Part shown: positions 1-58,308 of the stretch, in pieces
Layout of the letters: each line of letters begins with the position of its first letter
How positions within the stretch are numbered: position 1 is the stretch's first letter
Source of the DNA: a virus
Taxonomy: Duplodnaviria > Heunggongvirae > Uroviricota > Caudoviricetes
Strand: one strand, 5' to 3'
DNA: 58,308 bases
IMG/VR virus record: IMGVR_UViG_2778261696_000003
Notes under the pieces: model-generated
Told to the model about the DNA's origin: nothing
Database searches by the model: none
Seen by the model: the letters and a program-made list of their open reading frames with translations, nothing else
Position numbers and translations under genes: made by a program

Positions 1-49
1 TGAGACCATTAAAAGAGGCGTCAGAGGCAGAAAACGTTGCTTAACGTGA
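1..49 (+). CDS. tnpA: Tn3-family transposase, 3' end (partial; gene continues left of window, stop codon inside the terminal repeat)
   Basis: Open frame from window edge to TGA at 47-49, ending inside the 38-bp Tn3-type IR; Tn3-family tnpA genes typically terminate within the IR. No homology search possible. Confidence 0.4.
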   Translation, partial: ETIKRGVRGRKRCLT

Positions 50-77
50 GTTTTCGTTCCACTGAGCGTCAGACCCC
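40..77. mobile_element. Tn3-family 38-bp terminal inverted repeat (outer GGGG end at 77; transposon body lies left of window)
   Basis: Reverse complement of 40-77 is GGGGTCTGACGCTCAGTGGAACGAAAACTCACGTTAAG, the canonical Tn3/Tn2 terminal IR as I recall it; flanking bases differ from the bla-proximal end, so this is taken as the tnpA-proximal end. Confidence 0.8.
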
Positions 78-217
78 AAGTAAGAGCAAAATACCCCTGG
101 CTGGTCCCTGTTCATGCCGATGGTGTGGTTGGAGGCAAGAAAGAATTCACCTTGCTGAACAAGTCAGAGATGGAGTTACTGGCTGACGCCTATGAGATGG
201 CAAACATCATGCACTAA
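78..217 (+). pseudogene. Possible 3' remnant of a gene interrupted by the transposon (frame ends ...EFTLLNKSEMELLADAYEMANIMH*)
   Basis: Open frame without plausible start, abutting the IR and ending at TAA 215-217; identity unknown. Confidence 0.25.
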
Positions 218-406
218 TAAATATATTATTTTTAATGATAAATGATTGACAACTGACAAGTGACTTCAGTCAGAATCATCACATGCCCGGTACGGATGGA
301 TCCCTTTTCAAATATTCCATGGACGGCACAGTCTGAGTACCGGGCGCTACCTTCAGTTGTATTGCTAAGCCGCCGCTGGTGGCTTTTCTTTTTTGTAGGG
401 GGCGCT

Positions 407-1048
407 ATGGATAAGAAAATATGCGTTGTTTCGATGAGCGTCGGCAAACCGGCGTCAATGACTGCTGCATGGATCAATAACGAGCTGATAATGGCTGAGC
501 GGACCAGCTACCCTGAACGCCGCCGCGATATGGAACTCCAGCTGCTGCGCGAATTGCGAGAAAAAGAGGAAAAGGGTTTTATCGTGCTGGTGGAAGAGGA
601 AAACAGCTTTATTACTGGTCGAGTTGGCCAGCGTGTAAGGTTGCGCGATCCCTTCATGAACGGCAGGCCGGTACTAATTGAGGCAATGCAGATTTATAAG
701 GAGCTGGAACGCCAGAAAGCAATCAAGTTACCGCGCAAGGAATCCGGCAAATACATTCTCCACCAAAGCATCTTCGATTCCGAACACGATAAAAAAGGCG
801 ATGAATTTTTCAACATCAACTGGAGCGAAATAACGACAGAGCATGTTCTGACGTTACTATGTTGCTTTGCGACGGAATACAACAACGTTGCCAGCGCCGA
901 CTACATCAGGGCAATGGCTGGAGAAGTTGAGGCCCGCCAAGAACCATCGTTACTAAGTCCACTGATTAACATAATTCTGGGCACCCAGATACTGGAACAA
1001 AAAAAAGTGCCGAAAGGGGTATTAACAGGCAAGCATAATTATTTTTAA
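407..1048 (+). CDS. Hypothetical protein, 213 aa (accessory locus, upstream of the toxSAS gene)
   Basis: ORF track 260..1048; ATG at 407 preceded by AGGGGG Shine-Dalgarno-like sequence; co-oriented with and 93 bp upstream of the RelA/SpoT-domain gene; no recognisable motifs. Confidence 0.55.
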   Translation: MDKKICVVSMSVGKPASMTAAWINNELIMAERTSYPERRRDMELQLLRELREKEEKGFIVLVEEENSFITGRVGQRVRLRDPFMNGRPVLIEAMQIYKELERQKAIKLPRKESGKYILHQSIFDSEHDKKGDEFFNINWSEITTEHVLTLLCCFATEYNNVASADYIRAMAGEVEARQEPSLLSPLINIILGTQILEQKKVPKGVLTGKHNYF

Positions 1049-1141
1049 CAATTACATACAGTAATTTTGTGGTTACATTCTCCATTGATTTTCTAACCGC
1101 TTTATCATTAGATGTAACAGCATGTAAATCATTTAAAATGG

Positions 1142-2278
1142 ATGAAAGCAATGGGGAATGAAGTTTATCAAAGTCAAAAATGCAAGTTGAAATATTCAAA
1201 ATCTCAAATTGATAGGGCTGCTCAATTGATAAGGCACGGGTGTAGTGACGAAGAAAGGCAGCAATCTATTGAAATGATACAAAATTTCCGTGAGCTGCAT
1301 CTTTATCCATTAATGCTCATGAAAAATCATTTAGCAAGAGCAGCTGCTAAGGTTGACAAGGACAAAAAGATTCTCGTTGCAAGAAGACTTAAGCGACTTT
1401 CTACCATAATAGATAAACTAGAGCGTCCTAGTCTTGATGGAGGCAGAACTAGCAATGCAATTAAATTAACACGGATGCAGGACGTTGGCGGATGTAGGGC
1501 CATTGTCAGAAACTTAGACCAGTTGATACAGCTAAAGGAACGTCTTTTAAAAAGCAAATCTGTTCATAGGATTGTTAAAGAGTATGATTATCTTACTCCC
1601 AAAGACAGCGGCTATAGTGGAATCCACCTTGCATACAGTTGCTTCGATCAGAAAGAGGATCAATATCCGTGGCGAAAAACAAAGATTGAGATACAGTTAA
1701 GAACTCAATTGCAGCATGCTTGGGCTACCAGCCTTGAAATAATTGATACCCTTGAAGGTATCAAGCTGAAAACTTCAAGTGAAGGGCATCCAGAATGGAG
1801 ACGATTTTTCTATCTAGCCGGATGTCTTGTAGCGCACGACGAAAAAGCCTGCACTCTTGATGAGCTAGTTGTATCTCAGTATGAAGGCGAGCTTAAAGAG
1901 CTGGAACGGACTTTATCTGTACGGAGGAAACTAAGCACATACACCATCGCCTTAAATTTAACTTCTGACGCGAATTTGATTAAGAAGTTGCCAAAAAATC
2001 ATAAGGGGCATTACTTAGTAACAATGAGAAATGCAGAAAACAAGCCCAATACAAAAAACAAAAAAATGTTCCTAGTGTCTGTTCGCGCATTTAAAACAAA
2101 AGAAGCAGATGAAGCCCTTGAGGCCTTAAATAAAGACGATTCTAATCCTAATGTATTGATATCTGTTCTCGTTGCTACAGATAACATTAAGTCACTAAAA
2201 AAAGCCTACCCCAACTATTTTGGCTCAACAAACCAGTTTACAAAATTCTTAGATAAGCATCTTCGTAACGAAGGATAG
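1142..2278 (+). CDS. Fused toxSAS-type toxin-antitoxin (CapRel-like): N-terminal RelA/SpoT nucleotide pyrophosphokinase domain plus C-terminal extension
   Basis: 378 aa; RSH synthetase motifs visible: RRLKRLSTIIDKL...MQDVGGCRAIV and GYSGIHLAYS...KIEIQLRTQLQHAWATSLE; about 100-aa C-terminal extension; lies where P1 carries res/mod (recalled map). Confidence 0.75.
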   Translation: MKAMGNEVYQSQKCKLKYSKSQIDRAAQLIRHGCSDEERQQSIEMIQNFRELHLYPLMLMKNHLARAAAKVDKDKKILVARRLKRLSTIIDKLERPSLDGGRTSNAIKLTRMQDVGGCRAIVRNLDQLIQLKERLLKSKSVHRIVKEYDYLTPKDSGYSGIHLAYSCFDQKEDQYPWRKTKIEIQLRTQLQHAWATSLEIIDTLEGIKLKTSSEGHPEWRRFFYLAGCLVAHDEKACTLDELVVSQYEGELKELERTLSVRRKLSTYTIALNLTSDANLIKKLPKNHKGHYLVTMRNAENKPNTKNKKMFLVSVRAFKTKEADEALEALNKDDSNPNVLISVLVATDNIKSLKKAYPNYFGSTNQFTKFLDKHLRNEG

Positions 2279-2286
2279 TTGCTTAA

Positions 2287-2311
2287 TTTTGCCCGGTAAT
2301 TCCGGGCAAAA
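2287..2311. terminator. Perfect inverted repeat hairpin (TTTTGCCCGG-TAATT-CCGGGCAAAA) between convergent genes
   Basis: 10-bp arms read directly from sequence; no U-tract after the stem on either strand, so it may be a binding site rather than an intrinsic terminator. Confidence 0.3.
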
Positions 2312-2314
2312 TTG

Positions 2315-2563
2315 TCAATCTGCATTCAGGAGCAATGCGTTATCTATGATGATCTGCTCCCATTCTTCGAATGCCCGATCGCGGACGCCCTGGGGAACAC
2401 TGTTAGTTTTGAAATCGACCACCGTCCGCCATTTTCCGTCAGGACGGTACATGCGCAGAGCTTTACTTCCCCCTTCCCTGCGCACCTCAACGTTATGCTT
2501 ATCAGCAAACTCTTGTAATGCTCGTAGCGTCCCATGCTTTACTGTGTAGTATCGCTTTTTCAA
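2315..2563 (-). CDS. lxc: Lxc-like small protein (C1 co-repressor/Bof), 82 aa
   Basis: Position downstream of ulx-like and darB on the same strand as in P1; size matches recalled P1 Lxc. Synteny only. Confidence 0.45.
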   Translation of the reverse strand: MKKRYYTVKHGTLRALQEFADKHNVEVRREGGSKALRMYRPDGKWRTVVDFKTNSVPQGVRDRAFEEWEQIIIDNALLLNAD

Positions 2564-3000
2564 GTTTTCTCTCCAGCCTGTGCTAAGGCTTCAACTTCCA
2601 AATCGTAAGACTCAAACTCATAGTCCTGGTCGTCAACCTCTTCAGGCACTGGCAGTAAATGCCAGGCTGAGTATATCTGACCATTATCAAAACGCTCCTG
2701 GCTGTAGAGCGTCGCGGCTATGAGTGTTAGCGCCGGGCGGTCATAACGGTAAATTTTGCGAACGTCACGGTCAACGAGACGACCGAAATTACCATAACCG
2801 CGCTCCAGTAATAATTTTTTAATTTCCGGCCAGTATGGACCATAGCTGCGGTACAGGCGGGGATTTTTCAGTAATCGCCCGCGTAGCCCTGACAGGAAGA
2901 AATCAACGTATTCGTCTTCTGTCTTTCCTAACAACGCTGTACGGAGTACCGCCTCAAGATATGTTTTATTCGGTTTTATTGTATCAGATAGTGTGGCCAT
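2560..3000 (-). CDS. ulx: Ulx-like protein, 146 aa
   Basis: Immediately downstream of darB, 4-bp overlap with next gene; synteny with P1 darB operon. Confidence 0.45.
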   Translation of the reverse strand: MATLSDTIKPNKTYLEAVLRTALLGKTEDEYVDFFLSGLRGRLLKNPRLYRSYGPYWPEIKKLLLERGYGNFGRLVDRDVRKIYRYDRPALTLIAATLYSQERFDNGQIYSAWHLLPVPEEVDDQDYEFESYDLEVEALAQAGEKT

Positions 3001-3033
3001 ATTATGCGACGCCCGGCGAACCGGGCGCTCCTG

Positions 3034-6000
3034 TTATGCGTATTGTTGGATGACGGCCAGAACGTCCGCCACGTTGTGTTTTGTCTCGATAATCCACCAG
3101 TTACCCGGGAAATCGCTGTTCTTCGCCTTCGCTGGCAGCCAGCGAGCGCCGAATTTCGCCTTGATTGCGTCTTTCGCACGGAAAAGAACGCCTTTCATGC
3201 CTGAGGCTTCCTGAAGCCCAAATACCTCGCCAGCGGCGAATTTTGGTGCGTACATCATCTTCAGGTCGGCGGTGGATACGCGATAATTCAGACCAAGAGA
3301 CTGAGCTATGCTGGTGGCATCACCCTGTATTGATGATAACTCTTCTTGTTTCTCGTTTCTGGCGGCAATTTCTTCCTCCGTGATGTTGCCAAGGGCCAGG
3401 TTTATCCGATCAGCGTCTGCCTGTTTCTCTTCATCGGTGCGCCCGGCAAGTACCGTGTTAATTCTGTGCAATATCTCCACATGATTCTTGCGCATGCTGA
3501 GCAATTCCGGCGTAACCTCGTTAAGGTCCACCAGCCCAAGGATGGCAAGGTCGGTAAACATTGATACCAGGTTGTAGGTCATGCGATAGCTGAGTTGCCC
3601 ATAGGCTGATGGCAACTGCACCGCATCCATTTTATAGGCATCCATAAATTTAGAGCCGTCGTTTACGACATCCGCAATTGCCGGTGTGATTTTTCCTGTG
3701 GTGGCGGCCTCCCTGATTGCTGTTACCCACGATTGAGTCAGCGCGGCGACTGCATGATTCAGATTGACTTTCCGTTCTGCTGCAATGCGCGCGCTTGCTG
3801 CGTCCATTGCCTGCTTGATCTCGTCTTTATTGCTGTAAATGCCAATGGTGCCAAACTGTGCTGTGGTGATCTCATAATCTGACGCCCGGAACTCATTGGT
3901 ACCGAAAATGGCATTGGTGACTTCAAGTTCAGAATCCCCGTTACGAGTAGCCCCCTGGCTTGTTTTCTCCGGCATTCTGGCGATCGCATCCGCTATTTTC
4001 TCCTGAATTGCTTCAGGGGATAGCGTATCTCCGTATGACGCGATTACATCGCCATAATTGGAGCCAAACAGTTCAACCAGGAATGCTTCTGCCGAACGGA
4101 TCTGGCGGTTATTCCCTTCCGACATCATACCAAGCACCCATTTTGCAATTGACGACTTCAGCGCGCCGTCACGGCGATCCGGGTAAACCGCATGCTTCAG
4201 TGGGTCCGTATAGGTACCAACAAAATCAATGCTATAGCCTGACTCTGTAGTCTGAACGCCGTATGAGTCAGTGATTTTGATCATGCCGCGCTGCTGGAAA
4301 CGGTAGAAATCGTCACAGGAAACGATGTCGTTAATCCCGGCGATGGAGACGCCACCACTGATTTTCTGCATAACAGCATCTTCATCGGGAGTTACATCAA
4401 CCTGTTTATCCAGCGTCTTCACATCCCAGTTACCAGATTTGGTGCCTTTGAAGGTGAAGATGATCTCCACGTCTGCGCGCTGGCTGTCGAAGTCCAGCGA
4501 CTTAATGCGAACGATATCACCGGCACAATCGTAGTATTGGCCTACACGCCATGAGCGATCGCCGATAACAAGGAACTCACTCGCATGGTTAACCAGGTCA
4601 GGATCAACATCCAGAATGCCTTTATTTAATGCATCCTCCACCAGCGGGCGCAGGCGTTTGATATCCGTCGCGGCCTTCTGAGTACGGTTCAATAATTTCT
4701 CATAGCGGGAGATTGCTTGAGAGATATTAGCCTTGCGCTGAATGGCGCTTTTCAACGACGCGCGATACTGTGCTAACAACATACGGTCTGTGTGATGGAC
4801 ACTCCCCCAGCGTGCCTTCCAGTCTGCGTTATCCGCTGCCTTGGCCATTGCCGCCTGTTTGAATTTAGCTACCTCGGCGGTGGTCTTTTCAAGTTCCGCT
4901 TTGCTTCGCTCTAATTCAGCGGTAAGCACCTCCACATCCTCACCAGCTGCGTGCTGCGCCTTGATGTAGTTCTGAAGGTCGATAGTAGCCTGTTCTTTCT
5001 GGCGAGCGCGTTGCGCAGCTTTCGCCTTATCCATTTGAACCTGCATCATTGCCAGACGTTCGCCATCATCCTTAGCGGTATACATCTGCATTTCGATCAT
5101 ATCGTTGGCGTCGGCGTTCTCCATTTCTGACTTATCTGAACGGAGGATATCGGAGATCCAGCCTGCTTTACGCTTCAGCGTCTTCAGTCGGTATTCATCG
5201 AAAGAACCCTTGCCGCAGTAGTAGTGAACGCGAACGCTTGCACGGTTGGAGCCAACTCGGGCACCGCGACCGTTTCGTTGCGCAATACTGGCTGGAGTCC
5301 ATGGCAACGTCAGATGATGGATGTCAGTCGTTCCTCGATGCAGGTTGATACCCACCTCTGCCTTTTTGTTGCAGATGATGATCGGAGTCCGGCCCTCCTG
5401 GAAGTCGGCTGCAATCTTTTCCAGACCGCCCAACAACATTTCATTTTGCTGCGCGATATAGGCGTCATACAGAGCCATTTGCTCGTTGTATTTCGCTATC
5501 TGTGCATCTGTTGGTTCATCCGGTAACTCTTTCGGCGGTTTAACCGCTTTCAGTTTCTTACCGGTTTTACCTGCCTCGGCAACCGTCTGAGCATTCAGGA
5601 TCCCCACCTTTGAAGGTTCAAGGTTTAGAGCATTGCAGATAATGCGCTTGAGCTTCTGGTGCTGCGTTTTTTCATCGGTGAAGATGATTTGCTTACCTTC
5701 CGGGAAAAACTCCTTCAGCGTGGCGATCAGCTTCGCGTATTTCGGCGTAACGGGGTGAGTTACGGTCTGTTCGTCAATGCCAAACCTGGCCAGGCGCTTA
5801 TTCACTTCCTGCTCGAACGCTTCCGGAACCTGCAACTGAATAAACTCGCCCTTATCTATCAGGGAGTATTGCGATTGCTGCGTGATTGAATCATCACTGT
5901 CGTCGTCTTCGCTGGTGGCTTGTTTAGGCAAACTGTCCGCCAGCTGCTGCACCGCATCGGCGTACTCCGGCAGGAAACGATAGGTGATCCGGCGATAGTA

Positions 6001-9000
6001 CAGGTCCATGTCAGTACATACGCGGTCCATATCCCTGATTATTGAGAAGGTCGGACGGGCTTTCTCGTGCTCAATCACGCCGTCTTCATTGACCGAGGTC
6101 GTTACGCCATTGTTGGCTTTGGCCGCCGCTTCCGCCTGCTGACGCAATTCTTCATACGCCGCCAGTTGTTCTTCAGTAAGTGGTGCATCCTGCTGGTGTT
6201 CGTCCAGCTCCGGGATCTCCACGGTATCCTTAACGTCTTCCGCCGTTTTAAGCGTTACCCAGCGATGGAATATACCGCGCAGCGCATCAAGGTTTTCAAA
6301 GCCCACCAGCGCCATTTTTTCTTCAACTTCACCGCTGATTTTCTGTACCGTTTCCAGCCTGGTCTTGCCGAAGAATTTAACGAAGTCATCAGGACCGTAG
6401 ATCCCCATCTTCTGCCAGTATTCCTTCGGCAGAACATGAGAAAGCATGTTGTATGCATCGATCGGGGTGTTAACGACTGGCGTTGCAGTCAGGAGAACCG
6501 GCCCGCGCCCGCCATTCTTTTTCATCAGGTACGCGTTTTTAATTGCCATATCCCGCGCCGATTGCGCCACCGCGCTGGTGGGCAGATAGGCCAGTTGTGA
6601 CGCTTCGCGACCATTTTTATAGCTATTGCGGTAGTTGTGGCCTTCGTCAGCAATCACGCTGTCGAAGCCCATATCCTCAAAGTACGGATACTTCTCTGCT
6701 TTTTCGGTACCGGTATCTGAATACTCCGACAATACCCGGCGACGCGCCGCCTCTTTGCGGTGGGAGTCGGAGTCCATTGCGCTGGCTACGCGCCCGGCGG
6801 CAACGAAGTCATAAAGCATGTCTTGTGCATGCTCATCTACGGTGTCATCACGTAGCGGAATGCGGGCGTATTGTTCTTTGGTAAACACGACTGCACGGTA
6901 ATTTGAGTGCGGGATCGCGTTCATCCGCGCCGTGATAGTGGCTTCATCTGCCAGCTTAAGAGCATCGCGCATAACTGGAGTGCCATCAGTACCAAGAACA
7001 GGTTTACCGTTCTCATTGAGCACCGGCACCTGGCGAATCTGATCGCCATCCATCAGCACATCAAGACCGACGAACAGGTAGTTACTGAATGCCTCTTCAC
7101 TCAGGAACTCTTTTGCTTCGTAATACCAGTTTTCCAGCACTGATTTAGGCACTACATACGCAGTACGGGTGGAGCGACCGTTCTCATAGTTGAACGCCTC
7201 AAGCGCCAGCGCGGTCGTCGTTTTACCCAGCCCGGTGCCGAAGCCCAGGATGCCGCGCCCATCTTCGGACAGTCGTCTCACCTCGCTATTCTGGTAATCA
7301 AATGGCTGGCGCTTACCGCTTAATCCCTTCAACCCAAGCGGATCGCCAGAGTGTTCATACGGGATATTGCTATTGAACACATCGTTGTATTTGGCAACCA
7401 GCTCATCGTAGCGATCGTGCGTCTTGATCCACTTATTGAACTGGTCCTCAAGCAGTGCCATCTGCTCGCGGTAGCCGTTCGCCGTCGCGCTATCTTTGCC
7501 ACCGATACGCGCACCATTGAGATACTTTTCCAGCTGTGCCGGGAACCCGGTCGCGTTTTCACCTGATTTACGGTCCCACTCGTAGCGGATCTCGCCTGTT
7601 TCTTTATCCTTGCGCTGGACGACACCGTATCGGTGCCCGACGAACAGACCATCACCACCGTGATAGGTGTCAGAAACCATTTCGTCGCCTTCCAGCTGCA
7701 CTGACTGCACATAGCGAAGATCCGGATAGCCGTTTTCCTGCAAAAATTCCAGAATGACGGAACGGTCGAACCAACGGCTATTGAGCTTAAAGCGGATATT
7801 CTCTGCTGGCGTCTTGATGCGCTTCTCTTCGATCGCTGCCAGCTGATTAAGGACGTTGTTCTTTACTGGACCGTCGGGGAGTGTGGCAAGGAATTCCTGT
7901 TTTGGTGCCACTATCTCGTTAATGTCGCCGCTGGTGGCGCGGGCGAACGGAACAATCCCGCCATACGGTGAAACCGCAATGCCAGGGGTGCTGGCCAATA
8001 AATTAAGCAACTCGTCATCACTGGCTGGCAGTTCGCCGGTAAACGCAAGGCGGAAATCATCGAGCTGGATTGGATCGCGAGTGAGATCACTGTAGAGATA
8101 ACGCAGGGTGTCCTGATAGCTGGTAGAGTCATAACTGGCGCTGGAATCATGCGTAACCAGTTTTCCTGTCAGCTCGTCAGAAATAGTGCCATCCAGCTTA
8201 ATTGCACCACGGAAAGCAAACCAGGCGCGCGCACTGCTCCCCGATAATTTCGCTATCGGACCGCGACCGGGGTTACCAAAACGGTCAATCTCTGCCTGCA
8301 AACGGGATACCAGAGAAAGGCGCTGCTGTTCGATTTGTTCAGCACTATGCCCGGCGGCCTTCATGTCCTGATATTCAATTAACATCCGGCCAATCATCGC
8401 CCCGCGATACAAGCGTTCACGGTATTTTTCAGGCTGGCTGTTAATCCAGTCCACCAGCTGCACCATATCGTCGCTGATTGATGTGGTGTACTTATCGCGG
8501 ACATTTGCCATCTGGGTAAATGTCATGCCGAGACGGCCTTCTGTTGTAGTCAGGTTACGCTGAAGAGCCTCCCAGCTATCCGCGCCATAACTGGCAGCAT
8601 CGATCTTAAGTTCCTTCCCTGCATCAGCTTCAATCCAGCGACCACCAGCATATTTTTGCCATACGCCATTAATCAGGCGCATTTCCCCTTCACCAACAAC
8701 GTCTGCGGTCGGTGACGGTTCAGCCATATCGAGCAAAGACCAGTCGATACGGCTTTCGAAACGATGAATCAGCTTCGCTTTAAGAGCCTGGTTATCAATC
8801 TGACCGTCGGCACGAACCTCAATACGCCCCTGGAAGCCCTTTTCCTGGGTGCCATGAACAAACCGGCGGCCATCCTTTTCAAACCACTTGCCAGAAATAA
8901 ACGTTGACCAAAGCACATTTGCCGATTCGAGAGTGCTTTCATCCACCAGGGGGATTTTCTCAGCCATCTCTGCCGGATGTTTGCGCATCAGCACCACATC

Positions 9001-9801
9001 TACGACCGTACTGGTCCCGTTAGCGTCAAAAGTACCGGTAGGCAAGCGGTGGGCACCAAGAAATTCAGCTTTCCGTGATAGGCGCAGGCGTAACCGCTTC
9101 ATGTTTGAACCTGAAACAATGGACGGCGGCACAATCACGCACATGAATCCGCCTGGCTTTATCTTGTCCAGCATGCGGAGCATGAAGTAAGAACCCATGT
9201 CCGTTTCTTCTGCGTAAGGCTTATCGATGTTGCGTGTGTTATCACGACCACCGAACGGAACGTTACCCACAACATGGTCGAATGAATCGTTAGGCGTGCT
9301 TACAGCCAGTTGTTCGAACGGGGAAATCTGTACGCTGTCTTCCGGATGTAACAGCTGGTTTATACGACCGGAAACACTGCTGATCTCAGTCGCGGTCATC
9401 ACCGTACCAACCGGTTTTGTCTCATTAAAAACGCCGGTTCCCGCCGATGGTTCCAGAGTGTTACCTACGTCCGCGCCGTAGAGCTTCATGATCTCCCAGA
9501 CACCTTCAGCGATCGGCTTTGGTGTGTAATATTCGGAGACGGACCCGCCAATGCCGCCTTCGCCGGTGTACCCAGCCAGGATCTGGCGCTGTTCATCTGT
9601 CAGTGTCGCGCCGTCCACCAGCGAATTAAGCAAATCTATCGCCTTCTGATTCGCCTCCCGGCGTAGTCGGTCATAGCTTTTGCCTTCCACCTTTTCCACG
9701 CCGTATCTAATCGGCGCTCGGTGAGATGTTATTGCCCTAATGTATTTCAATATTTCGCTGACACTTGAACAGCGAAACACCCCTATAGATAGCTTGTTCA
9801 T
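3034..9801 (-). CDS. darB: DarB-like giant anti-restriction protein (N6-adenine methyltransferase plus helicase domains), 2255 aa
   Basis: 2255 aa as recalled for P1 DarB; methyltransferase motifs (EPSAGTG; VVGNVPFGG) and helicase motifs (GFGTGLGKTT Walker A; VIADEGHNYRN) read in translation; RBS AAGGA before ATG. Confidence 0.85.
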   Translation of the reverse strand: MNKLSIGVFRCSSVSEILKYIRAITSHRAPIRYGVEKVEGKSYDRLRREANQKAIDLLNSLVDGATLTDEQRQILAGYTGEGGIGGSVSEYYTPKPIAEGVWEIMKLYGADVGNTLEPSAGTGVFNETKPVGTVMTATEISSVSGRINQLLHPEDSVQISPFEQLAVSTPNDSFDHVVGNVPFGGRDNTRNIDKPYAEETDMGSYFMLRMLDKIKPGGFMCVIVPPSIVSGSNMKRLRLRLSRKAEFLGAHRLPTGTFDANGTSTVVDVVLMRKHPAEMAEKIPLVDESTLESANVLWSTFISGKWFEKDGRRFVHGTQEKGFQGRIEVRADGQIDNQALKAKLIHRFESRIDWSLLDMAEPSPTADVVGEGEMRLINGVWQKYAGGRWIEADAGKELKIDAASYGADSWEALQRNLTTTEGRLGMTFTQMANVRDKYTTSISDDMVQLVDWINSQPEKYRERLYRGAMIGRMLIEYQDMKAAGHSAEQIEQQRLSLVSRLQAEIDRFGNPGRGPIAKLSGSSARAWFAFRGAIKLDGTISDELTGKLVTHDSSASYDSTSYQDTLRYLYSDLTRDPIQLDDFRLAFTGELPASDDELLNLLASTPGIAVSPYGGIVPFARATSGDINEIVAPKQEFLATLPDGPVKNNVLNQLAAIEEKRIKTPAENIRFKLNSRWFDRSVILEFLQENGYPDLRYVQSVQLEGDEMVSDTYHGGDGLFVGHRYGVVQRKDKETGEIRYEWDRKSGENATGFPAQLEKYLNGARIGGKDSATANGYREQMALLEDQFNKWIKTHDRYDELVAKYNDVFNSNIPYEHSGDPLGLKGLSGKRQPFDYQNSEVRRLSEDGRGILGFGTGLGKTTTALALEAFNYENGRSTRTAYVVPKSVLENWYYEAKEFLSEEAFSNYLFVGLDVLMDGDQIRQVPVLNENGKPVLGTDGTPVMRDALKLADEATITARMNAIPHSNYRAVVFTKEQYARIPLRDDTVDEHAQDMLYDFVAAGRVASAMDSDSHRKEAARRRVLSEYSDTGTEKAEKYPYFEDMGFDSVIADEGHNYRNSYKNGREASQLAYLPTSAVAQSARDMAIKNAYLMKKNGGRGPVLLTATPVVNTPIDAYNMLSHVLPKEYWQKMGIYGPDDFVKFFGKTRLETVQKISGEVEEKMALVGFENLDALRGIFHRWVTLKTAEDVKDTVEIPELDEHQQDAPLTEEQLAAYEELRQQAEAAAKANNGVTTSVNEDGVIEHEKARPTFSIIRDMDRVCTDMDLYYRRITYRFLPEYADAVQQLADSLPKQATSEDDDSDDSITQQSQYSLIDKGEFIQLQVPEAFEQEVNKRLARFGIDEQTVTHPVTPKYAKLIATLKEFFPEGKQIIFTDEKTQHQKLKRIICNALNLEPSKVGILNAQTVAEAGKTGKKLKAVKPPKELPDEPTDAQIAKYNEQMALYDAYIAQQNEMLLGGLEKIAADFQEGRTPIIICNKKAEVGINLHRGTTDIHHLTLPWTPASIAQRNGRGARVGSNRASVRVHYYCGKGSFDEYRLKTLKRKAGWISDILRSDKSEMENADANDMIEMQMYTAKDDGERLAMMQVQMDKAKAAQRARQKEQATIDLQNYIKAQHAAGEDVEVLTAELERSKAELEKTTAEVAKFKQAAMAKAADNADWKARWGSVHHTDRMLLAQYRASLKSAIQRKANISQAISRYEKLLNRTQKAATDIKRLRPLVEDALNKGILDVDPDLVNHASEFLVIGDRSWRVGQYYDCAGDIVRIKSLDFDSQRADVEIIFTFKGTKSGNWDVKTLDKQVDVTPDEDAVMQKISGGVSIAGINDIVSCDDFYRFQQRGMIKITDSYGVQTTESGYSIDFVGTYTDPLKHAVYPDRRDGALKSSIAKWVLGMMSEGNNRQIRSAEAFLVELFGSNYGDVIASYGDTLSPEAIQEKIADAIARMPEKTSQGATRNGDSELEVTNAIFGTNEFRASDYEITTAQFGTIGIYSNKDEIKQAMDAASARIAAERKVNLNHAVAALTQSWVTAIREAATTGKITPAIADVVNDGSKFMDAYKMDAVQLPSAYGQLSYRMTYNLVSMFTDLAILGLVDLNEVTPELLSMRKNHVEILHRINTVLAGRTDEEKQADADRINLALGNITEEEIAARNEKQEELSSIQGDATSIAQSLGLNYRVSTADLKMMYAPKFAAGEVFGLQEASGMKGVLFRAKDAIKAKFGARWLPAKAKNSDFPGNWWIIETKHNVADVLAVIQQYA

Positions 9802-9812
9802 TGGTAATCCTT

Positions 9813-9823
9813 AACAAGTGACT
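9813..9823 (+). promoter_or_regulatory. Candidate P1-type late promoter element (AACAAGTGACT) upstream of prt
   Basis: Same 11-mer recurs upstream of the lyz operon and the capsid gene (on their coding strands), each followed about 10 bp later by an A/T-rich -10-like hexamer. Confidence 0.3.
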
Positions 9824-9867
9824 AGTGTTAAATTCCGTTCAAACACGATGCGAATTATTCTAATTAA

Positions 9868-12598
<2,731 letters not shown>

Positions 12599-12604
12599 CC
12601 ACCA

Positions 12605-12637
12605 AAAATAACCCCGGCAGCTGCCGGGGTTCTCGTT
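12605..12637. terminator. Bidirectional intrinsic terminator (CCCCGGCAG/CTGCCGGGG stem)
   Basis: Perfect 9-bp GC-rich palindrome followed by T-rich tracts on both strands, between convergent genes. Confidence 0.5.
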
Positions 12638-12642
12638 AACTA

Positions 12643-12903
12643 TTATCGCCTTCGCCTGCGTGCCATATATTTGCGCACCGCGCGGCGTGGACAATCTGAA
12701 GCGGTTTCTTTCTGCTGCATCAATCTCGCAGCCATGCTCAAAAATGTCAGGCACAGCCGAAGCCCGGCATACAATAGCGGTTCCAGTGGCCACGTCTCAT
12801 TGAGCACATATACCGCCATGAAAATCGAGTCAAAAACTATCGCCGCCAGCGATAACTTCATTGTCGAAAGTCGGCGGAGCTGCCGGAGTTTATTCATTGA
12901 CAA
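12643..12903 (-). CDS. Small membrane protein downstream of lyz (lysis-associated), 86 aa
   Basis: Hydrophobic segments and Arg-rich tail; overlaps lyz stop by 14 bp. Confidence 0.4.
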   Translation of the reverse strand: MSMNKLRQLRRLSTMKLSLAAIVFDSIFMAVYVLNETWPLEPLLYAGLRLCLTFLSMAARLMQQKETASDCPRRAVRKYMARRRRR

Positions 12904-13447
12904 GCCCCGTCAGGCAAAGCTGGCGTTCTTTTTCACGGCGAATCTTTAAACCTCGCAGGGGCACGCCGTTACTGTTCACGAAATCAGGGAGATGGTTACA
13001 CATATTCACCCATTCCCCTTTCTGCGCCCACTTGTGGATGGACGTTTCTACTCGCATGCCTCGCGCTTTGCTGTAGTAGGTCCGTAAGCTATTGCATCCC
13101 ATATTGAATGCCGCGCTTGTCATTGCACTGAAGGCATTATCGGGCATGTCTTTGCCCCGGAAGTGCTGATTAATACAGCGTTCAGCGATCAGGATATTCT
13201 TTTCCCAATCAGCGGCGATTTGCTGGTCGGTTTTTCGCACACCCGGCGTTACCCCGTGTGTATTACCGATCCCGTCAGTCCATACCCCCGCCGGGCACAT
13301 GTATGGATCACGTCGGCAACCTTCAGCGTTACCAATCAGCTCAAGCCCCGCCTGGTTGGTTCGCACATTGCCATTACCCATTACGATGGTAATCATCACC
13401 GCGATAGCGCAAATTGCACCGCCTCCTGCGGCTGTTTTTCCCTTCAT
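12890..13447 (-). CDS. lyz: SAR endolysin (lysozyme), 185 aa
   Basis: N-terminal weakly hydrophobic signal-anchor (GGGAICAIAVMITIVMG) then lysozyme-like core (GNAEGCRRDPYMCPAGVWTDGIGNTHG); size equals recalled P1 Lyz. Confidence 0.8.
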   Translation of the reverse strand: MKGKTAAGGGAICAIAVMITIVMGNGNVRTNQAGLELIGNAEGCRRDPYMCPAGVWTDGIGNTHGVTPGVRKTDQQIAADWEKNILIAERCINQHFRGKDMPDNAFSAMTSAAFNMGCNSLRTYYSKARGMRVETSIHKWAQKGEWVNMCNHLPDFVNSNGVPLRGLKIRREKERQLCLTGLVNE

Positions 13448-13545
13448 AAAGACCTCATAAGCGAATTTTTACGCTCCAGGACAAACACCCATTCACAGCC
13501 AATACCGACTGACTCGATCCCTTTAGAAGGCACAGGATAATGCAA

Positions 13546-13558
13546 ATCACTTGTTAGC
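13546..13558 (-). promoter_or_regulatory. Candidate late promoter element upstream of lyz operon (minus strand reads AACAAGTGAT)
   Basis: Motif shared with 9813 and 49896 sites. Confidence 0.3.
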
Positions 13559-13579
13559 TACGTTTCAAAGATATACATT

Positions 13580-13596
13580 ATTGCTCTAATCATTTT
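13580..13596 (+). promoter_or_regulatory. C1-operator-like half match (ATTGCTCTAATcatttt) upstream of ssb
   Basis: First 11 positions match the P1 C1 operator consensus ATTGCTCTAATAAATTT. Confidence 0.35.
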
Positions 13597-13615
13597 ATTT
13601 TATTAGGTAAGATAA

Positions 13616-14104
13616 GTGGCACAACGCGGTGTAAACAAAGTCATCCTGATTGGTACCCTGGGGCAAGACCCGGAGATCAGGTATATACCAAATGGCGGAG
13701 CGGTCGGAAGACTAAGCATCGCAACAAATGAATCATGGCGCGACAAGCAAACGGGCCAACAGAAAGAGCAAACAGAATGGCATAGAGTCGTTTTGTTCGG
13801 GAAACTTGCTGAAATTGCGAGTGAGTATTTACGAAAAGGTTCTCAGGTCTACATCGAAGGGAAACTTAAAACCCGTAAGTGGACAGATGACGCCGGTGTA
13901 GAACGTTACACGACGGAAATTATCGTCAACCAGGGCGGCACCATGCAAATGATCGGCGCTCGCCGTGACGATTCACAGTCCTCAAATGGCTGGGGGCAAT
14001 CGAACCAACCTCAAAACCACCAGCAATACAGTGGTGGCGGTAAACCTCAGAGCAACGCCAATAACGAACCTCCAATGGACTTTGACGACGATATTCCGTT
14101 TTAG
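13616..14104 (+). CDS. ssb: Single-stranded DNA-binding protein, 162 aa
   Basis: Classic SSB N-terminal OB-fold sequence ([19 protein letters not shown]...), Gly/Gln-rich linker and acidic tail DDDIPF. Confidence 0.9.
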
Positions 14105-14306
14105 AGTTTATGAGTAAAAAACGACTGAAAGAAAAGCGGTGGTCAAGACGCCGACAAAAGCACGAACTCGCAAACAAACGCCAAAGTTGGCAATGGCACG
14201 CGCTTTTAACGAATAGAACACCCCGAGATATTGCTTTCGCTGGTGGGAAAACATTCCTAACCAACCTGAAGGCGCAATACATCAGTTTTTAAGCAGAGAA
14301 AAGACT

Positions 14307-15101
14307 ATGACAGCACAAAATACTAAAACCATTCAATACCGCCTGCGTAATGGCCAGAGTGTAGAAGTGACCATCAATAATGATGGTGTACCTGGCGAAA
14401 AGGTTTCGATCTCTGATCTGGCTATCGAAAAAACCATCATGTGCCACCTTGGCTTTACTGAAGAAGTGAGCAAAAAGCATGGTGTAGCTATCTGGCGCAC
14501 AATGGATACTGGCATGCGCAGATTCATTACTGCTCGTACCCCTGGTATGACCATGATGGACCTCATACAGATTGCGCCGCTGTTTGAGTGTGAACCTTTG
14601 GATGTATTCAGCAATCCAGCTATCTGCCAGCAGTTATATGGTGAGATGAAACTCGCGGTTACCCCCATTGTGCTGCATGAAGGATCGCTTGCTGGCGTAT
14701 GGAAAGTAGAGCGAATTTCAAGCTACATGCCATTCCACATCCATGTCAACGGCGTAATCGCAGGTGAAAATCAACCTGTTTCCGTTATAAAGTCAGACCT
14801 CAATCGCGCAATTCTTGAAGCAAGTTGTCGAGTTATCGGCCTGGGCAAACAGTCTTATGTTTCCTTCCCGGCTGGTCCTGAAGGCCCGGCAGAAATTCTG
14901 ATTATGGATGCTGATCTGCTCTGGCAAATACAGTTTCTGATTGGCAAAAGCATCATCCGTGCTGAAGAACTCGATCAGTACATTACCTGCACGATGACGG
15001 ATGAAGTCAAAAGTGTGGCTATAGCCAATGCCCGGAACCTGTGTCGTGCTGCATTAACAGAACCGCAAGAAAACATTCCAGAAGAAACAGAAAGTGACTA
15101 A
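14307..15101 (+). CDS. Hypothetical protein, 264 aa (accessory locus between ssb and ddrB)
   Basis: Long ORF with AGAGAAAAG upstream; followed by a GC hairpin; no recognisable motifs. Confidence 0.5.
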   Translation: MTAQNTKTIQYRLRNGQSVEVTINNDGVPGEKVSISDLAIEKTIMCHLGFTEEVSKKHGVAIWRTMDTGMRRFITARTPGMTMMDLIQIAPLFECEPLDVFSNPAICQQLYGEMKLAVTPIVLHEGSLAGVWKVERISSYMPFHIHVNGVIAGENQPVSVIKSDLNRAILEASCRVIGLGKQSYVSFPAGPEGPAEILIMDADLLWQIQFLIGKSIIRAEELDQYITCTMTDEVKSVAIANARNLCRAALTEPQENIPEETESD

Positions 15102-15298
15102 TAAAAACCCCGTCAGTTGGCGGGGAACTCCACGTCAAATGGCCAATTGTTATGTCAGCTAGCAGTTAAAGCGCCTAGTCATCATCTTTTAAAGAAGTCT
15201 TTTTAACTTACCTAAATTAGTGACACCTCCCGTTTTGCTTGCTATTGTACGCATTCATGAATCTATTCATTAATCTATTCACAATAGTAATTAAAACT

Positions 15299-16603
15299 AT
15301 GGCTATACATGCAACAACAATCCGTAATTTGCTCAATCAAGGTCCTATGACACCAAGACAATTGGTTGAAAGACTAGGTGTTAGCCAACCAACGATATCT
15401 AGAGCATTAAGAGATCTTGGTGATGAAATCGTTAGGATCGGAAATGGAAGATCTATTCAATATGCTTTACGAGACTCTTTTAGAGGATTCGAATCAGTCC
15501 CCATTTATCGTATAACTGAAGAGGGGTGTATTTGCGTTCTTGGTACTCTCATTCCGGTGAGGCCAGAAGGCTATGTTATGGTTGAGGAAGGGAAAAATAA
15601 CAGGCATAGCGATGGGTTACCTTGGTGGTTATTTGATATGCGTCCACAAGGCTTCCTTGGAAGAGCATATGCATCAGCATATGCTCTTGAACTTAACCTT
15701 CCCTCAAATCCAGAGCAATGGTCAGATACTGACGTGATCAAAGCCTTACTTAAGCATGGGCATGATGTTGTTGGTAATTTGTTAATTGGAGAGCAAGCAC
15801 GCACGCATTTTTTAGAGATGCAGCCTCCTGTTCCTGTTAATCGTGAAAGTGAATATCCTGTATTAGCTTTAGCTGCTGGTGAAGGTGATGTGCCCGGTTC
15901 ATCTGCTGGAGGTGAACAACCCAAATTTTGTACTTTCACAGAGCGTGGACATGTATTAGTGAAATTCTCTGCGCCTAACGACACCCCTATAAGTGAGCGT
16001 TGGAGAGATCTCTTGTTTGCTGAACATCTCGCATTAAAAGTTCTGGGGGTAGAAACAGAAGTTTTTGATTATAACGGTCAGAGATTCTTGGAAATTCCCC
16101 GATTTGATCGTGTTGGTCAACTAGGTCGGGTAGGTGTATTCTCACTTCGTGCACTTGATGCAGAATTTGTTGGGAATGCAAGAGCAACATGGCCCTTGCT
16201 GGTTAAAGAGTTGGTAAAAAATAAGTGCGTCCATCCTGATGCGATTATTATAGCAACAAGGCTATGGTCTTTTGGTTTGCTAATAGGCAATACCGATATG
16301 CATAATGGTAACCTATCGTTTATTAGTAGCCACGGACGCCCATATCATATTGCTCCAGCCTATGACATGTTACCTATGGGTTTTGCTCCACGCTCTGGGG
16401 GAGCAATATCTAATGAGCTTAGAAAAACAGCACTACCAGACTTTGTAAGTCGAAAAATATGGGATGAATCTCTTGAATTGGCTGAAAAATTTTATGCATT
16501 GGCCTGTGAGTCCGACAAATTCTCAGCTAACTTTACTCCATGTTTAGAAGCGCTACGCATCCACCTAGATGATTGTAAGATACGCATAGCCCGCCTGGCA
16601 TAA
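15299..16603 (+). CDS. HTH-HipA fusion Ser/Thr kinase (YjjJ/HipH-like HipA-family toxin)
   Basis: N-terminal HTH (TPRQLVERLGVSQPTISRALRDL), HipA-like core motifs (QPKFCTF...VLVKF; FDYNGQRFLEIPRFDRV; GNTDMHNGNLSF with DxHxxN catalytic loop). Start uncertain: TTG 15239, ATG 15257 or ATG 15299. Confidence 0.7.
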   Translation: MAIHATTIRNLLNQGPMTPRQLVERLGVSQPTISRALRDLGDEIVRIGNGRSIQYALRDSFRGFESVPIYRITEEGCICVLGTLIPVRPEGYVMVEEGKNNRHSDGLPWWLFDMRPQGFLGRAYASAYALELNLPSNPEQWSDTDVIKALLKHGHDVVGNLLIGEQARTHFLEMQPPVPVNRESEYPVLALAAGEGDVPGSSAGGEQPKFCTFTERGHVLVKFSAPNDTPISERWRDLLFAEHLALKVLGVETEVFDYNGQRFLEIPRFDRVGQLGRVGVFSLRALDAEFVGNARATWPLLVKELVKNKCVHPDAIIIATRLWSFGLLIGNTDMHNGNLSFISSHGRPYHIAPAYDMLPMGFAPRSGGAISNELRKTALPDFVSRKIWDESLELAEKFYALACESDKFSANFTPCLEALRIHLDDCKIRIARLA

Positions 16604-16610
16604 ACAACAA

Positions 16611-16636
16611 ATCCCGCCGATTGGCGGGATTTCTTC
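16611..16636. terminator. Bidirectional intrinsic terminator (ATCCCGCC-GATT-GGCGGGAT then TTCTTC)
   Basis: 8-bp GC stem with T-rich flanks on both strands between convergent genes. Confidence 0.55.
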
Positions 16637-16943
16637 AATATACGATCTGGTCTGCATGATCACCAAAATCATCGTCGTCGTCCTCATCGCCACCATCTAC
16701 TGCTGGCCAATCAACAAACCAGCCAGCGTAAAGATGCAGCGTTCGGAGAACATCACTTGCGGGAGCATCAAGGGTGTTAACGAATCCCATATAGCTATTG
16801 GGATTTGCCCCAGCTATGGCTTCAGCGATCATGTCCTCGGTAATGTCACCGGAGATAATGCTTAAACGCCCGGAAACTTCTTCATTATCATCAAATTCGA
16901 TAATGGCATCTCCGCCTAATGGCGCTGCGATTTTAATCTGCAT
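16635..16943 (-). CDS. Small highly acidic protein, 102 aa (last gene of the ddrB operon)
   Basis: C-terminus DGGDEDDDDDFGDHADQ; overlaps ddrB stop by 11 bp. Confidence 0.45.
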   Translation of the reverse strand: MQIKIAAPLGGDAIIEFDDNEEVSGRLSIISGDITEDMIAEAIAGANPNSYMGFVNTLDAPASDVLRTLHLYAGWFVDWPAVDGGDEDDDDDFGDHADQIVY

Positions 16944-19920
16944 TATTTAGCTCCTTTGCCACACCTAATAACAGTTCCAGCAATCCGTCACCATTCATCA
17001 GTGATGCGGCAGCGGCCTCTTTGTCATGATACAACTGAAGAGCCATAGAGAATACTTCCGTTGCTGACGTTTTGGAAATAGTCGGTGATTTCTGCCGAAT
17101 TTTCCCGGTGTTACTTACTGAGGCTGGCGGGTATACCTTCGCCATATAAATATTACTCAATCGAGATCTGAAGCACCATTCAGGCTTGCCACGCCCACCG
17201 ATATTAACGAAAGATGGCTTATCCCCTTCAACATTGGCCTTCAGGAATGACCGGGCTTTCTCTAACAAACCAGGGTTACTGTACTCAAGATGATGACCCA
17301 GCTCGTGCCACAGTGCACTTGCATTTTCATCGTTCAAATTGACAGCAACAACACCATTAAGATTTGCATATGCCCTTCCCTGGTGGTGAACCACCTTTGA
17401 TAAGGTCGATATTTTCCCGCCGGTCAGGCGATAAATATCAGCAAGTTCCTTGCGCAGGTCTATCCCACCACTCTGTCCAGCGCGGGCTTCTTCCACTTCT
17501 TCCGTGATAAAAGAGTCGGCCCACTCAAGAGCTTTTTCTTCAGATACGGATGAGTTGGCTATCGCACTATTCATGGCAGATAACACTTTCTCGTGGACCG
17601 AACCCATACTTCGCTGATTCATTTGCCAGCGTGTCTGCGGGTTATATGAGAATCGCTTAAGTAGTTGGTCAAGATGCTCAAGTTCTTCTTCGCTGACATA
17701 CTTTTTAGCCTCACCAATAATGCCGGGGAGAATATTGCCGTTAGGATTAAACGCTCGCGAAAGGAAGAGTTTCAGCGCCCCCATGCCCTCCGATGCTTCA
17801 ATATCACCAATAACACGGTTAACAATGGCCGCACTCTTCGGATTAGCATCCGCCAACGCTCTGGCTACGATTTGCAGGGACGATACGACCTCACGCTGCA
17901 TATCAGTCCTGATCTCATCAATAAACTCTGGCGTTATGCCGTGCTCTTTAAGGATATCCCTGCCTTCCGCCGTTACCCCATCGATATCACCGACATGTTT
18001 ATTAACCTGACTTTGCAATGCCTTAAATGCCTTCAGAATTCCACGGGCATCATCAGCTTTACTAACGGCCTTCCTGAATGCTGGCAAGAAGTCAGAGTTA
18101 ACCTCATTTTGTTGATCGGCCCACTGAATGGAGGCTTCTTTCATCTCGTCCAGAGTCAGATCACCCAACGCGGTATGGTCTGTGAATATGAGCGACAACC
18201 TCTGAACCATTTCTGCCAATGGTGATGCCGAATGCGCCGCGCTAAGGAATGCTTTCACCCTGGTTGGGCGAATGGAAAACCAGTCAATAGCTGGTGGCAT
18301 ATCTCCGTTTTTTATCGCCTGCGCTATCTCGTCAAAGCCATCGCGCCCAAGGGAGGATGCGTGATTTAACAAGCCGCGAAGTAACGAATTGCTGATACCG
18401 AATAATCGGCACCATTTTTTCACGTCGGCAACAGGCATTCGAACAAAATGCGCAAGCACTTGTACAAGCTGTTCATCCTGGGGATCTGTGCGGGAAAGCA
18501 GCCTGATCAGATGAATAATGTCTTTGATGCCGGATGCCCGATGTAATAGCAAACTGGTATACGGAGCAACACCGTTGTAACTACCGCCGGAAACGGACTC
18601 GAAAAGACCGCCGGATATCCCTTGCATGCCTTCGTTTTCCAGTTCCTGAGACACCTGGCGAAGGATATCCTGTAACGACACATCACCACCGCCAAACATA
18701 TCCCCCAGCGCCTGGCCCTGGTGCTGTAACTCATCATTGATACGTTGAGCCATCAATTTAAAGGCGGTGGCCATACGCTTCGCGCTACGGTTATTCGCGA
18801 CGATGAACAACGCGAGCGCTTTCACTTCCGGGGCTGTTTCGCTGAACATATCCCCCTGAGCAATAACATCGATAATATGTTGGCCTGACTCCTTCGATTG
18901 CCTTACCAGGTCTACCGCATCTTTCAATGCCGCCAGCGCCTTTTTATCGAGACTATCCGCTGTCTCAATACCATCAACAATAGTTGTCACAGCCTGCTTG
19001 TGCGCTTCTCCTGATAAAGCCTGCATCTGGACAAAATCATTGGCTGCCGCATTAAGCGCCGTCAGAACATTACGCATATCCGGATCAGGTTCTTCTGCAA
19101 CCATCCTTACCAGGCGCGCATCCTTATATGCCTTGGCAAAGATCGCGTTTTGTATACGGTCTACAAGTTGCCGTGTTGGTCGCCCATCTTCCGTTACAAG
19201 GCCAGCAGCCTGTGTGGCACCAACTTGCGTCATGAATCCGCGAATAAACGCGTCATTACTGCGGCTAAGCAGATCTCCGCTTTCTGATGGGTTAAACAGC
19301 GTCATCATCGCCGGAGTTATGCTGTCAGCATCAACAAAAGCCTTTTCACTGGCTGCCATTTCCTGAAGATCAGAAATATTTGAGTCCTTGGCAAACTGAA
19401 CGCGGTCAACCTTAGTTAACCGGCGGCGCACCAGTACCGGAGCCGCCATTGATTCAACCTTTTCAGGTCGTATGCCGAATTCGGTCGCATGATCAATCAG
19501 GTACTCACGATACCGATCCGCATTGCCGTCCTGATAGGCTTTGATGATCCCCATGGTCCGTCCATTACCTGACTCAACGGCATTGTCCTCACCAATTATC
19601 GGCGCGCCATGGCTGGATAAACCGGAATCGGTAAGCTGGGCAGGACGCAAATCCTTGGATATCTGGTTGACCTGAAGAAGACTGGATGCGCGGGTCCGGT
19701 CGCGCGGCTGAAGTTCCTGGGGATAGTCAGGGTTAATTTTCCCGTCCAGAGTATTGGATACCAAAAGAGCTGAGGCATCGACGATATCAAACGCTGTTTT
19801 TACCTCGTCTCCCTTCGCTGTCACCACATACGAAACCCGCCCGTAATTGGGCAGGTTTTTTAGCAGCTCGATCAGCGTTTCTATGCTGGTGGCCATTACC
19901 ACCTGATCGCTTAAGCTCAT
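16933..19920 (-). CDS. ddrB: DdrB-like protein, 995 aa (Dar anti-restriction operon)
   Basis: Position after darA-ddrA in a tightly packed operon; synteny with P1 darA operon. Confidence 0.5.
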   Translation of the reverse strand: MSLSDQVVMATSIETLIELLKNLPNYGRVSYVVTAKGDEVKTAFDIVDASALLVSNTLDGKINPDYPQELQPRDRTRASSLLQVNQISKDLRPAQLTDSGLSSHGAPIIGEDNAVESGNGRTMGIIKAYQDGNADRYREYLIDHATEFGIRPEKVESMAAPVLVRRRLTKVDRVQFAKDSNISDLQEMAASEKAFVDADSITPAMMTLFNPSESGDLLSRSNDAFIRGFMTQVGATQAAGLVTEDGRPTRQLVDRIQNAIFAKAYKDARLVRMVAEEPDPDMRNVLTALNAAANDFVQMQALSGEAHKQAVTTIVDGIETADSLDKKALAALKDAVDLVRQSKESGQHIIDVIAQGDMFSETAPEVKALALFIVANNRSAKRMATAFKLMAQRINDELQHQGQALGDMFGGGDVSLQDILRQVSQELENEGMQGISGGLFESVSGGSYNGVAPYTSLLLHRASGIKDIIHLIRLLSRTDPQDEQLVQVLAHFVRMPVADVKKWCRLFGISNSLLRGLLNHASSLGRDGFDEIAQAIKNGDMPPAIDWFSIRPTRVKAFLSAAHSASPLAEMVQRLSLIFTDHTALGDLTLDEMKEASIQWADQQNEVNSDFLPAFRKAVSKADDARGILKAFKALQSQVNKHVGDIDGVTAEGRDILKEHGITPEFIDEIRTDMQREVVSSLQIVARALADANPKSAAIVNRVIGDIEASEGMGALKLFLSRAFNPNGNILPGIIGEAKKYVSEEELEHLDQLLKRFSYNPQTRWQMNQRSMGSVHEKVLSAMNSAIANSSVSEEKALEWADSFITEEVEEARAGQSGGIDLRKELADIYRLTGGKISTLSKVVHHQGRAYANLNGVVAVNLNDENASALWHELGHHLEYSNPGLLEKARSFLKANVEGDKPSFVNIGGRGKPEWCFRSRLSNIYMAKVYPPASVSNTGKIRQKSPTISKTSATEVFSMALQLYHDKEAAAASLMNGDGLLELLLGVAKELNNAD

Positions 19921-19932
19921 CCCTGTTACGCC

Positions 19933-20298
19933 TTACTCTGCCTCTTTAATGTTGGCGGCTATCCATGCCGCCGTGTGCTGTTTAACCTGGTCCAGATCGA
20001 TGTATGTGCCAACATATTGACTCAAGTCCTGCAACGTACCGATAAATGCATCGGTGCTCTGATCGACGAATTTATCAGCCAGGAAATCAGCAACCAGTTT
20101 TGGCACACCATCATGTACCGAAGGTTGTTTTTCCTCGCCACTACTGCCGCCGGACACACCGTACCCCATCTGTTGCATGATCTGGTCAATTTCATCGCTG
20201 ATATCCAGCAACTCCATGCCACTCGCGGTAGCCGCTTTGGACATCAGAGCATCCAACTTATCGCTGAGATCCATTAACTCAATAGCTGATAGTGTCAT
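19933..20298 (-). CDS. ddrA: DdrA-like protein, 121 aa
   Basis: Synteny; 4-bp overlap with darA-like gene. Confidence 0.45.
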   Translation of the reverse strand: MTLSAIELMDLSDKLDALMSKAATASGMELLDISDEIDQIMQQMGYGVSGGSSGEEKQPSVHDGVPKLVADFLADKFVDQSTDAFIGTLQDLSQYVGTYIDLDQVKQHTAAWIAANIKEAE

Positions 20299-22214
20299 GC
20301 CGCTACCCCCGCTTTCTGGATTGCTACCAACAGATCAGCCAGGTGGCGAGCTGCGCCGTTAACCAGCTCTTCGTTTTCCTCAAAACGTCCGGCAGCCTGA
20401 AGGGCTGCAATCGCTTCCCGGACATTGCCCCGGGCGTTACGGATCTCCGCCATGTCAGTGCTTTGTATATCCATCACGTTATTGAGATATTCAATGGCTT
20501 TATTAGCCTCTGCATCTGCTTCGCTAACCGTTTCATCAGGCTGTGCCGGGGCCGGTTCTGGCTGAGTAATCTCACCGACTTCGGCCTGCAATGCATTGAT
20601 CATGCTCTGCACCATTTTCTCGGTGCCAGCGCCCCCAGGAAACGCAATATTGGGGAAAGTTTTTTGAAACTGAGTTTTCAGCATTACGCGGAACTCGTCT
20701 GGTGAGCTGGTGGCCAGCTCCAGAGCTTTTTGTGCATATTTGCCAAACGGACCATTAGTAAGTGTCTTCGCCAGGAAGTCGAAAGAATCCTCGCGAGGCA
20801 ATAACTTCAGGTCGTACTCACTCATTTGCTGATCAGAAAGCGGGGTATCGTAAGTAGCAATGCCGTAGCGTGCATATTCATAATACGGGTCACCTTCATC
20901 AGGGCGCGGCAGAATTGCTTTGTTACCTTCAGGTATTGCGCCAGGGGCCGCCGGACGCATTTGCAAGGCATATCGATATGCACCTACAGAGACTTCTGGT
21001 TCAGGCGAAGAGCTACCGGTATCCTCCGCTGGTTCAGGTTCGACGTTTTCCGGTTTATGTTCTTCTGGTTGGACCAGATATTCCGATACATTACCCGCTT
21101 TGTAGGCTTTAAACAGCTTGCCGATCGCATCTGCCATGTCCACACCCTGTATGGATTTAGCCTTGATCATGTACACGCTGCCATCCGAATCGGTTAACTG
21201 GATATACCCTTCGCCGTCCTCAATGAATTGCTTCATTGATGCTCCATTACTGAGCGTCACTTCCCCGTTCATATGCATACGATTTTTGATACTGGCAAGG
21301 CGATCCGTCAGCGCGCGCGAGTGCCCACCAGTCATCCCCGCTGGATCAATGGTATCGCGCCCACCTGTGCGATTGAGCTGATCAATCTCCGTCTGCAAAC
21401 GCTCATTCTCTTCATAAAGAGAATCCGCTTCCGATGCAACAGCGTTAATTTTCTGCTCCAGATCTACCTTCTGCCCTTCTACCGCTGCCACCTGATCCGC
21501 GAGGTCGCTCATGGCATCCTCTTTCTGGTCACTGTCAGCCTGTAGTTGGGTTATTTCATCAACCAGGGCTTTTTTCTTCTTCTGCGCACGCTGGAATTTT
21601 GCCGAGTTTTTCTCTGCAAGGTTGGCAAGTTTCATGGTGACCTGCGCCAGCGTCATATCACGTCCACTCATCGGAGCAACGGTGTGAGTAACGTCTTTTT
21701 TATTCAGTAAGAACTGGAAAGCAACCAGCGTATCGCTATTGGTGATCCGGTTTTCCGCTGTCGGGCTATGAAACAGAATGCTGATAGTCTGACCATCACT
21801 GAGCGGAATAATGGCTGGCAGGACCGGCAGCCCGTTAACGTTACGTGCCCGGCCAATTTCAGCACCGCCGATCGCGCGCGCGCCGCTCTGGGCCACCTCC
21901 CCCGTTTTATCACTCCCCGCAGAGATTCCGGTACCATTCAGCTTCTGGTTCAATGCCCGGACAAATGCCTGCATGGTCCGGTGTAACTGCAAACGAGTAG
22001 AACTAATCGCCTCCAGTAAATCCGTAGCACACCAGTGGATCGGCGTGTCATAGAAGAACGTAGCCTCGATTTCCTCCAGGGTGTTGGATTCCGTCATCAG
22101 ATAGCGGTCCTCACCGGCCATTAATGCGCGATATTCATCATCAGTCACTGGCGGGGGAAGCACGTCAAGCCCAGGCTTGATCGTCACCCCTTTATTGATA
22201 TTTAACTGTTCCAT
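20295..22214 (-). CDS. darA: DarA-like internal head/anti-restriction protein, 639 aa
   Basis: Synteny and size; coiled-coil-rich sequence. Confidence 0.55.
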   Translation of the reverse strand: MEQLNINKGVTIKPGLDVLPPPVTDDEYRALMAGEDRYLMTESNTLEEIEATFFYDTPIHWCATDLLEAISSTRLQLHRTMQAFVRALNQKLNGTGISAGSDKTGEVAQSGARAIGGAEIGRARNVNGLPVLPAIIPLSDGQTISILFHSPTAENRITNSDTLVAFQFLLNKKDVTHTVAPMSGRDMTLAQVTMKLANLAEKNSAKFQRAQKKKKALVDEITQLQADSDQKEDAMSDLADQVAAVEGQKVDLEQKINAVASEADSLYEENERLQTEIDQLNRTGGRDTIDPAGMTGGHSRALTDRLASIKNRMHMNGEVTLSNGASMKQFIEDGEGYIQLTDSDGSVYMIKAKSIQGVDMADAIGKLFKAYKAGNVSEYLVQPEEHKPENVEPEPAEDTGSSSPEPEVSVGAYRYALQMRPAAPGAIPEGNKAILPRPDEGDPYYEYARYGIATYDTPLSDQQMSEYDLKLLPREDSFDFLAKTLTNGPFGKYAQKALELATSSPDEFRVMLKTQFQKTFPNIAFPGGAGTEKMVQSMINALQAEVGEITQPEPAPAQPDETVSEADAEANKAIEYLNNVMDIQSTDMAEIRNARGNVREAIAALQAAGRFEENEELVNGAARHLADLLVAIQKAGVAA

Positions 22215-22215
22215 G

Positions 22216-22818
22216 TTAATTTCCTGCTTTCAGTTGCTTAAGACGACGTTTGAGTTCGCCATTCCGTGCCTTTTCGTTATTGAGTCGGCCCGTCTCCTTA
22301 TCCAGCTTCGCCCGCAAATCAGTGATCTGCTGTTGATTGAAAGACACCGAATTCTGCGCGGACTTATAAGCGGCAACCACCTGAGCATTCCGCTGTTTTG
22401 CTTCTTGCAGGCGCTGAAAGTTGGATTTAACTGCCGGTTTCTTGTCTACCGGATTGGCAACACGCTTCGCTTTGGCGATCAGTGATTTCTGGAATTTTGC
22501 GGAGTTTTTGCGGGCCGCCTGTCCCATGACGGTACCAAGCGTCTTGATATCCGGCGACTGAGCGTTAGGAATAGCTTTTCCATTCAGTTTCACAGACGAT
22601 ATATCGCCAGTATCGTTTACCTGTATGGCAAGAATTTGTCCGTCGTTAAGAACCAGCTTTGCGGTTTTAACTTTAACGCCATCTTTCGTTGTTGCGCGGT
22701 TGCTGGAGTCAACCTCAATTACCGTAACACCGGTTTTATTGATCGCCGCGATAAGGGATTTCAGCCCCTTTTCATTAACCTGGTCAAAATCGACCGTTGC
22801 ATACTTATTTTTCGTCAT
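22216..22818 (-). CDS. hdf: Hdf-like protein, about 200 aa
   Basis: Second in-frame ATG has AGGA RBS; synteny upstream of darA. Confidence 0.45.
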   Translation of the reverse strand: MTKNKYATVDFDQVNEKGLKSLIAAINKTGVTVIEVDSSNRATTKDGVKVKTAKLVLNDGQILAIQVNDTGDISSVKLNGKAIPNAQSPDIKTLGTVMGQAARKNSAKFQKSLIAKAKRVANPVDKKPAVKSNFQRLQEAKQRNAQVVAAYKSAQNSVSFNQQQITDLRAKLDKETGRLNNEKARNGELKRRLKQLKAGN

Positions 22819-23248
22819 CTGACACATCCTGTGCGAGATTTATTACGTAACTTCTGCGGATTTGCTGAGTAACAGGGAAAATCCGATACAACGGGTTAAT
22901 GAACGAGTCGCCATGCGTAACCATGATGTTGAAATGCCACAGTCGCTCTCCTTTACCCATATATTCAGTGGGTATGTACAACCATTCACTGTTTTCGCCC
23001 TGTTCAGCCGACGTCAGACAACGTTGTTCACCTTCAATCACTGTCGTCGGCTTCTGAACATCGCGGATCCAATATCTGACCGTTGCGCCGCGCAAAAACG
23101 GGAATTTAGACCGGTACTTGAACGGCACCCGGATGAAACCCGGTTTAATTTCCACATCACCAAGTTCTAAATGCGTGATGTCCTTGCGTTTTAGCAAATA
23201 GCGATCGGCTAAGGCTAACGCAAGAACGCATACACCCCAGCCAATCAT
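22805..23248 (-). CDS. lydB: LydB-like antiholin candidate, 147 aa
   Basis: Synteny (lydA-lydB precede the dar genes in P1). Confidence 0.4.
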   Translation of the reverse strand: MIGWGVCVLALALADRYLLKRKDITHLELGDVEIKPGFIRVPFKYRSKFPFLRGATVRYWIRDVQKPTTVIEGEQRCLTSAEQGENSEWLYIPTEYMGKGERLWHFNIMVTHGDSFINPLYRIFPVTQQIRRSYVINLAQDVSDDEK

Positions 23249-23574
23249 TTCCCGCCTCCCTTTTTCACCAAACTTGTAAGAACATTCAGAATGCTATCGA
23301 TATTCACTCGTTTCATCCCTGAAATCACCTCATGACCGTTATTGCTGGCTATCGTTACCATTAAGTACGTAATTGATAACTCCCAGCCCTCGTGTTGCCC
23401 CAATAGGTACGCCACCGCGCCAGCTGTCACTGCAACAAAGATCTCCGTAACCAATCCCAACAAATTGCCAGACTGGCGACCGTCTCGGACATCCATCAGG
23501 AACGTGCCTATCCCACCAATTACTGAAAGCAGGAGCGCAATAGCAACTGGAGCTAATTCCTGTGTGTCAAGCAC
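23245..23574 (-). CDS. lydA: Holin (LydA-like), 109 aa
   Basis: Two or three hydrophobic helices and charged C-terminus (KKGGGK). Confidence 0.5.
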   Translation of the reverse strand: MLDTQELAPVAIALLLSVIGGIGTFLMDVRDGRQSGNLLGLVTEIFVAVTAGAVAYLLGQHEGWELSITYLMVTIASNNGHEVISGMKRVNIDSILNVLTSLVKKGGGK

Positions 23575-23641
23575 AAGTTCCCTCCTACGTTGTCAGGAGG
23601 TAATGGTATGCAAAGTAACTTCTCAACCGGTCATTTGTTGC

Positions 23642-23923
23642 TTAAGAGGCATTTCTATTGAGGTACGAATCGATAATCCTTTGTAACTTTTCAAGAATGA
23701 GCCTGTTATTGATGCTGCAAATAATAGTCACGCAATTCTGAAGACTTTCATCCATACCCTTATATTCCGCGAAATACATGCCTATAAAGCCTGCAAGTAC
23801 GGCAGCAATACACTCGGCCATCAATTGCCTGTATGACGCTTCGTAACGTTTTTCACGAACCCCATTCAGAAACGAATGCACCCCGCCAAGGATGGAGAGG
23901 AGCATTATTGTGAAATCACACAT
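23642..23923 (-). CDS. Holin-like small membrane protein, 93 aa
   Basis: Hydrophobic helices; position upstream of lydA. Confidence 0.4.
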   Translation of the reverse strand: MCDFTIMLLSILGGVHSFLNGVREKRYEASYRQLMAECIAAVLAGFIGMYFAEYKGMDESLQNCVTIICSINNRLILEKLQRIIDSYLNRNAS

Positions 23924-24050
23924 AACTATTTCCTTAATAGTGAATTAAATATCATTGGGAAACGGTATGTACTTTGTGATTTCCACACATACTGGTTTTT
24001 GTTAATTAAAATCCGCAGCTTGCTATAAATAACGATAGTGAGCAGAAAAT

Positions 24051-24350
24051 ATGCTAATAGGCTATGTACGCGTATCAACAAATGAACAAAACACTGCTTT
24101 ACAACGAAACGCTCTTGAAAGCGCAGGATGTGAGCTAATTTTTGAGGACAAGGCGAGTGGAAAAAAGGCTGAACGACCAGAGTGAAAAAGGCTTTTGATA
24201 GGTAAACTCTGGTCGTATGAAAGTTAAATTTGCGTGGGTGCAGCATGCGCTCACTCTTGAGGCATGAACGGTAATCATCTGATAACTTGTAGCTCGATTA
24301 TCCGGACGCACTGGAACCAGTCGATGCTTCCAGCGATCCAGATATTTCAT
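24051..24350 (+). pseudogene. cin: Decayed cin-type serine DNA invertase (Cin/Hin/Gin family) pseudogene
   Basis: Reads [34 protein letters not shown]... then stop at 24183-24185; downstream frames retain recognisable fragments (LVV*KLNLRGCSMRSL versus recalled Cin LVVWKLDRLGRSMKHL). Confidence 0.7.
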
Positions 24351-24358
24351 TAAATGGA

Positions 24359-24769
24359 CTACGCCTCCGGGAACGCTGGCCAATTGACATCTGGTGCAGT
24401 GCTGGTATCCGTTGCGGTCACCGCATCGATATAATCCAGCACAGCGTTAAGACGGGTGGTTTCAGCCTGCGTAAGATTCCGCCCGGCCTGTAATTTCAGT
24501 TGAATAAGACTAATGGAAGCCATTGCGGTATCAATCAGCGACTGTTTTTTCTGTTCAGCGTCAGCTACCAGTTCATCATGAGAACGTTCCGGAGTGGGTG
24601 GCGCAGTAAATCCCCCGTCTGAATACACCCAGCCGATTCCGGGCTGCTCACTGATATCAGAAATATTAATGAGCTGCTGATTATCCGGCACTGTGAATTC
24701 AGCCTCGCCATCCCAGACAATGACATTCACAACCATCCCATTTTCAATAACTGCATATGATGTATTCAT
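24359..24769 (-). CDS. Tail fibre assembly chaperone (U-like), 136 aa
   Basis: Tfa-type C-terminal motifs (QLKLQAGRNLTQAETTRLNAVLDYIDAV...WPAFPE); start ATG overlapping tail fibre stop. Confidence 0.65.
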   Translation of the reverse strand: MNTSYAVIENGMVVNVIVWDGEAEFTVPDNQQLINISDISEQPGIGWVYSDGGFTAPPTPERSHDELVADAEQKKQSLIDTAMASISLIQLKLQAGRNLTQAETTRLNAVLDYIDAVTATDTSTAPDVNWPAFPEA

Positions 24770-27700
24770 TATGCAAACTCCTCGATAATACAAATCCCTG
24801 CAGCGCCTTTCCCGCCCGTCATACTGGTTCCGCTATAACCGGCATCGTATGCACCACCGCCGCCCGAACCATATGCCCGACCGATAACGCCACCGCCAGC
24901 GCCTGCGCGACCACCGCCCCCCCAGAACGATGATCCTCCTTCACCACTGACGCTGATATTTCCGGACTGACCGTCACCTCCATGCCCACCAATAATGCGG
25001 ACATCACCAGTATTCGGCGCGCCTCCATTACCACCGTTCGTGTTTGTGACTCCTACTTTCCCGCCGCCTTCACCGCCAGGGGCTATTACCGTTCCGAACG
25101 AGCTATCACCGCCCTTGAGGCCGTTCGTCGCACCAACACCGCCGCCCCCACCTGCGCCGATAGTGACTGGATAACTATTCTGTGTCGGGGTCATTATTGA
25201 AATTATTGTCCCACCGGCCCCACCGCCAGCACCGAAAAACGTCTCGTTATTGGATGTAGCCTGGCAGCCACCACCTCCGCCACCGCCGCCCGTAATTGTG
25301 ACCCTGATTCGTTTTGTTCCTGGCGTCGGGGTATACGTACCTGATGAAGTGAAAACCCGGGTATTCACCAAACGCCCAACATATCCGCTTGAATCGCTCA
25401 GGCCAAGGTTAGCAGCAGTTAAAGTAATATTTGCAGAACCATCAAACTTAACACCGTTGATAGTGCGTGCAGTCTGTAGTTTCGTTGCGGTTGCGGCATT
25501 ACCGGTAGTGCTCTGATTACCTGCTTTATTCACGCCCGGCAGGTCGATATTGGCACTACCATCGAATGACACTCCGCCTATTGTGCGTGCTGTTTGCAGT
25601 TTTGTTGCAGTTGCAGCATTGCCGGTAGTGCTCTGATTACCTGTTTTATTCACGCCCGGCAGGTCGATATTGGCACTACCATCAAATGACACCCCGCCGA
25701 TTGTGCGTACTGTTTGCAGTTTCGTAGCGGTTGCAGCATTGCCGTTCAAACTACCATTGATGCCGCCAGTAACATTGAGTCCATTACCGATCGTAACAGT
25801 ACCATTGGCATTGTTAATGATAAGCGGCCTTAAATTATTATAGGTTCCCAGGCTGTTACCCGAATTGGTCAACATGAAATATGTGTTTGAACCATCGTTT
25901 CGGATAAAGAATCCGTAGTTTCCGTAGGCAATGCGCAGACCATTCGCCGATTTTGAAATGATCTCACCAGTAGCCGTTAAACCGCCGTTGAGATTTCCTC
26001 CGGTTATTGGTAATGCGCCGACATCCGTGGCGGTCGGTTTAATGTGCGAACTGTAAATTACATATACAGTTCCATCTGTCAGGCCTGTTGGTTTATTCGC
26101 TGTATAAGATGGTGATGTATGAATCGTTACGCTGGCGTTACTGGTATAATCCCACTGAATATTAACACGTGTGGTGTAATTACCTATTTCAACATAAACA
26201 TCATAGGTATCACCGGATGTATTCACCCATGCAAAATTAGTAAATCCAACCGATGTCCGTCGCCATAACGCACCAGTAAGACCTTTTGGATTCCCATTTC
26301 CCGCACGAAGAACAAGTTCAGATATACCAGCCTGCATAGGGGAGTTAACATTATATCCAGAACCACCAATCAGGCTTATGTAAACCACGGAACTGGACTG
26401 TGGCATGGTTACAGTTGCCAGCTTGAACCATCCAGTACCACCACTAAAAGACATTGTTGTTGAGTTGATCGTGCCTATAGACCTTGGAGTTAGCTCAATG
26501 TTTTTAGAACCGTCAAACAACACCCCATTTATAGTTCTAGCGGTTTGTAACTTGGTCGCTGTCGCTGCATTACCGGATGTATTCTGATTACCCGCAACGT
26601 TAACACCAGGTAAATTAATATTCGCAGTACCATCAAAGCTAACTCCGCCGATAGTTCTTGCCGTCTGTAGTTTTGTAGCAGTTGCCGCATTGCCAGTTGT
26701 ATTCTGATTGCCAGTGGCATTCACACCAGGAATGGAGTCCCTTGATGTATATACCTGCGCCCACGCTGACCATGCCGCATCAGTGTGATCTCTTCGGGAG
26801 CGAATGAAAACCGGCGCATGTGCACCGCTCGTACCACTCCAGCCAATAAGCAACTCGCCCTCACCAGCAGCACTCGCACCTTTCATGTGCAATACGTTGC
26901 CATACGCGGTCGGGTAGCTATTGTTGTACGCCTCATACATCTGCAATCCAGTAGAAGCACCTTGTGTTGTATCGGTGAGCGCAGTAACACGCCCTCTGGA
27001 CGCAATTGTTGGTATCGAAATGTTCGCAGAACCATCAAACTTAACACCGTTGATTGTGCGTGCTGTTTGCAGTTTTGTTGCAGTTGCGGCATTACCGGTA
27101 GTGCTCTGATTACCTGCTTTATTCACGCCCGGCAGGTCGATATTGGCACTACCATCAAATGACACCCCGCCGATTGTGCGTACTGTTTGCAGTTTCGTAG
27201 CGGTTGCAGCATTGCCGGTAGTGCTCTGATTACCTGCTTTATTCACGCCCGGCAGGTCGATATTGGCACTACCATCGAACGACACTCCGCCGATTGTGCG
27301 TGCTGTTTGCAGTTTTGTGGCGGTGGATGCATTACCTGTCAAAGATCCACTAAGAGCCACGGCACTAAGAGACTTAACACTTACATCCTGACCCCATCCG
27401 GAAACAACAACCTGACTCCACGCTGCCCAGCTTCCATTAACAACAAAGCGAACGTATATACGTTTTGTGTCGTTGCTGATCAGCGTTTGCATGTTCGCAT
27501 AATCCGAAGCAGAAACTTTGCGAGTCGACTCTACACGGAGCAAAAAGTTACCGTTTACGCCGTCAGGCTTGTTGGTGATATTTGCACCACCTCCAAAGGT
27601 TGGACAATAATAATATTTAATTGCCCCGACATCTGAGCTGATGGTCAGGTTGTTAAGATCAACCGTCTGGTCGCCAATTTTTTCCGGCTCGATGGCTCCT

Positions 27701-29193
27701 GCTATCCCGGCACTGAATGTAGCAGCAGCTGAAAACGCTGTCTTACCTTTGAAAGTCTGTTGAGAACTCCAGGTATTAGCTGTGCTCAACAGGGGGATCT
27801 TTTCGCCGCTGGTTCCGATTTCTCTTAAACCAAGGTATTGGATAACAGCCAGTGTGCTTGTTTTAGCCAGGATATCGCGACCGACTGACGTTAAATCAGT
27901 CTGGGAAACAGTGTCTGTACCGGTAAAGTACGGCAATTTATTTGCGCCTGTCGCAAGACCAGCAAGCGCGGTTAAAGTTGCATCCAGAGGCTGTTTGCCT
28001 GCCAGCGCATTTGTCATTGTTGTCGCAAAGTTCGGGTCATTGCCCAGTGCTGCTGCAAGCTCATTCAGGGTATCAAGAGCTTCAGGTGATGAGCCGACCA
28101 ATGCAGAGATAGCAGCTCTTACATAAGCGGTCGTAGCAATCTGCGTGTTATTCGTACCCTGTGCAGCGGTAGGCGCAGTAGGTATTCCCGTTAATGCAGG
28201 ACTTGCTAAAGGAGCTTTAAGAGCCAGAGCATTGTTGATAGTTGTGCTGAAATTCGGGTCGTTATTGATCGCAGCAGCTATTTCTTTAAGCGTATCCAGA
28301 GTGCCAGGTGCACCGTTGATAAGTGCCGTTATAGCTGCCTTAACAAAGGCTGTATTTGCGATCTGCGTGCTGTTTGTACCTTGCGCTGCCGTCGGCGCGG
28401 TTGGCGTTCCTGTCAGACTCGGGCTTTCTATTGGCGCTTTGGTATCAGCCAGCTCTTTTACAGACTTAACGGCTTTAGGGGTAGCCGCCATTGTTTCGCT
28501 GTCGCTGTTAGTTGCGCTACTGAGCTGAACTAATCCCTTTTGTGTTGTGCTTGCATCCTGCGCCGTATACTTGCTTTTAGCCAGATCGTAGGCTTTTTTA
28601 ACCGCCAGCGAACTTGCAGCGACATCACTTCTGGTACTGGTTACAGAGTCGGAAATTTCAATGCCTATCGCGAGATCGATGCGGTCGGATACATCTATCA
28701 TTTCCTTAGTAATAGCAGATACGCCAGCAGGGATATTCACCGTACAAACAAGCAGTTCTCCATCTCCTAACTGATATGAATCGGTATAGGTTCTGGCAAC
28801 AAATTCAGCCGCATGAATATGTGACGCGGTATTAACCTGATAAGAATCTTCTCCAAGGAGGTATCTTCCCTTCAGCACAATTGCATATTTCTTACCTGCG
28901 CTAAGTGCAAGAGAAATATCCTTACGCTGCTGAATAGTTACCTGGTAGAATTCACCAATATTCACTGACGCCGCGCCAGCGGTTTTATCACCATCCACTG
29001 AGGTGATTAACAGGTTCATCCCACCGCCAGGCTTAGGAAAAAAACCGGCATAAAATCCAGGGTCAACAATTCCCCTGAATTTTCGGTTTAGCGCGGCTGA
29101 CAGATATGGTTCGTGGTATTGCACATCAGCCACCAGAGCCAACGACTCGGGTGATGGGTAAGTAACCGATGTGACAACTGTAACGTCATTCAT
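24769..29193 (-). CDS. Tail fibre protein (S-like), about 1474 aa, with internal sequence repeats and Gly-rich C-terminal domain
   Basis: ATG at 29193 with AAGGA RBS, 12 bp after R-like stop; repeated peptide GNAATATKLQTARTIGGVSFDGSANIDLPGVN; C-terminal GGGGGG-rich region. Confidence 0.8.
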   Translation of the reverse strand: MNDVTVVTSVTYPSPESLALVADVQYHEPYLSAALNRKFRGIVDPGFYAGFFPKPGGGMNLLITSVDGDKTAGAASVNIGEFYQVTIQQRKDISLALSAGKKYAIVLKGRYLLGEDSYQVNTASHIHAAEFVARTYTDSYQLGDGELLVCTVNIPAGVSAITKEMIDVSDRIDLAIGIEISDSVTSTRSDVAASSLAVKKAYDLAKSKYTAQDASTTQKGLVQLSSATNSDSETMAATPKAVKSVKELADTKAPIESPSLTGTPTAPTAAQGTNSTQIANTAFVKAAITALINGAPGTLDTLKEIAAAINNDPNFSTTINNALALKAPLASPALTGIPTAPTAAQGTNNTQIATTAYVRAAISALVGSSPEALDTLNELAAALGNDPNFATTMTNALAGKQPLDATLTALAGLATGANKLPYFTGTDTVSQTDLTSVGRDILAKTSTLAVIQYLGLREIGTSGEKIPLLSTANTWSSQQTFKGKTAFSAAATFSAGIAGAIEPEKIGDQTVDLNNLTISSDVGAIKYYYCPTFGGGANITNKPDGVNGNFLLRVESTRKVSASDYANMQTLISNDTKRIYVRFVVNGSWAAWSQVVVSGWGQDVSVKSLSAVALSGSLTGNASTATKLQTARTIGGVSFDGSANIDLPGVNKAGNQSTTGNAATATKLQTVRTIGGVSFDGSANIDLPGVNKAGNQSTTGNAATATKLQTARTINGVKFDGSANISIPTIASRGRVTALTDTTQGASTGLQMYEAYNNSYPTAYGNVLHMKGASAAGEGELLIGWSGTSGAHAPVFIRSRRDHTDAAWSAWAQVYTSRDSIPGVNATGNQNTTGNAATATKLQTARTIGGVSFDGTANINLPGVNVAGNQNTSGNAATATKLQTARTINGVLFDGSKNIELTPRSIGTINSTTMSFSGGTGWFKLATVTMPQSSSVVYISLIGGSGYNVNSPMQAGISELVLRAGNGNPKGLTGALWRRTSVGFTNFAWVNTSGDTYDVYVEIGNYTTRVNIQWDYTSNASVTIHTSPSYTANKPTGLTDGTVYVIYSSHIKPTATDVGALPITGGNLNGGLTATGEIISKSANGLRIAYGNYGFFIRNDGSNTYFMLTNSGNSLGTYNNLRPLIINNANGTVTIGNGLNVTGGINGSLNGNAATATKLQTVRTIGGVSFDGSANIDLPGVNKTGNQSTTGNAATATKLQTARTIGGVSFDGSANIDLPGVNKAGNQSTTGNAATATKLQTARTINGVKFDGSANITLTAANLGLSDSSGYVGRLVNTRVFTSSGTYTPTPGTKRIRVTITGGGGGGGGCQATSNNETFFGAGGGAGGTIISIMTPTQNSYPVTIGAGGGGGVGATNGLKGGDSSFGTVIAPGGEGGGKVGVTNTNGGNGGAPNTGDVRIIGGHGGDGQSGNISVSGEGGSSFWGGGGRAGAGGGVIGRAYGSGGGGAYDAGYSGTSMTGGKGAAGICIIEEFA
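25430..27390. repeat. Three clusters of tandem 120-bp coding repeats inside the tail fibre gene (about 25430-25790, 26500-26740, 27020-27390)
   Basis: Repeat starts read at 25441/25561/25681, 26507/26627 and 27031/27151/27271, period 120 bp. Confidence 0.7.
27990..28430. repeat. About 219-bp coding repeats (two to three copies) in the tail fibre gene
   Basis: TTTGCGATCTGCGTG... unit recurs near 28133 and 28353; encodes repeated ...AAISALVGSSPEALDTLNELAAA... peptide. Confidence 0.5.
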
Positions 29194-29204
29194 CAAGCAT
29201 ATCC

Positions 29205-29639
29205 TTATGCTGTAGTCGTGTTTATGGCCATAACTGCGGTATATGTTTTGCCCACATACAGCGAGTCTTCCTGGACACAAATAATGGCGATTGGCTTGTT
29301 CTCGTTATCCAGAACAACCAGAGTGTTGAATGGGTAGTTTTTCCCTTTCTGCAACTGGCTTTGATCAAGGTCCATTCGGACAGTAATTATCCCGCCTGAG
29401 TAGGTTGGGACGAGGTTGATGGTGCAAAATTTACTGGTCAGTTCTGCCAGCTCGAAAGCCTTTGGCAGTTCTCCAATCTCATAAGTGCCATCTCCTTTCT
29501 TAGTAACCAGTGAACTGGTACCGAAAACGGCCTTGCTGATTAAAAATCGAGAGCCTTTGTTAATGGACGATTCAGCGCGCCGCTGATAGTAATAGTCCAA
29601 CAACTGACTCTTATAGAGGTTTGTTGAGACGTCAGACAT
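29205..29639 (-). CDS. Tail fibre-associated structural protein (R-like), 144 aa
   Basis: Immediately upstream of tail fibre gene in same operon; synteny with P1 R-S-U. Confidence 0.45.
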   Translation of the reverse strand: MSDVSTNLYKSQLLDYYYQRRAESSINKGSRFLISKAVFGTSSLVTKKGDGTYEIGELPKAFELAELTSKFCTINLVPTYSGGIITVRMDLDQSQLQKGKNYPFNTLVVLDNENKPIAIICVQEDSLYVGKTYTAVMAINTTTA

Positions 29640-29717
29640 GATTTTCCCTAATCAATGTTGTGAAGCCTCATTGTAAGAGAAGTAACTTGTCACCCCGCCC
29701 TGCGGACGGGGTGATTG

Positions 29718-30557
29718 TCAGGCGTCGCTATCCAGCAACAAATCATCTGCGCGTGTGCGATCAAACGTAGGTGTCGCTTTCACAATAGTGCCACCAGGCG
29801 TTGCGGTGATCGGGGCGCTAATCGACGTAACTCCAGTAAGCGAAGTTGTATCCGAAGTTTCAAACCAGCAGTACGCTTTTTCGGTATCAGAAATCTCGTT
29901 CAAAGTGATCATGTCGGCCTGTTCATTCACAACAACCGACAAATAGAGCGTAAGCCCATCAAACACTATATGCAGTGGCAGTAGAGGCTTTACGAACTGA
30001 TTAAACTTTCTGAGAATTTCTTCTGTAATTGCGGACTGATCTATCGTGCCAGTAATACCCATTGTCCGGGCCAGGTCGTTTATGGGAATACTGATCATCC
30101 CTCTGGAAGTCAGAAACATCTCACCGAATGTGCCGCCGGTAGTTTCCAGTGTGCTTTCTGGTATTAGAACTGTGCCATAGGGATGACGTTCAAGGTCCAC
30201 CGGTGCATATATCGGATCCCATAAAACAGAAATACCATTAAATTCGCGGTAAATTGTCTGGTTTATAGGGCGTTCAGTCCCCTTAAAGTGAATCTCATCA
30301 AGCCGCTGTTGTAACAACATCGGAACGGAAGATGAGTTTGAGGTTCTGATAGTAAAGAACTGGCCAAGTTCATTTGTCCTGGTCTCCAGATCCTCCTTGC
30401 TCATGGAAAAAATAGACTTCCGGTTGGTAATTCGCTCCAACCATGGGTCAACAAAGGTGTCCATCATTGACTGAACCAAATCAGCCAATGATTTATAGAG
30501 CAATGACTTTTGCTTAGCTGATGTAAGCCGATTATTAAACCAGGAACGTTGCATCAC
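29718..30557 (-). CDS. Baseplate/tail structural protein, 279 aa
   Basis: Overlapping operon with downstream baseplate-like genes; synteny. Confidence 0.45.
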   Translation of the reverse strand: MMQRSWFNNRLTSAKQKSLLYKSLADLVQSMMDTFVDPWLERITNRKSIFSMSKEDLETRTNELGQFFTIRTSNSSSVPMLLQQRLDEIHFKGTERPINQTIYREFNGISVLWDPIYAPVDLERHPYGTVLIPESTLETTGGTFGEMFLTSRGMISIPINDLARTMGITGTIDQSAITEEILRKFNQFVKPLLPLHIVFDGLTLYLSVVVNEQADMITLNEISDTEKAYCWFETSDTTSLTGVTSISAPITATPGGTIVKATPTFDRTRADDLLLDSDA

Positions 30558-31987
30558 TCCTCCTCATACGAAATATTAAAGGTGGAGTTTTCTGTATCCA
30601 GATAAACGAAATCGTAAAAGCCGTTGGACTCATTCCACTCGACAAATTCCAGATAAAAGTCGCGGAAATAACCCAGCGTTTCGATAAATGCCCAAACGTC
30701 TTTTTTCTTGATCAGGATGTACTTGCCGACACCGTTCGGATCAAAGAAATTTGAGTCGCGCCCAAATTTTGTTTCCAGTGCCGACTTCAACTCATCAGTC
30801 ACGTTCTCAATAGTCAGGCTTGCCGATATCCGCCCGGTGATGGTTATCTTAAATGGTAGTTTTCTGACCTCTTTATAAGAGAATTTCTTGTTCAGTTCAT
30901 TCGGTACCTTCTTAAAGGCAGTCAGGATCATTTCTTCAAGCTCTGACTGGCTTTTATTTGGATGCCATCCTGAAATAAATATCTTATTGATATTCTGAAC
31001 ATTATAAGCACCATCTAATTTCTCTTGCTGGCCTTCGCCCCATGCCTTTACCCAGGACAGCCCCGGGATGTTACGAACCAGAAAATACGTATAGTCCCCG
31101 CCCCATACGACCTGATCATCATAGGCAAGGTAATATTGTGCACGGTTACGTGTGATCTCCGTTGTTTCAGCATCGGTACCTGCGGTTATAGGTGTCGTTG
31201 TCTTAACTGAAATCAAATTAGCTAAATTAGCCGCAGAATCGACAGGCGTCAGGTTTTGGCCAGCAACCAGGGTTATATCGCCGTTGGTGCACCATACCTT
31301 AAGCGTAATTGTCGAACCTTCTGGCGGTATTTGCCCAATTAGCCCATCGCCGAATCGAACCCCCAACTGCTCGGATGGTTTATAAAACTCAACGTAGACC
31401 TGGCTTTTACTACCGGCTAACCGGAACATAGTGCTGGAAGACCACTGCGTGGTCTTACCATCGGTCGTCACGAATACTTCCAGCTTATAGCAGACAGCAG
31501 TAAGAGCCTTTGATAACACGACTTCCAGAAATTCTTTGGCTGCCGTAACGGTATATGTCACCTCCTGGATTTCCAACTGTGCCACTTCTACCGTACCGGT
31601 GCCGTCAACCAACCTGCATACATCCATAGTCATGTAAGGGTACTGGTCGTCAGATATTAAAGGCATGTTTTTGGGGATTACCGCTGGGGCATCTTCACTT
31701 GTGGCGGTGATCTCAATCATCCCCGATGACGGTGTTGGCTTGGTACCAACGTAACTATTCGTTTCTGCCGCTGCCAGGATAGAGGAACGCCGCGTCGCGG
31801 TCGATATAAAGCCTTCAGCCAGCGCCGCATCGGCATACTGAAAGCACCTGTAGACAATCTGGGTAATAAACAATGTCAGCATCGAGACAAATTGAGAGCC
31901 GACAAACTTCGACCAGAATGAATCTTTCTCGACAAGCTCTTCAAACTCTGCACGAATACTGTCTTTAGTCGGTGTTGTTTTACTCAT
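30554..31987 (-). CDS. Baseplate protein (J-like wedge candidate), 477 aa
   Basis: Size and position between sit and tail fibre genes; 4-bp overlaps. Confidence 0.45.
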   Translation of the reverse strand: MSKTTPTKDSIRAEFEELVEKDSFWSKFVGSQFVSMLTLFITQIVYRCFQYADAALAEGFISTATRRSSILAAAETNSYVGTKPTPSSGMIEITATSEDAPAVIPKNMPLISDDQYPYMTMDVCRLVDGTGTVEVAQLEIQEVTYTVTAAKEFLEVVLSKALTAVCYKLEVFVTTDGKTTQWSSSTMFRLAGSKSQVYVEFYKPSEQLGVRFGDGLIGQIPPEGSTITLKVWCTNGDITLVAGQNLTPVDSAANLANLISVKTTTPITAGTDAETTEITRNRAQYYLAYDDQVVWGGDYTYFLVRNIPGLSWVKAWGEGQQEKLDGAYNVQNINKIFISGWHPNKSQSELEEMILTAFKKVPNELNKKFSYKEVRKLPFKITITGRISASLTIENVTDELKSALETKFGRDSNFFDPNGVGKYILIKKKDVWAFIETLGYFRDFYLEFVEWNESNGFYDFVYLDTENSTFNISYEEE

Positions 31988-32343
31988 AGCACCACGTCCT
32001 GTGTGATAGTTATATCCCTGATACGAATGGATATTTTCAACTTATCAAAAGCATCTCCCTCGGCTACTGACAAGCCAGAAATCGGTATGTCAGGTAAATC
32101 TACCGTCAGTTTTTGCAACAGCATTGCCTCAACCGCAATTTGAACATGCGACAAGTTGGTCGGTTCGTGTTTAAACTGCGGTAAAACATTGCCCCATGAC
32201 GGATCTCCGTATACCTCACCCTGATAAGTGTTTAGCCACTCATATAAACGAGCGCCCCAGGCCTCCTCCTGGGACTCATACGTTTTTACGCCGGATAACT
32301 CCAGCGTCAGCAAAGGATCAATTTCGTTATTGTTGGCCATCAA
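31984..32343 (-). CDS. Small baseplate-associated protein, 119 aa
   Basis: Translationally coupled between sit-like gene and baseplate gene. Confidence 0.4.
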   Translation of the reverse strand: MMANNNEIDPLLTLELSGVKTYESQEEAWGARLYEWLNTYQGEVYGDPSWGNVLPQFKHEPTNLSHVQIAVEAMLLQKLTVDLPDIPISGLSVAEGDAFDKLKISIRIRDITITQDVVL

Positions 32344-34880
32344 TCAACTCTCGCGTAGTCATTCATCAACGGATCATCAATTGACAGTGGTACCGTGCGC
32401 ATAACGCCCGGCTGAGGCGTGCTGACCTTTACGACAGTTCCCTGGCCTTTCGCCGAGTCTTTGGTGTGCTCTTCAATCCTGGCAAGCAATGAGGTCATCT
32501 GCGCAAACAGCCGCTTCGTTTCACCATCAAGTGAAACGGTATTATCAGCCAACTGCATTGTCGGCTTGGCACCGGAACCGCCAAGGTCACTAATAACCTG
32601 CCCGTCTATCTGCATACGACCGGTTGGTTGCTGCAAATCGTTGGCGGCAGTCGTCACCTTGGACGTGGAGGCTGGTTCAGTCGCATTATTTTTCCGCATC
32701 CCCGGCGAGTTGCGGAGTTTATCGAATAGTCCATCAATCCCCATTTGTGCGCCGAGTTGGTCAAAGTAACTTGAGTTGCTGGCCACCGGACGCGCCTCTT
32801 CAACTGGCATCGGAGTATCAACATACACATTGCCAGCTGCTGTTGCGGTCCCCTTCCCTCGTGCACGTTCTTCGAGCGTTCCCTGAACGACTTCCCGACG
32901 CATACCCCGGCCATTCATGAATTTGTTGACCAGATCGTTAACGCCAACAGCATTGCCGATTTTGTCTACCAGACCGCCTTTCTCAAACGGGCTATCACCA
33001 GGGGTAAACGCCAGGCCAGTAGACTGATCGATAACAGCGTTATCAGGCAGTGGTCCCCTCACTCCATATTGCGCCCCACCCTGTGCTCCTGCTCCAGGTG
33101 TATAGATTTCACCACCTAAATAGCGAGCACGATGAGTATTGACCTTGATCGCGTACTCACGGTTTTCTTTCGATAAGTCACCTGTGCCTTTTTTCCACTT
33201 ATTGATAGTGCCAAACCCAGCGTTATATGCAGTGATGGCCTCGTTTAAGTCTCCATTGGCTTGCTTCAGATACTTGCTCATGAGAAGAGCCGCAGCTTCT
33301 GCCGATTTCACAGGATCAAACGATTCACCTTCAGCTAAGCCAGTCTCTTCACGAGCAATCCCCGTGAACTGAAACATTCCCAGAGCACCGGTTTGGGATT
33401 TTGCATACGGATTACCACCAGATTCAGTTGCAGCAATCGCGTAAAGAGTGCCTTCTGGAAGACCATATTTATTCTCTAGTTCAGCAAAATACGGAGCCAA
33501 CTTATCGAGATTTGCCTTACCTTCAGATCCAAGACTTCCGACTTTTACATCCAAGCGGCCATTGTTGTAGGTATCCGCAGCTTTCTGAATGTCATTCCTG
33601 GTGCCAGTGGTATTAAGCGACGATGATGACGAGCTATTTTGACCAATAGCTTTATCAATTTTCTGCAACGCGCTATTGCCCGTTTCTACGGCATTTGCAT
33701 TGATAATCTGATTCGCAGTTTCTTTAACTGTTTTATTGCTATCTTTCGCCGTGTCCAGTGCCGCATTTATCACGCGGGTAACAATATTAGTCTGTTTGGC
33801 ATCGGATTCAGTTTTAGAATCAGATGTCTCCTGGTGGCTATTAACCGGAGCTTTTAACTCTGGAGTGATTTCTTTCGCATTAGCCTCGCTCTTAACCGGA
33901 GCTTTTAACTCTGGAGCGATTTCTTTCGCATTAGCCTCGCTATTAACCGGAGCTTTTAACTCTGGAGTGATTTCTTTCGCATTAGCCTCGCCGATCGGAT
34001 TGGGTATTTTTGATACAATCATTGCCGCAGGGGTATTTTTAACGGCATCAACCGCTGCATCTAATGCTTTACCAGGTAAATTTTTAACCCCATCCCAAAT
34101 ATTACCAGCCGCCTCTTTAATGTGTTTCCCTGGGTTCTTAATGAAATCAATTGCACTATCAATTGCATCACTGAAAACCTGTTTCAGGTTATCAACAGTA
34201 AAGAAGTCTTTGATGGCATCCAGCTTTTCAAGCAGCTTATTAGATGTATCGCTAAACCATGCTGAAACAGCATCACCAATCTTTGCTGTGTAATCTTCGA
34301 ACTTGGTAGAAATGGTGTCGCCAAGGTTAGAAATATATGTTTCTAAGTTGGTAATCCCACTATCAATGGCCTGGGCAATACTTTCCGTCGAAAATGATTG
34401 CAACATATTGCCGATATCCTCAAATCCAAGTGATTTGAGAACCTCACCAATGGCGCTGCTAATACCAGATACCAGTCCCCCCATATCAAGAACATTGGCT
34501 AACGTATAAGCGGCTTTTTGCTGGAATGATGGATCTTGTCCTGATTTAAGCCCAAACGCTCGACGTTGCGCTTCTGTATCATTCCAACCGGTTACCGCAT
34601 CATAAATACCTCCAGCCACTGTGCCGACTAAGGGAATTGCGCGTAACGCCCCTTTACCAACTGCCTTTAATCCAAGTTTACCTGCTGCCCGGGCAGCCAA
34701 ATCTCCACCTTCATGGGCGATAGTCTTCTTGCCACCACCGCGTAGCATTCCTACAAGTTTCTTTGCCCCCAGAGCGCCAAAAGCGAGTGCTCCAGCTTTT
34801 TTCAGCATGCCACGCCCCATTAACAACGACGCGACGCCACCGGCCCCCTTCCCTAACAGGCTAAATAGTTTGGACAGCAA
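32340..34880 (-). CDS. sit: Sit-like tail protein with lytic transglycosylase domain, 846 aa
   Basis: SLT-type motif region (GALGMFQFTGIAREETG...AYNAGFGTINKW) and Gly-rich N-terminus. Confidence 0.65.
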   Translation of the reverse strand: MLSKLFSLLGKGAGGVASLLMGRGMLKKAGALAFGALGAKKLVGMLRGGGKKTIAHEGGDLAARAAGKLGLKAVGKGALRAIPLVGTVAGGIYDAVTGWNDTEAQRRAFGLKSGQDPSFQQKAAYTLANVLDMGGLVSGISSAIGEVLKSLGFEDIGNMLQSFSTESIAQAIDSGITNLETYISNLGDTISTKFEDYTAKIGDAVSAWFSDTSNKLLEKLDAIKDFFTVDNLKQVFSDAIDSAIDFIKNPGKHIKEAAGNIWDGVKNLPGKALDAAVDAVKNTPAAMIVSKIPNPIGEANAKEITPELKAPVNSEANAKEIAPELKAPVKSEANAKEITPELKAPVNSHQETSDSKTESDAKQTNIVTRVINAALDTAKDSNKTVKETANQIINANAVETGNSALQKIDKAIGQNSSSSSSLNTTGTRNDIQKAADTYNNGRLDVKVGSLGSEGKANLDKLAPYFAELENKYGLPEGTLYAIAATESGGNPYAKSQTGALGMFQFTGIAREETGLAEGESFDPVKSAEAAALLMSKYLKQANGDLNEAITAYNAGFGTINKWKKGTGDLSKENREYAIKVNTHRARYLGGEIYTPGAGAQGGAQYGVRGPLPDNAVIDQSTGLAFTPGDSPFEKGGLVDKIGNAVGVNDLVNKFMNGRGMRREVVQGTLEERARGKGTATAAGNVYVDTPMPVEEARPVASNSSYFDQLGAQMGIDGLFDKLRNSPGMRKNNATEPASTSKVTTAANDLQQPTGRMQIDGQVISDLGGSGAKPTMQLADNTVSLDGETKRLFAQMTSLLARIEEHTKDSAKGQGTVVKVSTPQPGVMRTVPLSIDDPLMNDYARVD

Positions 34881-34909
34881 GCCGCCCTTCTTTTTCCCGG
34901 TGTTTTTGG

Positions 34910-36604
34910 CTATCTGATCAAGGGCGCTGAGAATCTTGTCATTGCCCTCTTTAATTTCGCTGGTCTGCTCCTGAAGTTCCTGAACTGTCCGTTTTTGGGT
35001 GTTAACCTGAACGACATCGGCACTATTTTGCGATTTACGCCTAAAAAAACTTTTCTACGGCTGTTATCGTCATTGCCACGAATCACATCGGCAATAGACT
35101 TTCTGGCACCATTAAGCGATCCACCAACTTCTTTTGATATCCCGCCAAGCTCCTTCCCTGCTGCCCACAATGGACCAGCAACGGCATAACCTAACGCATC
35201 AACGGCACGAGTCTCTGAAGGGTTACCTATGCCTTCAGCTACTTTTGACAGTTTTTTTAATAAACCTGATTCAGCATTTAGACGCTCATCATCCTCTTTG
35301 CGCCTGGCCTTTTCAGCACGTTCAGCACGGGCATCTTCCGCTGCGGCCTTACTCCCTGACTTTCCAATAAAACGACCACGCGCATCGCGTTGGTTTTGGC
35401 TTTTTTGCGCACCGCCTTTTTGATCGAACATTTCGCGAGCGTGTTCGGCTGCTTCGGTCCGTTGTGCCTTTATATCCTCTGGTATAGCCTTCCTGCGTCG
35501 TTTTTTACCCTTTGGTGTAGTTGATTTGGCCTGCTGTTCCTGTTGAGCAATGCCCTCCTGAACTACACGAGAAACGTCCCCTAAATTAAGCCGTTTCATT
35601 GCGTCAACAATAGGGTCTACTGATGGCGCATTGGCCACAAAGTCTGGCCGGGAATTTTCGATTGTTCGATTTAATGCCGACACACTGCGAGATACTGGGT
35701 CAACCGTTGCAACGCGTTCCCCTTTCAAATCACGAGCGAGTTTGACCGTTTCTAACCGCTGTGCTTTAACATCCTCTGTTATTGCCTCTCTTCGTCTATT
35801 TGGGGGATTGTGCGCTGTTGGTGCAGCCTGCTGTTCACGGTTAGTGACTTTGTCCTCCCGTATACGAGAAACGTCCCCTAAATTAAGCCGTTTCATTGCG
35901 TCAACAATAGGGTCTACTGATGGCGCATTGGCCACAAAGTCTGGCCGGGAATTTTCGATTGTTCGATTTAATGCCGACACACTGCGAGATACTGGGTCAA
36001 CCGTTGCAACGCGTTCCCCTTTCAAATCACGAGCGAGTTTGACCGTTTCTAACCGCTGTGCTTTAACATCCTCTGTTATTGCCTCTCTTCGTCTATTTGG
36101 GGGATTGTGCGCTGTTGGTGCAGCCTGCTGTTCACGGTTAGTGACTTTGTCCTCCCGTATACGAGAAACGTCCCCTAAATTAAGCCGTTTNNNNNNNNNN
36201 NNNNNNNNNNNNNNNNNNNNNNNNNNNNNNNNNNNNNNNNNNNNNNNNNNNNNNNNNNNNNNNNNNNNNNNNNNNNNNNNNNNNNNNNNTGTTGGTGCAG
36301 CCTGCTGTTCACGGTTAGTGACTTTGTCCTCCCGTATACGAGAAACGTCCCCTAAATTAAGCCGTTTTATTGCGTCAACAATAGGGTCCACTGATGGCGC
36401 ATTGGTCACAAAGTCAGGACGTGAATTTTCGATTGTGCGATTTAATGCCGACACACTGCGAGATACTGGGTCAACAGTTGCAACTCGTTCCCCTTTCAAA
36501 TCTTCAACAGCTTCCCGGATACCTGCAAGCTCTTCCAGCTCTTTTGCACTGGCGGTTTCAACTGTCCTTATAACATCGTCAATGTTGGCGTTTTTTCTTT
36601 CCAT
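34910..36604 (-). CDS. Repeat-containing tape-measure-like protein (N-terminal module preceding sit), at least 564 aa; interrupted by assembly gap
   Basis: ORF contains X run from the N gap; 99-aa peptide unit repeated at least three times; basic coiled-coil C-terminal region. Confidence 0.5.
   Translation of the reverse strand: MERKNANIDDVIRTVETASAKELEELAGIREAVEDLKGERVATVDPVSRSVSALNRTIENSRPDFVTNAPSVDPIVDAIKRLNLGDVSRIREDKVTNREQQAAPTXXXXXXXXXXXXXXXXXXXXXXXXXXXXXXXXXKRLNLGDVSRIREDKVTNREQQAAPTAHNPPNRRREAITEDVKAQRLETVKLARDLKGERVATVDPVSRSVSALNRTIENSRPDFVANAPSVDPIVDAMKRLNLGDVSRIREDKVTNREQQAAPTAHNPPNRRREAITEDVKAQRLETVKLARDLKGERVATVDPVSRSVSALNRTIENSRPDFVANAPSVDPIVDAMKRLNLGDVSRVVQEGIAQQEQQAKSTTPKGKKRRRKAIPEDIKAQRTEAAEHAREMFDQKGGAQKSQNQRDARGRFIGKSGSKAAAEDARAERAEKARRKEDDERLNAESGLLKKLSKVAEGIGNPSETRAVDALGYAVAGPLWAAGKELGGISKEVGGSLNGARKSIADVIRGNDDNSRRKVFLGVNRKIVPMSFRLTPKNGQFRNFRSRPAKLKRAMTRFSAPLIR
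35500..36500. repeat. Tandem array of 297-bp (99-codon) repeats, at least 3.3 copies, copy number unresolved because of gap
   Basis: Unit starts at 35568, 35865 and 36162 (period 297); partial copy resumes after the N run. Confidence 0.8.
36191..36289. other. Assembly gap (99 N) inside the tandem repeat array
   Basis: Run of n characters in the sequence. Confidence 0.99.
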
Positions 36605-36685
36605 GATCTTATCGCCTACCGTTTCGGTTTAAGTTTTTCTTCCAGTTTCTCCAACAGGAAAAACGCATAGGATTCAGTAAGCCTT

Positions 36686-37567
36686 TCAGCGTCCTGAATC
36701 GGTATACCCCCATACAAAACCAGGTTGGACACTAAGGTCTGATAGCTTTTCAATCCCCACCTGTGGAATGAAGTCGGTAGCCCGAAAGGGCACCCACAGA
36801 CGGGTATACGCACCCTCTGTGGACTCCTTTTTATCCTGATTTGGGCATTTATGCGGCGGGAGACGAAGACGCATTTCACCTTTATCGATGTAGCACGGTA
36901 AACCATGTTCGAGCTTTTCATGAGCCAGTCGGATGTGTGCCGCCAGCTTCATAAATTCAGTATCAATGGCCATCCGTTTAATCGTTTCATAACGACGCTC
37001 AGCCTGATCTTCACGAGTACCGCTAACATCGTTATAAAGCTCACACTGATAAGCGAATTCCCAAAAACGCAAATCAACGATCGCTTCTTTGAATTCCGCG
37101 TCGTCTTCAGGTGGCAATGCTGCACGGCGCATCTCCAGCATTTCCATTGCCCAACCATCAAGCGGCACGATACGCCATTGATAAGGTACTCCCTCTACAG
37201 ACACCTCAATATCGTCAATGAAAGGTTCCACTTCCAGGACCTGGATATCTTCAGCCAGAGCATTCATATCGCAATCGTAATAATGCTCTTTACCGCAATG
37301 TTTACAGGTGTAAGTGAATGTCTCGACCGGTGTTTCACGGGAGCCGGTAAATATCCACCATAACGCGGTAATCCGGTCCTGCGCCGTCCATGTCAGGGGA
37401 TCATGTTTCGCGGGTTCAGCCAGCAAGGCTTTTAAATACGCCGTTGTCTGTTGTTCTTGTTCCTCCGGTGTTATCGAGTTGAAACGCATCGCATCAGCAA
37501 TATTTGGCTGACGGAACTGGATCAATTCAGTTGGCCGCGATGGTAGCGGGAAAAGGGGTAAAAGCAT
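36686..37567 (-). CDS. Phage structural/morphogenesis protein with Cys cluster (CKHCGKEHYYDCD), 293 aa
   Basis: ORF with possible zinc-binding motif; position in tail gene cluster. Confidence 0.4.
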   Translation of the reverse strand: MLLPLFPLPSRPTELIQFRQPNIADAMRFNSITPEEQEQQTTAYLKALLAEPAKHDPLTWTAQDRITALWWIFTGSRETPVETFTYTCKHCGKEHYYDCDMNALAEDIQVLEVEPFIDDIEVSVEGVPYQWRIVPLDGWAMEMLEMRRAALPPEDDAEFKEAIVDLRFWEFAYQCELYNDVSGTREDQAERRYETIKRMAIDTEFMKLAAHIRLAHEKLEHGLPCYIDKGEMRLRLPPHKCPNQDKKESTEGAYTRLWVPFRATDFIPQVGIEKLSDLSVQPGFVWGYTDSGR

Positions 37568-37581
37568 CCTTGCTCCTTAAT

Positions 37582-38193
37582 TCAAAGAGAAAAACTAAAG
37601 CCCAGAAGGGAAGCCAAAGAACTTGAGGATTGGTTAAACGTGCTGTGCAATGCGAAGGTCATTGGGAATGACTTAAATTCCGTAACCTGATCCCGCGCAT
37701 AGGTGACATCGCCGGTAGTGACCGGGAATACAGTCATCTCATTTTCCAGTTTGGTTAAGCCGGAAGACAGCAACCGATAAATACGCACATTGAGCAAATA
37801 TTTAGACGGTATATTCCCGGTACCGTCTGGATTAATCACCCGACTTTTTGCCGTCTTAAACCAGTCCAAAACGAGGCCATCAACGGTATCCCTGACCATC
37901 ATTGTTATCTGCCCTGGCGAACGCTCCGTTGGTTGAAGGATATTCCCTCCGCCGATTTTAATCGTTTCATATTCGATGCTGTAATCGTGGTAGGTAATAT
38001 CTTTGGCAAAGAAGTCTGCTCCCTCCAGTCCATCAACTTCGACAGAGAACTGCCATCCTTGCGCGAACAGCATTTTGTTCATGATGATTGACGTCAGCTT
38101 ACCAACTTCCCGCTCACCAACGCCGGAGCCAAATAATGTCGTCGTTAATGCCGAAGATACATAAGACTTTACTGAAGCAACATTAAGCCCCAT
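37582..38193 (-). CDS. Tail structural protein (tube-like candidate), 203 aa
   Basis: Synteny; no motif confirmation. Confidence 0.35.
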   Translation of the reverse strand: MGLNVASVKSYVSSALTTTLFGSGVGEREVGKLTSIIMNKMLFAQGWQFSVEVDGLEGADFFAKDITYHDYSIEYETIKIGGGNILQPTERSPGQITMMVRDTVDGLVLDWFKTAKSRVINPDGTGNIPSKYLLNVRIYRLLSSGLTKLENEMTVFPVTTGDVTYARDQVTEFKSFPMTFALHSTFNQSSSSLASLLGFSFSL

Positions 38194-38203
38194 ATCAGCC
38201 CCC

Positions 38204-38794
<591 letters not shown>

Positions 38795-38921
38795 TTAACC
38801 GATTCTACGAGTAGTCATTTGTTCATTGAGTAGGAATATTGTTGTCTGGGGGGTAATCAGTGTAGGTGGAATGAGGGATATGATATGGTTATCACATAAT
38901 CAGGTTGTTTTGAGTAAAACA

Positions 38922-38950
38922 ATAAAACGCCCTTTAATGGGCGTTTTTTT
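38922..38950. terminator. Bidirectional intrinsic terminator (AAAACGCCC-TTTAAT-GGGCGTTTTTTT)
   Basis: GC stem plus T7 run; downstream of sim-like operon. Confidence 0.6.
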
Positions 38951-38979
38951 AAAACTTAAATTGACTATCCTTTCAAATA

Positions 38980-39792
38980 CTATTTTAATTCTATGTAATT
39001 TTTAAATTCTCCCTCATATTTATACATGATGCTATCAAATCCTTCCATTACATCAACGAATTGTTGTGAACATTCCGGCTTCCAAGGCGTACACTTACGA
39101 ACCATATCCATTTTTTTCTTATCCTTCGTTGTATCGACTAAGGATAGGTACCCTATAAAATTCATCATCTGAACAGGATCTTGATTTGTGAATATATATT
39201 TGACGTTTTGCTTAGTAGGCGAAAAAGAATCAAAAGCAGGGAACATATATTCACCAGAAAAAGAGAGTGCAGCATCAATGACGTCTGTTGCAGGAGTGCA
39301 GTTGCTCAGAATTGGCACTAAGCTAAAATTAGCACCTGAGCACACTGCATATATATCATCCCCTTTTTTTAGTTTTAACAGAGAGTCTTGCTTTGAATCC
39401 AATATTTTCAATTTGATATAATTTAGTGGCGTTGCATTTTCCCCTGGAGTAAATAACTCTACAATTGGTTTATTATTCACCATTCTTATGGATTTTATTT
39501 CACCATACACAATTGGAATTGTGTTCCATTTTTCCTGAGCAGCAAATTCATTATCTTTAAAATCATTAACCAACTCAGATGGCAAATGATAACCAAATTG
39601 ATTGTTCATTGCTTTCGAAGCAAATCCAGACAAATAGAATGCCCTTACTAAATCATAATCTTTCTTTGAGGTAGAAAGCCAATCTGGCAATTTATTATCA
39701 GCTATCGCGCTTCCAGCAAAAATAGCACAACAAAATGTTATTACATTAAATAATTTCATTTTCCATTCACTCATTAATCGGTTTAAACTCAC
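38980..39792 (-). CDS. Secreted protein with signal peptide (SimC-like superinfection exclusion candidate), 270 aa
   Basis: N-terminal signal peptide (MKLFNVITFCCAIFAGSAIA); position between tail genes and immunity region as for P1 sim. Confidence 0.45.
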   Translation of the reverse strand: MSLNRLMSEWKMKLFNVITFCCAIFAGSAIADNKLPDWLSTSKKDYDLVRAFYLSGFASKAMNNQFGYHLPSELVNDFKDNEFAAQEKWNTIPIVYGEIKSIRMVNNKPIVELFTPGENATPLNYIKLKILDSKQDSLLKLKKGDDIYAVCSGANFSLVPILSNCTPATDVIDAALSFSGEYMFPAFDSFSPTKQNVKYIFTNQDPVQMMNFIGYLSLVDTTKDKKKMDMVRKCTPWKPECSQQFVDVMEGFDSIMYKYEGEFKNYIELK

Positions 39793-40102
39793 TAATTAAT
39801 TCACCAAGACTATTTGGGTATGCTTTATAAATAACATACTCCGAAGAGCCATCTGAATATTGGTAAGCCCCATAACAGATCAGTTTATTTATTCCTTTCT
39901 GAATAGTTTTTTGATTATAAGAATCAACCACTGTTATTCCATATGACGATAATATTTCGTTATATTCTTCAATAAGAGCTTTTCTTGTTTCCACTGAATT
40001 ACAATCTACCTTCGAAAAGTCAACTTCATCAGCAAAAACATTAAATGTTAAAAAGGAAAGCACTAAAAACAAACGAATCAGCATAAATCCACTCCTACGC
40101 AT
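39767..40102 (-). CDS. Small secreted protein (SimB-like), 111 aa
   Basis: Signal peptide (LFLVLSFLTFNVFA). Confidence 0.4.
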   Translation of the reverse strand: MRRSGFMLIRLFLVLSFLTFNVFADEVDFSKVDCNSVETRKALIEEYNEILSSYGITVVDSYNQKTIQKGINKLICYGAYQYSDGSSEYVIYKAYPNSLGELISEFKPINE

Positions 40103-40105
40103 GGA

Positions 40106-40237
40106 TTAATAGTCATTGATCGCAAAGGCGTAAACTTGCCAAAGGTATTTCGTATAATCGGTACAAATCTCCTTTACGCTTGATGCTGCATTAACAGTCC
40201 CAGCCATAAATAATAACGATAGTAATAGTTTTCTCAT
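40106..40237 (-). CDS. Small secreted peptide, 43 aa (not in ORF track)
   Basis: Manual translation MRKLLLSLLFMAGTVNAASSVKEICTDYTKYLWQVYAFAINDY; signal-peptide-like N-terminus. Confidence 0.3.
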   Translation of the reverse strand: MRKLLLSLLFMAGTVNAASSVKEICTDYTKYLWQVYAFAINDY

Positions 40238-40332
40238 TATAACCTCACCTGCCTTATAACCCATTTAGGGTACATATTTTCGCCTTTAAAAAAAAGAGGT
40301 TATTAGATCCAATTGTGTATTTATTAAGTAGA

Positions 40333-40349
40333 TAATGCTCTAATAAATT
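40333..40349 (+). promoter_or_regulatory. C1 repressor operator (aATGCTCTAATAAATTT) upstream of the c4-icd-ant operon
   Basis: 16/17 match to P1 C1 operator consensus ATTGCTCTAATAAATTT. Confidence 0.6.
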
Positions 40350-40519
40350 TGTATTTTTAAGTCACGAATGCTATCTTTTCGCATCATATTGACCTTTTAA
40401 TCGTTCAGGCTTATAGTTCCGCCGTCGTAGCAAATTCTGCGACCGGGTTTAGCAGCCTGAATGATTGTGCGGACAGCCGCAGATATCCGATATTGCGGTA
40501 TTTTTGTGTCCGTAAAACC

Positions 40520-40600
40520 GCGTTACGCCCAAATTATGGTGGGGCGTGATGGGGAGGCTTCGGCCTGCTGGTTTCACAATCGCCAGTCTGCTAACCCCGT
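40520..40600 (+). ncRNA. c4: Candidate c4-type antisense immunity RNA
   Basis: Segment carrying TCACAATC and CTGCTAAC, complementary to GATTGTG/GTTTAGCAG elements found both upstream (about 40447-40470) and downstream (about 40615-40650, covering the icd RBS). Boundaries approximate. Confidence 0.3.
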
Positions 40601-40664
40601 CACGTCCTGCCACCTGTTTAGCAGCGGGTAGCAGGTTGTTAAACCTGATTGTGAGGCCGTAACT

Positions 40665-40886
40665 ATGGTTAATGCCAATCCTTGCGCACGCCCAGAATTC
40701 ATCTGGCGTTTCTATTCCTGTAAAAAACACCACTATCACTTCGTTATCGCAGCAACTGAAGACGAAGCACGCTCTCAATTGCCTGATGGCCCCTGCATTT
40801 TTACTGCCCGTTTTTCAACTAACTCGCGCAATTCACTTAGTTACTGGAGCCTCCCCTTCTCTGCCGACGTTCAGGGGGGTTTATGA
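40665..40886 (+). CDS. icd: Icd-like small protein, 73 aa, overlapping ant start
   Basis: 73-aa ORF with GAGG RBS whose stop overlaps the ant ATG. Confidence 0.5.
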   Translation: MVNANPCARPEFIWRFYSCKKHHYHFVIAATEDEARSQLPDGPCIFTARFSTNSRNSLSYWSLPFSADVQGGL

Positions 40887-41926
40887 AAAAACCTCTCGTC
40901 ACCCGTAATGACATAGCCGAAGCGATCGCCCTGCATACTGCCTGTATACCGACACGGGAGATCCCCGGCGCAATTGCCAACTATTTCATGATAACCAGGC
41001 GTTTTTATACCCGAACAGATAAGGCTGTGATCAACAGGCTACTGATAGCCGAGATCAGGGATTATTTGATTGAACAAGGACGTCTACGTTACGCAACGGT
41101 GGCAGCAGAAATGAGAAAGGAGGCACATAGAATGACCAGTAATAATTTGAATGTTAAAAAACCAGCACCTGTTGCTTCAGCAACGCCAGCACCAGCCGTG
41201 AATGTCATCCCCACCACCGGAGACACAATCGACAGCCTGACACTGTTAAAGATGGTCAATGAAGCGCGTAAGTTATGTGGGGAACCAGAGGTTCGGAACA
41301 ACAAATTCATCGAAAAAATACTCGACGAATTAGAAGGTGAGGACGGTTACACAAAAAGTGCAACCGTGCCGCCAGGTGGCGGTACGCCTATGGTTGTCAT
41401 AACCATGACCTACAAACAAGCCCTGCGAGTCGCCGCGCGCGAATCGAAAGCGGTCCGCCGTTCGCTGATCGACAAACTGGAAGAATTGCAGCAGGCAAAC
41501 TCCCCTACCCCATCGATCCCCCAAACATTACCAGAAGCCCTACGCCTGGCTGCCGAGTTGGCAGAACAGAAATTGCAGCTGGAACAACAGCTGGTGGCCG
41601 CAGCCCCTAAAGTCGATTTTGCCGACCGGGTATCAGTGGCTAATGGAATCCTGATCGGGAACTTTGCAAAGGTCGTTGGACTTAAGCAAAACGCCCTTTT
41701 CTCATGGTTGCGCCAGAACGGCATTCTCATGGCTTTTGGTGCGCGCAAAAACGTACCGAGCCAGCAGTACATTAACGCCGGGTATTTCACGGTGAAAGAA
41801 GTGGTGCTGGATGATGAAAATGGCTACCAGATACGGCTGACGCCCCAATTAACGGGTAAAGGCCAGCAGTGGTTAACTCGCAAGCTACTTGATGCTGGTT
41901 TGTTAAAACCAGTAGCAATAGGTTAA
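40883..41926 (+). CDS. ant: Antirepressor Ant (KilAC/ANT C-terminal domain), 347 aa
   Basis: C-terminal domain near-duplicate of the KilA C-terminus (LPEALRLAAELAEQK...PKVDFADRV...GKGQQWL); position after c4/icd. Confidence 0.7.
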   Translation: MKKPLVTRNDIAEAIALHTACIPTREIPGAIANYFMITRRFYTRTDKAVINRLLIAEIRDYLIEQGRLRYATVAAEMRKEAHRMTSNNLNVKKPAPVASATPAPAVNVIPTTGDTIDSLTLLKMVNEARKLCGEPEVRNNKFIEKILDELEGEDGYTKSATVPPGGGTPMVVITMTYKQALRVAARESKAVRRSLIDKLEELQQANSPTPSIPQTLPEALRLAAELAEQKLQLEQQLVAAAPKVDFADRVSVANGILIGNFAKVVGLKQNALFSWLRQNGILMAFGARKNVPSQQYINAGYFTVKEVVLDDENGYQIRLTPQLTGKGQQWLTRKLLDAGLLKPVAIG

Positions 41927-41931
41927 CAAAA

Positions 41932-41964
41932 GAAAAAACCTGCCAGCAAACTGGCAGGTTTCTG
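41932..41964 (+). terminator. Intrinsic terminator after ant (CCTGCCAG-CAAA-CTGGCAGG then TTTCT)
   Basis: 8-bp GC stem followed by T-rich tract. Confidence 0.6.
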
Positions 41965-42003
41965 AGCAGATCGACCAACCCGATCTGGATCGAGTCAGAA
42001 AAA

Positions 42004-42020
42004 TTTGCTCTAATAAATTT
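42004..42020 (+). promoter_or_regulatory. C1 repressor operator (tTTGCTCTAATAAATTT) upstream of kilA-repL
   Basis: 16/17 match to P1 C1 operator consensus. Confidence 0.6.
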
Positions 42021-42089
42021 CGTTTTCTAAGTGCAAAGAATCACCATTTCGAGCTGGTGATTGAAGGTTGATGCAAATTTGGAGAAAAA

Positions 42090-42890
42090 ATGCAACAAAC
42101 ATTCAATGCGGATATGAATATATCAAACCTTCATCAAAATGTCGATCCTTCAACCACTCTGCCTGTTATTTGTGGTGTTGAAATTACGACCGACCGCGCT
42201 GGCCGTTACAACCTTAATGCTCTACACAGAGCGAGCGGACTCGGTGCCCATAAAGCGCCAGCTCAATGGCTAAGAACGCTGTCAGCCAAACAGCTCATCG
42301 AAGAGCTTGAAAAAGAAACTATGCAGAATTGCATAGTTTCGTTCGAAGGCCGTGGCGGCGGCACTTTTGCCCATGAATTGCTCGCTGTGGAGTACGCAGG
42401 CTGGATTTCTCCCGCGTTTCGGCTGAAGGTAAACCAGACATTTATCGACTATCGAGCCGGAAGATTACAACCTGCTATTCCGCAGAGTCTCCCTGAAGCT
42501 CTCCGTTTGGCTGCCGACCTGGCAGAGCAAAAGCAACGGCTGGAGCAAAAAATGCTTATGGATGCACCTAAAGTCGAATTCGCCGAACGCGTTGCTACCG
42601 CCAGCGGGGTTCTAATCGGCAACTATGCCAAAGTGCTCGGTCTGGGCCAAAACTATCTCTTCACCTGGTTGCGTGATAACGGAATTCTGATCGCAACCGG
42701 TGAACGCAGGAACGTCCCCAAACAAGAATACATATCCCGTGGGTATTTCACCCTTAAAGAAACCGTGATCGATACAAGCAATGGAAGCAGGATTTCTTTC
42801 ACGACTCGTATAACCGGCAAAGGTCAGCAGTGGCTGATGAAGCGATTGCTTGATGCTGGTGTGCTGGTACCTGTCGCGGCAACGCGCTAA
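42090..42890 (+). CDS. kilA: KilA (KilA-N plus KilAC domains), 266 aa
   Basis: N-terminal KilA-N-like region (RYNLNALHRASGLGAHKAPAQWLRT), C-terminal ANT/KilAC region; size equals recalled P1 KilA. Confidence 0.8.
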   Translation: MQQTFNADMNISNLHQNVDPSTTLPVICGVEITTDRAGRYNLNALHRASGLGAHKAPAQWLRTLSAKQLIEELEKETMQNCIVSFEGRGGGTFAHELLAVEYAGWISPAFRLKVNQTFIDYRAGRLQPAIPQSLPEALRLAADLAEQKQRLEQKMLMDAPKVEFAERVATASGVLIGNYAKVLGLGQNYLFTWLRDNGILIATGERRNVPKQEYISRGYFTLKETVIDTSNGSRISFTTRITGKGQQWLMKRLLDAGVLVPVAATR

Positions 42891-42919
42891 CAGACGTAGT
42901 AAGAACCACCAGCATTGTA

Positions 42920-43765
42920 ATGCTGGCTAAAGTCACTTTCCTGAGCTGTATAACGATGAGCGATTTTACTTTTTCTGGCTATGAATTGGCCTGCTTTGTA
43001 ACACACTCCGGTCTATCCCGTAGCGCCGGGCATATCCTGTCGCAATGTGCAAATCTCGCGGCAACAACCAGTGAATACTTCATTCACAAGCCTCACCGCC
43101 TGATCGCGGCAGAAACTGGTTATAGCCAATCAACCGTCGTTCGTGCATTCCGTGAAGCTGTAAACAAAGGAATTCTATCTGTAGAGATTGTTATCGGCGA
43201 TCACCGTGAACGTCGCGCTAACCTGTACCGGTTTACACCATCCTTTTTGGCCTTCGCACAACAAGCCAAAAATGCGCTGATTGAAAGCAAATTAAAGATC
43301 TCTTCAGCGGCAACCAAGGTTAAAGCTGTTCTCGCTAAGACATTGGCTTTATTTAATTTTTTATCCACACCCCCATGTCAAAATGATACCCCCTCCCCCT
43401 GTCAGGATGACGTGGCAATAAAGAATAAGAAGTCACAAATTAAAAAAACAAAAAGATCAGTTTCCGGCGGTGCCGAAACGACCAGCCTCAAAAAACTGAC
43501 TTCATGGATCGCCGAGGCAAAAGCAAAGGCTGACAATCTGCGGTTATCCAAAAAACGCGCTCAAAAACATGAGTTCAAGCAGAAAGTAGAGGCGGCAGCG
43601 CGGAAATATGCTTACCTGAAGAACAAGCGTTCTCCTGATATTGGCGGGGTATCAAACTTCGATAATTTGCCGCATTGCATGACGGTAAACGAAGCTCTTA
43701 ATGCGGTTTTAGCCAAAAATAAAGATAACGAACAATGGGGTATACCGGCAGGATTTAGAGGGTGA
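42920..43765 (+). CDS. repL: Lytic replication initiator RepL, 281 aa
   Basis: Follows kilA under a C1 operator; size equals recalled P1 RepL. oriL expected inside the gene. Confidence 0.7.
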   Translation: MLAKVTFLSCITMSDFTFSGYELACFVTHSGLSRSAGHILSQCANLAATTSEYFIHKPHRLIAAETGYSQSTVVRAFREAVNKGILSVEIVIGDHRERRANLYRFTPSFLAFAQQAKNALIESKLKISSAATKVKAVLAKTLALFNFLSTPPCQNDTPSPCQDDVAIKNKKSQIKKTKRSVSGGAETTSLKKLTSWIAEAKAKADNLRLSKKRAQKHEFKQKVEAAARKYAYLKNKRSPDIGGVSNFDNLPHCMTVNEALNAVLAKNKDNEQWGIPAGFRG

Positions 43766-44061
43766 TAGATTGCTCTAATCTGGAGTCACCTGGCGTTTTC
43801 AGTTTGAGGTCGGAGATGCAATCTGATTTTTTACAGTTAGCGATCGCTTTTGCAGGATATGTTTGTATTGGCTTCTGTGTATACATGATCAGCCGAAAAA
43901 TGCTTGTCGATATCGACCGCAAAGAACAAGCAGAGGAGATCTTAGTATGGATTTTCTTTGGCGCGGTCTGGCCATTAGGGATCATGTTTGCTGCAACATT
44001 TCTTCTGATGTGGATATTCACCCTTCCAGGTGATTTCTATAGAAAAAAAGCCAGACATTGA
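43762..44061 (+). CDS. Small inner-membrane protein, 99 aa
   Basis: Two hydrophobic helices; 4-bp overlap with repL stop. Confidence 0.4.
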   Translation: MIDCSNLESPGVFSLRSEMQSDFLQLAIAFAGYVCIGFCVYMISRKMLVDIDRKEQAEEILVWIFFGAVWPLGIMFAATFLLMWIFTLPGDFYRKKARH

Positions 44062-44129
44062 TACAATCGTTGCGGGTGCTTGAGGCTATCTGCTTCAGGC
44101 ATTACCCGAAAAGCAGATAGAAGAAAGCC

Positions 44130-44200
44130 CCAGATAACATTACGCGTCCTGCAAGACGCTTAACATTAATCTGAGGCAATATCTATGCTTAGCATACGTA
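44130..44200 (-). ncRNA. sok: Candidate Sok-type antisense RNA of the hok/mok locus
   Basis: Minus-strand promoter-like TTGACC (plus coords 44225-44230) with GCTAAT -10-like hexamer, directed across the mok start/hok leader. Boundaries approximate. Confidence 0.3.
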
Positions 44201-44391
44201 GATTAGCCTCTTACCGACCAAAAGGTCAAGGAGAAGCAGGCTATGAAGCAGCAAAAAGCGATATTAATCGCTCTGATCGTCATCTGTTTAACCGTCATTG
44301 TGACGGCACTGGTAACGAGGAAAGACCTCTGCGAGGTACGAATCCGAACCGGCCAGACGGAGGTCACTGTCTTCACAGCCTACGAATCTGA
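44185..44391 (+). CDS. mok: Mok-like overlapping reading frame (translational coupling frame for hok), 68 aa
   Basis: ORF overlapping hok in another frame, as in hok/mok/sok loci. Confidence 0.45.
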   Translation: MLSIRRLASYRPKGQGEAGYEAAKSDINRSDRHLFNRHCDGTGNEERPLRGTNPNRPDGGHCLHSLRI

Positions 44392-44398
44392 AAGGTAA
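44243..44398 (+). CDS. hok: Hok/Gef-family type I toxin, 51 aa (absent from ORF track, under 60 aa)
   Basis: Manual translation MKQQKAILIALIVICLTVIVTALVTRKDLCEVRIRTGQTEVTVFTAYESER matches the Hok family pattern; AAGGAGAAG RBS before ATG. Confidence 0.8.
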   Translation: MKQQKAILIALIVICLTVIVTALVTRKDLCEVRIRTGQTEVTVFTAYESER

Positions 44399-44470
44399 GA
44401 GACCTGGCGGGGAGAGATCCTCGCCACTCTTCGTGTGTCAGGTATCCTCAATGCACCCTTTCCTCTCCAA

Positions 44471-44498
44471 ATAAAAAAGCTCCCGAAGGAGCTTTAAA
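44471..44498. terminator. Intrinsic terminator hairpin (GCTCC-CGAA-GGAGC flanked by A6/T-rich)
   Basis: Stem-loop with T-run on minus strand, downstream of minus-strand structural gene. Confidence 0.5.
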
Positions 44499-44514
44499 AT
44501 ACAAGGGATGACTC

Positions 44515-45024
44515 TTAATCCCACTCAATCCAGTTGTAGACGATACGAAGTGACGGGCGCACAGCGGCAGTCACATCTTCGGTACTAAAGTCGATTGCAT
44601 CACTGTAGATTTTGCAGTCCAACATTTCAATTGTTGTAGCAGCTTTTGTCACAGCGTTAACCCCGGAAGATTTGGATTCAGGGGTAGCAGCCATCGTGAT
44701 ATCAACATAGTCCTTCGCCGCAATGCGATCTTTAATGAACTGAAGAATATCGCCTTCGATAGTCTCCACGCACTGGACCTGGATTTCCCCTGAGTTTCGA
44801 ATTGGACCGTGCTGGTTGAACTTCACACCATTCGGACCATAGTCCTCCACATCCTCGCGGGTCATTTCAGGAATTTGCGACGTGCGAACCAGTACGCTGA
44901 TATCTTCATGGCCTGCAAAAGTGAGCTGGAATTCAGAAGATACCAGTCGTTCGCCTTTGGCCGCGTTGGCAGTATAGCGGCCCTTAATAAATTTACGGTT
45001 TCCCTTAGTGTTATTGTGCCCCAT
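44515..45024 (-). CDS. Phage tail structural protein (tube-like size), 169 aa
   Basis: Position in sheath/capsid operon; synteny. Confidence 0.4.
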   Translation of the reverse strand: MGHNNTKGNRKFIKGRYTANAAKGERLVSSEFQLTFAGHEDISVLVRTSQIPEMTREDVEDYGPNGVKFNQHGPIRNSGEIQVQCVETIEGDILQFIKDRIAAKDYVDITMAATPESKSSGVNAVTKAATTIEMLDCKIYSDAIDFSTEDVTAAVRPSLRIVYNWIEWD

Positions 45025-45035
45025 ATAAAATCCTT

Positions 45036-45617
45036 TTACTGGAACGCCCGAACAATATCGGAGCTGTTATATATCGAAGAACCGGTCAACTGGAGGTTGA
45101 CGGTGTTTTTCAGGAAATGTCCATTGCTGTCCCTGGGCGCATCGAGATCGAAACTTATGTCCTGGATAGCGACATCAATGATGTTGATCCGGCGACCAAT
45201 GTTTAGCGTCACACGCTCCGGGATTCGACCACCAATACTGGCATCTTTAAGTTCCGGGCTAATCATCGCTGACAATGCGGCGATAGCTCCTGAAACCTCC
45301 GTGAATGGGTCAAACAAAGCGATGAAAGTTACTGGCAGCGTGAAAGTCGGCGGTGTTCCCCCTTCCCAAACCATTAAGCTGTTCCAACGGGCAACCGACG
45401 TTGTTTCAGTACCAACCTGCGCAAAACCACTGAAGGCACCAGCAACAGATCCCATGGACATACCGGTAAACGGCGCTTCCCAATTCTGGGCCATGTTCAT
45501 TGCCGCTCCCTGGCTGATATATCCGGTAACCTGGTACTGAGAGTTCGTTAAAGTAACTTTCAGATATGGCGATACACCGTCAGCCTGGCTGTAAACCCCA
45601 TAAGGAATAGGTGCCAT
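45036..45617 (-). CDS. Phage tail/baseplate structural protein, 193 aa
   Basis: Synteny. Confidence 0.4.
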   Translation of the reverse strand: MAPIPYGVYSQADGVSPYLKVTLTNSQYQVTGYISQGAAMNMAQNWEAPFTGMSMGSVAGAFSGFAQVGTETTSVARWNSLMVWEGGTPPTFTLPVTFIALFDPFTEVSGAIAALSAMISPELKDASIGGRIPERVTLNIGRRINIIDVAIQDISFDLDAPRDSNGHFLKNTVNLQLTGSSIYNSSDIVRAFQ

Positions 45618-45652
45618 TCAAGTTAAAGGCCGGAGTTCTCCGGCCTCCTCCT

Positions 45653-46468
45653 TTAGCCAAGGCGCTTACGGCGCAGTTTCATTGACTTTTTGCGGGCAAG
45701 TTTTGCCGCGCCGGTCTGGGCTTTTCGACGCGCTTTTTTCAGCGCCGATTTTTGAGCCGCAGTCAGACGTTTTTTACGCAGGCGTTTACGGATGAGTTTG
45801 ATCTCACCGTTACGAACAACCTTCTTAAATGCTTCAGTCAGCATTTCATCAGAAGTGCCAGCAACAACAAACGCCGCTTCCAGTTCGTCGCGGTCGTCGC
45901 TATCTAAACCAGCGATAGAGGCACCAACATCAGCAGCTGCGTCGTCGTCTTCATCGTCAGCCAGTGCTTCGATCAGGTCATCATCTACACCGCATGCTGC
46001 GAGGAAGTCAGCAACATTTGCCCATGCTTCGTTATAGGCATCGTCCTGTTCTTCTGTAACTTCGGAGTCGTCGTCATCAGAGATACCAGCGATAGCCTGA
46101 ACGAAACCATCAAGGGAGTCGAAAGTCAGATCACCGCTATCAGCCCAGGCGAAAACGGCGTCGGCCGCATCACTCAACGCATTTTGCATAGCACTTCGAT
46201 TTGCAGCTTCCAGAATCATCTGGTGCGCCTGTTCGACGGTCCATTCTTTACCGTCTTTCCCTTCCAGGATTTGCTCAGGAGCCTGGGCAGATGGAACGTT
46301 ATCGTTAGTCTGTGCCGCCGGTTCCGGATTATTATTAATAACCGGATCTGTTGGCGGTTCAGCGCTTGCTCGGGCAGACTCCATCAGCTGCACAGGATCA
46401 GAGTTCAAAGCGAAACGAGACAGTCCATTCCCCAAAAATGCCCCGGATTGAAAAAAGTTTTTGCTCAT
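45653..46468 (-). CDS. Acidic phage protein with highly basic C-terminal tail, 271 aa
   Basis: Asp/Glu-rich core and KRLRKKRLTAAQKSALKKARRK tail; between sheath-like and tail genes. Confidence 0.4.
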   Translation of the reverse strand: MSKNFFQSGAFLGNGLSRFALNSDPVQLMESARASAEPPTDPVINNNPEPAAQTNDNVPSAQAPEQILEGKDGKEWTVEQAHQMILEAANRSAMQNALSDAADAVFAWADSGDLTFDSLDGFVQAIAGISDDDDSEVTEEQDDAYNEAWANVADFLAACGVDDDLIEALADDEDDDAAADVGASIAGLDSDDRDELEAAFVVAGTSDEMLTEAFKKVVRNGEIKLIRKRLRKKRLTAAQKSALKKARRKAQTGAAKLARKKSMKLRRKRLG

Positions 46469-46477
46469 TGTATTCCC

Positions 46478-48067
46478 TTACTTAATAAGCAGCGGTACGC
46501 CCTGGATACGACGGGCTACGCCAGTCGGGCAGCAGGCCCAGACTACTTCCCATTTATCGAATTCCGCCTGCGTAACTTTCAGCACATACGGTTCTGTACC
46601 GTCAGCATCAGGATCACGAGGAGCCACCAGAGCGCCGGAGGCGACAAAGCGATCTAAAAGTTTGGTCATCCCTTTAGTCAGGCCAGCCGCAGTAATACCG
46701 TCCGGGCTATGCTTCATCTGTCGGGCTAACTGGACAAAGAAACGGCTGATTGCATTCATCAGGGATGGGACGTGCTGGAAGTGCAGATAGTTATCCTGCG
46801 TGCAGCAAGTTAAAGCATCGTCGATGATCATCTGGCCAGAGGTGCCAACAGATACTTTATTGAGACGGCCCTTGACCATTGCTTCTTCGTCCGGGGTATC
46901 TTCCGGATACAGCGGTTGAATTGACGCACGAGCAATGACGGCACGTTCTTCACCAGCCGGTGAGTAATGCCAACCGCCGACATCAGAGTTTTTCTTGACG
47001 CCACGAGCTTTCGCCGCATACGCCACGCCAGACAGACCAAAGACCACACGGGATTGGGTCCATTTGTCTTTGCAGGAGAACGGGTAGTGATAGACAGCAC
47101 AGCTTACATAATCGGTACCAAGTAAACCGGTATCTTCAACAGCAGAGATCGCTTCCGTGTACGTCAATGTCGGTTTGACATCAAAGAAGCCATCAATCAG
47201 GCGATCTGCACAGATTTTACCTAATGCGGTGATAGCCGCATTGTCATAGCAGCCCAGGCCAAGAACAGCGGTGTACATGTACGGCGCATTATTCAGCACT
47301 TTAACCGCACGCAGGTACGCAGCGGTTGAGATTTTCGACTGATCGCCGTTGGTACCGCCAGTGAACGCCAACGATTTTTTGTTTGTTACTTTCGCTGTCG
47401 AAATCAGCTCTTCATTAACAACCGCGCGCAGATATTTAGAACGGGCTTCCAGAGCCGTAGGCAGATAACACAAGCGGCCCATGTCATCTTTCGCTTCTTC
47501 CGCCAAAGACACAGTGTGTGTCTCCAGGGTCGTTACCACGCCGAGCGAAGTCGTCTGGGTCAGTTTTAAGAGGAAGCGTTCATTACCCGCGCTGTCCGCT
47601 GTTGCCGTTTCGATGGTTAACTCACGGGTAGGTGAAATACACGGATCACCATCATCAACGTAGATAGCAAAGGCTTCGCCACTATCAAGTTCAATTTCAG
47701 AACCGTATGGCAACGCACTGTAAGCCGGTTCGCCTGATTCATCGAACATAATAATCGGGAACTTCGCATCATCCGGAACAGCGCGAACAACATAACCAGA
47801 CGTTTGCTGAATAGCTTCGTATACATGGCGAATTGGTTCGAACTGTGAGCCGGAAGACGGCTTCAGCGGTTCGCCGAGAACATCTTCGTAATTGGACTCA
47901 GTAACCGCAAGAACAGTAAACGGCTTGCCACGCGCAAATACGCCAATACCAGCCCATAAGCTGCTATTTAATGCAACACCGGTAGATAACGTCGCATCGG
48001 CATTGATCGGGCTAACCGCGACGCCGGATGCATTACCTAATGACTGTTGAATTGAATATTGAGACAT
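46478..48067 (-). CDS. Tail sheath protein candidate, 529 aa
   Basis: Size and position next to the capsid gene as recalled for P1 gene 22. Confidence 0.5.
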   Translation of the reverse strand: MSQYSIQQSLGNASGVAVSPINADATLSTGVALNSSLWAGIGVFARGKPFTVLAVTESNYEDVLGEPLKPSSGSQFEPIRHVYEAIQQTSGYVVRAVPDDAKFPIIMFDESGEPAYSALPYGSEIELDSGEAFAIYVDDGDPCISPTRELTIETATADSAGNERFLLKLTQTTSLGVVTTLETHTVSLAEEAKDDMGRLCYLPTALEARSKYLRAVVNEELISTAKVTNKKSLAFTGGTNGDQSKISTAAYLRAVKVLNNAPYMYTAVLGLGCYDNAAITALGKICADRLIDGFFDVKPTLTYTEAISAVEDTGLLGTDYVSCAVYHYPFSCKDKWTQSRVVFGLSGVAYAAKARGVKKNSDVGGWHYSPAGEERAVIARASIQPLYPEDTPDEEAMVKGRLNKVSVGTSGQMIIDDALTCCTQDNYLHFQHVPSLMNAISRFFVQLARQMKHSPDGITAAGLTKGMTKLLDRFVASGALVAPRDPDADGTEPYVLKVTQAEFDKWEVVWACCPTGVARRIQGVPLLIK

Positions 48068-48127
48068 AACTTTCCCTGTTATGCGCCCCGCACGGGGGCG
48101 CTATGTTAAACGGAGAACTTCCCCTGA

Positions 48128-49855
48128 TTACTCAGAGTCACCGGCATCAATCGTGTCGCCGCTAATGAAGTTAAGCCCGCCTTTTTTGGCCATTGTCAGC
48201 GTTACACGAGTGAAGTAATCAGCGCCGTTGCGTGGGTGCATATCGTTGATAGCCGAACCCCACAGCGTGGTACGGTTGACCAGCGCCGGAGTGGTCGGAT
48301 GCTGGAACGGGATGGCCGGGACAGCATCACCAGTCACGAAGCCTGCTTTACCCGGATTTTCATCACGGACGTAGCACAGCACATCCATCGAGCTGAACTG
48401 AATGTTCTCTGTCGTTAAGTTCTTACAAATACCAGCAGGTACTTCGTACACTTTCACGTTACCGAACAGGGTACCGATGTAGTGAACATACGGAGTCTGG
48501 ATATAGTCTTCGGCTGGCTGGAAGAAATCCTTCGGCAACTGTTTGAAGAAAGATGCTGCATCAGCACCAGCAAACATCCCCATCGCACCAGAAGATTTAA
48601 CGCGCTCAATAATGTCGCGATATACAGTCTGGAATTTGCCACGAATGATGGTTGCCCATACATCAAAGGACTGGTTAACCGGCAGAGCGATGTCAAAGGT
48701 GTCGGTCGCAAGAGTACGCCAGATCATGATGCGAAGACGCAGCATATCCTGTTCATGAGACAGGTATTCCTTCAGGGTGCGGAACTGTAGGGAACCCAGG
48801 TCCAGACCAAATTCACGCTGTGCTTCATACGCCGCCTGTACCGTGTGCTCAGCCGCGATAACGAACTGGCTTGGGAACAGGGTGTATTTCTTCATTTCGT
48901 GGTTGATCAGCGGGATCAGCTCAGGAGCGGCTTCAATATTGATTTCCGTCTCAATTGCGATCTCAGTGCCTTTATCCGGCGCTTTGGAGAACGACAGGGC
49001 AATCTGACCAATGTTGTAGTTCAGAGAGCAGGTAACAGTGATTTGCTCACCAGCAGCATTAGTAAACGAGTGAAGTAGGCTGCCGGAACCGTTATCAACA
49101 ACAGACTTAATACGGTTAACGTAGATATTAGTGCGACCTTTTCGGATTGGTACATTCTGGCCTTCGAAGTCTTCCATCTTGAAGGTTGCGGTTTTGCTGG
49201 TGCCATCGGAGCTTGCCACCAGCACATAGCGGCGGCGTAACTGGCTGTACACACCGACGGATTGCATGTCCAGAACATCACCAGCAGCATAAGAACCAAA
49301 AGAGGAACCTGCCACGTTAAAGACTTCATAGATGTCGGACTGGTCACGCGTAACCGGAATGAAGGTACACGCATCAGCGGTAGCTGCCCCCAACTGAACA
49401 GGCAGGATCATCGCGAGGAATAAAGGCAGACGCATAACACCGTCAGAAACGCTCATCATCTCTGCTGCGACGGATTCCAGCATCGCTTTATTAGTGGCAT
49501 CCATGCTATTGCGGGTGGACTCAATCAGGCAGTTTTCCAGCGTCTGGTGGCAGGAGGCCAGAATTTCCGGACGCGGCATAGATTTATGTGCTGCGGCGTA
49601 GTCAGCCAGTGCACTTGCCCACGCTGTAGCGATTTGAGCGGTGGCATTATCAGAGATACCCGCAAAAACCGGGTCTTTACGTGCAGCTTCAAGGATAGAT
49701 GCGGCACGCGCGGCATCATCTTTAATGAATTGGTTATCAGTACCGAACTGCGCAGTGCTTGCCCAGCCAAGCACAGCTTTAGAGCGTTTTGCGATATCTG
49801 CAATACGATTCTGGTATTCGCGTAAGTTACTCAATTTACTCTTCCTTAAACACAA
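48128..49855 (-). CDS. Major capsid protein candidate, 575 aa
   Basis: Position immediately before parS/parB as recalled for P1 gene 23; late promoter motif upstream. Confidence 0.5.
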   Translation of the reverse strand: MCLRKSKLSNLREYQNRIADIAKRSKAVLGWASTAQFGTDNQFIKDDAARAASILEAARKDPVFAGISDNATAQIATAWASALADYAAAHKSMPRPEILASCHQTLENCLIESTRNSMDATNKAMLESVAAEMMSVSDGVMRLPLFLAMILPVQLGAATADACTFIPVTRDQSDIYEVFNVAGSSFGSYAAGDVLDMQSVGVYSQLRRRYVLVASSDGTSKTATFKMEDFEGQNVPIRKGRTNIYVNRIKSVVDNGSGSLLHSFTNAAGEQITVTCSLNYNIGQIALSFSKAPDKGTEIAIETEINIEAAPELIPLINHEMKKYTLFPSQFVIAAEHTVQAAYEAQREFGLDLGSLQFRTLKEYLSHEQDMLRLRIMIWRTLATDTFDIALPVNQSFDVWATIIRGKFQTVYRDIIERVKSSGAMGMFAGADAASFFKQLPKDFFQPAEDYIQTPYVHYIGTLFGNVKVYEVPAGICKNLTTENIQFSSMDVLCYVRDENPGKAGFVTGDAVPAIPFQHPTTPALVNRTTLWGSAINDMHPRNGADYFTRVTLTMAKKGGLNFISGDTIDAGDSE

Positions 49856-49895
49856 GGCACTTGTGTGAATCCCTTTTCGGAAGAGATTTTATTGA

Positions 49896-49908
49896 AAGTC
49901 ACTTGTTG
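49896..49908 (-). promoter_or_regulatory. Candidate late promoter element upstream of capsid gene (minus strand reads AACAAGTGACT, then TAAAAT)
   Basis: Motif shared with sites at 9813 and 13546. Confidence 0.3.
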
Positions 49909-49965
49909 ACTTTCTCGTGACAAGCAATTTTTTTATTTTTTTCGGGAGTAGGGGCGGAAGGTAAA

Positions 49966-50056
49966 ATCCAAGGTGAAATCGTGGCGATTTCACCTTGAAA
50001 TTTTAGATGGATTTACTTTAAAAACAGTAGGTTAATAGTGAAATTTGAATGGCGAA
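49966..50056. other. parS: parS partition site (centromere) with ATTTCAC heptamer and TCGCCA hexamer boxes
   Basis: Inverted ATTTCAC heptamers around the TCGCCA hexamer, matching my recollection of P1 parS; directly downstream of parB. Confidence 0.75.
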
Positions 50057-50059
50057 AGT

Positions 50060-51061
50060 TTAAGGCTTCGGCTTTTTATCGAGGCTCTTTCTAAGGATAT
50101 GCCCAATCATCCTGTCGAGTTCTTCCTGTAGCTCTTTTGAAAGTCGATTAAACTCATAAGAAAATGCACGGCCTTTCACGCGTTTCCTTGCAAAGCGATC
50201 CTTGTCCTCAAATTTCCATAATTCAGTAACTACGGACTTATCTTTAGAACCTTTATCCGTGAGTAGTGAGGCTTCCTTTGTTATCAAGCGCAGGATTTTA
50301 TTTTTAACTTCATCTTCGGCCATTTCTTCAATGGATAAGATGTCGTTTATTTCCGGGGATATGTTTTGAATAAGCTGATCAAACTCTAAATTCTTGTTCC
50401 CCATTTCGTCGCCAACAGCACAAAGCGTTTTGTAGTCCGAAAAGGTTAATTCCGACTGCACAGGGAAAAGGGCGACTAATTCTTCCGGAGCACTCGCTGC
50501 CTGGAGAGCACGCGTGACCTTCGCCTGAGACAGCCCTTCTTTGGCTGCAATATCCTTCTGACTCATCCCATCATTTTTCATTCGCATCAAACGCAGACCT
50601 ATTTCTCGAATGCTGTGCTGCAATGCTGTCTGAACGTCTTTCGCTAAATTTTGCGCTTCCTGAACGCTGATCTCCTGGTCCGTGACTAAAACCCGCAACC
50701 CTACGTTCTCTAAGATGGCAGAAGCTCGACGCCGGGAACCATCCAAAATTTCAATTTTCCCTGTAGCCCGTCTAACACCTATTGCAGGGTAAAATTGCTG
50801 ATGCTTAATAGTGCTTCGGATACTTTTTAATGATTTTGGCGTAAGAGATGCCTGGTCACGCCCGTTGTTATGCTGATCAACAAAGGTATCGCTTTCTACC
50901 TGGTTCGGAGGTATTACCTCTTCAATAAATGTGGCCTGGCGACCAGTTGATAACTTGAATACCTGCTCGACTCGATCGCCAGAGGCTGAAGAACTATCAA
51001 ATCCGCTTAATATTGAAGGATTAAGGGTTCGCCCAATTGTTGGTCTGTTTTTCTTTGACAT
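50060..51061 (-). CDS. parB: Partition protein ParB, 333 aa
   Basis: Size and position after parA and before parS; HTH region present. Confidence 0.85.
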   Translation of the reverse strand: MSKKNRPTIGRTLNPSILSGFDSSSASGDRVEQVFKLSTGRQATFIEEVIPPNQVESDTFVDQHNNGRDQASLTPKSLKSIRSTIKHQQFYPAIGVRRATGKIEILDGSRRRASAILENVGLRVLVTDQEISVQEAQNLAKDVQTALQHSIREIGLRLMRMKNDGMSQKDIAAKEGLSQAKVTRALQAASAPEELVALFPVQSELTFSDYKTLCAVGDEMGNKNLEFDQLIQNISPEINDILSIEEMAEDEVKNKILRLITKEASLLTDKGSKDKSVVTELWKFEDKDRFARKRVKGRAFSYEFNRLSKELQEELDRMIGHILRKSLDKKPKP

Positions 51062-51077
51062 GGGGGGTTCTTACTCC

Positions 51078-52274
51078 TCAGTTAGATCTGATAAATTCAA
51101 TACGGTCAAAAACTGCTTTAGCAAAATCTTCCGCGGCAATTCGCGCGTTCTTCAATGCATCAGCACTACCAACATACGTTGCCGGGTTAGCTGAAATAAC
51201 AGTGTCAAAAGACTCGCCGCAACGTTCAAAACCGTCAAGGCGAGGGAGGACGACATCGAGCATATCCCCACCGAACACTTCTTTAGCCAGGCTATGGCAA
51301 TACTTATGATCTGCCTTGTTACTCAACTTGGACATAAAACCAATGTTAGTCGCAAGCTGGCACTCGCAGCCTTCATCCGAAATGAGTTTTACCAACTCAG
51401 GAAGGCGGGCAACGTATTTAAGCGATGAGTGGAAATCGACAGTTGCTGGCGGCAGAGGTGTAAACAGTATATTGGCCGAGGCCAAAGCATTTTTCAGGAA
51501 GGCGTCAAGGTGAGGACCACTATCAACGAGGATAAAGTCATAATCGCTCTTCAGCTTATCAATCACATTTTCTTTCAGGACAGCATGGATGTTCTGACCC
51601 GGTAGATGCTCATTGCACAGCTCTCTCCAATCGGATGCAATAAAGGCATCGTCAATCGACGCAGGCATAACGTCAACCCCAGGTACAACAGAAGGAACAA
51701 TAAACTCCTCTAACAGCTCTTCACGGCTTACATTCTGCAACATAGCCTGTGCAGATGTTGCGTTTACGATACCAATAGAGTGTTTATGGCTTAAAAACAT
51801 CGTTGCGGAAGATTGCGGATCAAGGTCAATAACCAGAATCCTTAAATCCTCCATAAGAAGATGAGGGTGAGCACGCATTGCATGCGCCAGAGAAACCGTC
51901 GATACAGTTTTTGACACACCGCCTTTAAGATTGGAGATGAAAATCACATACGCTTCGCTGTAGCGATCCCGGTATTTTGGCACTCCGCGATGTTCATATA
52001 TGTCAATGATGTTCTGAATTGACATCGCATATTTCATTGAAGAGCCAGCAGGGCGTTTATCGAAAACATAACCCTTTTCTTCCATTTCACTTACGGCATA
52101 GTCAACGTTCGCTCGAGTCAGTAGAGGCAATTTTGCCAGTGCCGCTTTCGCATAGACCTGGTAAAACTCGTTCGCGTGTAGCTCATCCTTTTGCAACTGT
52201 ACTTGTTCAGTCAGAACATTGAGCATTCTGTTTGCTCTTTGAGCAACCTTGTGAAGCTGGCTGGAATCACTCAT
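51078..52274 (-). CDS. parA: Partition ATPase ParA, 398 aa
   Basis: Deviant Walker A (KGGVSKTVSTV) and N-terminal extension typical of type Ia ParA. Confidence 0.9.
   Translation of the reverse strand: MSDSSQLHKVAQRANRMLNVLTEQVQLQKDELHANEFYQVYAKAALAKLPLLTRANVDYAVSEMEEKGYVFDKRPAGSSMKYAMSIQNIIDIYEHRGVPKYRDRYSEAYVIFISNLKGGVSKTVSTVSLAHAMRAHPHLLMEDLRILVIDLDPQSSATMFLSHKHSIGIVNATSAQAMLQNVSREELLEEFIVPSVVPGVDVMPASIDDAFIASDWRELCNEHLPGQNIHAVLKENVIDKLKSDYDFILVDSGPHLDAFLKNALASANILFTPLPPATVDFHSSLKYVARLPELVKLISDEGCECQLATNIGFMSKLSNKADHKYCHSLAKEVFGGDMLDVVLPRLDGFERCGESFDTVISANPATYVGSADALKNARIAAEDFAKAVFDRIEFIRSN

Positions 52275-58308: not shown

Follow-up and report, generated by a model that had tools for sequence, protein, structure and literature searches.

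The sit locus and its surroundings

The repeat array considered here lies on the minus strand, within sit, a gene that belongs to a P1-like phage-plasmid (Punavirus, IncY), in a window (the whole stretch of DNA that was analysed) of 58,308 nucleotides. The sit gene, which is treated below as a pseudogene, occupies 32340..36604 on the minus strand and measures 4265 nt as drawn or 4088 nt after collapse of the gap that lies within it. It is represented by two minus-strand open reading frames. The N-terminal ORF (34910..36604) has 564 codons, 33 of which are X from a run of N, while the C-terminal ORF (32340..34880) is assigned 846 aa because the ORF finder counts from the first TTG; the Sit frame is actually open upstream to ~35055. 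When 32340-36604 is used as a megablast query, 21 phage records are matched, 17 of which cover at least 80% of the query, and the sit genes of P1, P7, and JL22 match at 95.9-97.4% nucleotide identity. A Sit protein repaired by restoring one G (1362 aa) aligns end to end with the Sit proteins of P1 and P7.

The surroundings of the gene are also those of P1. Directly upstream of sit lies pmgB (36686..37567, minus strand), as identified by the P1 annotation and by a match to phrog_1854 'PmgB-like' (E = 1e-154), and directly downstream lies the baseplate gene pmgA, called bplB in P7 (31984..32343, minus strand). The order pmgB-sit-pmgA-bplA, within the late tail operon, is the order found in P1, and the flanks in P1, P7, and JL22 are as in the window, with pmgB upstream and pmgA/bplB, bplA, and gene 16 downstream of sit. 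The C-terminal third of Sit contains an SLT lytic transglycosylase domain (Pfam PF01464; 33162..33491, minus strand; residues 464-573 of the 846-aa ORF), which scores 94 bits against a cut-off of 21.3 (E = 5.9e-27). In the P1 annotation sit is described as a 'putative structural injection transglycosylase; putative tail ruler'.

Gonzales et al. 2022 found Sit in P1 virions by mass spectrometry, argued from its size, its helical N-terminal two-thirds, and its SLT domain that it is the predicted P1 tape measure, and suggested that PmgB is the tape-measure chaperone (PMC9024508). The original prediction had placed the repeats in a tape-measure-type gene, and that gene is indeed sit, the P1 tape measure predicted in the literature (PMC9024508); what had to be amended is the strand, since the gene is read from the minus strand. 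Sit is a virion protein with a C-terminal SLT domain and a long N-terminal part, the latter being the predicted tail tape measure.

Beyond this locus, the window is collinear with the closed plasmid pEC15-3 (NZ_CP060921.1), at 99.4% identity over 2317-36190 and 100% from position 36290 onwards. The window and pEC15-3 differ by 185 substitutions, which lie outside the pmgA-pmgB stretch, and most or all of them probably fall in 2317-13302, a segment with a large N-6 DNA methylase gene that is only 98.3% identical to a second plasmid, pXH987-OQX. Given that both pEC15-3 and pXH987-OQX match the remainder of the window at 100% identity, a past recombination event in the 2317-13302 segment is suggested. 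The first ~2.3 kb of the window (1-2317) has no pEC15-3 alignment except for a 910-nt piece at 96%, and the other end of the window, 58308, is the point where a copy of IS100 sits in pEC15-3. The window resembles pXH987-OQX but is without its IS26-oqxAB insertion. In that plasmid, IS26 copies flank oqxAB (57377-64097 and 78537-79241 of the record), and the segment lying between these elements runs in the opposite orientation to that in the window; because one IS26 truncates a tail-fibre gene, pXH987-OQX has a second tail defect besides the one in sit.

Other features of the window include two 120-nt tandem arrays in the tail-fibre (S) gene region (25459-25744 and 27031-27336; ~2.4-2.5 copies with 87-89% matches), which are ~1.3 kb apart and cross-match at ~91% identity. 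Rfam models place the C4 antisense RNA of P1 immunity (69.6 bits) and its a1/b1 target (55.5 bits) at 40411-40463 and 40532-40617; these adjoin the icd/ant genes, and the immI region appears intact. Beside hokD, at 44074-44248, is the sok antitoxin RNA (RF01794, 114 bits), which belongs to a hok/sok addiction module. Finally, clusters of 21-42-nt imperfect tandem repeats surround repA (52641-53938), and these are probably P1-type incC/incA iterons.

The 297-bp array and the run of N

A 297-bp in-frame tandem repeat and a 99-N gap had both been noted in the original prediction, and both are present. Tandem Repeats Finder reports a period of 297 with 2.1 copies and 100% matches over 35567-36190 (score 1248), and a repeat search identifies three 297-nt copies at 35520-35816, 35817-36113, and 36291-36587, the third of which lies beyond the gap and is more diverged. 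Each unit corresponds to 99 codons and is in frame with the minus-strand ORF 34910..36604, and the modules are situated close to the N-terminus of Sit. In a register that begins at DLKG, the array of 99-aa (297-nt) modules extends over 35435..36502 (minus strand) and consists of module u1, which spans the gap (36502-36368 together with 36190-36029), module u2 (36028-35732), and module u3 (35731-35435), all on the minus strand. The gap is thus located inside the array, as had been claimed.

The Pfam search of the 99-aa module returned only borderline, implausible matches (Snurportin1, DUF1179), with no significant single stretch, and the PHROG matches are Sit-like families of unknown function. 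A single-sequence AlphaFold2 model of 380 aa of the module region has mostly helices joined by coil linkers, at low confidence (mean pLDDT 55, pTM 0.19).

The run of 99 N (36191..36289) is the sole N run in the window. The same 78-mer ends the left contig (36113..36190) and opens the right contig (36290..36367), so that one copy is redundant; a 77-nt register of the gap flanks gives no match. The left contig stops precisely where a 327-nt run of perfect period-297 identity ends (35864-36190), and immediately after the right-hand 78-mer comes the first base that separates u1 from u2, a T at 36368 as compared with a C at 35894. In addition, the pEC15-3 coordinates of the two gap flanks overlap by 78 nt. 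Removal of the 99 N and of one 78-mer takes out 177 nt, or 59 codons, and the frame is unchanged either way. The pmgA-to-pmgB stretch collapsed in this manner (5,407 nt) is base for base that of the closed plasmids pXH987-OQX and pEC15-3.

With identical contig ends and a break at the boundary of a longer exact repeat, the N run marks where scaffolding joined two contigs that the repeat had separated, rather than missing coding sequence of that length. A short-read assembler with no unambiguous exit from the 327-nt exact repeat would have broken the contig at its last base, and a scaffolder would then have linked both contigs with 99 N, retaining the shared 78-nt overlap twice. The pattern is that of a de Bruijn assembler at a branch node, and an overlap of 78 nt would fit k = 79. 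The contig break at the 327-nt repeat also suggests that the window is a short-read assembly. Treatment of the N run as a one-to-one mask of real sequence can be discarded: to keep the repeat in phase, the flanks would have to lie 219 + 297n nt apart, which 99 nt does not satisfy, and an insert of this kind is found in no relative.

Module number among relatives

A comparison of repeat number among relatives, which the original prediction had proposed, reveals alleles with one, two, or three modules. The Sit proteins of P1 (1140 aa) and of P7 and JL22 (both 1130 aa) have one module. A two-module Sit of 1231 aa is encoded by phi456, a plaque-forming phage that makes plaques on MC1061, and intact three-module alleles of 1338-1340 aa are carried by plasmids from the Netherlands, the USA (Houston), and Senegal (Dakar).

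The frequency of these alleles was estimated using an inter-unit-specific linker query of 141 nt (35732-35872), which has no megablast-detectable counterpart in one-copy alleles. Among sit-bearing PLSDB records, 137 of 478 contain the linker, at 145 places, which corresponds to ~8 records with two linkers and hence three copies; among sit-bearing complete E. coli genomes, the linker is found in 198 of 469, at 207 places and at most two per genome. Consequently, at least two modules are present in roughly 30-40% of sit-bearing records, three in ~2%, and a greater number in none of them. In 60 evenly sampled records the spans between the flanks, 3331 nt for one copy and 3627-3628 nt for two copies, agree with the linker counts. 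Copy number had also been read from BLAST identity bands, but the resulting value (~43% with at least two modules) conflicted with the flank-span sample (~27%), and the linker query was used instead.

Individual modules can be traced across lineages. Each of the window modules u1, u2, and u3 matches the unit with the same number in the Dutch and US alleles at 98-99% identity, and the pair of units in phi456 is equivalent to u1 and u3. These unit-by-unit counterparts across lineages indicate that the three-copy allele arose once, and they speak against independent origins and against an assembly artefact. The number of module copies would probably change by unequal recombination or replication slippage. 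The closest intact parallels are the three-module arrays of pRIVM_C029554_1 (WP_225104282.1, 1338 aa) and of pEC2_5 / p211899A_LBHALD (WP_250663835.1, 1340 aa), with units 98-99% identical to those of the window. A three-module sit region of 4013 nt is also found in the phage vB_EcoM-813R1 (ON470617.2), where it has 61 stops in frame 1, one unit spacing of 296 instead of 297, and an annotation as several small ORFs; these frame breaks are probably uncorrected long-read errors. Literature searches found no account of this sit module polymorphism.

A second in-frame tandem repeat is present in sit at 33837..33991 (minus strand), where a 51-nt unit (17 aa, EANAKEITPELKAPVNS) occurs in three copies at 96% identity. 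This 17-aa module is single in P1, P7, JL22, and the Dutch three-module allele. The Sit proteins of pRIVM_C029554_1 and pEC2_5 / p211899A_LBHALD are intact with one 17-aa module, whereas the window has three 17-aa modules and is frameshifted. Sit lengths of 1229, 1239, 1244, 1256, 1273, and 1307 aa are found among the best 120 database matches, a survey that establishes that length classes exist rather than how frequent they are, and these lengths fit combinations of the two repeats. Since database Sit lengths differ by 17 and 34 aa, the 17-aa repeat seems to be polymorphic as well. In all, the number of modules per allele varies from one to three for both the 99-aa and the 17-aa type, and the proteins range from 1130 to ~1360 aa.

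Compared with P1 Sit (gp037, YP_006507.1, 1140 aa) and P7 Sit (1130 aa), the gene in the window has the same locus, the same SLT domain, and the same N- and C-termini, and is ~96-97% identical at the nucleotide level outside of the repeats. It differs in having three 99-aa and three 17-aa modules where P1 and P7 have one of each, and in a frame that is broken by a 1-nt deletion. Repaired, the window protein is 222-232 aa longer than those of P1 and P7, and its 1362 aa can be written as 1130 + 2×99 + 2×17.

How many modules the window itself contains can be judged from the contigs and from its closed relatives. The original prediction had stated that there were at least three copies and that the true number was unknown. 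The lower bound stands, because k-mers starting at 35816-35863 in the left contig represent a repeat-unit junction that is possible only with three or more copies; the rest of that statement can be narrowed, since the collapsed sequence is identical to that of two closed three-copy plasmids and the number is therefore most likely exactly three. It is quite unlikely that the gap conceals further 297-bp units, which would give at least four copies and a tape measure longer than that of any closed relative. Such units could be accommodated in that the break occurs at a loop of the assembly graph, the passes through which are unreadable from the contigs alone, and in that copy number does shift within this lineage: pEC18-3 (NZ_CP060916.1; 91,063 bp), from the same study as pEC15-3 (91,360 bp), carries two copies, and the two plasmids differ in length by exactly 297 bp. 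However, the collapsed sequence matches two closed plasmids exactly, none of the 469 complete E. coli genomes with sit exceeds two linker places (no genome in this set has more than three modules), and the PLSDB tally of 145 linker places in 137 records likewise speaks against longer arrays.

The one-base deletion and its consequences

Alignment with P1, P7, and JL22 locates a 1-nt deletion that splits sit at 35050..35051 (minus strand). At this position the relatives have AGAAAAGGTTTTTTTAGG and the window has AGAAAA-GTTTTTTTAGG (gene strand), i.e., one G is missing beside a run of seven T's. Upstream of the deletion the 564-aa ORF is genuine Sit, to about residue 518; its final ~46 residues are out-of-frame read-through that ends with the stop at 34910. 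Past the deletion, Sit continues in the frame of the 846-aa ORF. The window consequently has a 564-aa and an 846-aa ORF in place of one uninterrupted sit frame. The original prediction had left a choice between two genes and one gene split by a frameshift or an assembly error; one gene split by a frameshift is the reading that holds, while an assembly error is probably not the cause. The same prediction had put the frame change at 34880-34912, which is incorrect, given that the alignment places the missing G at 35050/35051; the interval 34880-34912 merely happens to contain the stop codon of one ORF and the first start codon of the other. The proposed frameshift signal at 34880-34910 can be dismissed as well, since the actual frame change lies 140-170 nt further upstream in the gene.

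The distribution of the deletion was determined using a 72-nt probe across 35050/35051, for which a perfect match was required. The deletion is present in 5 of 478 plasmid records and in 5 of 471 records from complete E. coli genomes (469 genomes), and the other 466-473 records keep the base. The carriers are pEC12-3, pEC15-3, pEC18-3, pXH987-OQX, and the XH989 plasmid (pXH989), all from human urine in Hangzhou, and RefSeq annotates sit as 'frameshifted' in these deletion-bearing records. The same 1-nt deletion is common to the window and all five sit pseudogenes. The records of pEC15-3, pEC12-3, pXH987-OQX, and pXH989 have the three-copy array of the window, and pEC18-3 has two copies; the Hangzhou records are free of gaps, whereas the window has the 99-N gap. 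Because pEC18-3 and pEC15-3 both carry the deletion and have two and three modules, respectively, the copy number changed after sit was broken.

In the window, the lost G causes translation to leave the Sit frame after about residue 518 and to stop at 34910, and sit is a pseudogene. Two other accounts would leave the element with some full-length Sit. According to one of these, the missing base is a sequencing or assembly error beside a homopolymer, and sit is intact and encodes a 1362-aa protein. The base in question does lie between a run of four A's and a run of seven T's, and since all five closed records come from one city and two submissions, a shared systematic error is conceivable. Nevertheless, this account is very unlikely: the deletion is found in five closed records of five strains and also in the separately assembled, non-identical window, it is missing from ~466-473 other records obtained with many sequencing technologies, and short-read assemblies are not prone to errors at a GG dinucleotide. 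As the window differs from pEC15-3 by 185 substitutions, it represents an independent genome, and because five closed records and a non-identical assembly share the deletion, it is most likely a real, lineage-specific mutation.

According to the other account, the mutation is real but leaky, such that -1 slippage or the insertion of a U by RNA polymerase on the run of seven T's yields some full-length Sit, and weak infectivity, beside an abundant 564-aa N-terminal fragment. The deletion brought GTT TTT TTA into the zero frame (35042..35050, minus strand), where the heptamer T_TTT_TTA (35042-35048), preceded by T at 35049 and G at 35050, has the X_XXY_YYZ codon phase; slippage by -1 at this site would return translation to the Sit frame, giving ...RRKVFLRRKS.... 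Furthermore, X_XXZ_ZZN heptamers do not require a stimulator to increase frameshifting in E. coli (PMC4066793). However, without a stimulator such heptamers reach only 2-10 times a background of ~0.055% (PMC4066793), and a stimulatory RNA structure was not detected in the 82 nt downstream, which fold no better than shuffled sequences (MFE of -13.2 versus a shuffle mean of -13.7 kcal/mol; z = 0.19). In addition, the split-gene arrangement is not conserved, being a recent mutation in 5 of ~475 relatives (5 of 478 plasmid and 5 of 471 E. coli genome records) while the others have one continuous ORF, and the zero-frame product ends in an unrelated 46-residue tail. These observations argue against designed or efficient recoding at T_TTT_TTA, to which we assign a low probability, and a leaky frameshift is hardly to be expected. 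There is similarly little chance that the deletion has created an accidental recoding site from which low-level -1 ribosomal or transcriptional slippage yields a little 1362-aa Sit, the longest allele in this analysis, beside a truncated N-terminal fragment, with rare particles that have extra-long tails.

Taken together, the results make it highly probable that the locus is a P1-like sit with a three-copy allele, a gap caused by the repeat, and a 1-nt deletion that has turned the gene into a pseudogene. The region is a known gene that carries a rare long allele and has been inactivated in this lineage. This accounts for both the gap and the appearance of 'two genes' and permits annotation of the element as a P1-like phage-plasmid in which sit is frameshifted. 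Judging from the frameshift, the element most likely no longer assembles normal tails and would persist as a plasmid. If so, phage-like spread has probably been lost from this plasmid lineage, which includes one carrier of oqxAB.

The intact alleles bear on the function of Sit. For the tape measure proteins lambda gpH, T4 gp29, and TP901-1 TMP, the length of the protein sets the length of the tail. Like these, Sit is a long protein encoded between tail tube/chaperone and baseplate genes, with in-frame tandem duplications in its predicted helical part. Unlike theirs, the ruler role of P1 Sit is a prediction made from size, position, and secondary structure (PMC9024508). By analogy, it is reasonable to suppose that repeat number may set tail length in P1 Sit, and 99-aa modules would make a helical ruler longer. 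Tail-length values are absent from the publications describing phi456 (two copies) and JL22 (one copy). Assuming extended helical modules with a rise of 1.5 Å per residue, each 99-aa module would add ~15 nm to the tail. Intact alleles of the series are available in sequenced strains, and the natural one-, two-, and three-module alleles would provide a direct test of Sit as the tail ruler of P1.

Follow-up and report, generated by a model that had tools for sequence, protein, structure and literature searches.

A hok/mok/sok type I toxin–antitoxin module between repL and bplB in a P1-like plasmid prophage

The stretch of viral DNA analysed here, 58,308 nucleotides in length and referred to below as the window, carries a hok/mok/sok type I toxin–antitoxin module between repL and bplB. 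This 0.4-kb cassette very probably brings the known hok/sok mechanism into the variable repL–bplB gap of a P1-like plasmid prophage. The unit begins with the hok promoter at 44040, its mRNA starts at about 44072, and its last part, the fold-back inhibition (fbi) element, ends at 44458. A preliminary description had proposed a locus of this type after repL, and this identity holds in all the parts that the sequence allows to be tested. The span of 44100–44500 given at that time is slightly off with respect to the 44040–44458 unit. A resemblance to hok/mok/sok by chance is ruled out for the peptide, the frame, the leader RNA and the promoter.

The toxin gene hok (44243..44398, + strand) encodes 51 amino acids and is preceded, about 9 nt upstream, by the Shine–Dalgarno motif AGGAG. 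Its translation, MKQQKAILIALIVICLTVIVTALVTRKDLCEVRIRTGQTEVTVFTAYESER, is exactly the peptide earlier quoted as a Hok/Gef toxin, and its family membership is established by the Pfam HOK_GEF model PF01848 (E=1.3e-21, 76.3 bits for a cut-off of 22, model positions 2-42 of 42) and by PHROG 251, ‘MokW-like host killing’ (E=1.9e-31). The NCBIfam Hok models fall short of their curated cut-offs for the window Hok, with 50.2 vs 73 bits. The 68-codon frame announced as mok-like is real as well: the mok (modulation of killing) leader ORF is found in the ORF list at 44185..44391 (+), out of frame with hok and overlapping it, with its own Shine–Dalgarno motif, GAGG, at 44173-44176, 8 nt upstream of the start. 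The mok ATG is located 58 nt before the hok ATG, which is the geometry of an R1-type locus, and this start lies inside the Sok-complementary region. Among close relatives, the reading frame of mok relative to hok varies.

The leader RNA belongs to the corresponding RNA family. The Rfam search suggested in the preliminary description returned the hok/sok model RF01794 at 44074..44248 (+), over the full model (1-157), with 114.3 bits for a gathering score of 59 (E=2.7e-25). The positive controls, run on the hok-sense strand, gave 87 bits for an R1-type locus and 113.5 bits for 933W hokW. An antisense gene on the plus strand, as the plus-strand ‘sok’ Rfam match could suggest, was rejected, the 933W and R1-type controls behaving alike; the match falls on the plus strand because RF01794 was built in the hok-sense orientation, ending at the hok ATG. 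A putative hok promoter (44040..44067, +) combines a -35 TAGAAA, a 16-nt spacer and an extended -10 TGnTACAAT, which amounts to 9 of the 12 consensus matches plus the TG motif in a consensus scan, this TG overlapping the stop codon of an 81-aa ORF. The first conserved base of the mRNA follows 5-7 nt downstream of this promoter. The chromosomal relatives have no conserved hok promoter, and their homology begins at 44071/44072.

The full-length hok mRNA unit (44072..44458, +), which comprises the leader, mok, hok and the 3′ UTR, corresponds exactly to the block conserved in all related hok loci. Comparison by blastn with 46 loci places the start of this block at 44071-44072 and its end at 44458. 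The unit has an MFE of -154.3 kcal/mol (z=-7.3), with its 5′ and 3′ ends paired. Covariation was analysed in a sample of 31 loci from Escherichia, Shigella, Kluyvera, Citrobacter, Pantoea and Photorhabdus. Across these loci, 87.1% of the cells are paired, compared with 39-43% when the partners are slid, and changes on both sides affect 37 pairs, compared with 14-16 under the same control; the observed covariation score was reached by none of 500 shuffles.

The elements known to govern folding in this family are all recognizable. At the mRNA 5′ end, the translational activator (tac, 44074..44085, +), GGGUGCUUGAGG, aligns with GGCGCUUGAGG of an R1-type locus and has 44446-44458 as its MFE partner. 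This partner is the fbi element (44446..44458, +), CCUCAAUGCACCC, and homology to other hok loci stops at its last base, 44458. The tac–fbi duplex ranges from -18 to -30 kcal/mol per locus and is kept in 30 of the 31 loci, with a compensatory exchange at the column pair 7/408 (UA in 18 loci, CG in 11). The upstream complementary box (ucb, 44203..44215, +), UUAGCCUCUUACC, is an invariant block in the 31 loci, identical in the R1-type locus, and pairs with 44394-44403 to form helix 7, in which 6 of 8 pairs never vary. Its partner is the downstream complementary box (dcb, 44394..44403, +), GGUAAGAGAC, which lies across the hok stop codon and is invariant in the alignment; the dcb–ucb pairing is present in both the full-length and the truncated folds. 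The GAGGCUA of tac is also complementary to the UAGCCUC of ucb; this tac–ucb helix was not formed in the MFE structure of the 3′-truncated mRNA 44072-44422, in which the 5′ end made a local hairpin. Between dcb and fbi, a 3′ UTR hairpin (helix 16, 44406..44425, +), GGCGGGGA-GAGA-UCCUCGCC, shows 88% of its cells paired and two pairs changed on both sides.

On the opposite strand, the predicted Sok antisense RNA (44121..44193, -) would be about 71-73 nt long, with a single-stranded 5′ tail, a long hairpin and a U-rich tail, CUUUCUUCU. It covers both the Shine–Dalgarno motif (44173-44176) and the start (44185) of mok, has a predicted fold of -31.3 kcal/mol (z=-5.2), and is the positional homologue of the sokW annotated in 933W (L002, 1554..1624, -). 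In the hairpin common to Sok and to its target site in the mRNA (sokT), wobble pairs account for 1 of 373 paired cells, vs 374 of 2995 elsewhere (Fisher p=4e-19, uncorrected for phylogeny), an avoidance that would be expected if this helix has to form on both strands. The Sok promoter (44200..44229, -) consists of a -35 TTGACC (44229..44224), an 18-nt spacer and a -10 TAATCT (44205..44200). It is weak by consensus, with 8 of 12 matches, and was not called by the generic sigma-70 scan, and its support comes therefore from homology and conservation, not from consensus strength. At the same position 933W has TTGCCT-17-TAACCT, and similar hexamers are found in 31/31 loci; the minus-strand promoter-like element that had been noticed as suitably placed for a Sok-like RNA is indeed there, at a sokW-homologous position. 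The antitoxin nature of sokW, a 71-nt RNA, was demonstrated experimentally, and a ‘pro-less’ sokW mutant lost antitoxin activity (PMC8621323). Judging from primer YO-421, this mutant alters bases that are aligned with the -10 of the window Sok.

The host element is a P1-like plasmid prophage (Punavirus), as indicated by synteny and near-identity with P1 around the locus (C4/immI, kilA, repL, bplB, pmgG and genes 21-23). Rfam detects the C4 RNA plus its a1/b1 targets at 40.4-40.6 kb, Pfam detects KilA domains in the window, and the identity of the window to Punavirus records reaches 99-100%. The flanks of the locus are 95-99% identical to those of reference P1 (NC_005856). The repL–bplB gap is filled by differing cargo among P1-like elements: reference P1 has rlfA-rlfB-pmgF there, which the cassette and the 81-aa membrane ORF replace in the window, and homology to reference P1 resumes at 44473, downstream of the cassette. 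The earlier statement that P1 is devoid of hok/sok is thus correct within the scope of this syntenic site, the one compared, hok being absent from the repL–bplB site of NC_005856.

The 81-aa hydrophobic ORF (43816..44061, +; 99 aa if started at GTG 43762) accompanies the cassette, and hok comes directly downstream of kilA-repL and of this ORF, all on the same strand. The ORF matches PHROG 3772, of unknown function (E=3e-54), and is a hypothetical protein in the PGAP annotation; neither this ORF nor Mok matched a Pfam or NCBIfam family at threshold. A terminator-like hairpin (44018-44033) is located between the 81-aa ORF and hok, and the C1 operator Orlf/Op55 is represented by its first 11 nt, retained at 43769-43779. 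On the other side, a P1-backbone hairpin (44476..44495) is a good minus-strand terminator for bplB and a weak possible plus-strand one for hok, with the tail UUUAAAAU. The terminator scan called it on the minus strand only and gave no good plus-strand intrinsic terminator after fbi.

P1 is known for another module of this kind, phd/doc, which is a type II addiction module made of a protein antitoxin and a Fic-family kinase toxin. A tblastn search with phd and doc sequences found no phd/doc in the window, the corresponding part of the element lying outside it. These probes are valid, as they give 99-100% matches in CP027320.1, a record that is 100% identical over the hok region and carries both phd and doc; it matches the window at 99.7% over 42038-58231 and at 96-98.6% over other segments. 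By analogy, it is plausible that hok/sok is an addition to phd/doc on the element studied here.

The cassette is widespread. In PLSDB, 255-262 plasmids have it intact, vs 507 with repL, which is about half of the P1-like plasmids, and in 255 of them the whole stretch from hok to fbi is intact, with identities of 96-100% in nearly all cases. It is annotated as hokD in RefSeq and as MokW in one GenBank P1 record, and PHROG 251 covers it. The cassette is thus already known and ordinary, being annotated in hundreds of public P1-like plasmids. The qualifier ‘hidden’ initially applied to the locus is justified in that an ORF-length filter misses it, and is not in that identical copies are publicly annotated as hokD or MokW.

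Disrupted relatives are also frequent. In about 40% of the related plasmids, an IS is inserted between hok and fbi, and the module is therefore dispensable for P1-like elements. The IS421 element (IS4 family) sits in the 3′ UTR hairpin of many of them, and in L053 the IS insertion is accompanied by an 11-bp duplication of 44410-44420. Some relatives have lost the hok coding sequence and keep the leader, such as L055, which has only the hok leader and sok DNA; such remnants might act as anti-addiction elements when incompatible P1-like plasmids compete, a possibility that we regard as quite doubtful. The idea of a cassette moving by itself, drawn from partial matches in non-P1 replicon types (IncHI1B/IncQ1 typing, H52), was rejected, these being P1-like backbones with IS1 and IS421 insertions.

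The mechanism proposed for the window is modelled on R1 hok/sok and Sp5 hokW-sokW, and it is by analogy with these systems that we infer the transcripts, their processing, the toxicity and the biological role of the locus. A weak promoter (44040-44067) would give rise to a stable mRNA starting at about 44072, in which tac would pair with fbi (44446-44458) and ucb with dcb, so that the full-length mRNA would be neither translated nor bound by Sok. Slow 3′ trimming would then take off fbi, the RNA would refold and the mok start would become accessible, Hok being translated only through coupling to mok. The unstable Sok of about 71 nt, transcribed from the other strand (from 44193 to about 44121), would pair over the mok ribosome-binding site and start codon, which would block the translation of both mok and hok and mark the duplex for RNase III. 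When Sok synthesis stops, either because the plasmid prophage is lost or because transcription is shut off, Sok would decay, the stored mRNA would be translated, and the 51-aa Hok would insert into the inner membrane and kill the cell. The most probable role, again by analogy, would be post-segregational killing, backing up phd/doc on a plasmid prophage of about single copy, and the module may also contribute to lysis at induction. Against this, reference P1 shows stable maintenance in the absence of this cassette.

The same machine could have a mainly lytic role, a reading suggested by analogy that we hold to be possible, if somewhat unlikely. C1 derepression would lead to the loss of Sok and to early membrane damage by Hok, by which lysis would be advanced and more phage released; a possible route for the loss of Sok is that co-oriented read-through from kilA-repL collides with the convergent Sok promoter. 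Of the homologues that have been characterised, the closest, hokW-sokW (86% nucleotide identity), points in this direction, as it speeds lysis and phage release after prophage induction: its deletion from Sp5 postponed growth arrest by some 40 min and reduced phage release by half after mitomycin C; sokW disappears on induction (PMC8621323). Also consistent with it are the retained 11 nt of Orlf/Op55 and the position of hok, which follows kilA-repL and the 81-aa ORF directly and in the same orientation. However, P1 has its own system of holin, antiholin and endolysin and lyses well without hok, and the 44018-44033 hairpin separates the ORF from hok. A lytic role and addiction are not mutually exclusive.

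Abortive infection, or phage exclusion, appears unlikely. A lytic superinfector that stops host transcription would cause Sok to decay and Hok to kill the cell before progeny are made, thereby protecting the clonal lysogens and their resident prophage. Transcription shut-off alone would suffice for this mechanism, but the effect that has been reported was minor and was obtained at high copy number, and a Hok survey saw no enrichment of hok beside defence systems. A further idea starts from the orientation of the Sok promoter, which faces the C1-repressed kilA-repL lytic operon, itself upstream of and co-oriented with the cassette: on this gene geometry only, the placement could be functional, induction read-through silencing Sok by collision and firing Hok as a lysis or abortive timer, a proposal that we regard as quite doubtful. 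Finally, it is very improbable that the locus is a decaying, non-functional relic in a cargo hotspot, like most chromosomal E. coli K-12 hok loci, for although the cargo of the repL–bplB gap differs between P1-like elements and many relatives have fbi severed by an IS or retain the leader but no longer the hok coding sequence, the window has every element intact (both promoters, tac, Sok hairpin, mok, ucb, hok, dcb and fbi), its RNA folds as well as those of functional relatives, and 255 plasmids retain the intact form at high identity.

Apart from correct annotation, the finding is of little consequence. It illustrates how ORF-length filters miss short type I toxin genes and their antisense RNAs. 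The element also joins a large sub-population, about half of the PLSDB P1-like plasmids, in which hok/sok replaces the rlfA-rlfB-pmgF of laboratory P1. A second killer module may influence how readily P1-like phage-plasmids, for example those carrying resistance genes, can be cured, and by analogy with hokW-sokW the cassette may affect the lysis of these phage-plasmids on induction.

Among known systems, the nearest is hokW-mokW-sokW of the Stx2 phages 933W and Sp5 (VT2-Sakai), whose full mRNA unit is 86% identical in nucleotides to that of the window and which has the same blocks for tac, the Sok hairpin, ucb, dcb and fbi, and practically the same Rfam score (113.5 vs 114 bits for the window). 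By our own count, HokW and the window Hok have 46 of 51 residues in common, and the carrier is a temperate phage in both cases. The main difference is one extra base in the window, GGTCAAGG vs GG-CAAGG. Because of this extra base, the mok ATG is not in frame with hok (68 aa, as in R1), whereas in hokW it is in frame and gives an N-terminally extended Hok of 70 aa; it also makes the Sok promoter spacer 18 nt long, instead of 17 in hokW. The promoter hexamers differ too, TTGCCT / TAACCT in sokW vs TTGACC / TAATCT in the window, and the hokW carrier is an integrated lambdoid phage rather than a plasmid prophage, with unrelated flanks.

The hok/mok/sok locus (parB) of R1 and IncF plasmids has the same architecture, element order and mok geometry (ATG 58 nt upstream, out of frame), and R1-type loci share with the window an identical ucb and hok Shine–Dalgarno, a tac/fbi pair and the Rfam family. 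In contrast, R1 Hok is just 42% identical, the sequences of the Sok hairpin and of the 3′ UTR have drifted apart, and in the R1-type locus fbi is followed immediately by a GC-rich terminator hairpin of the locus itself, whereas in the window the next hairpin is part of the P1 backbone. The chromosomal hok loci of E. coli and Shigella (hokD/relF, hokA-E type) are 85-88% identical in nucleotides over the unit, and Hok is identical to L007-type copies at 47 of 51 positions (own count). Unlike the complete window copy, some of the copies in the genomes sampled are damaged: L013 is without a leader, L012 has a mutated 5′ end and L019 a replaced 3′ end. Pedersen and Gerdes reportedly described, in 1999, several K-12 hok copies as inactivated. 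PGAP names the P1-plasmid copies HokD; hokD proper is found in the relBEF operon, without a sok leader. As for phd/doc of P1, it resembles hok/sok in that both are plasmid-prophage maintenance modules acting by post-segregational killing, through unrelated mechanisms and molecules.

The 51-codon Hok/Gef gene proposed in the preliminary description is present at 44243..44398 (+), and its translation is exactly the peptide reported there. This product covers the whole Pfam HOK_GEF model (PF01848) with 76.3 bits (E=1.3e-21) for a cut-off of 22 bits, and matches PHROG 251 'MokW-like host killing' (E=1.9e-31); with the two NCBIfam Hok models, it stays under the curated cut-offs (50.2 vs 73 bits). 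The proposed 68-codon mok-like frame (mok, modulation of killing) is also found at 44185..44391 (+), overlapping hok in a different frame. Mok has no family match in Pfam and NCBIfam, which fits the accepted view, reportedly from Thisted and Gerdes in 1992, that it is mok translation, not the mok product, that counts. The Rfam scan suggested at that stage, run on the entire window at the gathering threshold, yielded a match to RF01794 ('sok') at 44074..44248 (+), with 114.3 bits against a gathering value of 59 (E=2.7e-25). Despite its name, 'sok antitoxin', this model has a consensus terminating in the hok AUG and is thus a model of the hok-sense leader; built in the sense of the hok mRNA, it produces matches on the strand opposite to the true Sok RNA. 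Controls on the sense strand behave alike (113.5 bits for 933W hokW, 87.2 bits for the R1-type IncFII locus), the annotated 933W sokW RNA sitting within the match on the opposite strand, so the plus-strand match in the window is the ordinary result for a hok/sok locus. Peptide, overlapping frame and RNA leader are real and far above chance expectation. The initial observation is confirmed and its hok/mok/sok interpretation supported; judged from its sequence, the module is a full hok/sok-family cassette.

The probable limits of the mRNA could be delineated from a survey of 46 Hok-encoding loci, taken from one-genome-per-species contigs, together with 933W. Nucleotide homology begins at 44071/44072 and ends at 44458, repeatedly across loci, which indicates that the conserved unit is the mRNA itself. 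Its first bases are those of tac, the 5' translational activator (GGGUGCUUGAGG, 44074-44085, +), and its final ones those of fbi, the 3' fold-back inhibition element (CCUCAAUGCACCC, 44446-44458, +). A putative sigma-70-like hok promoter with an extended -10 (TAGAAA-16-TGaTACAAT, 44040-44067, +) precedes the conserved 5' end by 5-7 nt. In the minimum free energy (MFE) structure of 44072-44462 (-154.3 kcal/mol, z=-7.3, with 0 of 100 shuffles equally stable), the tac and fbi ends are paired, and the upstream complementary box ucb (UUAGCCUCUUACC, 44203-44215, +) is paired with its downstream counterpart dcb (GGUAAGAGAC, 44394-44403, +), which lies across the hok stop. Alignment with the R1-type locus places tac, ucb, the hok Shine-Dalgarno, the mok and hok starts and fbi all in register. 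The tac-ucb switch was not seen in the MFE structure of the 3'-truncated RNA, and no good terminator was called by the scan on the plus strand beyond fbi. The hairpin at 44476-44495 (AAAGCTCC-TTCG-GGAGCTTT), which belongs to the P1 backbone and separates the convergent bplB and hok, was called in a single direction, as a strong bplB terminator, its tail on the hok strand being merely UUUAAAAU.

The window structure was then projected onto an alignment of 31 sequences from Escherichia, Shigella, Kluyvera, Citrobacter, Pantoea and Photorhabdus. Standard pairs occupy 87.1% of the cells, versus 39-43% when the 3' partners are slid by 1-3 columns, the former percentage being inflated by the origin of the structure in one member of the alignment. 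Double-sided changes, which like the slid controls are less affected, are observed at 37 pairs as folded versus 14-16 with slid partners, and the observed covariation score is attained by none of 500 shuffles. At one tac-fbi pair, 18 loci have U-A and 11 have C-G. In 30 of the 31 loci, 18 nt at the 5' end form a duplex (-18 to -30 kcal/mol) with 26 nt at the 3' end, the sole exception (L012) having a mutated 5' end. Most of the compensatory tac-fbi changes come from Photorhabdus loci. Photorhabdus genomes contain many hok loci, some of them in tandem, as in Photorhabdus temperata (L029, 1354-2656), with three leader copies in 1.3 kb.

The minus-strand promoter-like element proposed for a Sok-like antisense RNA could be placed by homology and conservation at 44229-44200 (-), with a -35 TTGACC (44229-44224), an 18-nt spacer and a -10 TAATCT (44205-44200). 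It was left uncalled by a generic promoter scan because merely 8 of 12 consensus positions match. Corresponding hexamers are found in all 31 loci (TTGCCT or TTGACC; TAACCT, TAATCT or CACTCT). The annotated 71-nt sokW of phage 933W (L002, 1554..1624, minus) aligns with window positions 44193 to 44123, and the predicted Sok start follows the -10 by about 7 nt, at ~44193. In hokW-sokW, a mutant of the -10 region, whose mutated bases we located through primer YO-421, lost its antitoxin activity, which was partially restored by sokW in trans (PMC8621323). The Shine-Dalgarno (44173-44176) and the ATG (44185) of mok both fall within the stretch covered by the predicted Sok RNA, which would fold with a long hairpin between a short 5' region and a tail, CUUUCUUCU (-31.3 kcal/mol, z=-5.2). 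G-U pairs represent 1 of 373 paired cells in the helix of the Sok hairpin, versus 374 of 2995 elsewhere (Fisher p ~4e-19, uncorrected for relatedness). Since a G-U pair on one strand is a C-A mismatch on the other, this near-absence is an independent sign that the helix is used on both strands.

On sequence grounds, the window is an element of the P1 family. KilA-type antirepressors are encoded at 42090-42890 and repL at 42920-43765; the minus strand carries bplB, pmgG and genes 21-23. The two other Rfam matches are the P1 immI C4 antisense RNA (69.6 bits, 40532-40617, +) and the C4 a1/b1 target sites (55.5 bits, 40411-40463, +), upstream of the antirepressor genes, as expected of a P1-family immunity region. 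The cassette flanks are 95-99% identical to reference P1 (NC_005856). Homology to the latter stops at 43779, directly after ATTGCTCTAAT (the 11 nt with which the C1 operator Orlf/Op55 begins), and restarts at 44473 with the hairpin located downstream of bplB. In between, 693 bp stand in for ~1.8 kb of P1 with rlfA, rlfB and pmgF (NC_005856 51580-53412); they contain a hydrophobic 81-aa ORF (43816-44061, +; or 99 aa from a GTG, 43762-44061) of PHROG 3772, function unassigned, followed by hok/sok. The earlier statement that P1 has no hok/sok thus holds at the repL-bplB site, which is what this comparison covers. Probing with P1 phd/doc sequences found neither gene within the window; both are present (99-100% to the same probes) on plasmid CP027320.1, whose hok region is identical. 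Just past the repL stop, ATTGCTCTAATCTGGAG (43769-43785) retains the 11 initial nt of Orlf/Op55, and C1 might control the 81-aa ORF and possibly also read-through into hok. This ORF, which accompanies the cassette, has a stop codon overlapping the hok promoter's extended -10 and a terminator-like hairpin (44018-44033) within its 3' end.

Among P1-like elements, the repL-bplB interval is a hotspot for cargo and is filled in at least three ways: rlfA-rlfB-pmgF in reference P1, the 81-aa ORF with hok/sok in the window (43780-44472), and, in other plasmids, the 81-aa ORF with a 198-aa minus-strand ORF (PHROG 7522, function unassigned). One of these last, NZ_CP148411.1 (L055), is identical to the window through 44206, retaining the hok promoter, the leader including tac, the DNA that encodes Sok and the Sok -10; from 44207 on, the 198-aa ORF takes the place of the hok coding region and of the Sok -35. 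Its orphan hok leader/sok remnant (661-810, window 44060-44206) still scores 94.7 bits with RF01794. In PLSDB, 507 plasmids have this repL, 262 match an 861-bp query for the repL-ORF-hok-bplB arrangement across 80% or more of its length, and 255 have hok through fbi intact. Six Punavirus-type phage records share the arrangement (phi456, Ro157c2YLVW twice, MH422554, MH445380 and MH445381). A Kluyvera cryocrescens contig (NBRC 102467, 16.7 kb, L005) is 98.9% identical to the window over the hok unit and both flanks, indicating that Kluyvera too hosts a P1-like element carrying this cassette. Matches on contigs assigned to Acinetobacter idrijaensis (L014, 275 bp; hok 99.6% identical in nucleotides), Xanthomonas pisi (L025, 431 bp; 87% nucleotide and 98% protein identity) and a metagenome-assembled genome (L050, very short; 88% nucleotide identity) are most likely assembly contamination by enterobacterial hok rather than real occurrences in these unrelated genomes.

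Copies 100% identical to the window are named 'hokD: type I toxin-antitoxin system toxin HokD' by RefSeq/PGAP, and the gene is called MokW in GenBank MH422554 ('Punavirus P1'). A 2026 preprint on a P1-like plasmid refers to toxin-antitoxin modules of types I and II (PMC13596339), and a survey of Hok homologues found these enriched in prophages and large plasmids (10.1101/2025.08.07.668861). The locus is thus already known at the annotation level and, being common in P1-like plasmids, is not new; our literature search turned up no experiments on it in P1-like elements.

Since the cis elements of the cassette are all intact and evidently under structural constraint, the classical hok/sok mechanism, established for R1, is the best explanation. 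A stable hok mRNA would be kept inactive through fold-back and activated by 3' processing; hok translation would be coupled to that of mok, and an unstable Sok RNA would block the mok start and recruit RNase III. Toxicity, antitoxin activity and a partial dependence on RNase III and Hfq have been described for hokW-sokW, the nearest tested homologue, which also speeds lysis and doubles phage release upon induction (PMC8621323). R1 hok/sok excludes T4 weakly, as cited in the same paper. Post-segregational killing would suit a single-copy plasmid prophage already relying on phd/doc; addiction, lysis and phage-exclusion roles are mutually compatible.

In about 40% of the plasmids with this hok (16 of 40 rows sampled at even intervals from 481 PLSDB records), the 3' hairpin contains IS421, of the IS4 family. 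The insertion duplicates 11 bp (44410-44420), 12-22 nt past the hok stop, and severs fbi from the mRNA, as in NZ_CP042894.1 (L053, 4475-5814); the window copy is uninterrupted. It recalls the K-12 hok genes, several of which reportedly have IS elements immediately downstream (Pedersen and Gerdes, 1999). In its mok layout, the window is identical to the R1-type locus, the mok ATG preceding that of hok by 58 nt and in another frame. The one-base indel that switches the mok frame (window 44226) also sets the spacer of the Sok promoter, 17 vs 18 nt. In contrast to the window, 933W, chromosomal copies and Photorhabdus have this ATG 57 nt upstream and in frame, giving an N-terminally extended Hok of 68-70 aa, whereas in E. 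ruysiae and E. whittamii the mok frame stops after 19 codons.
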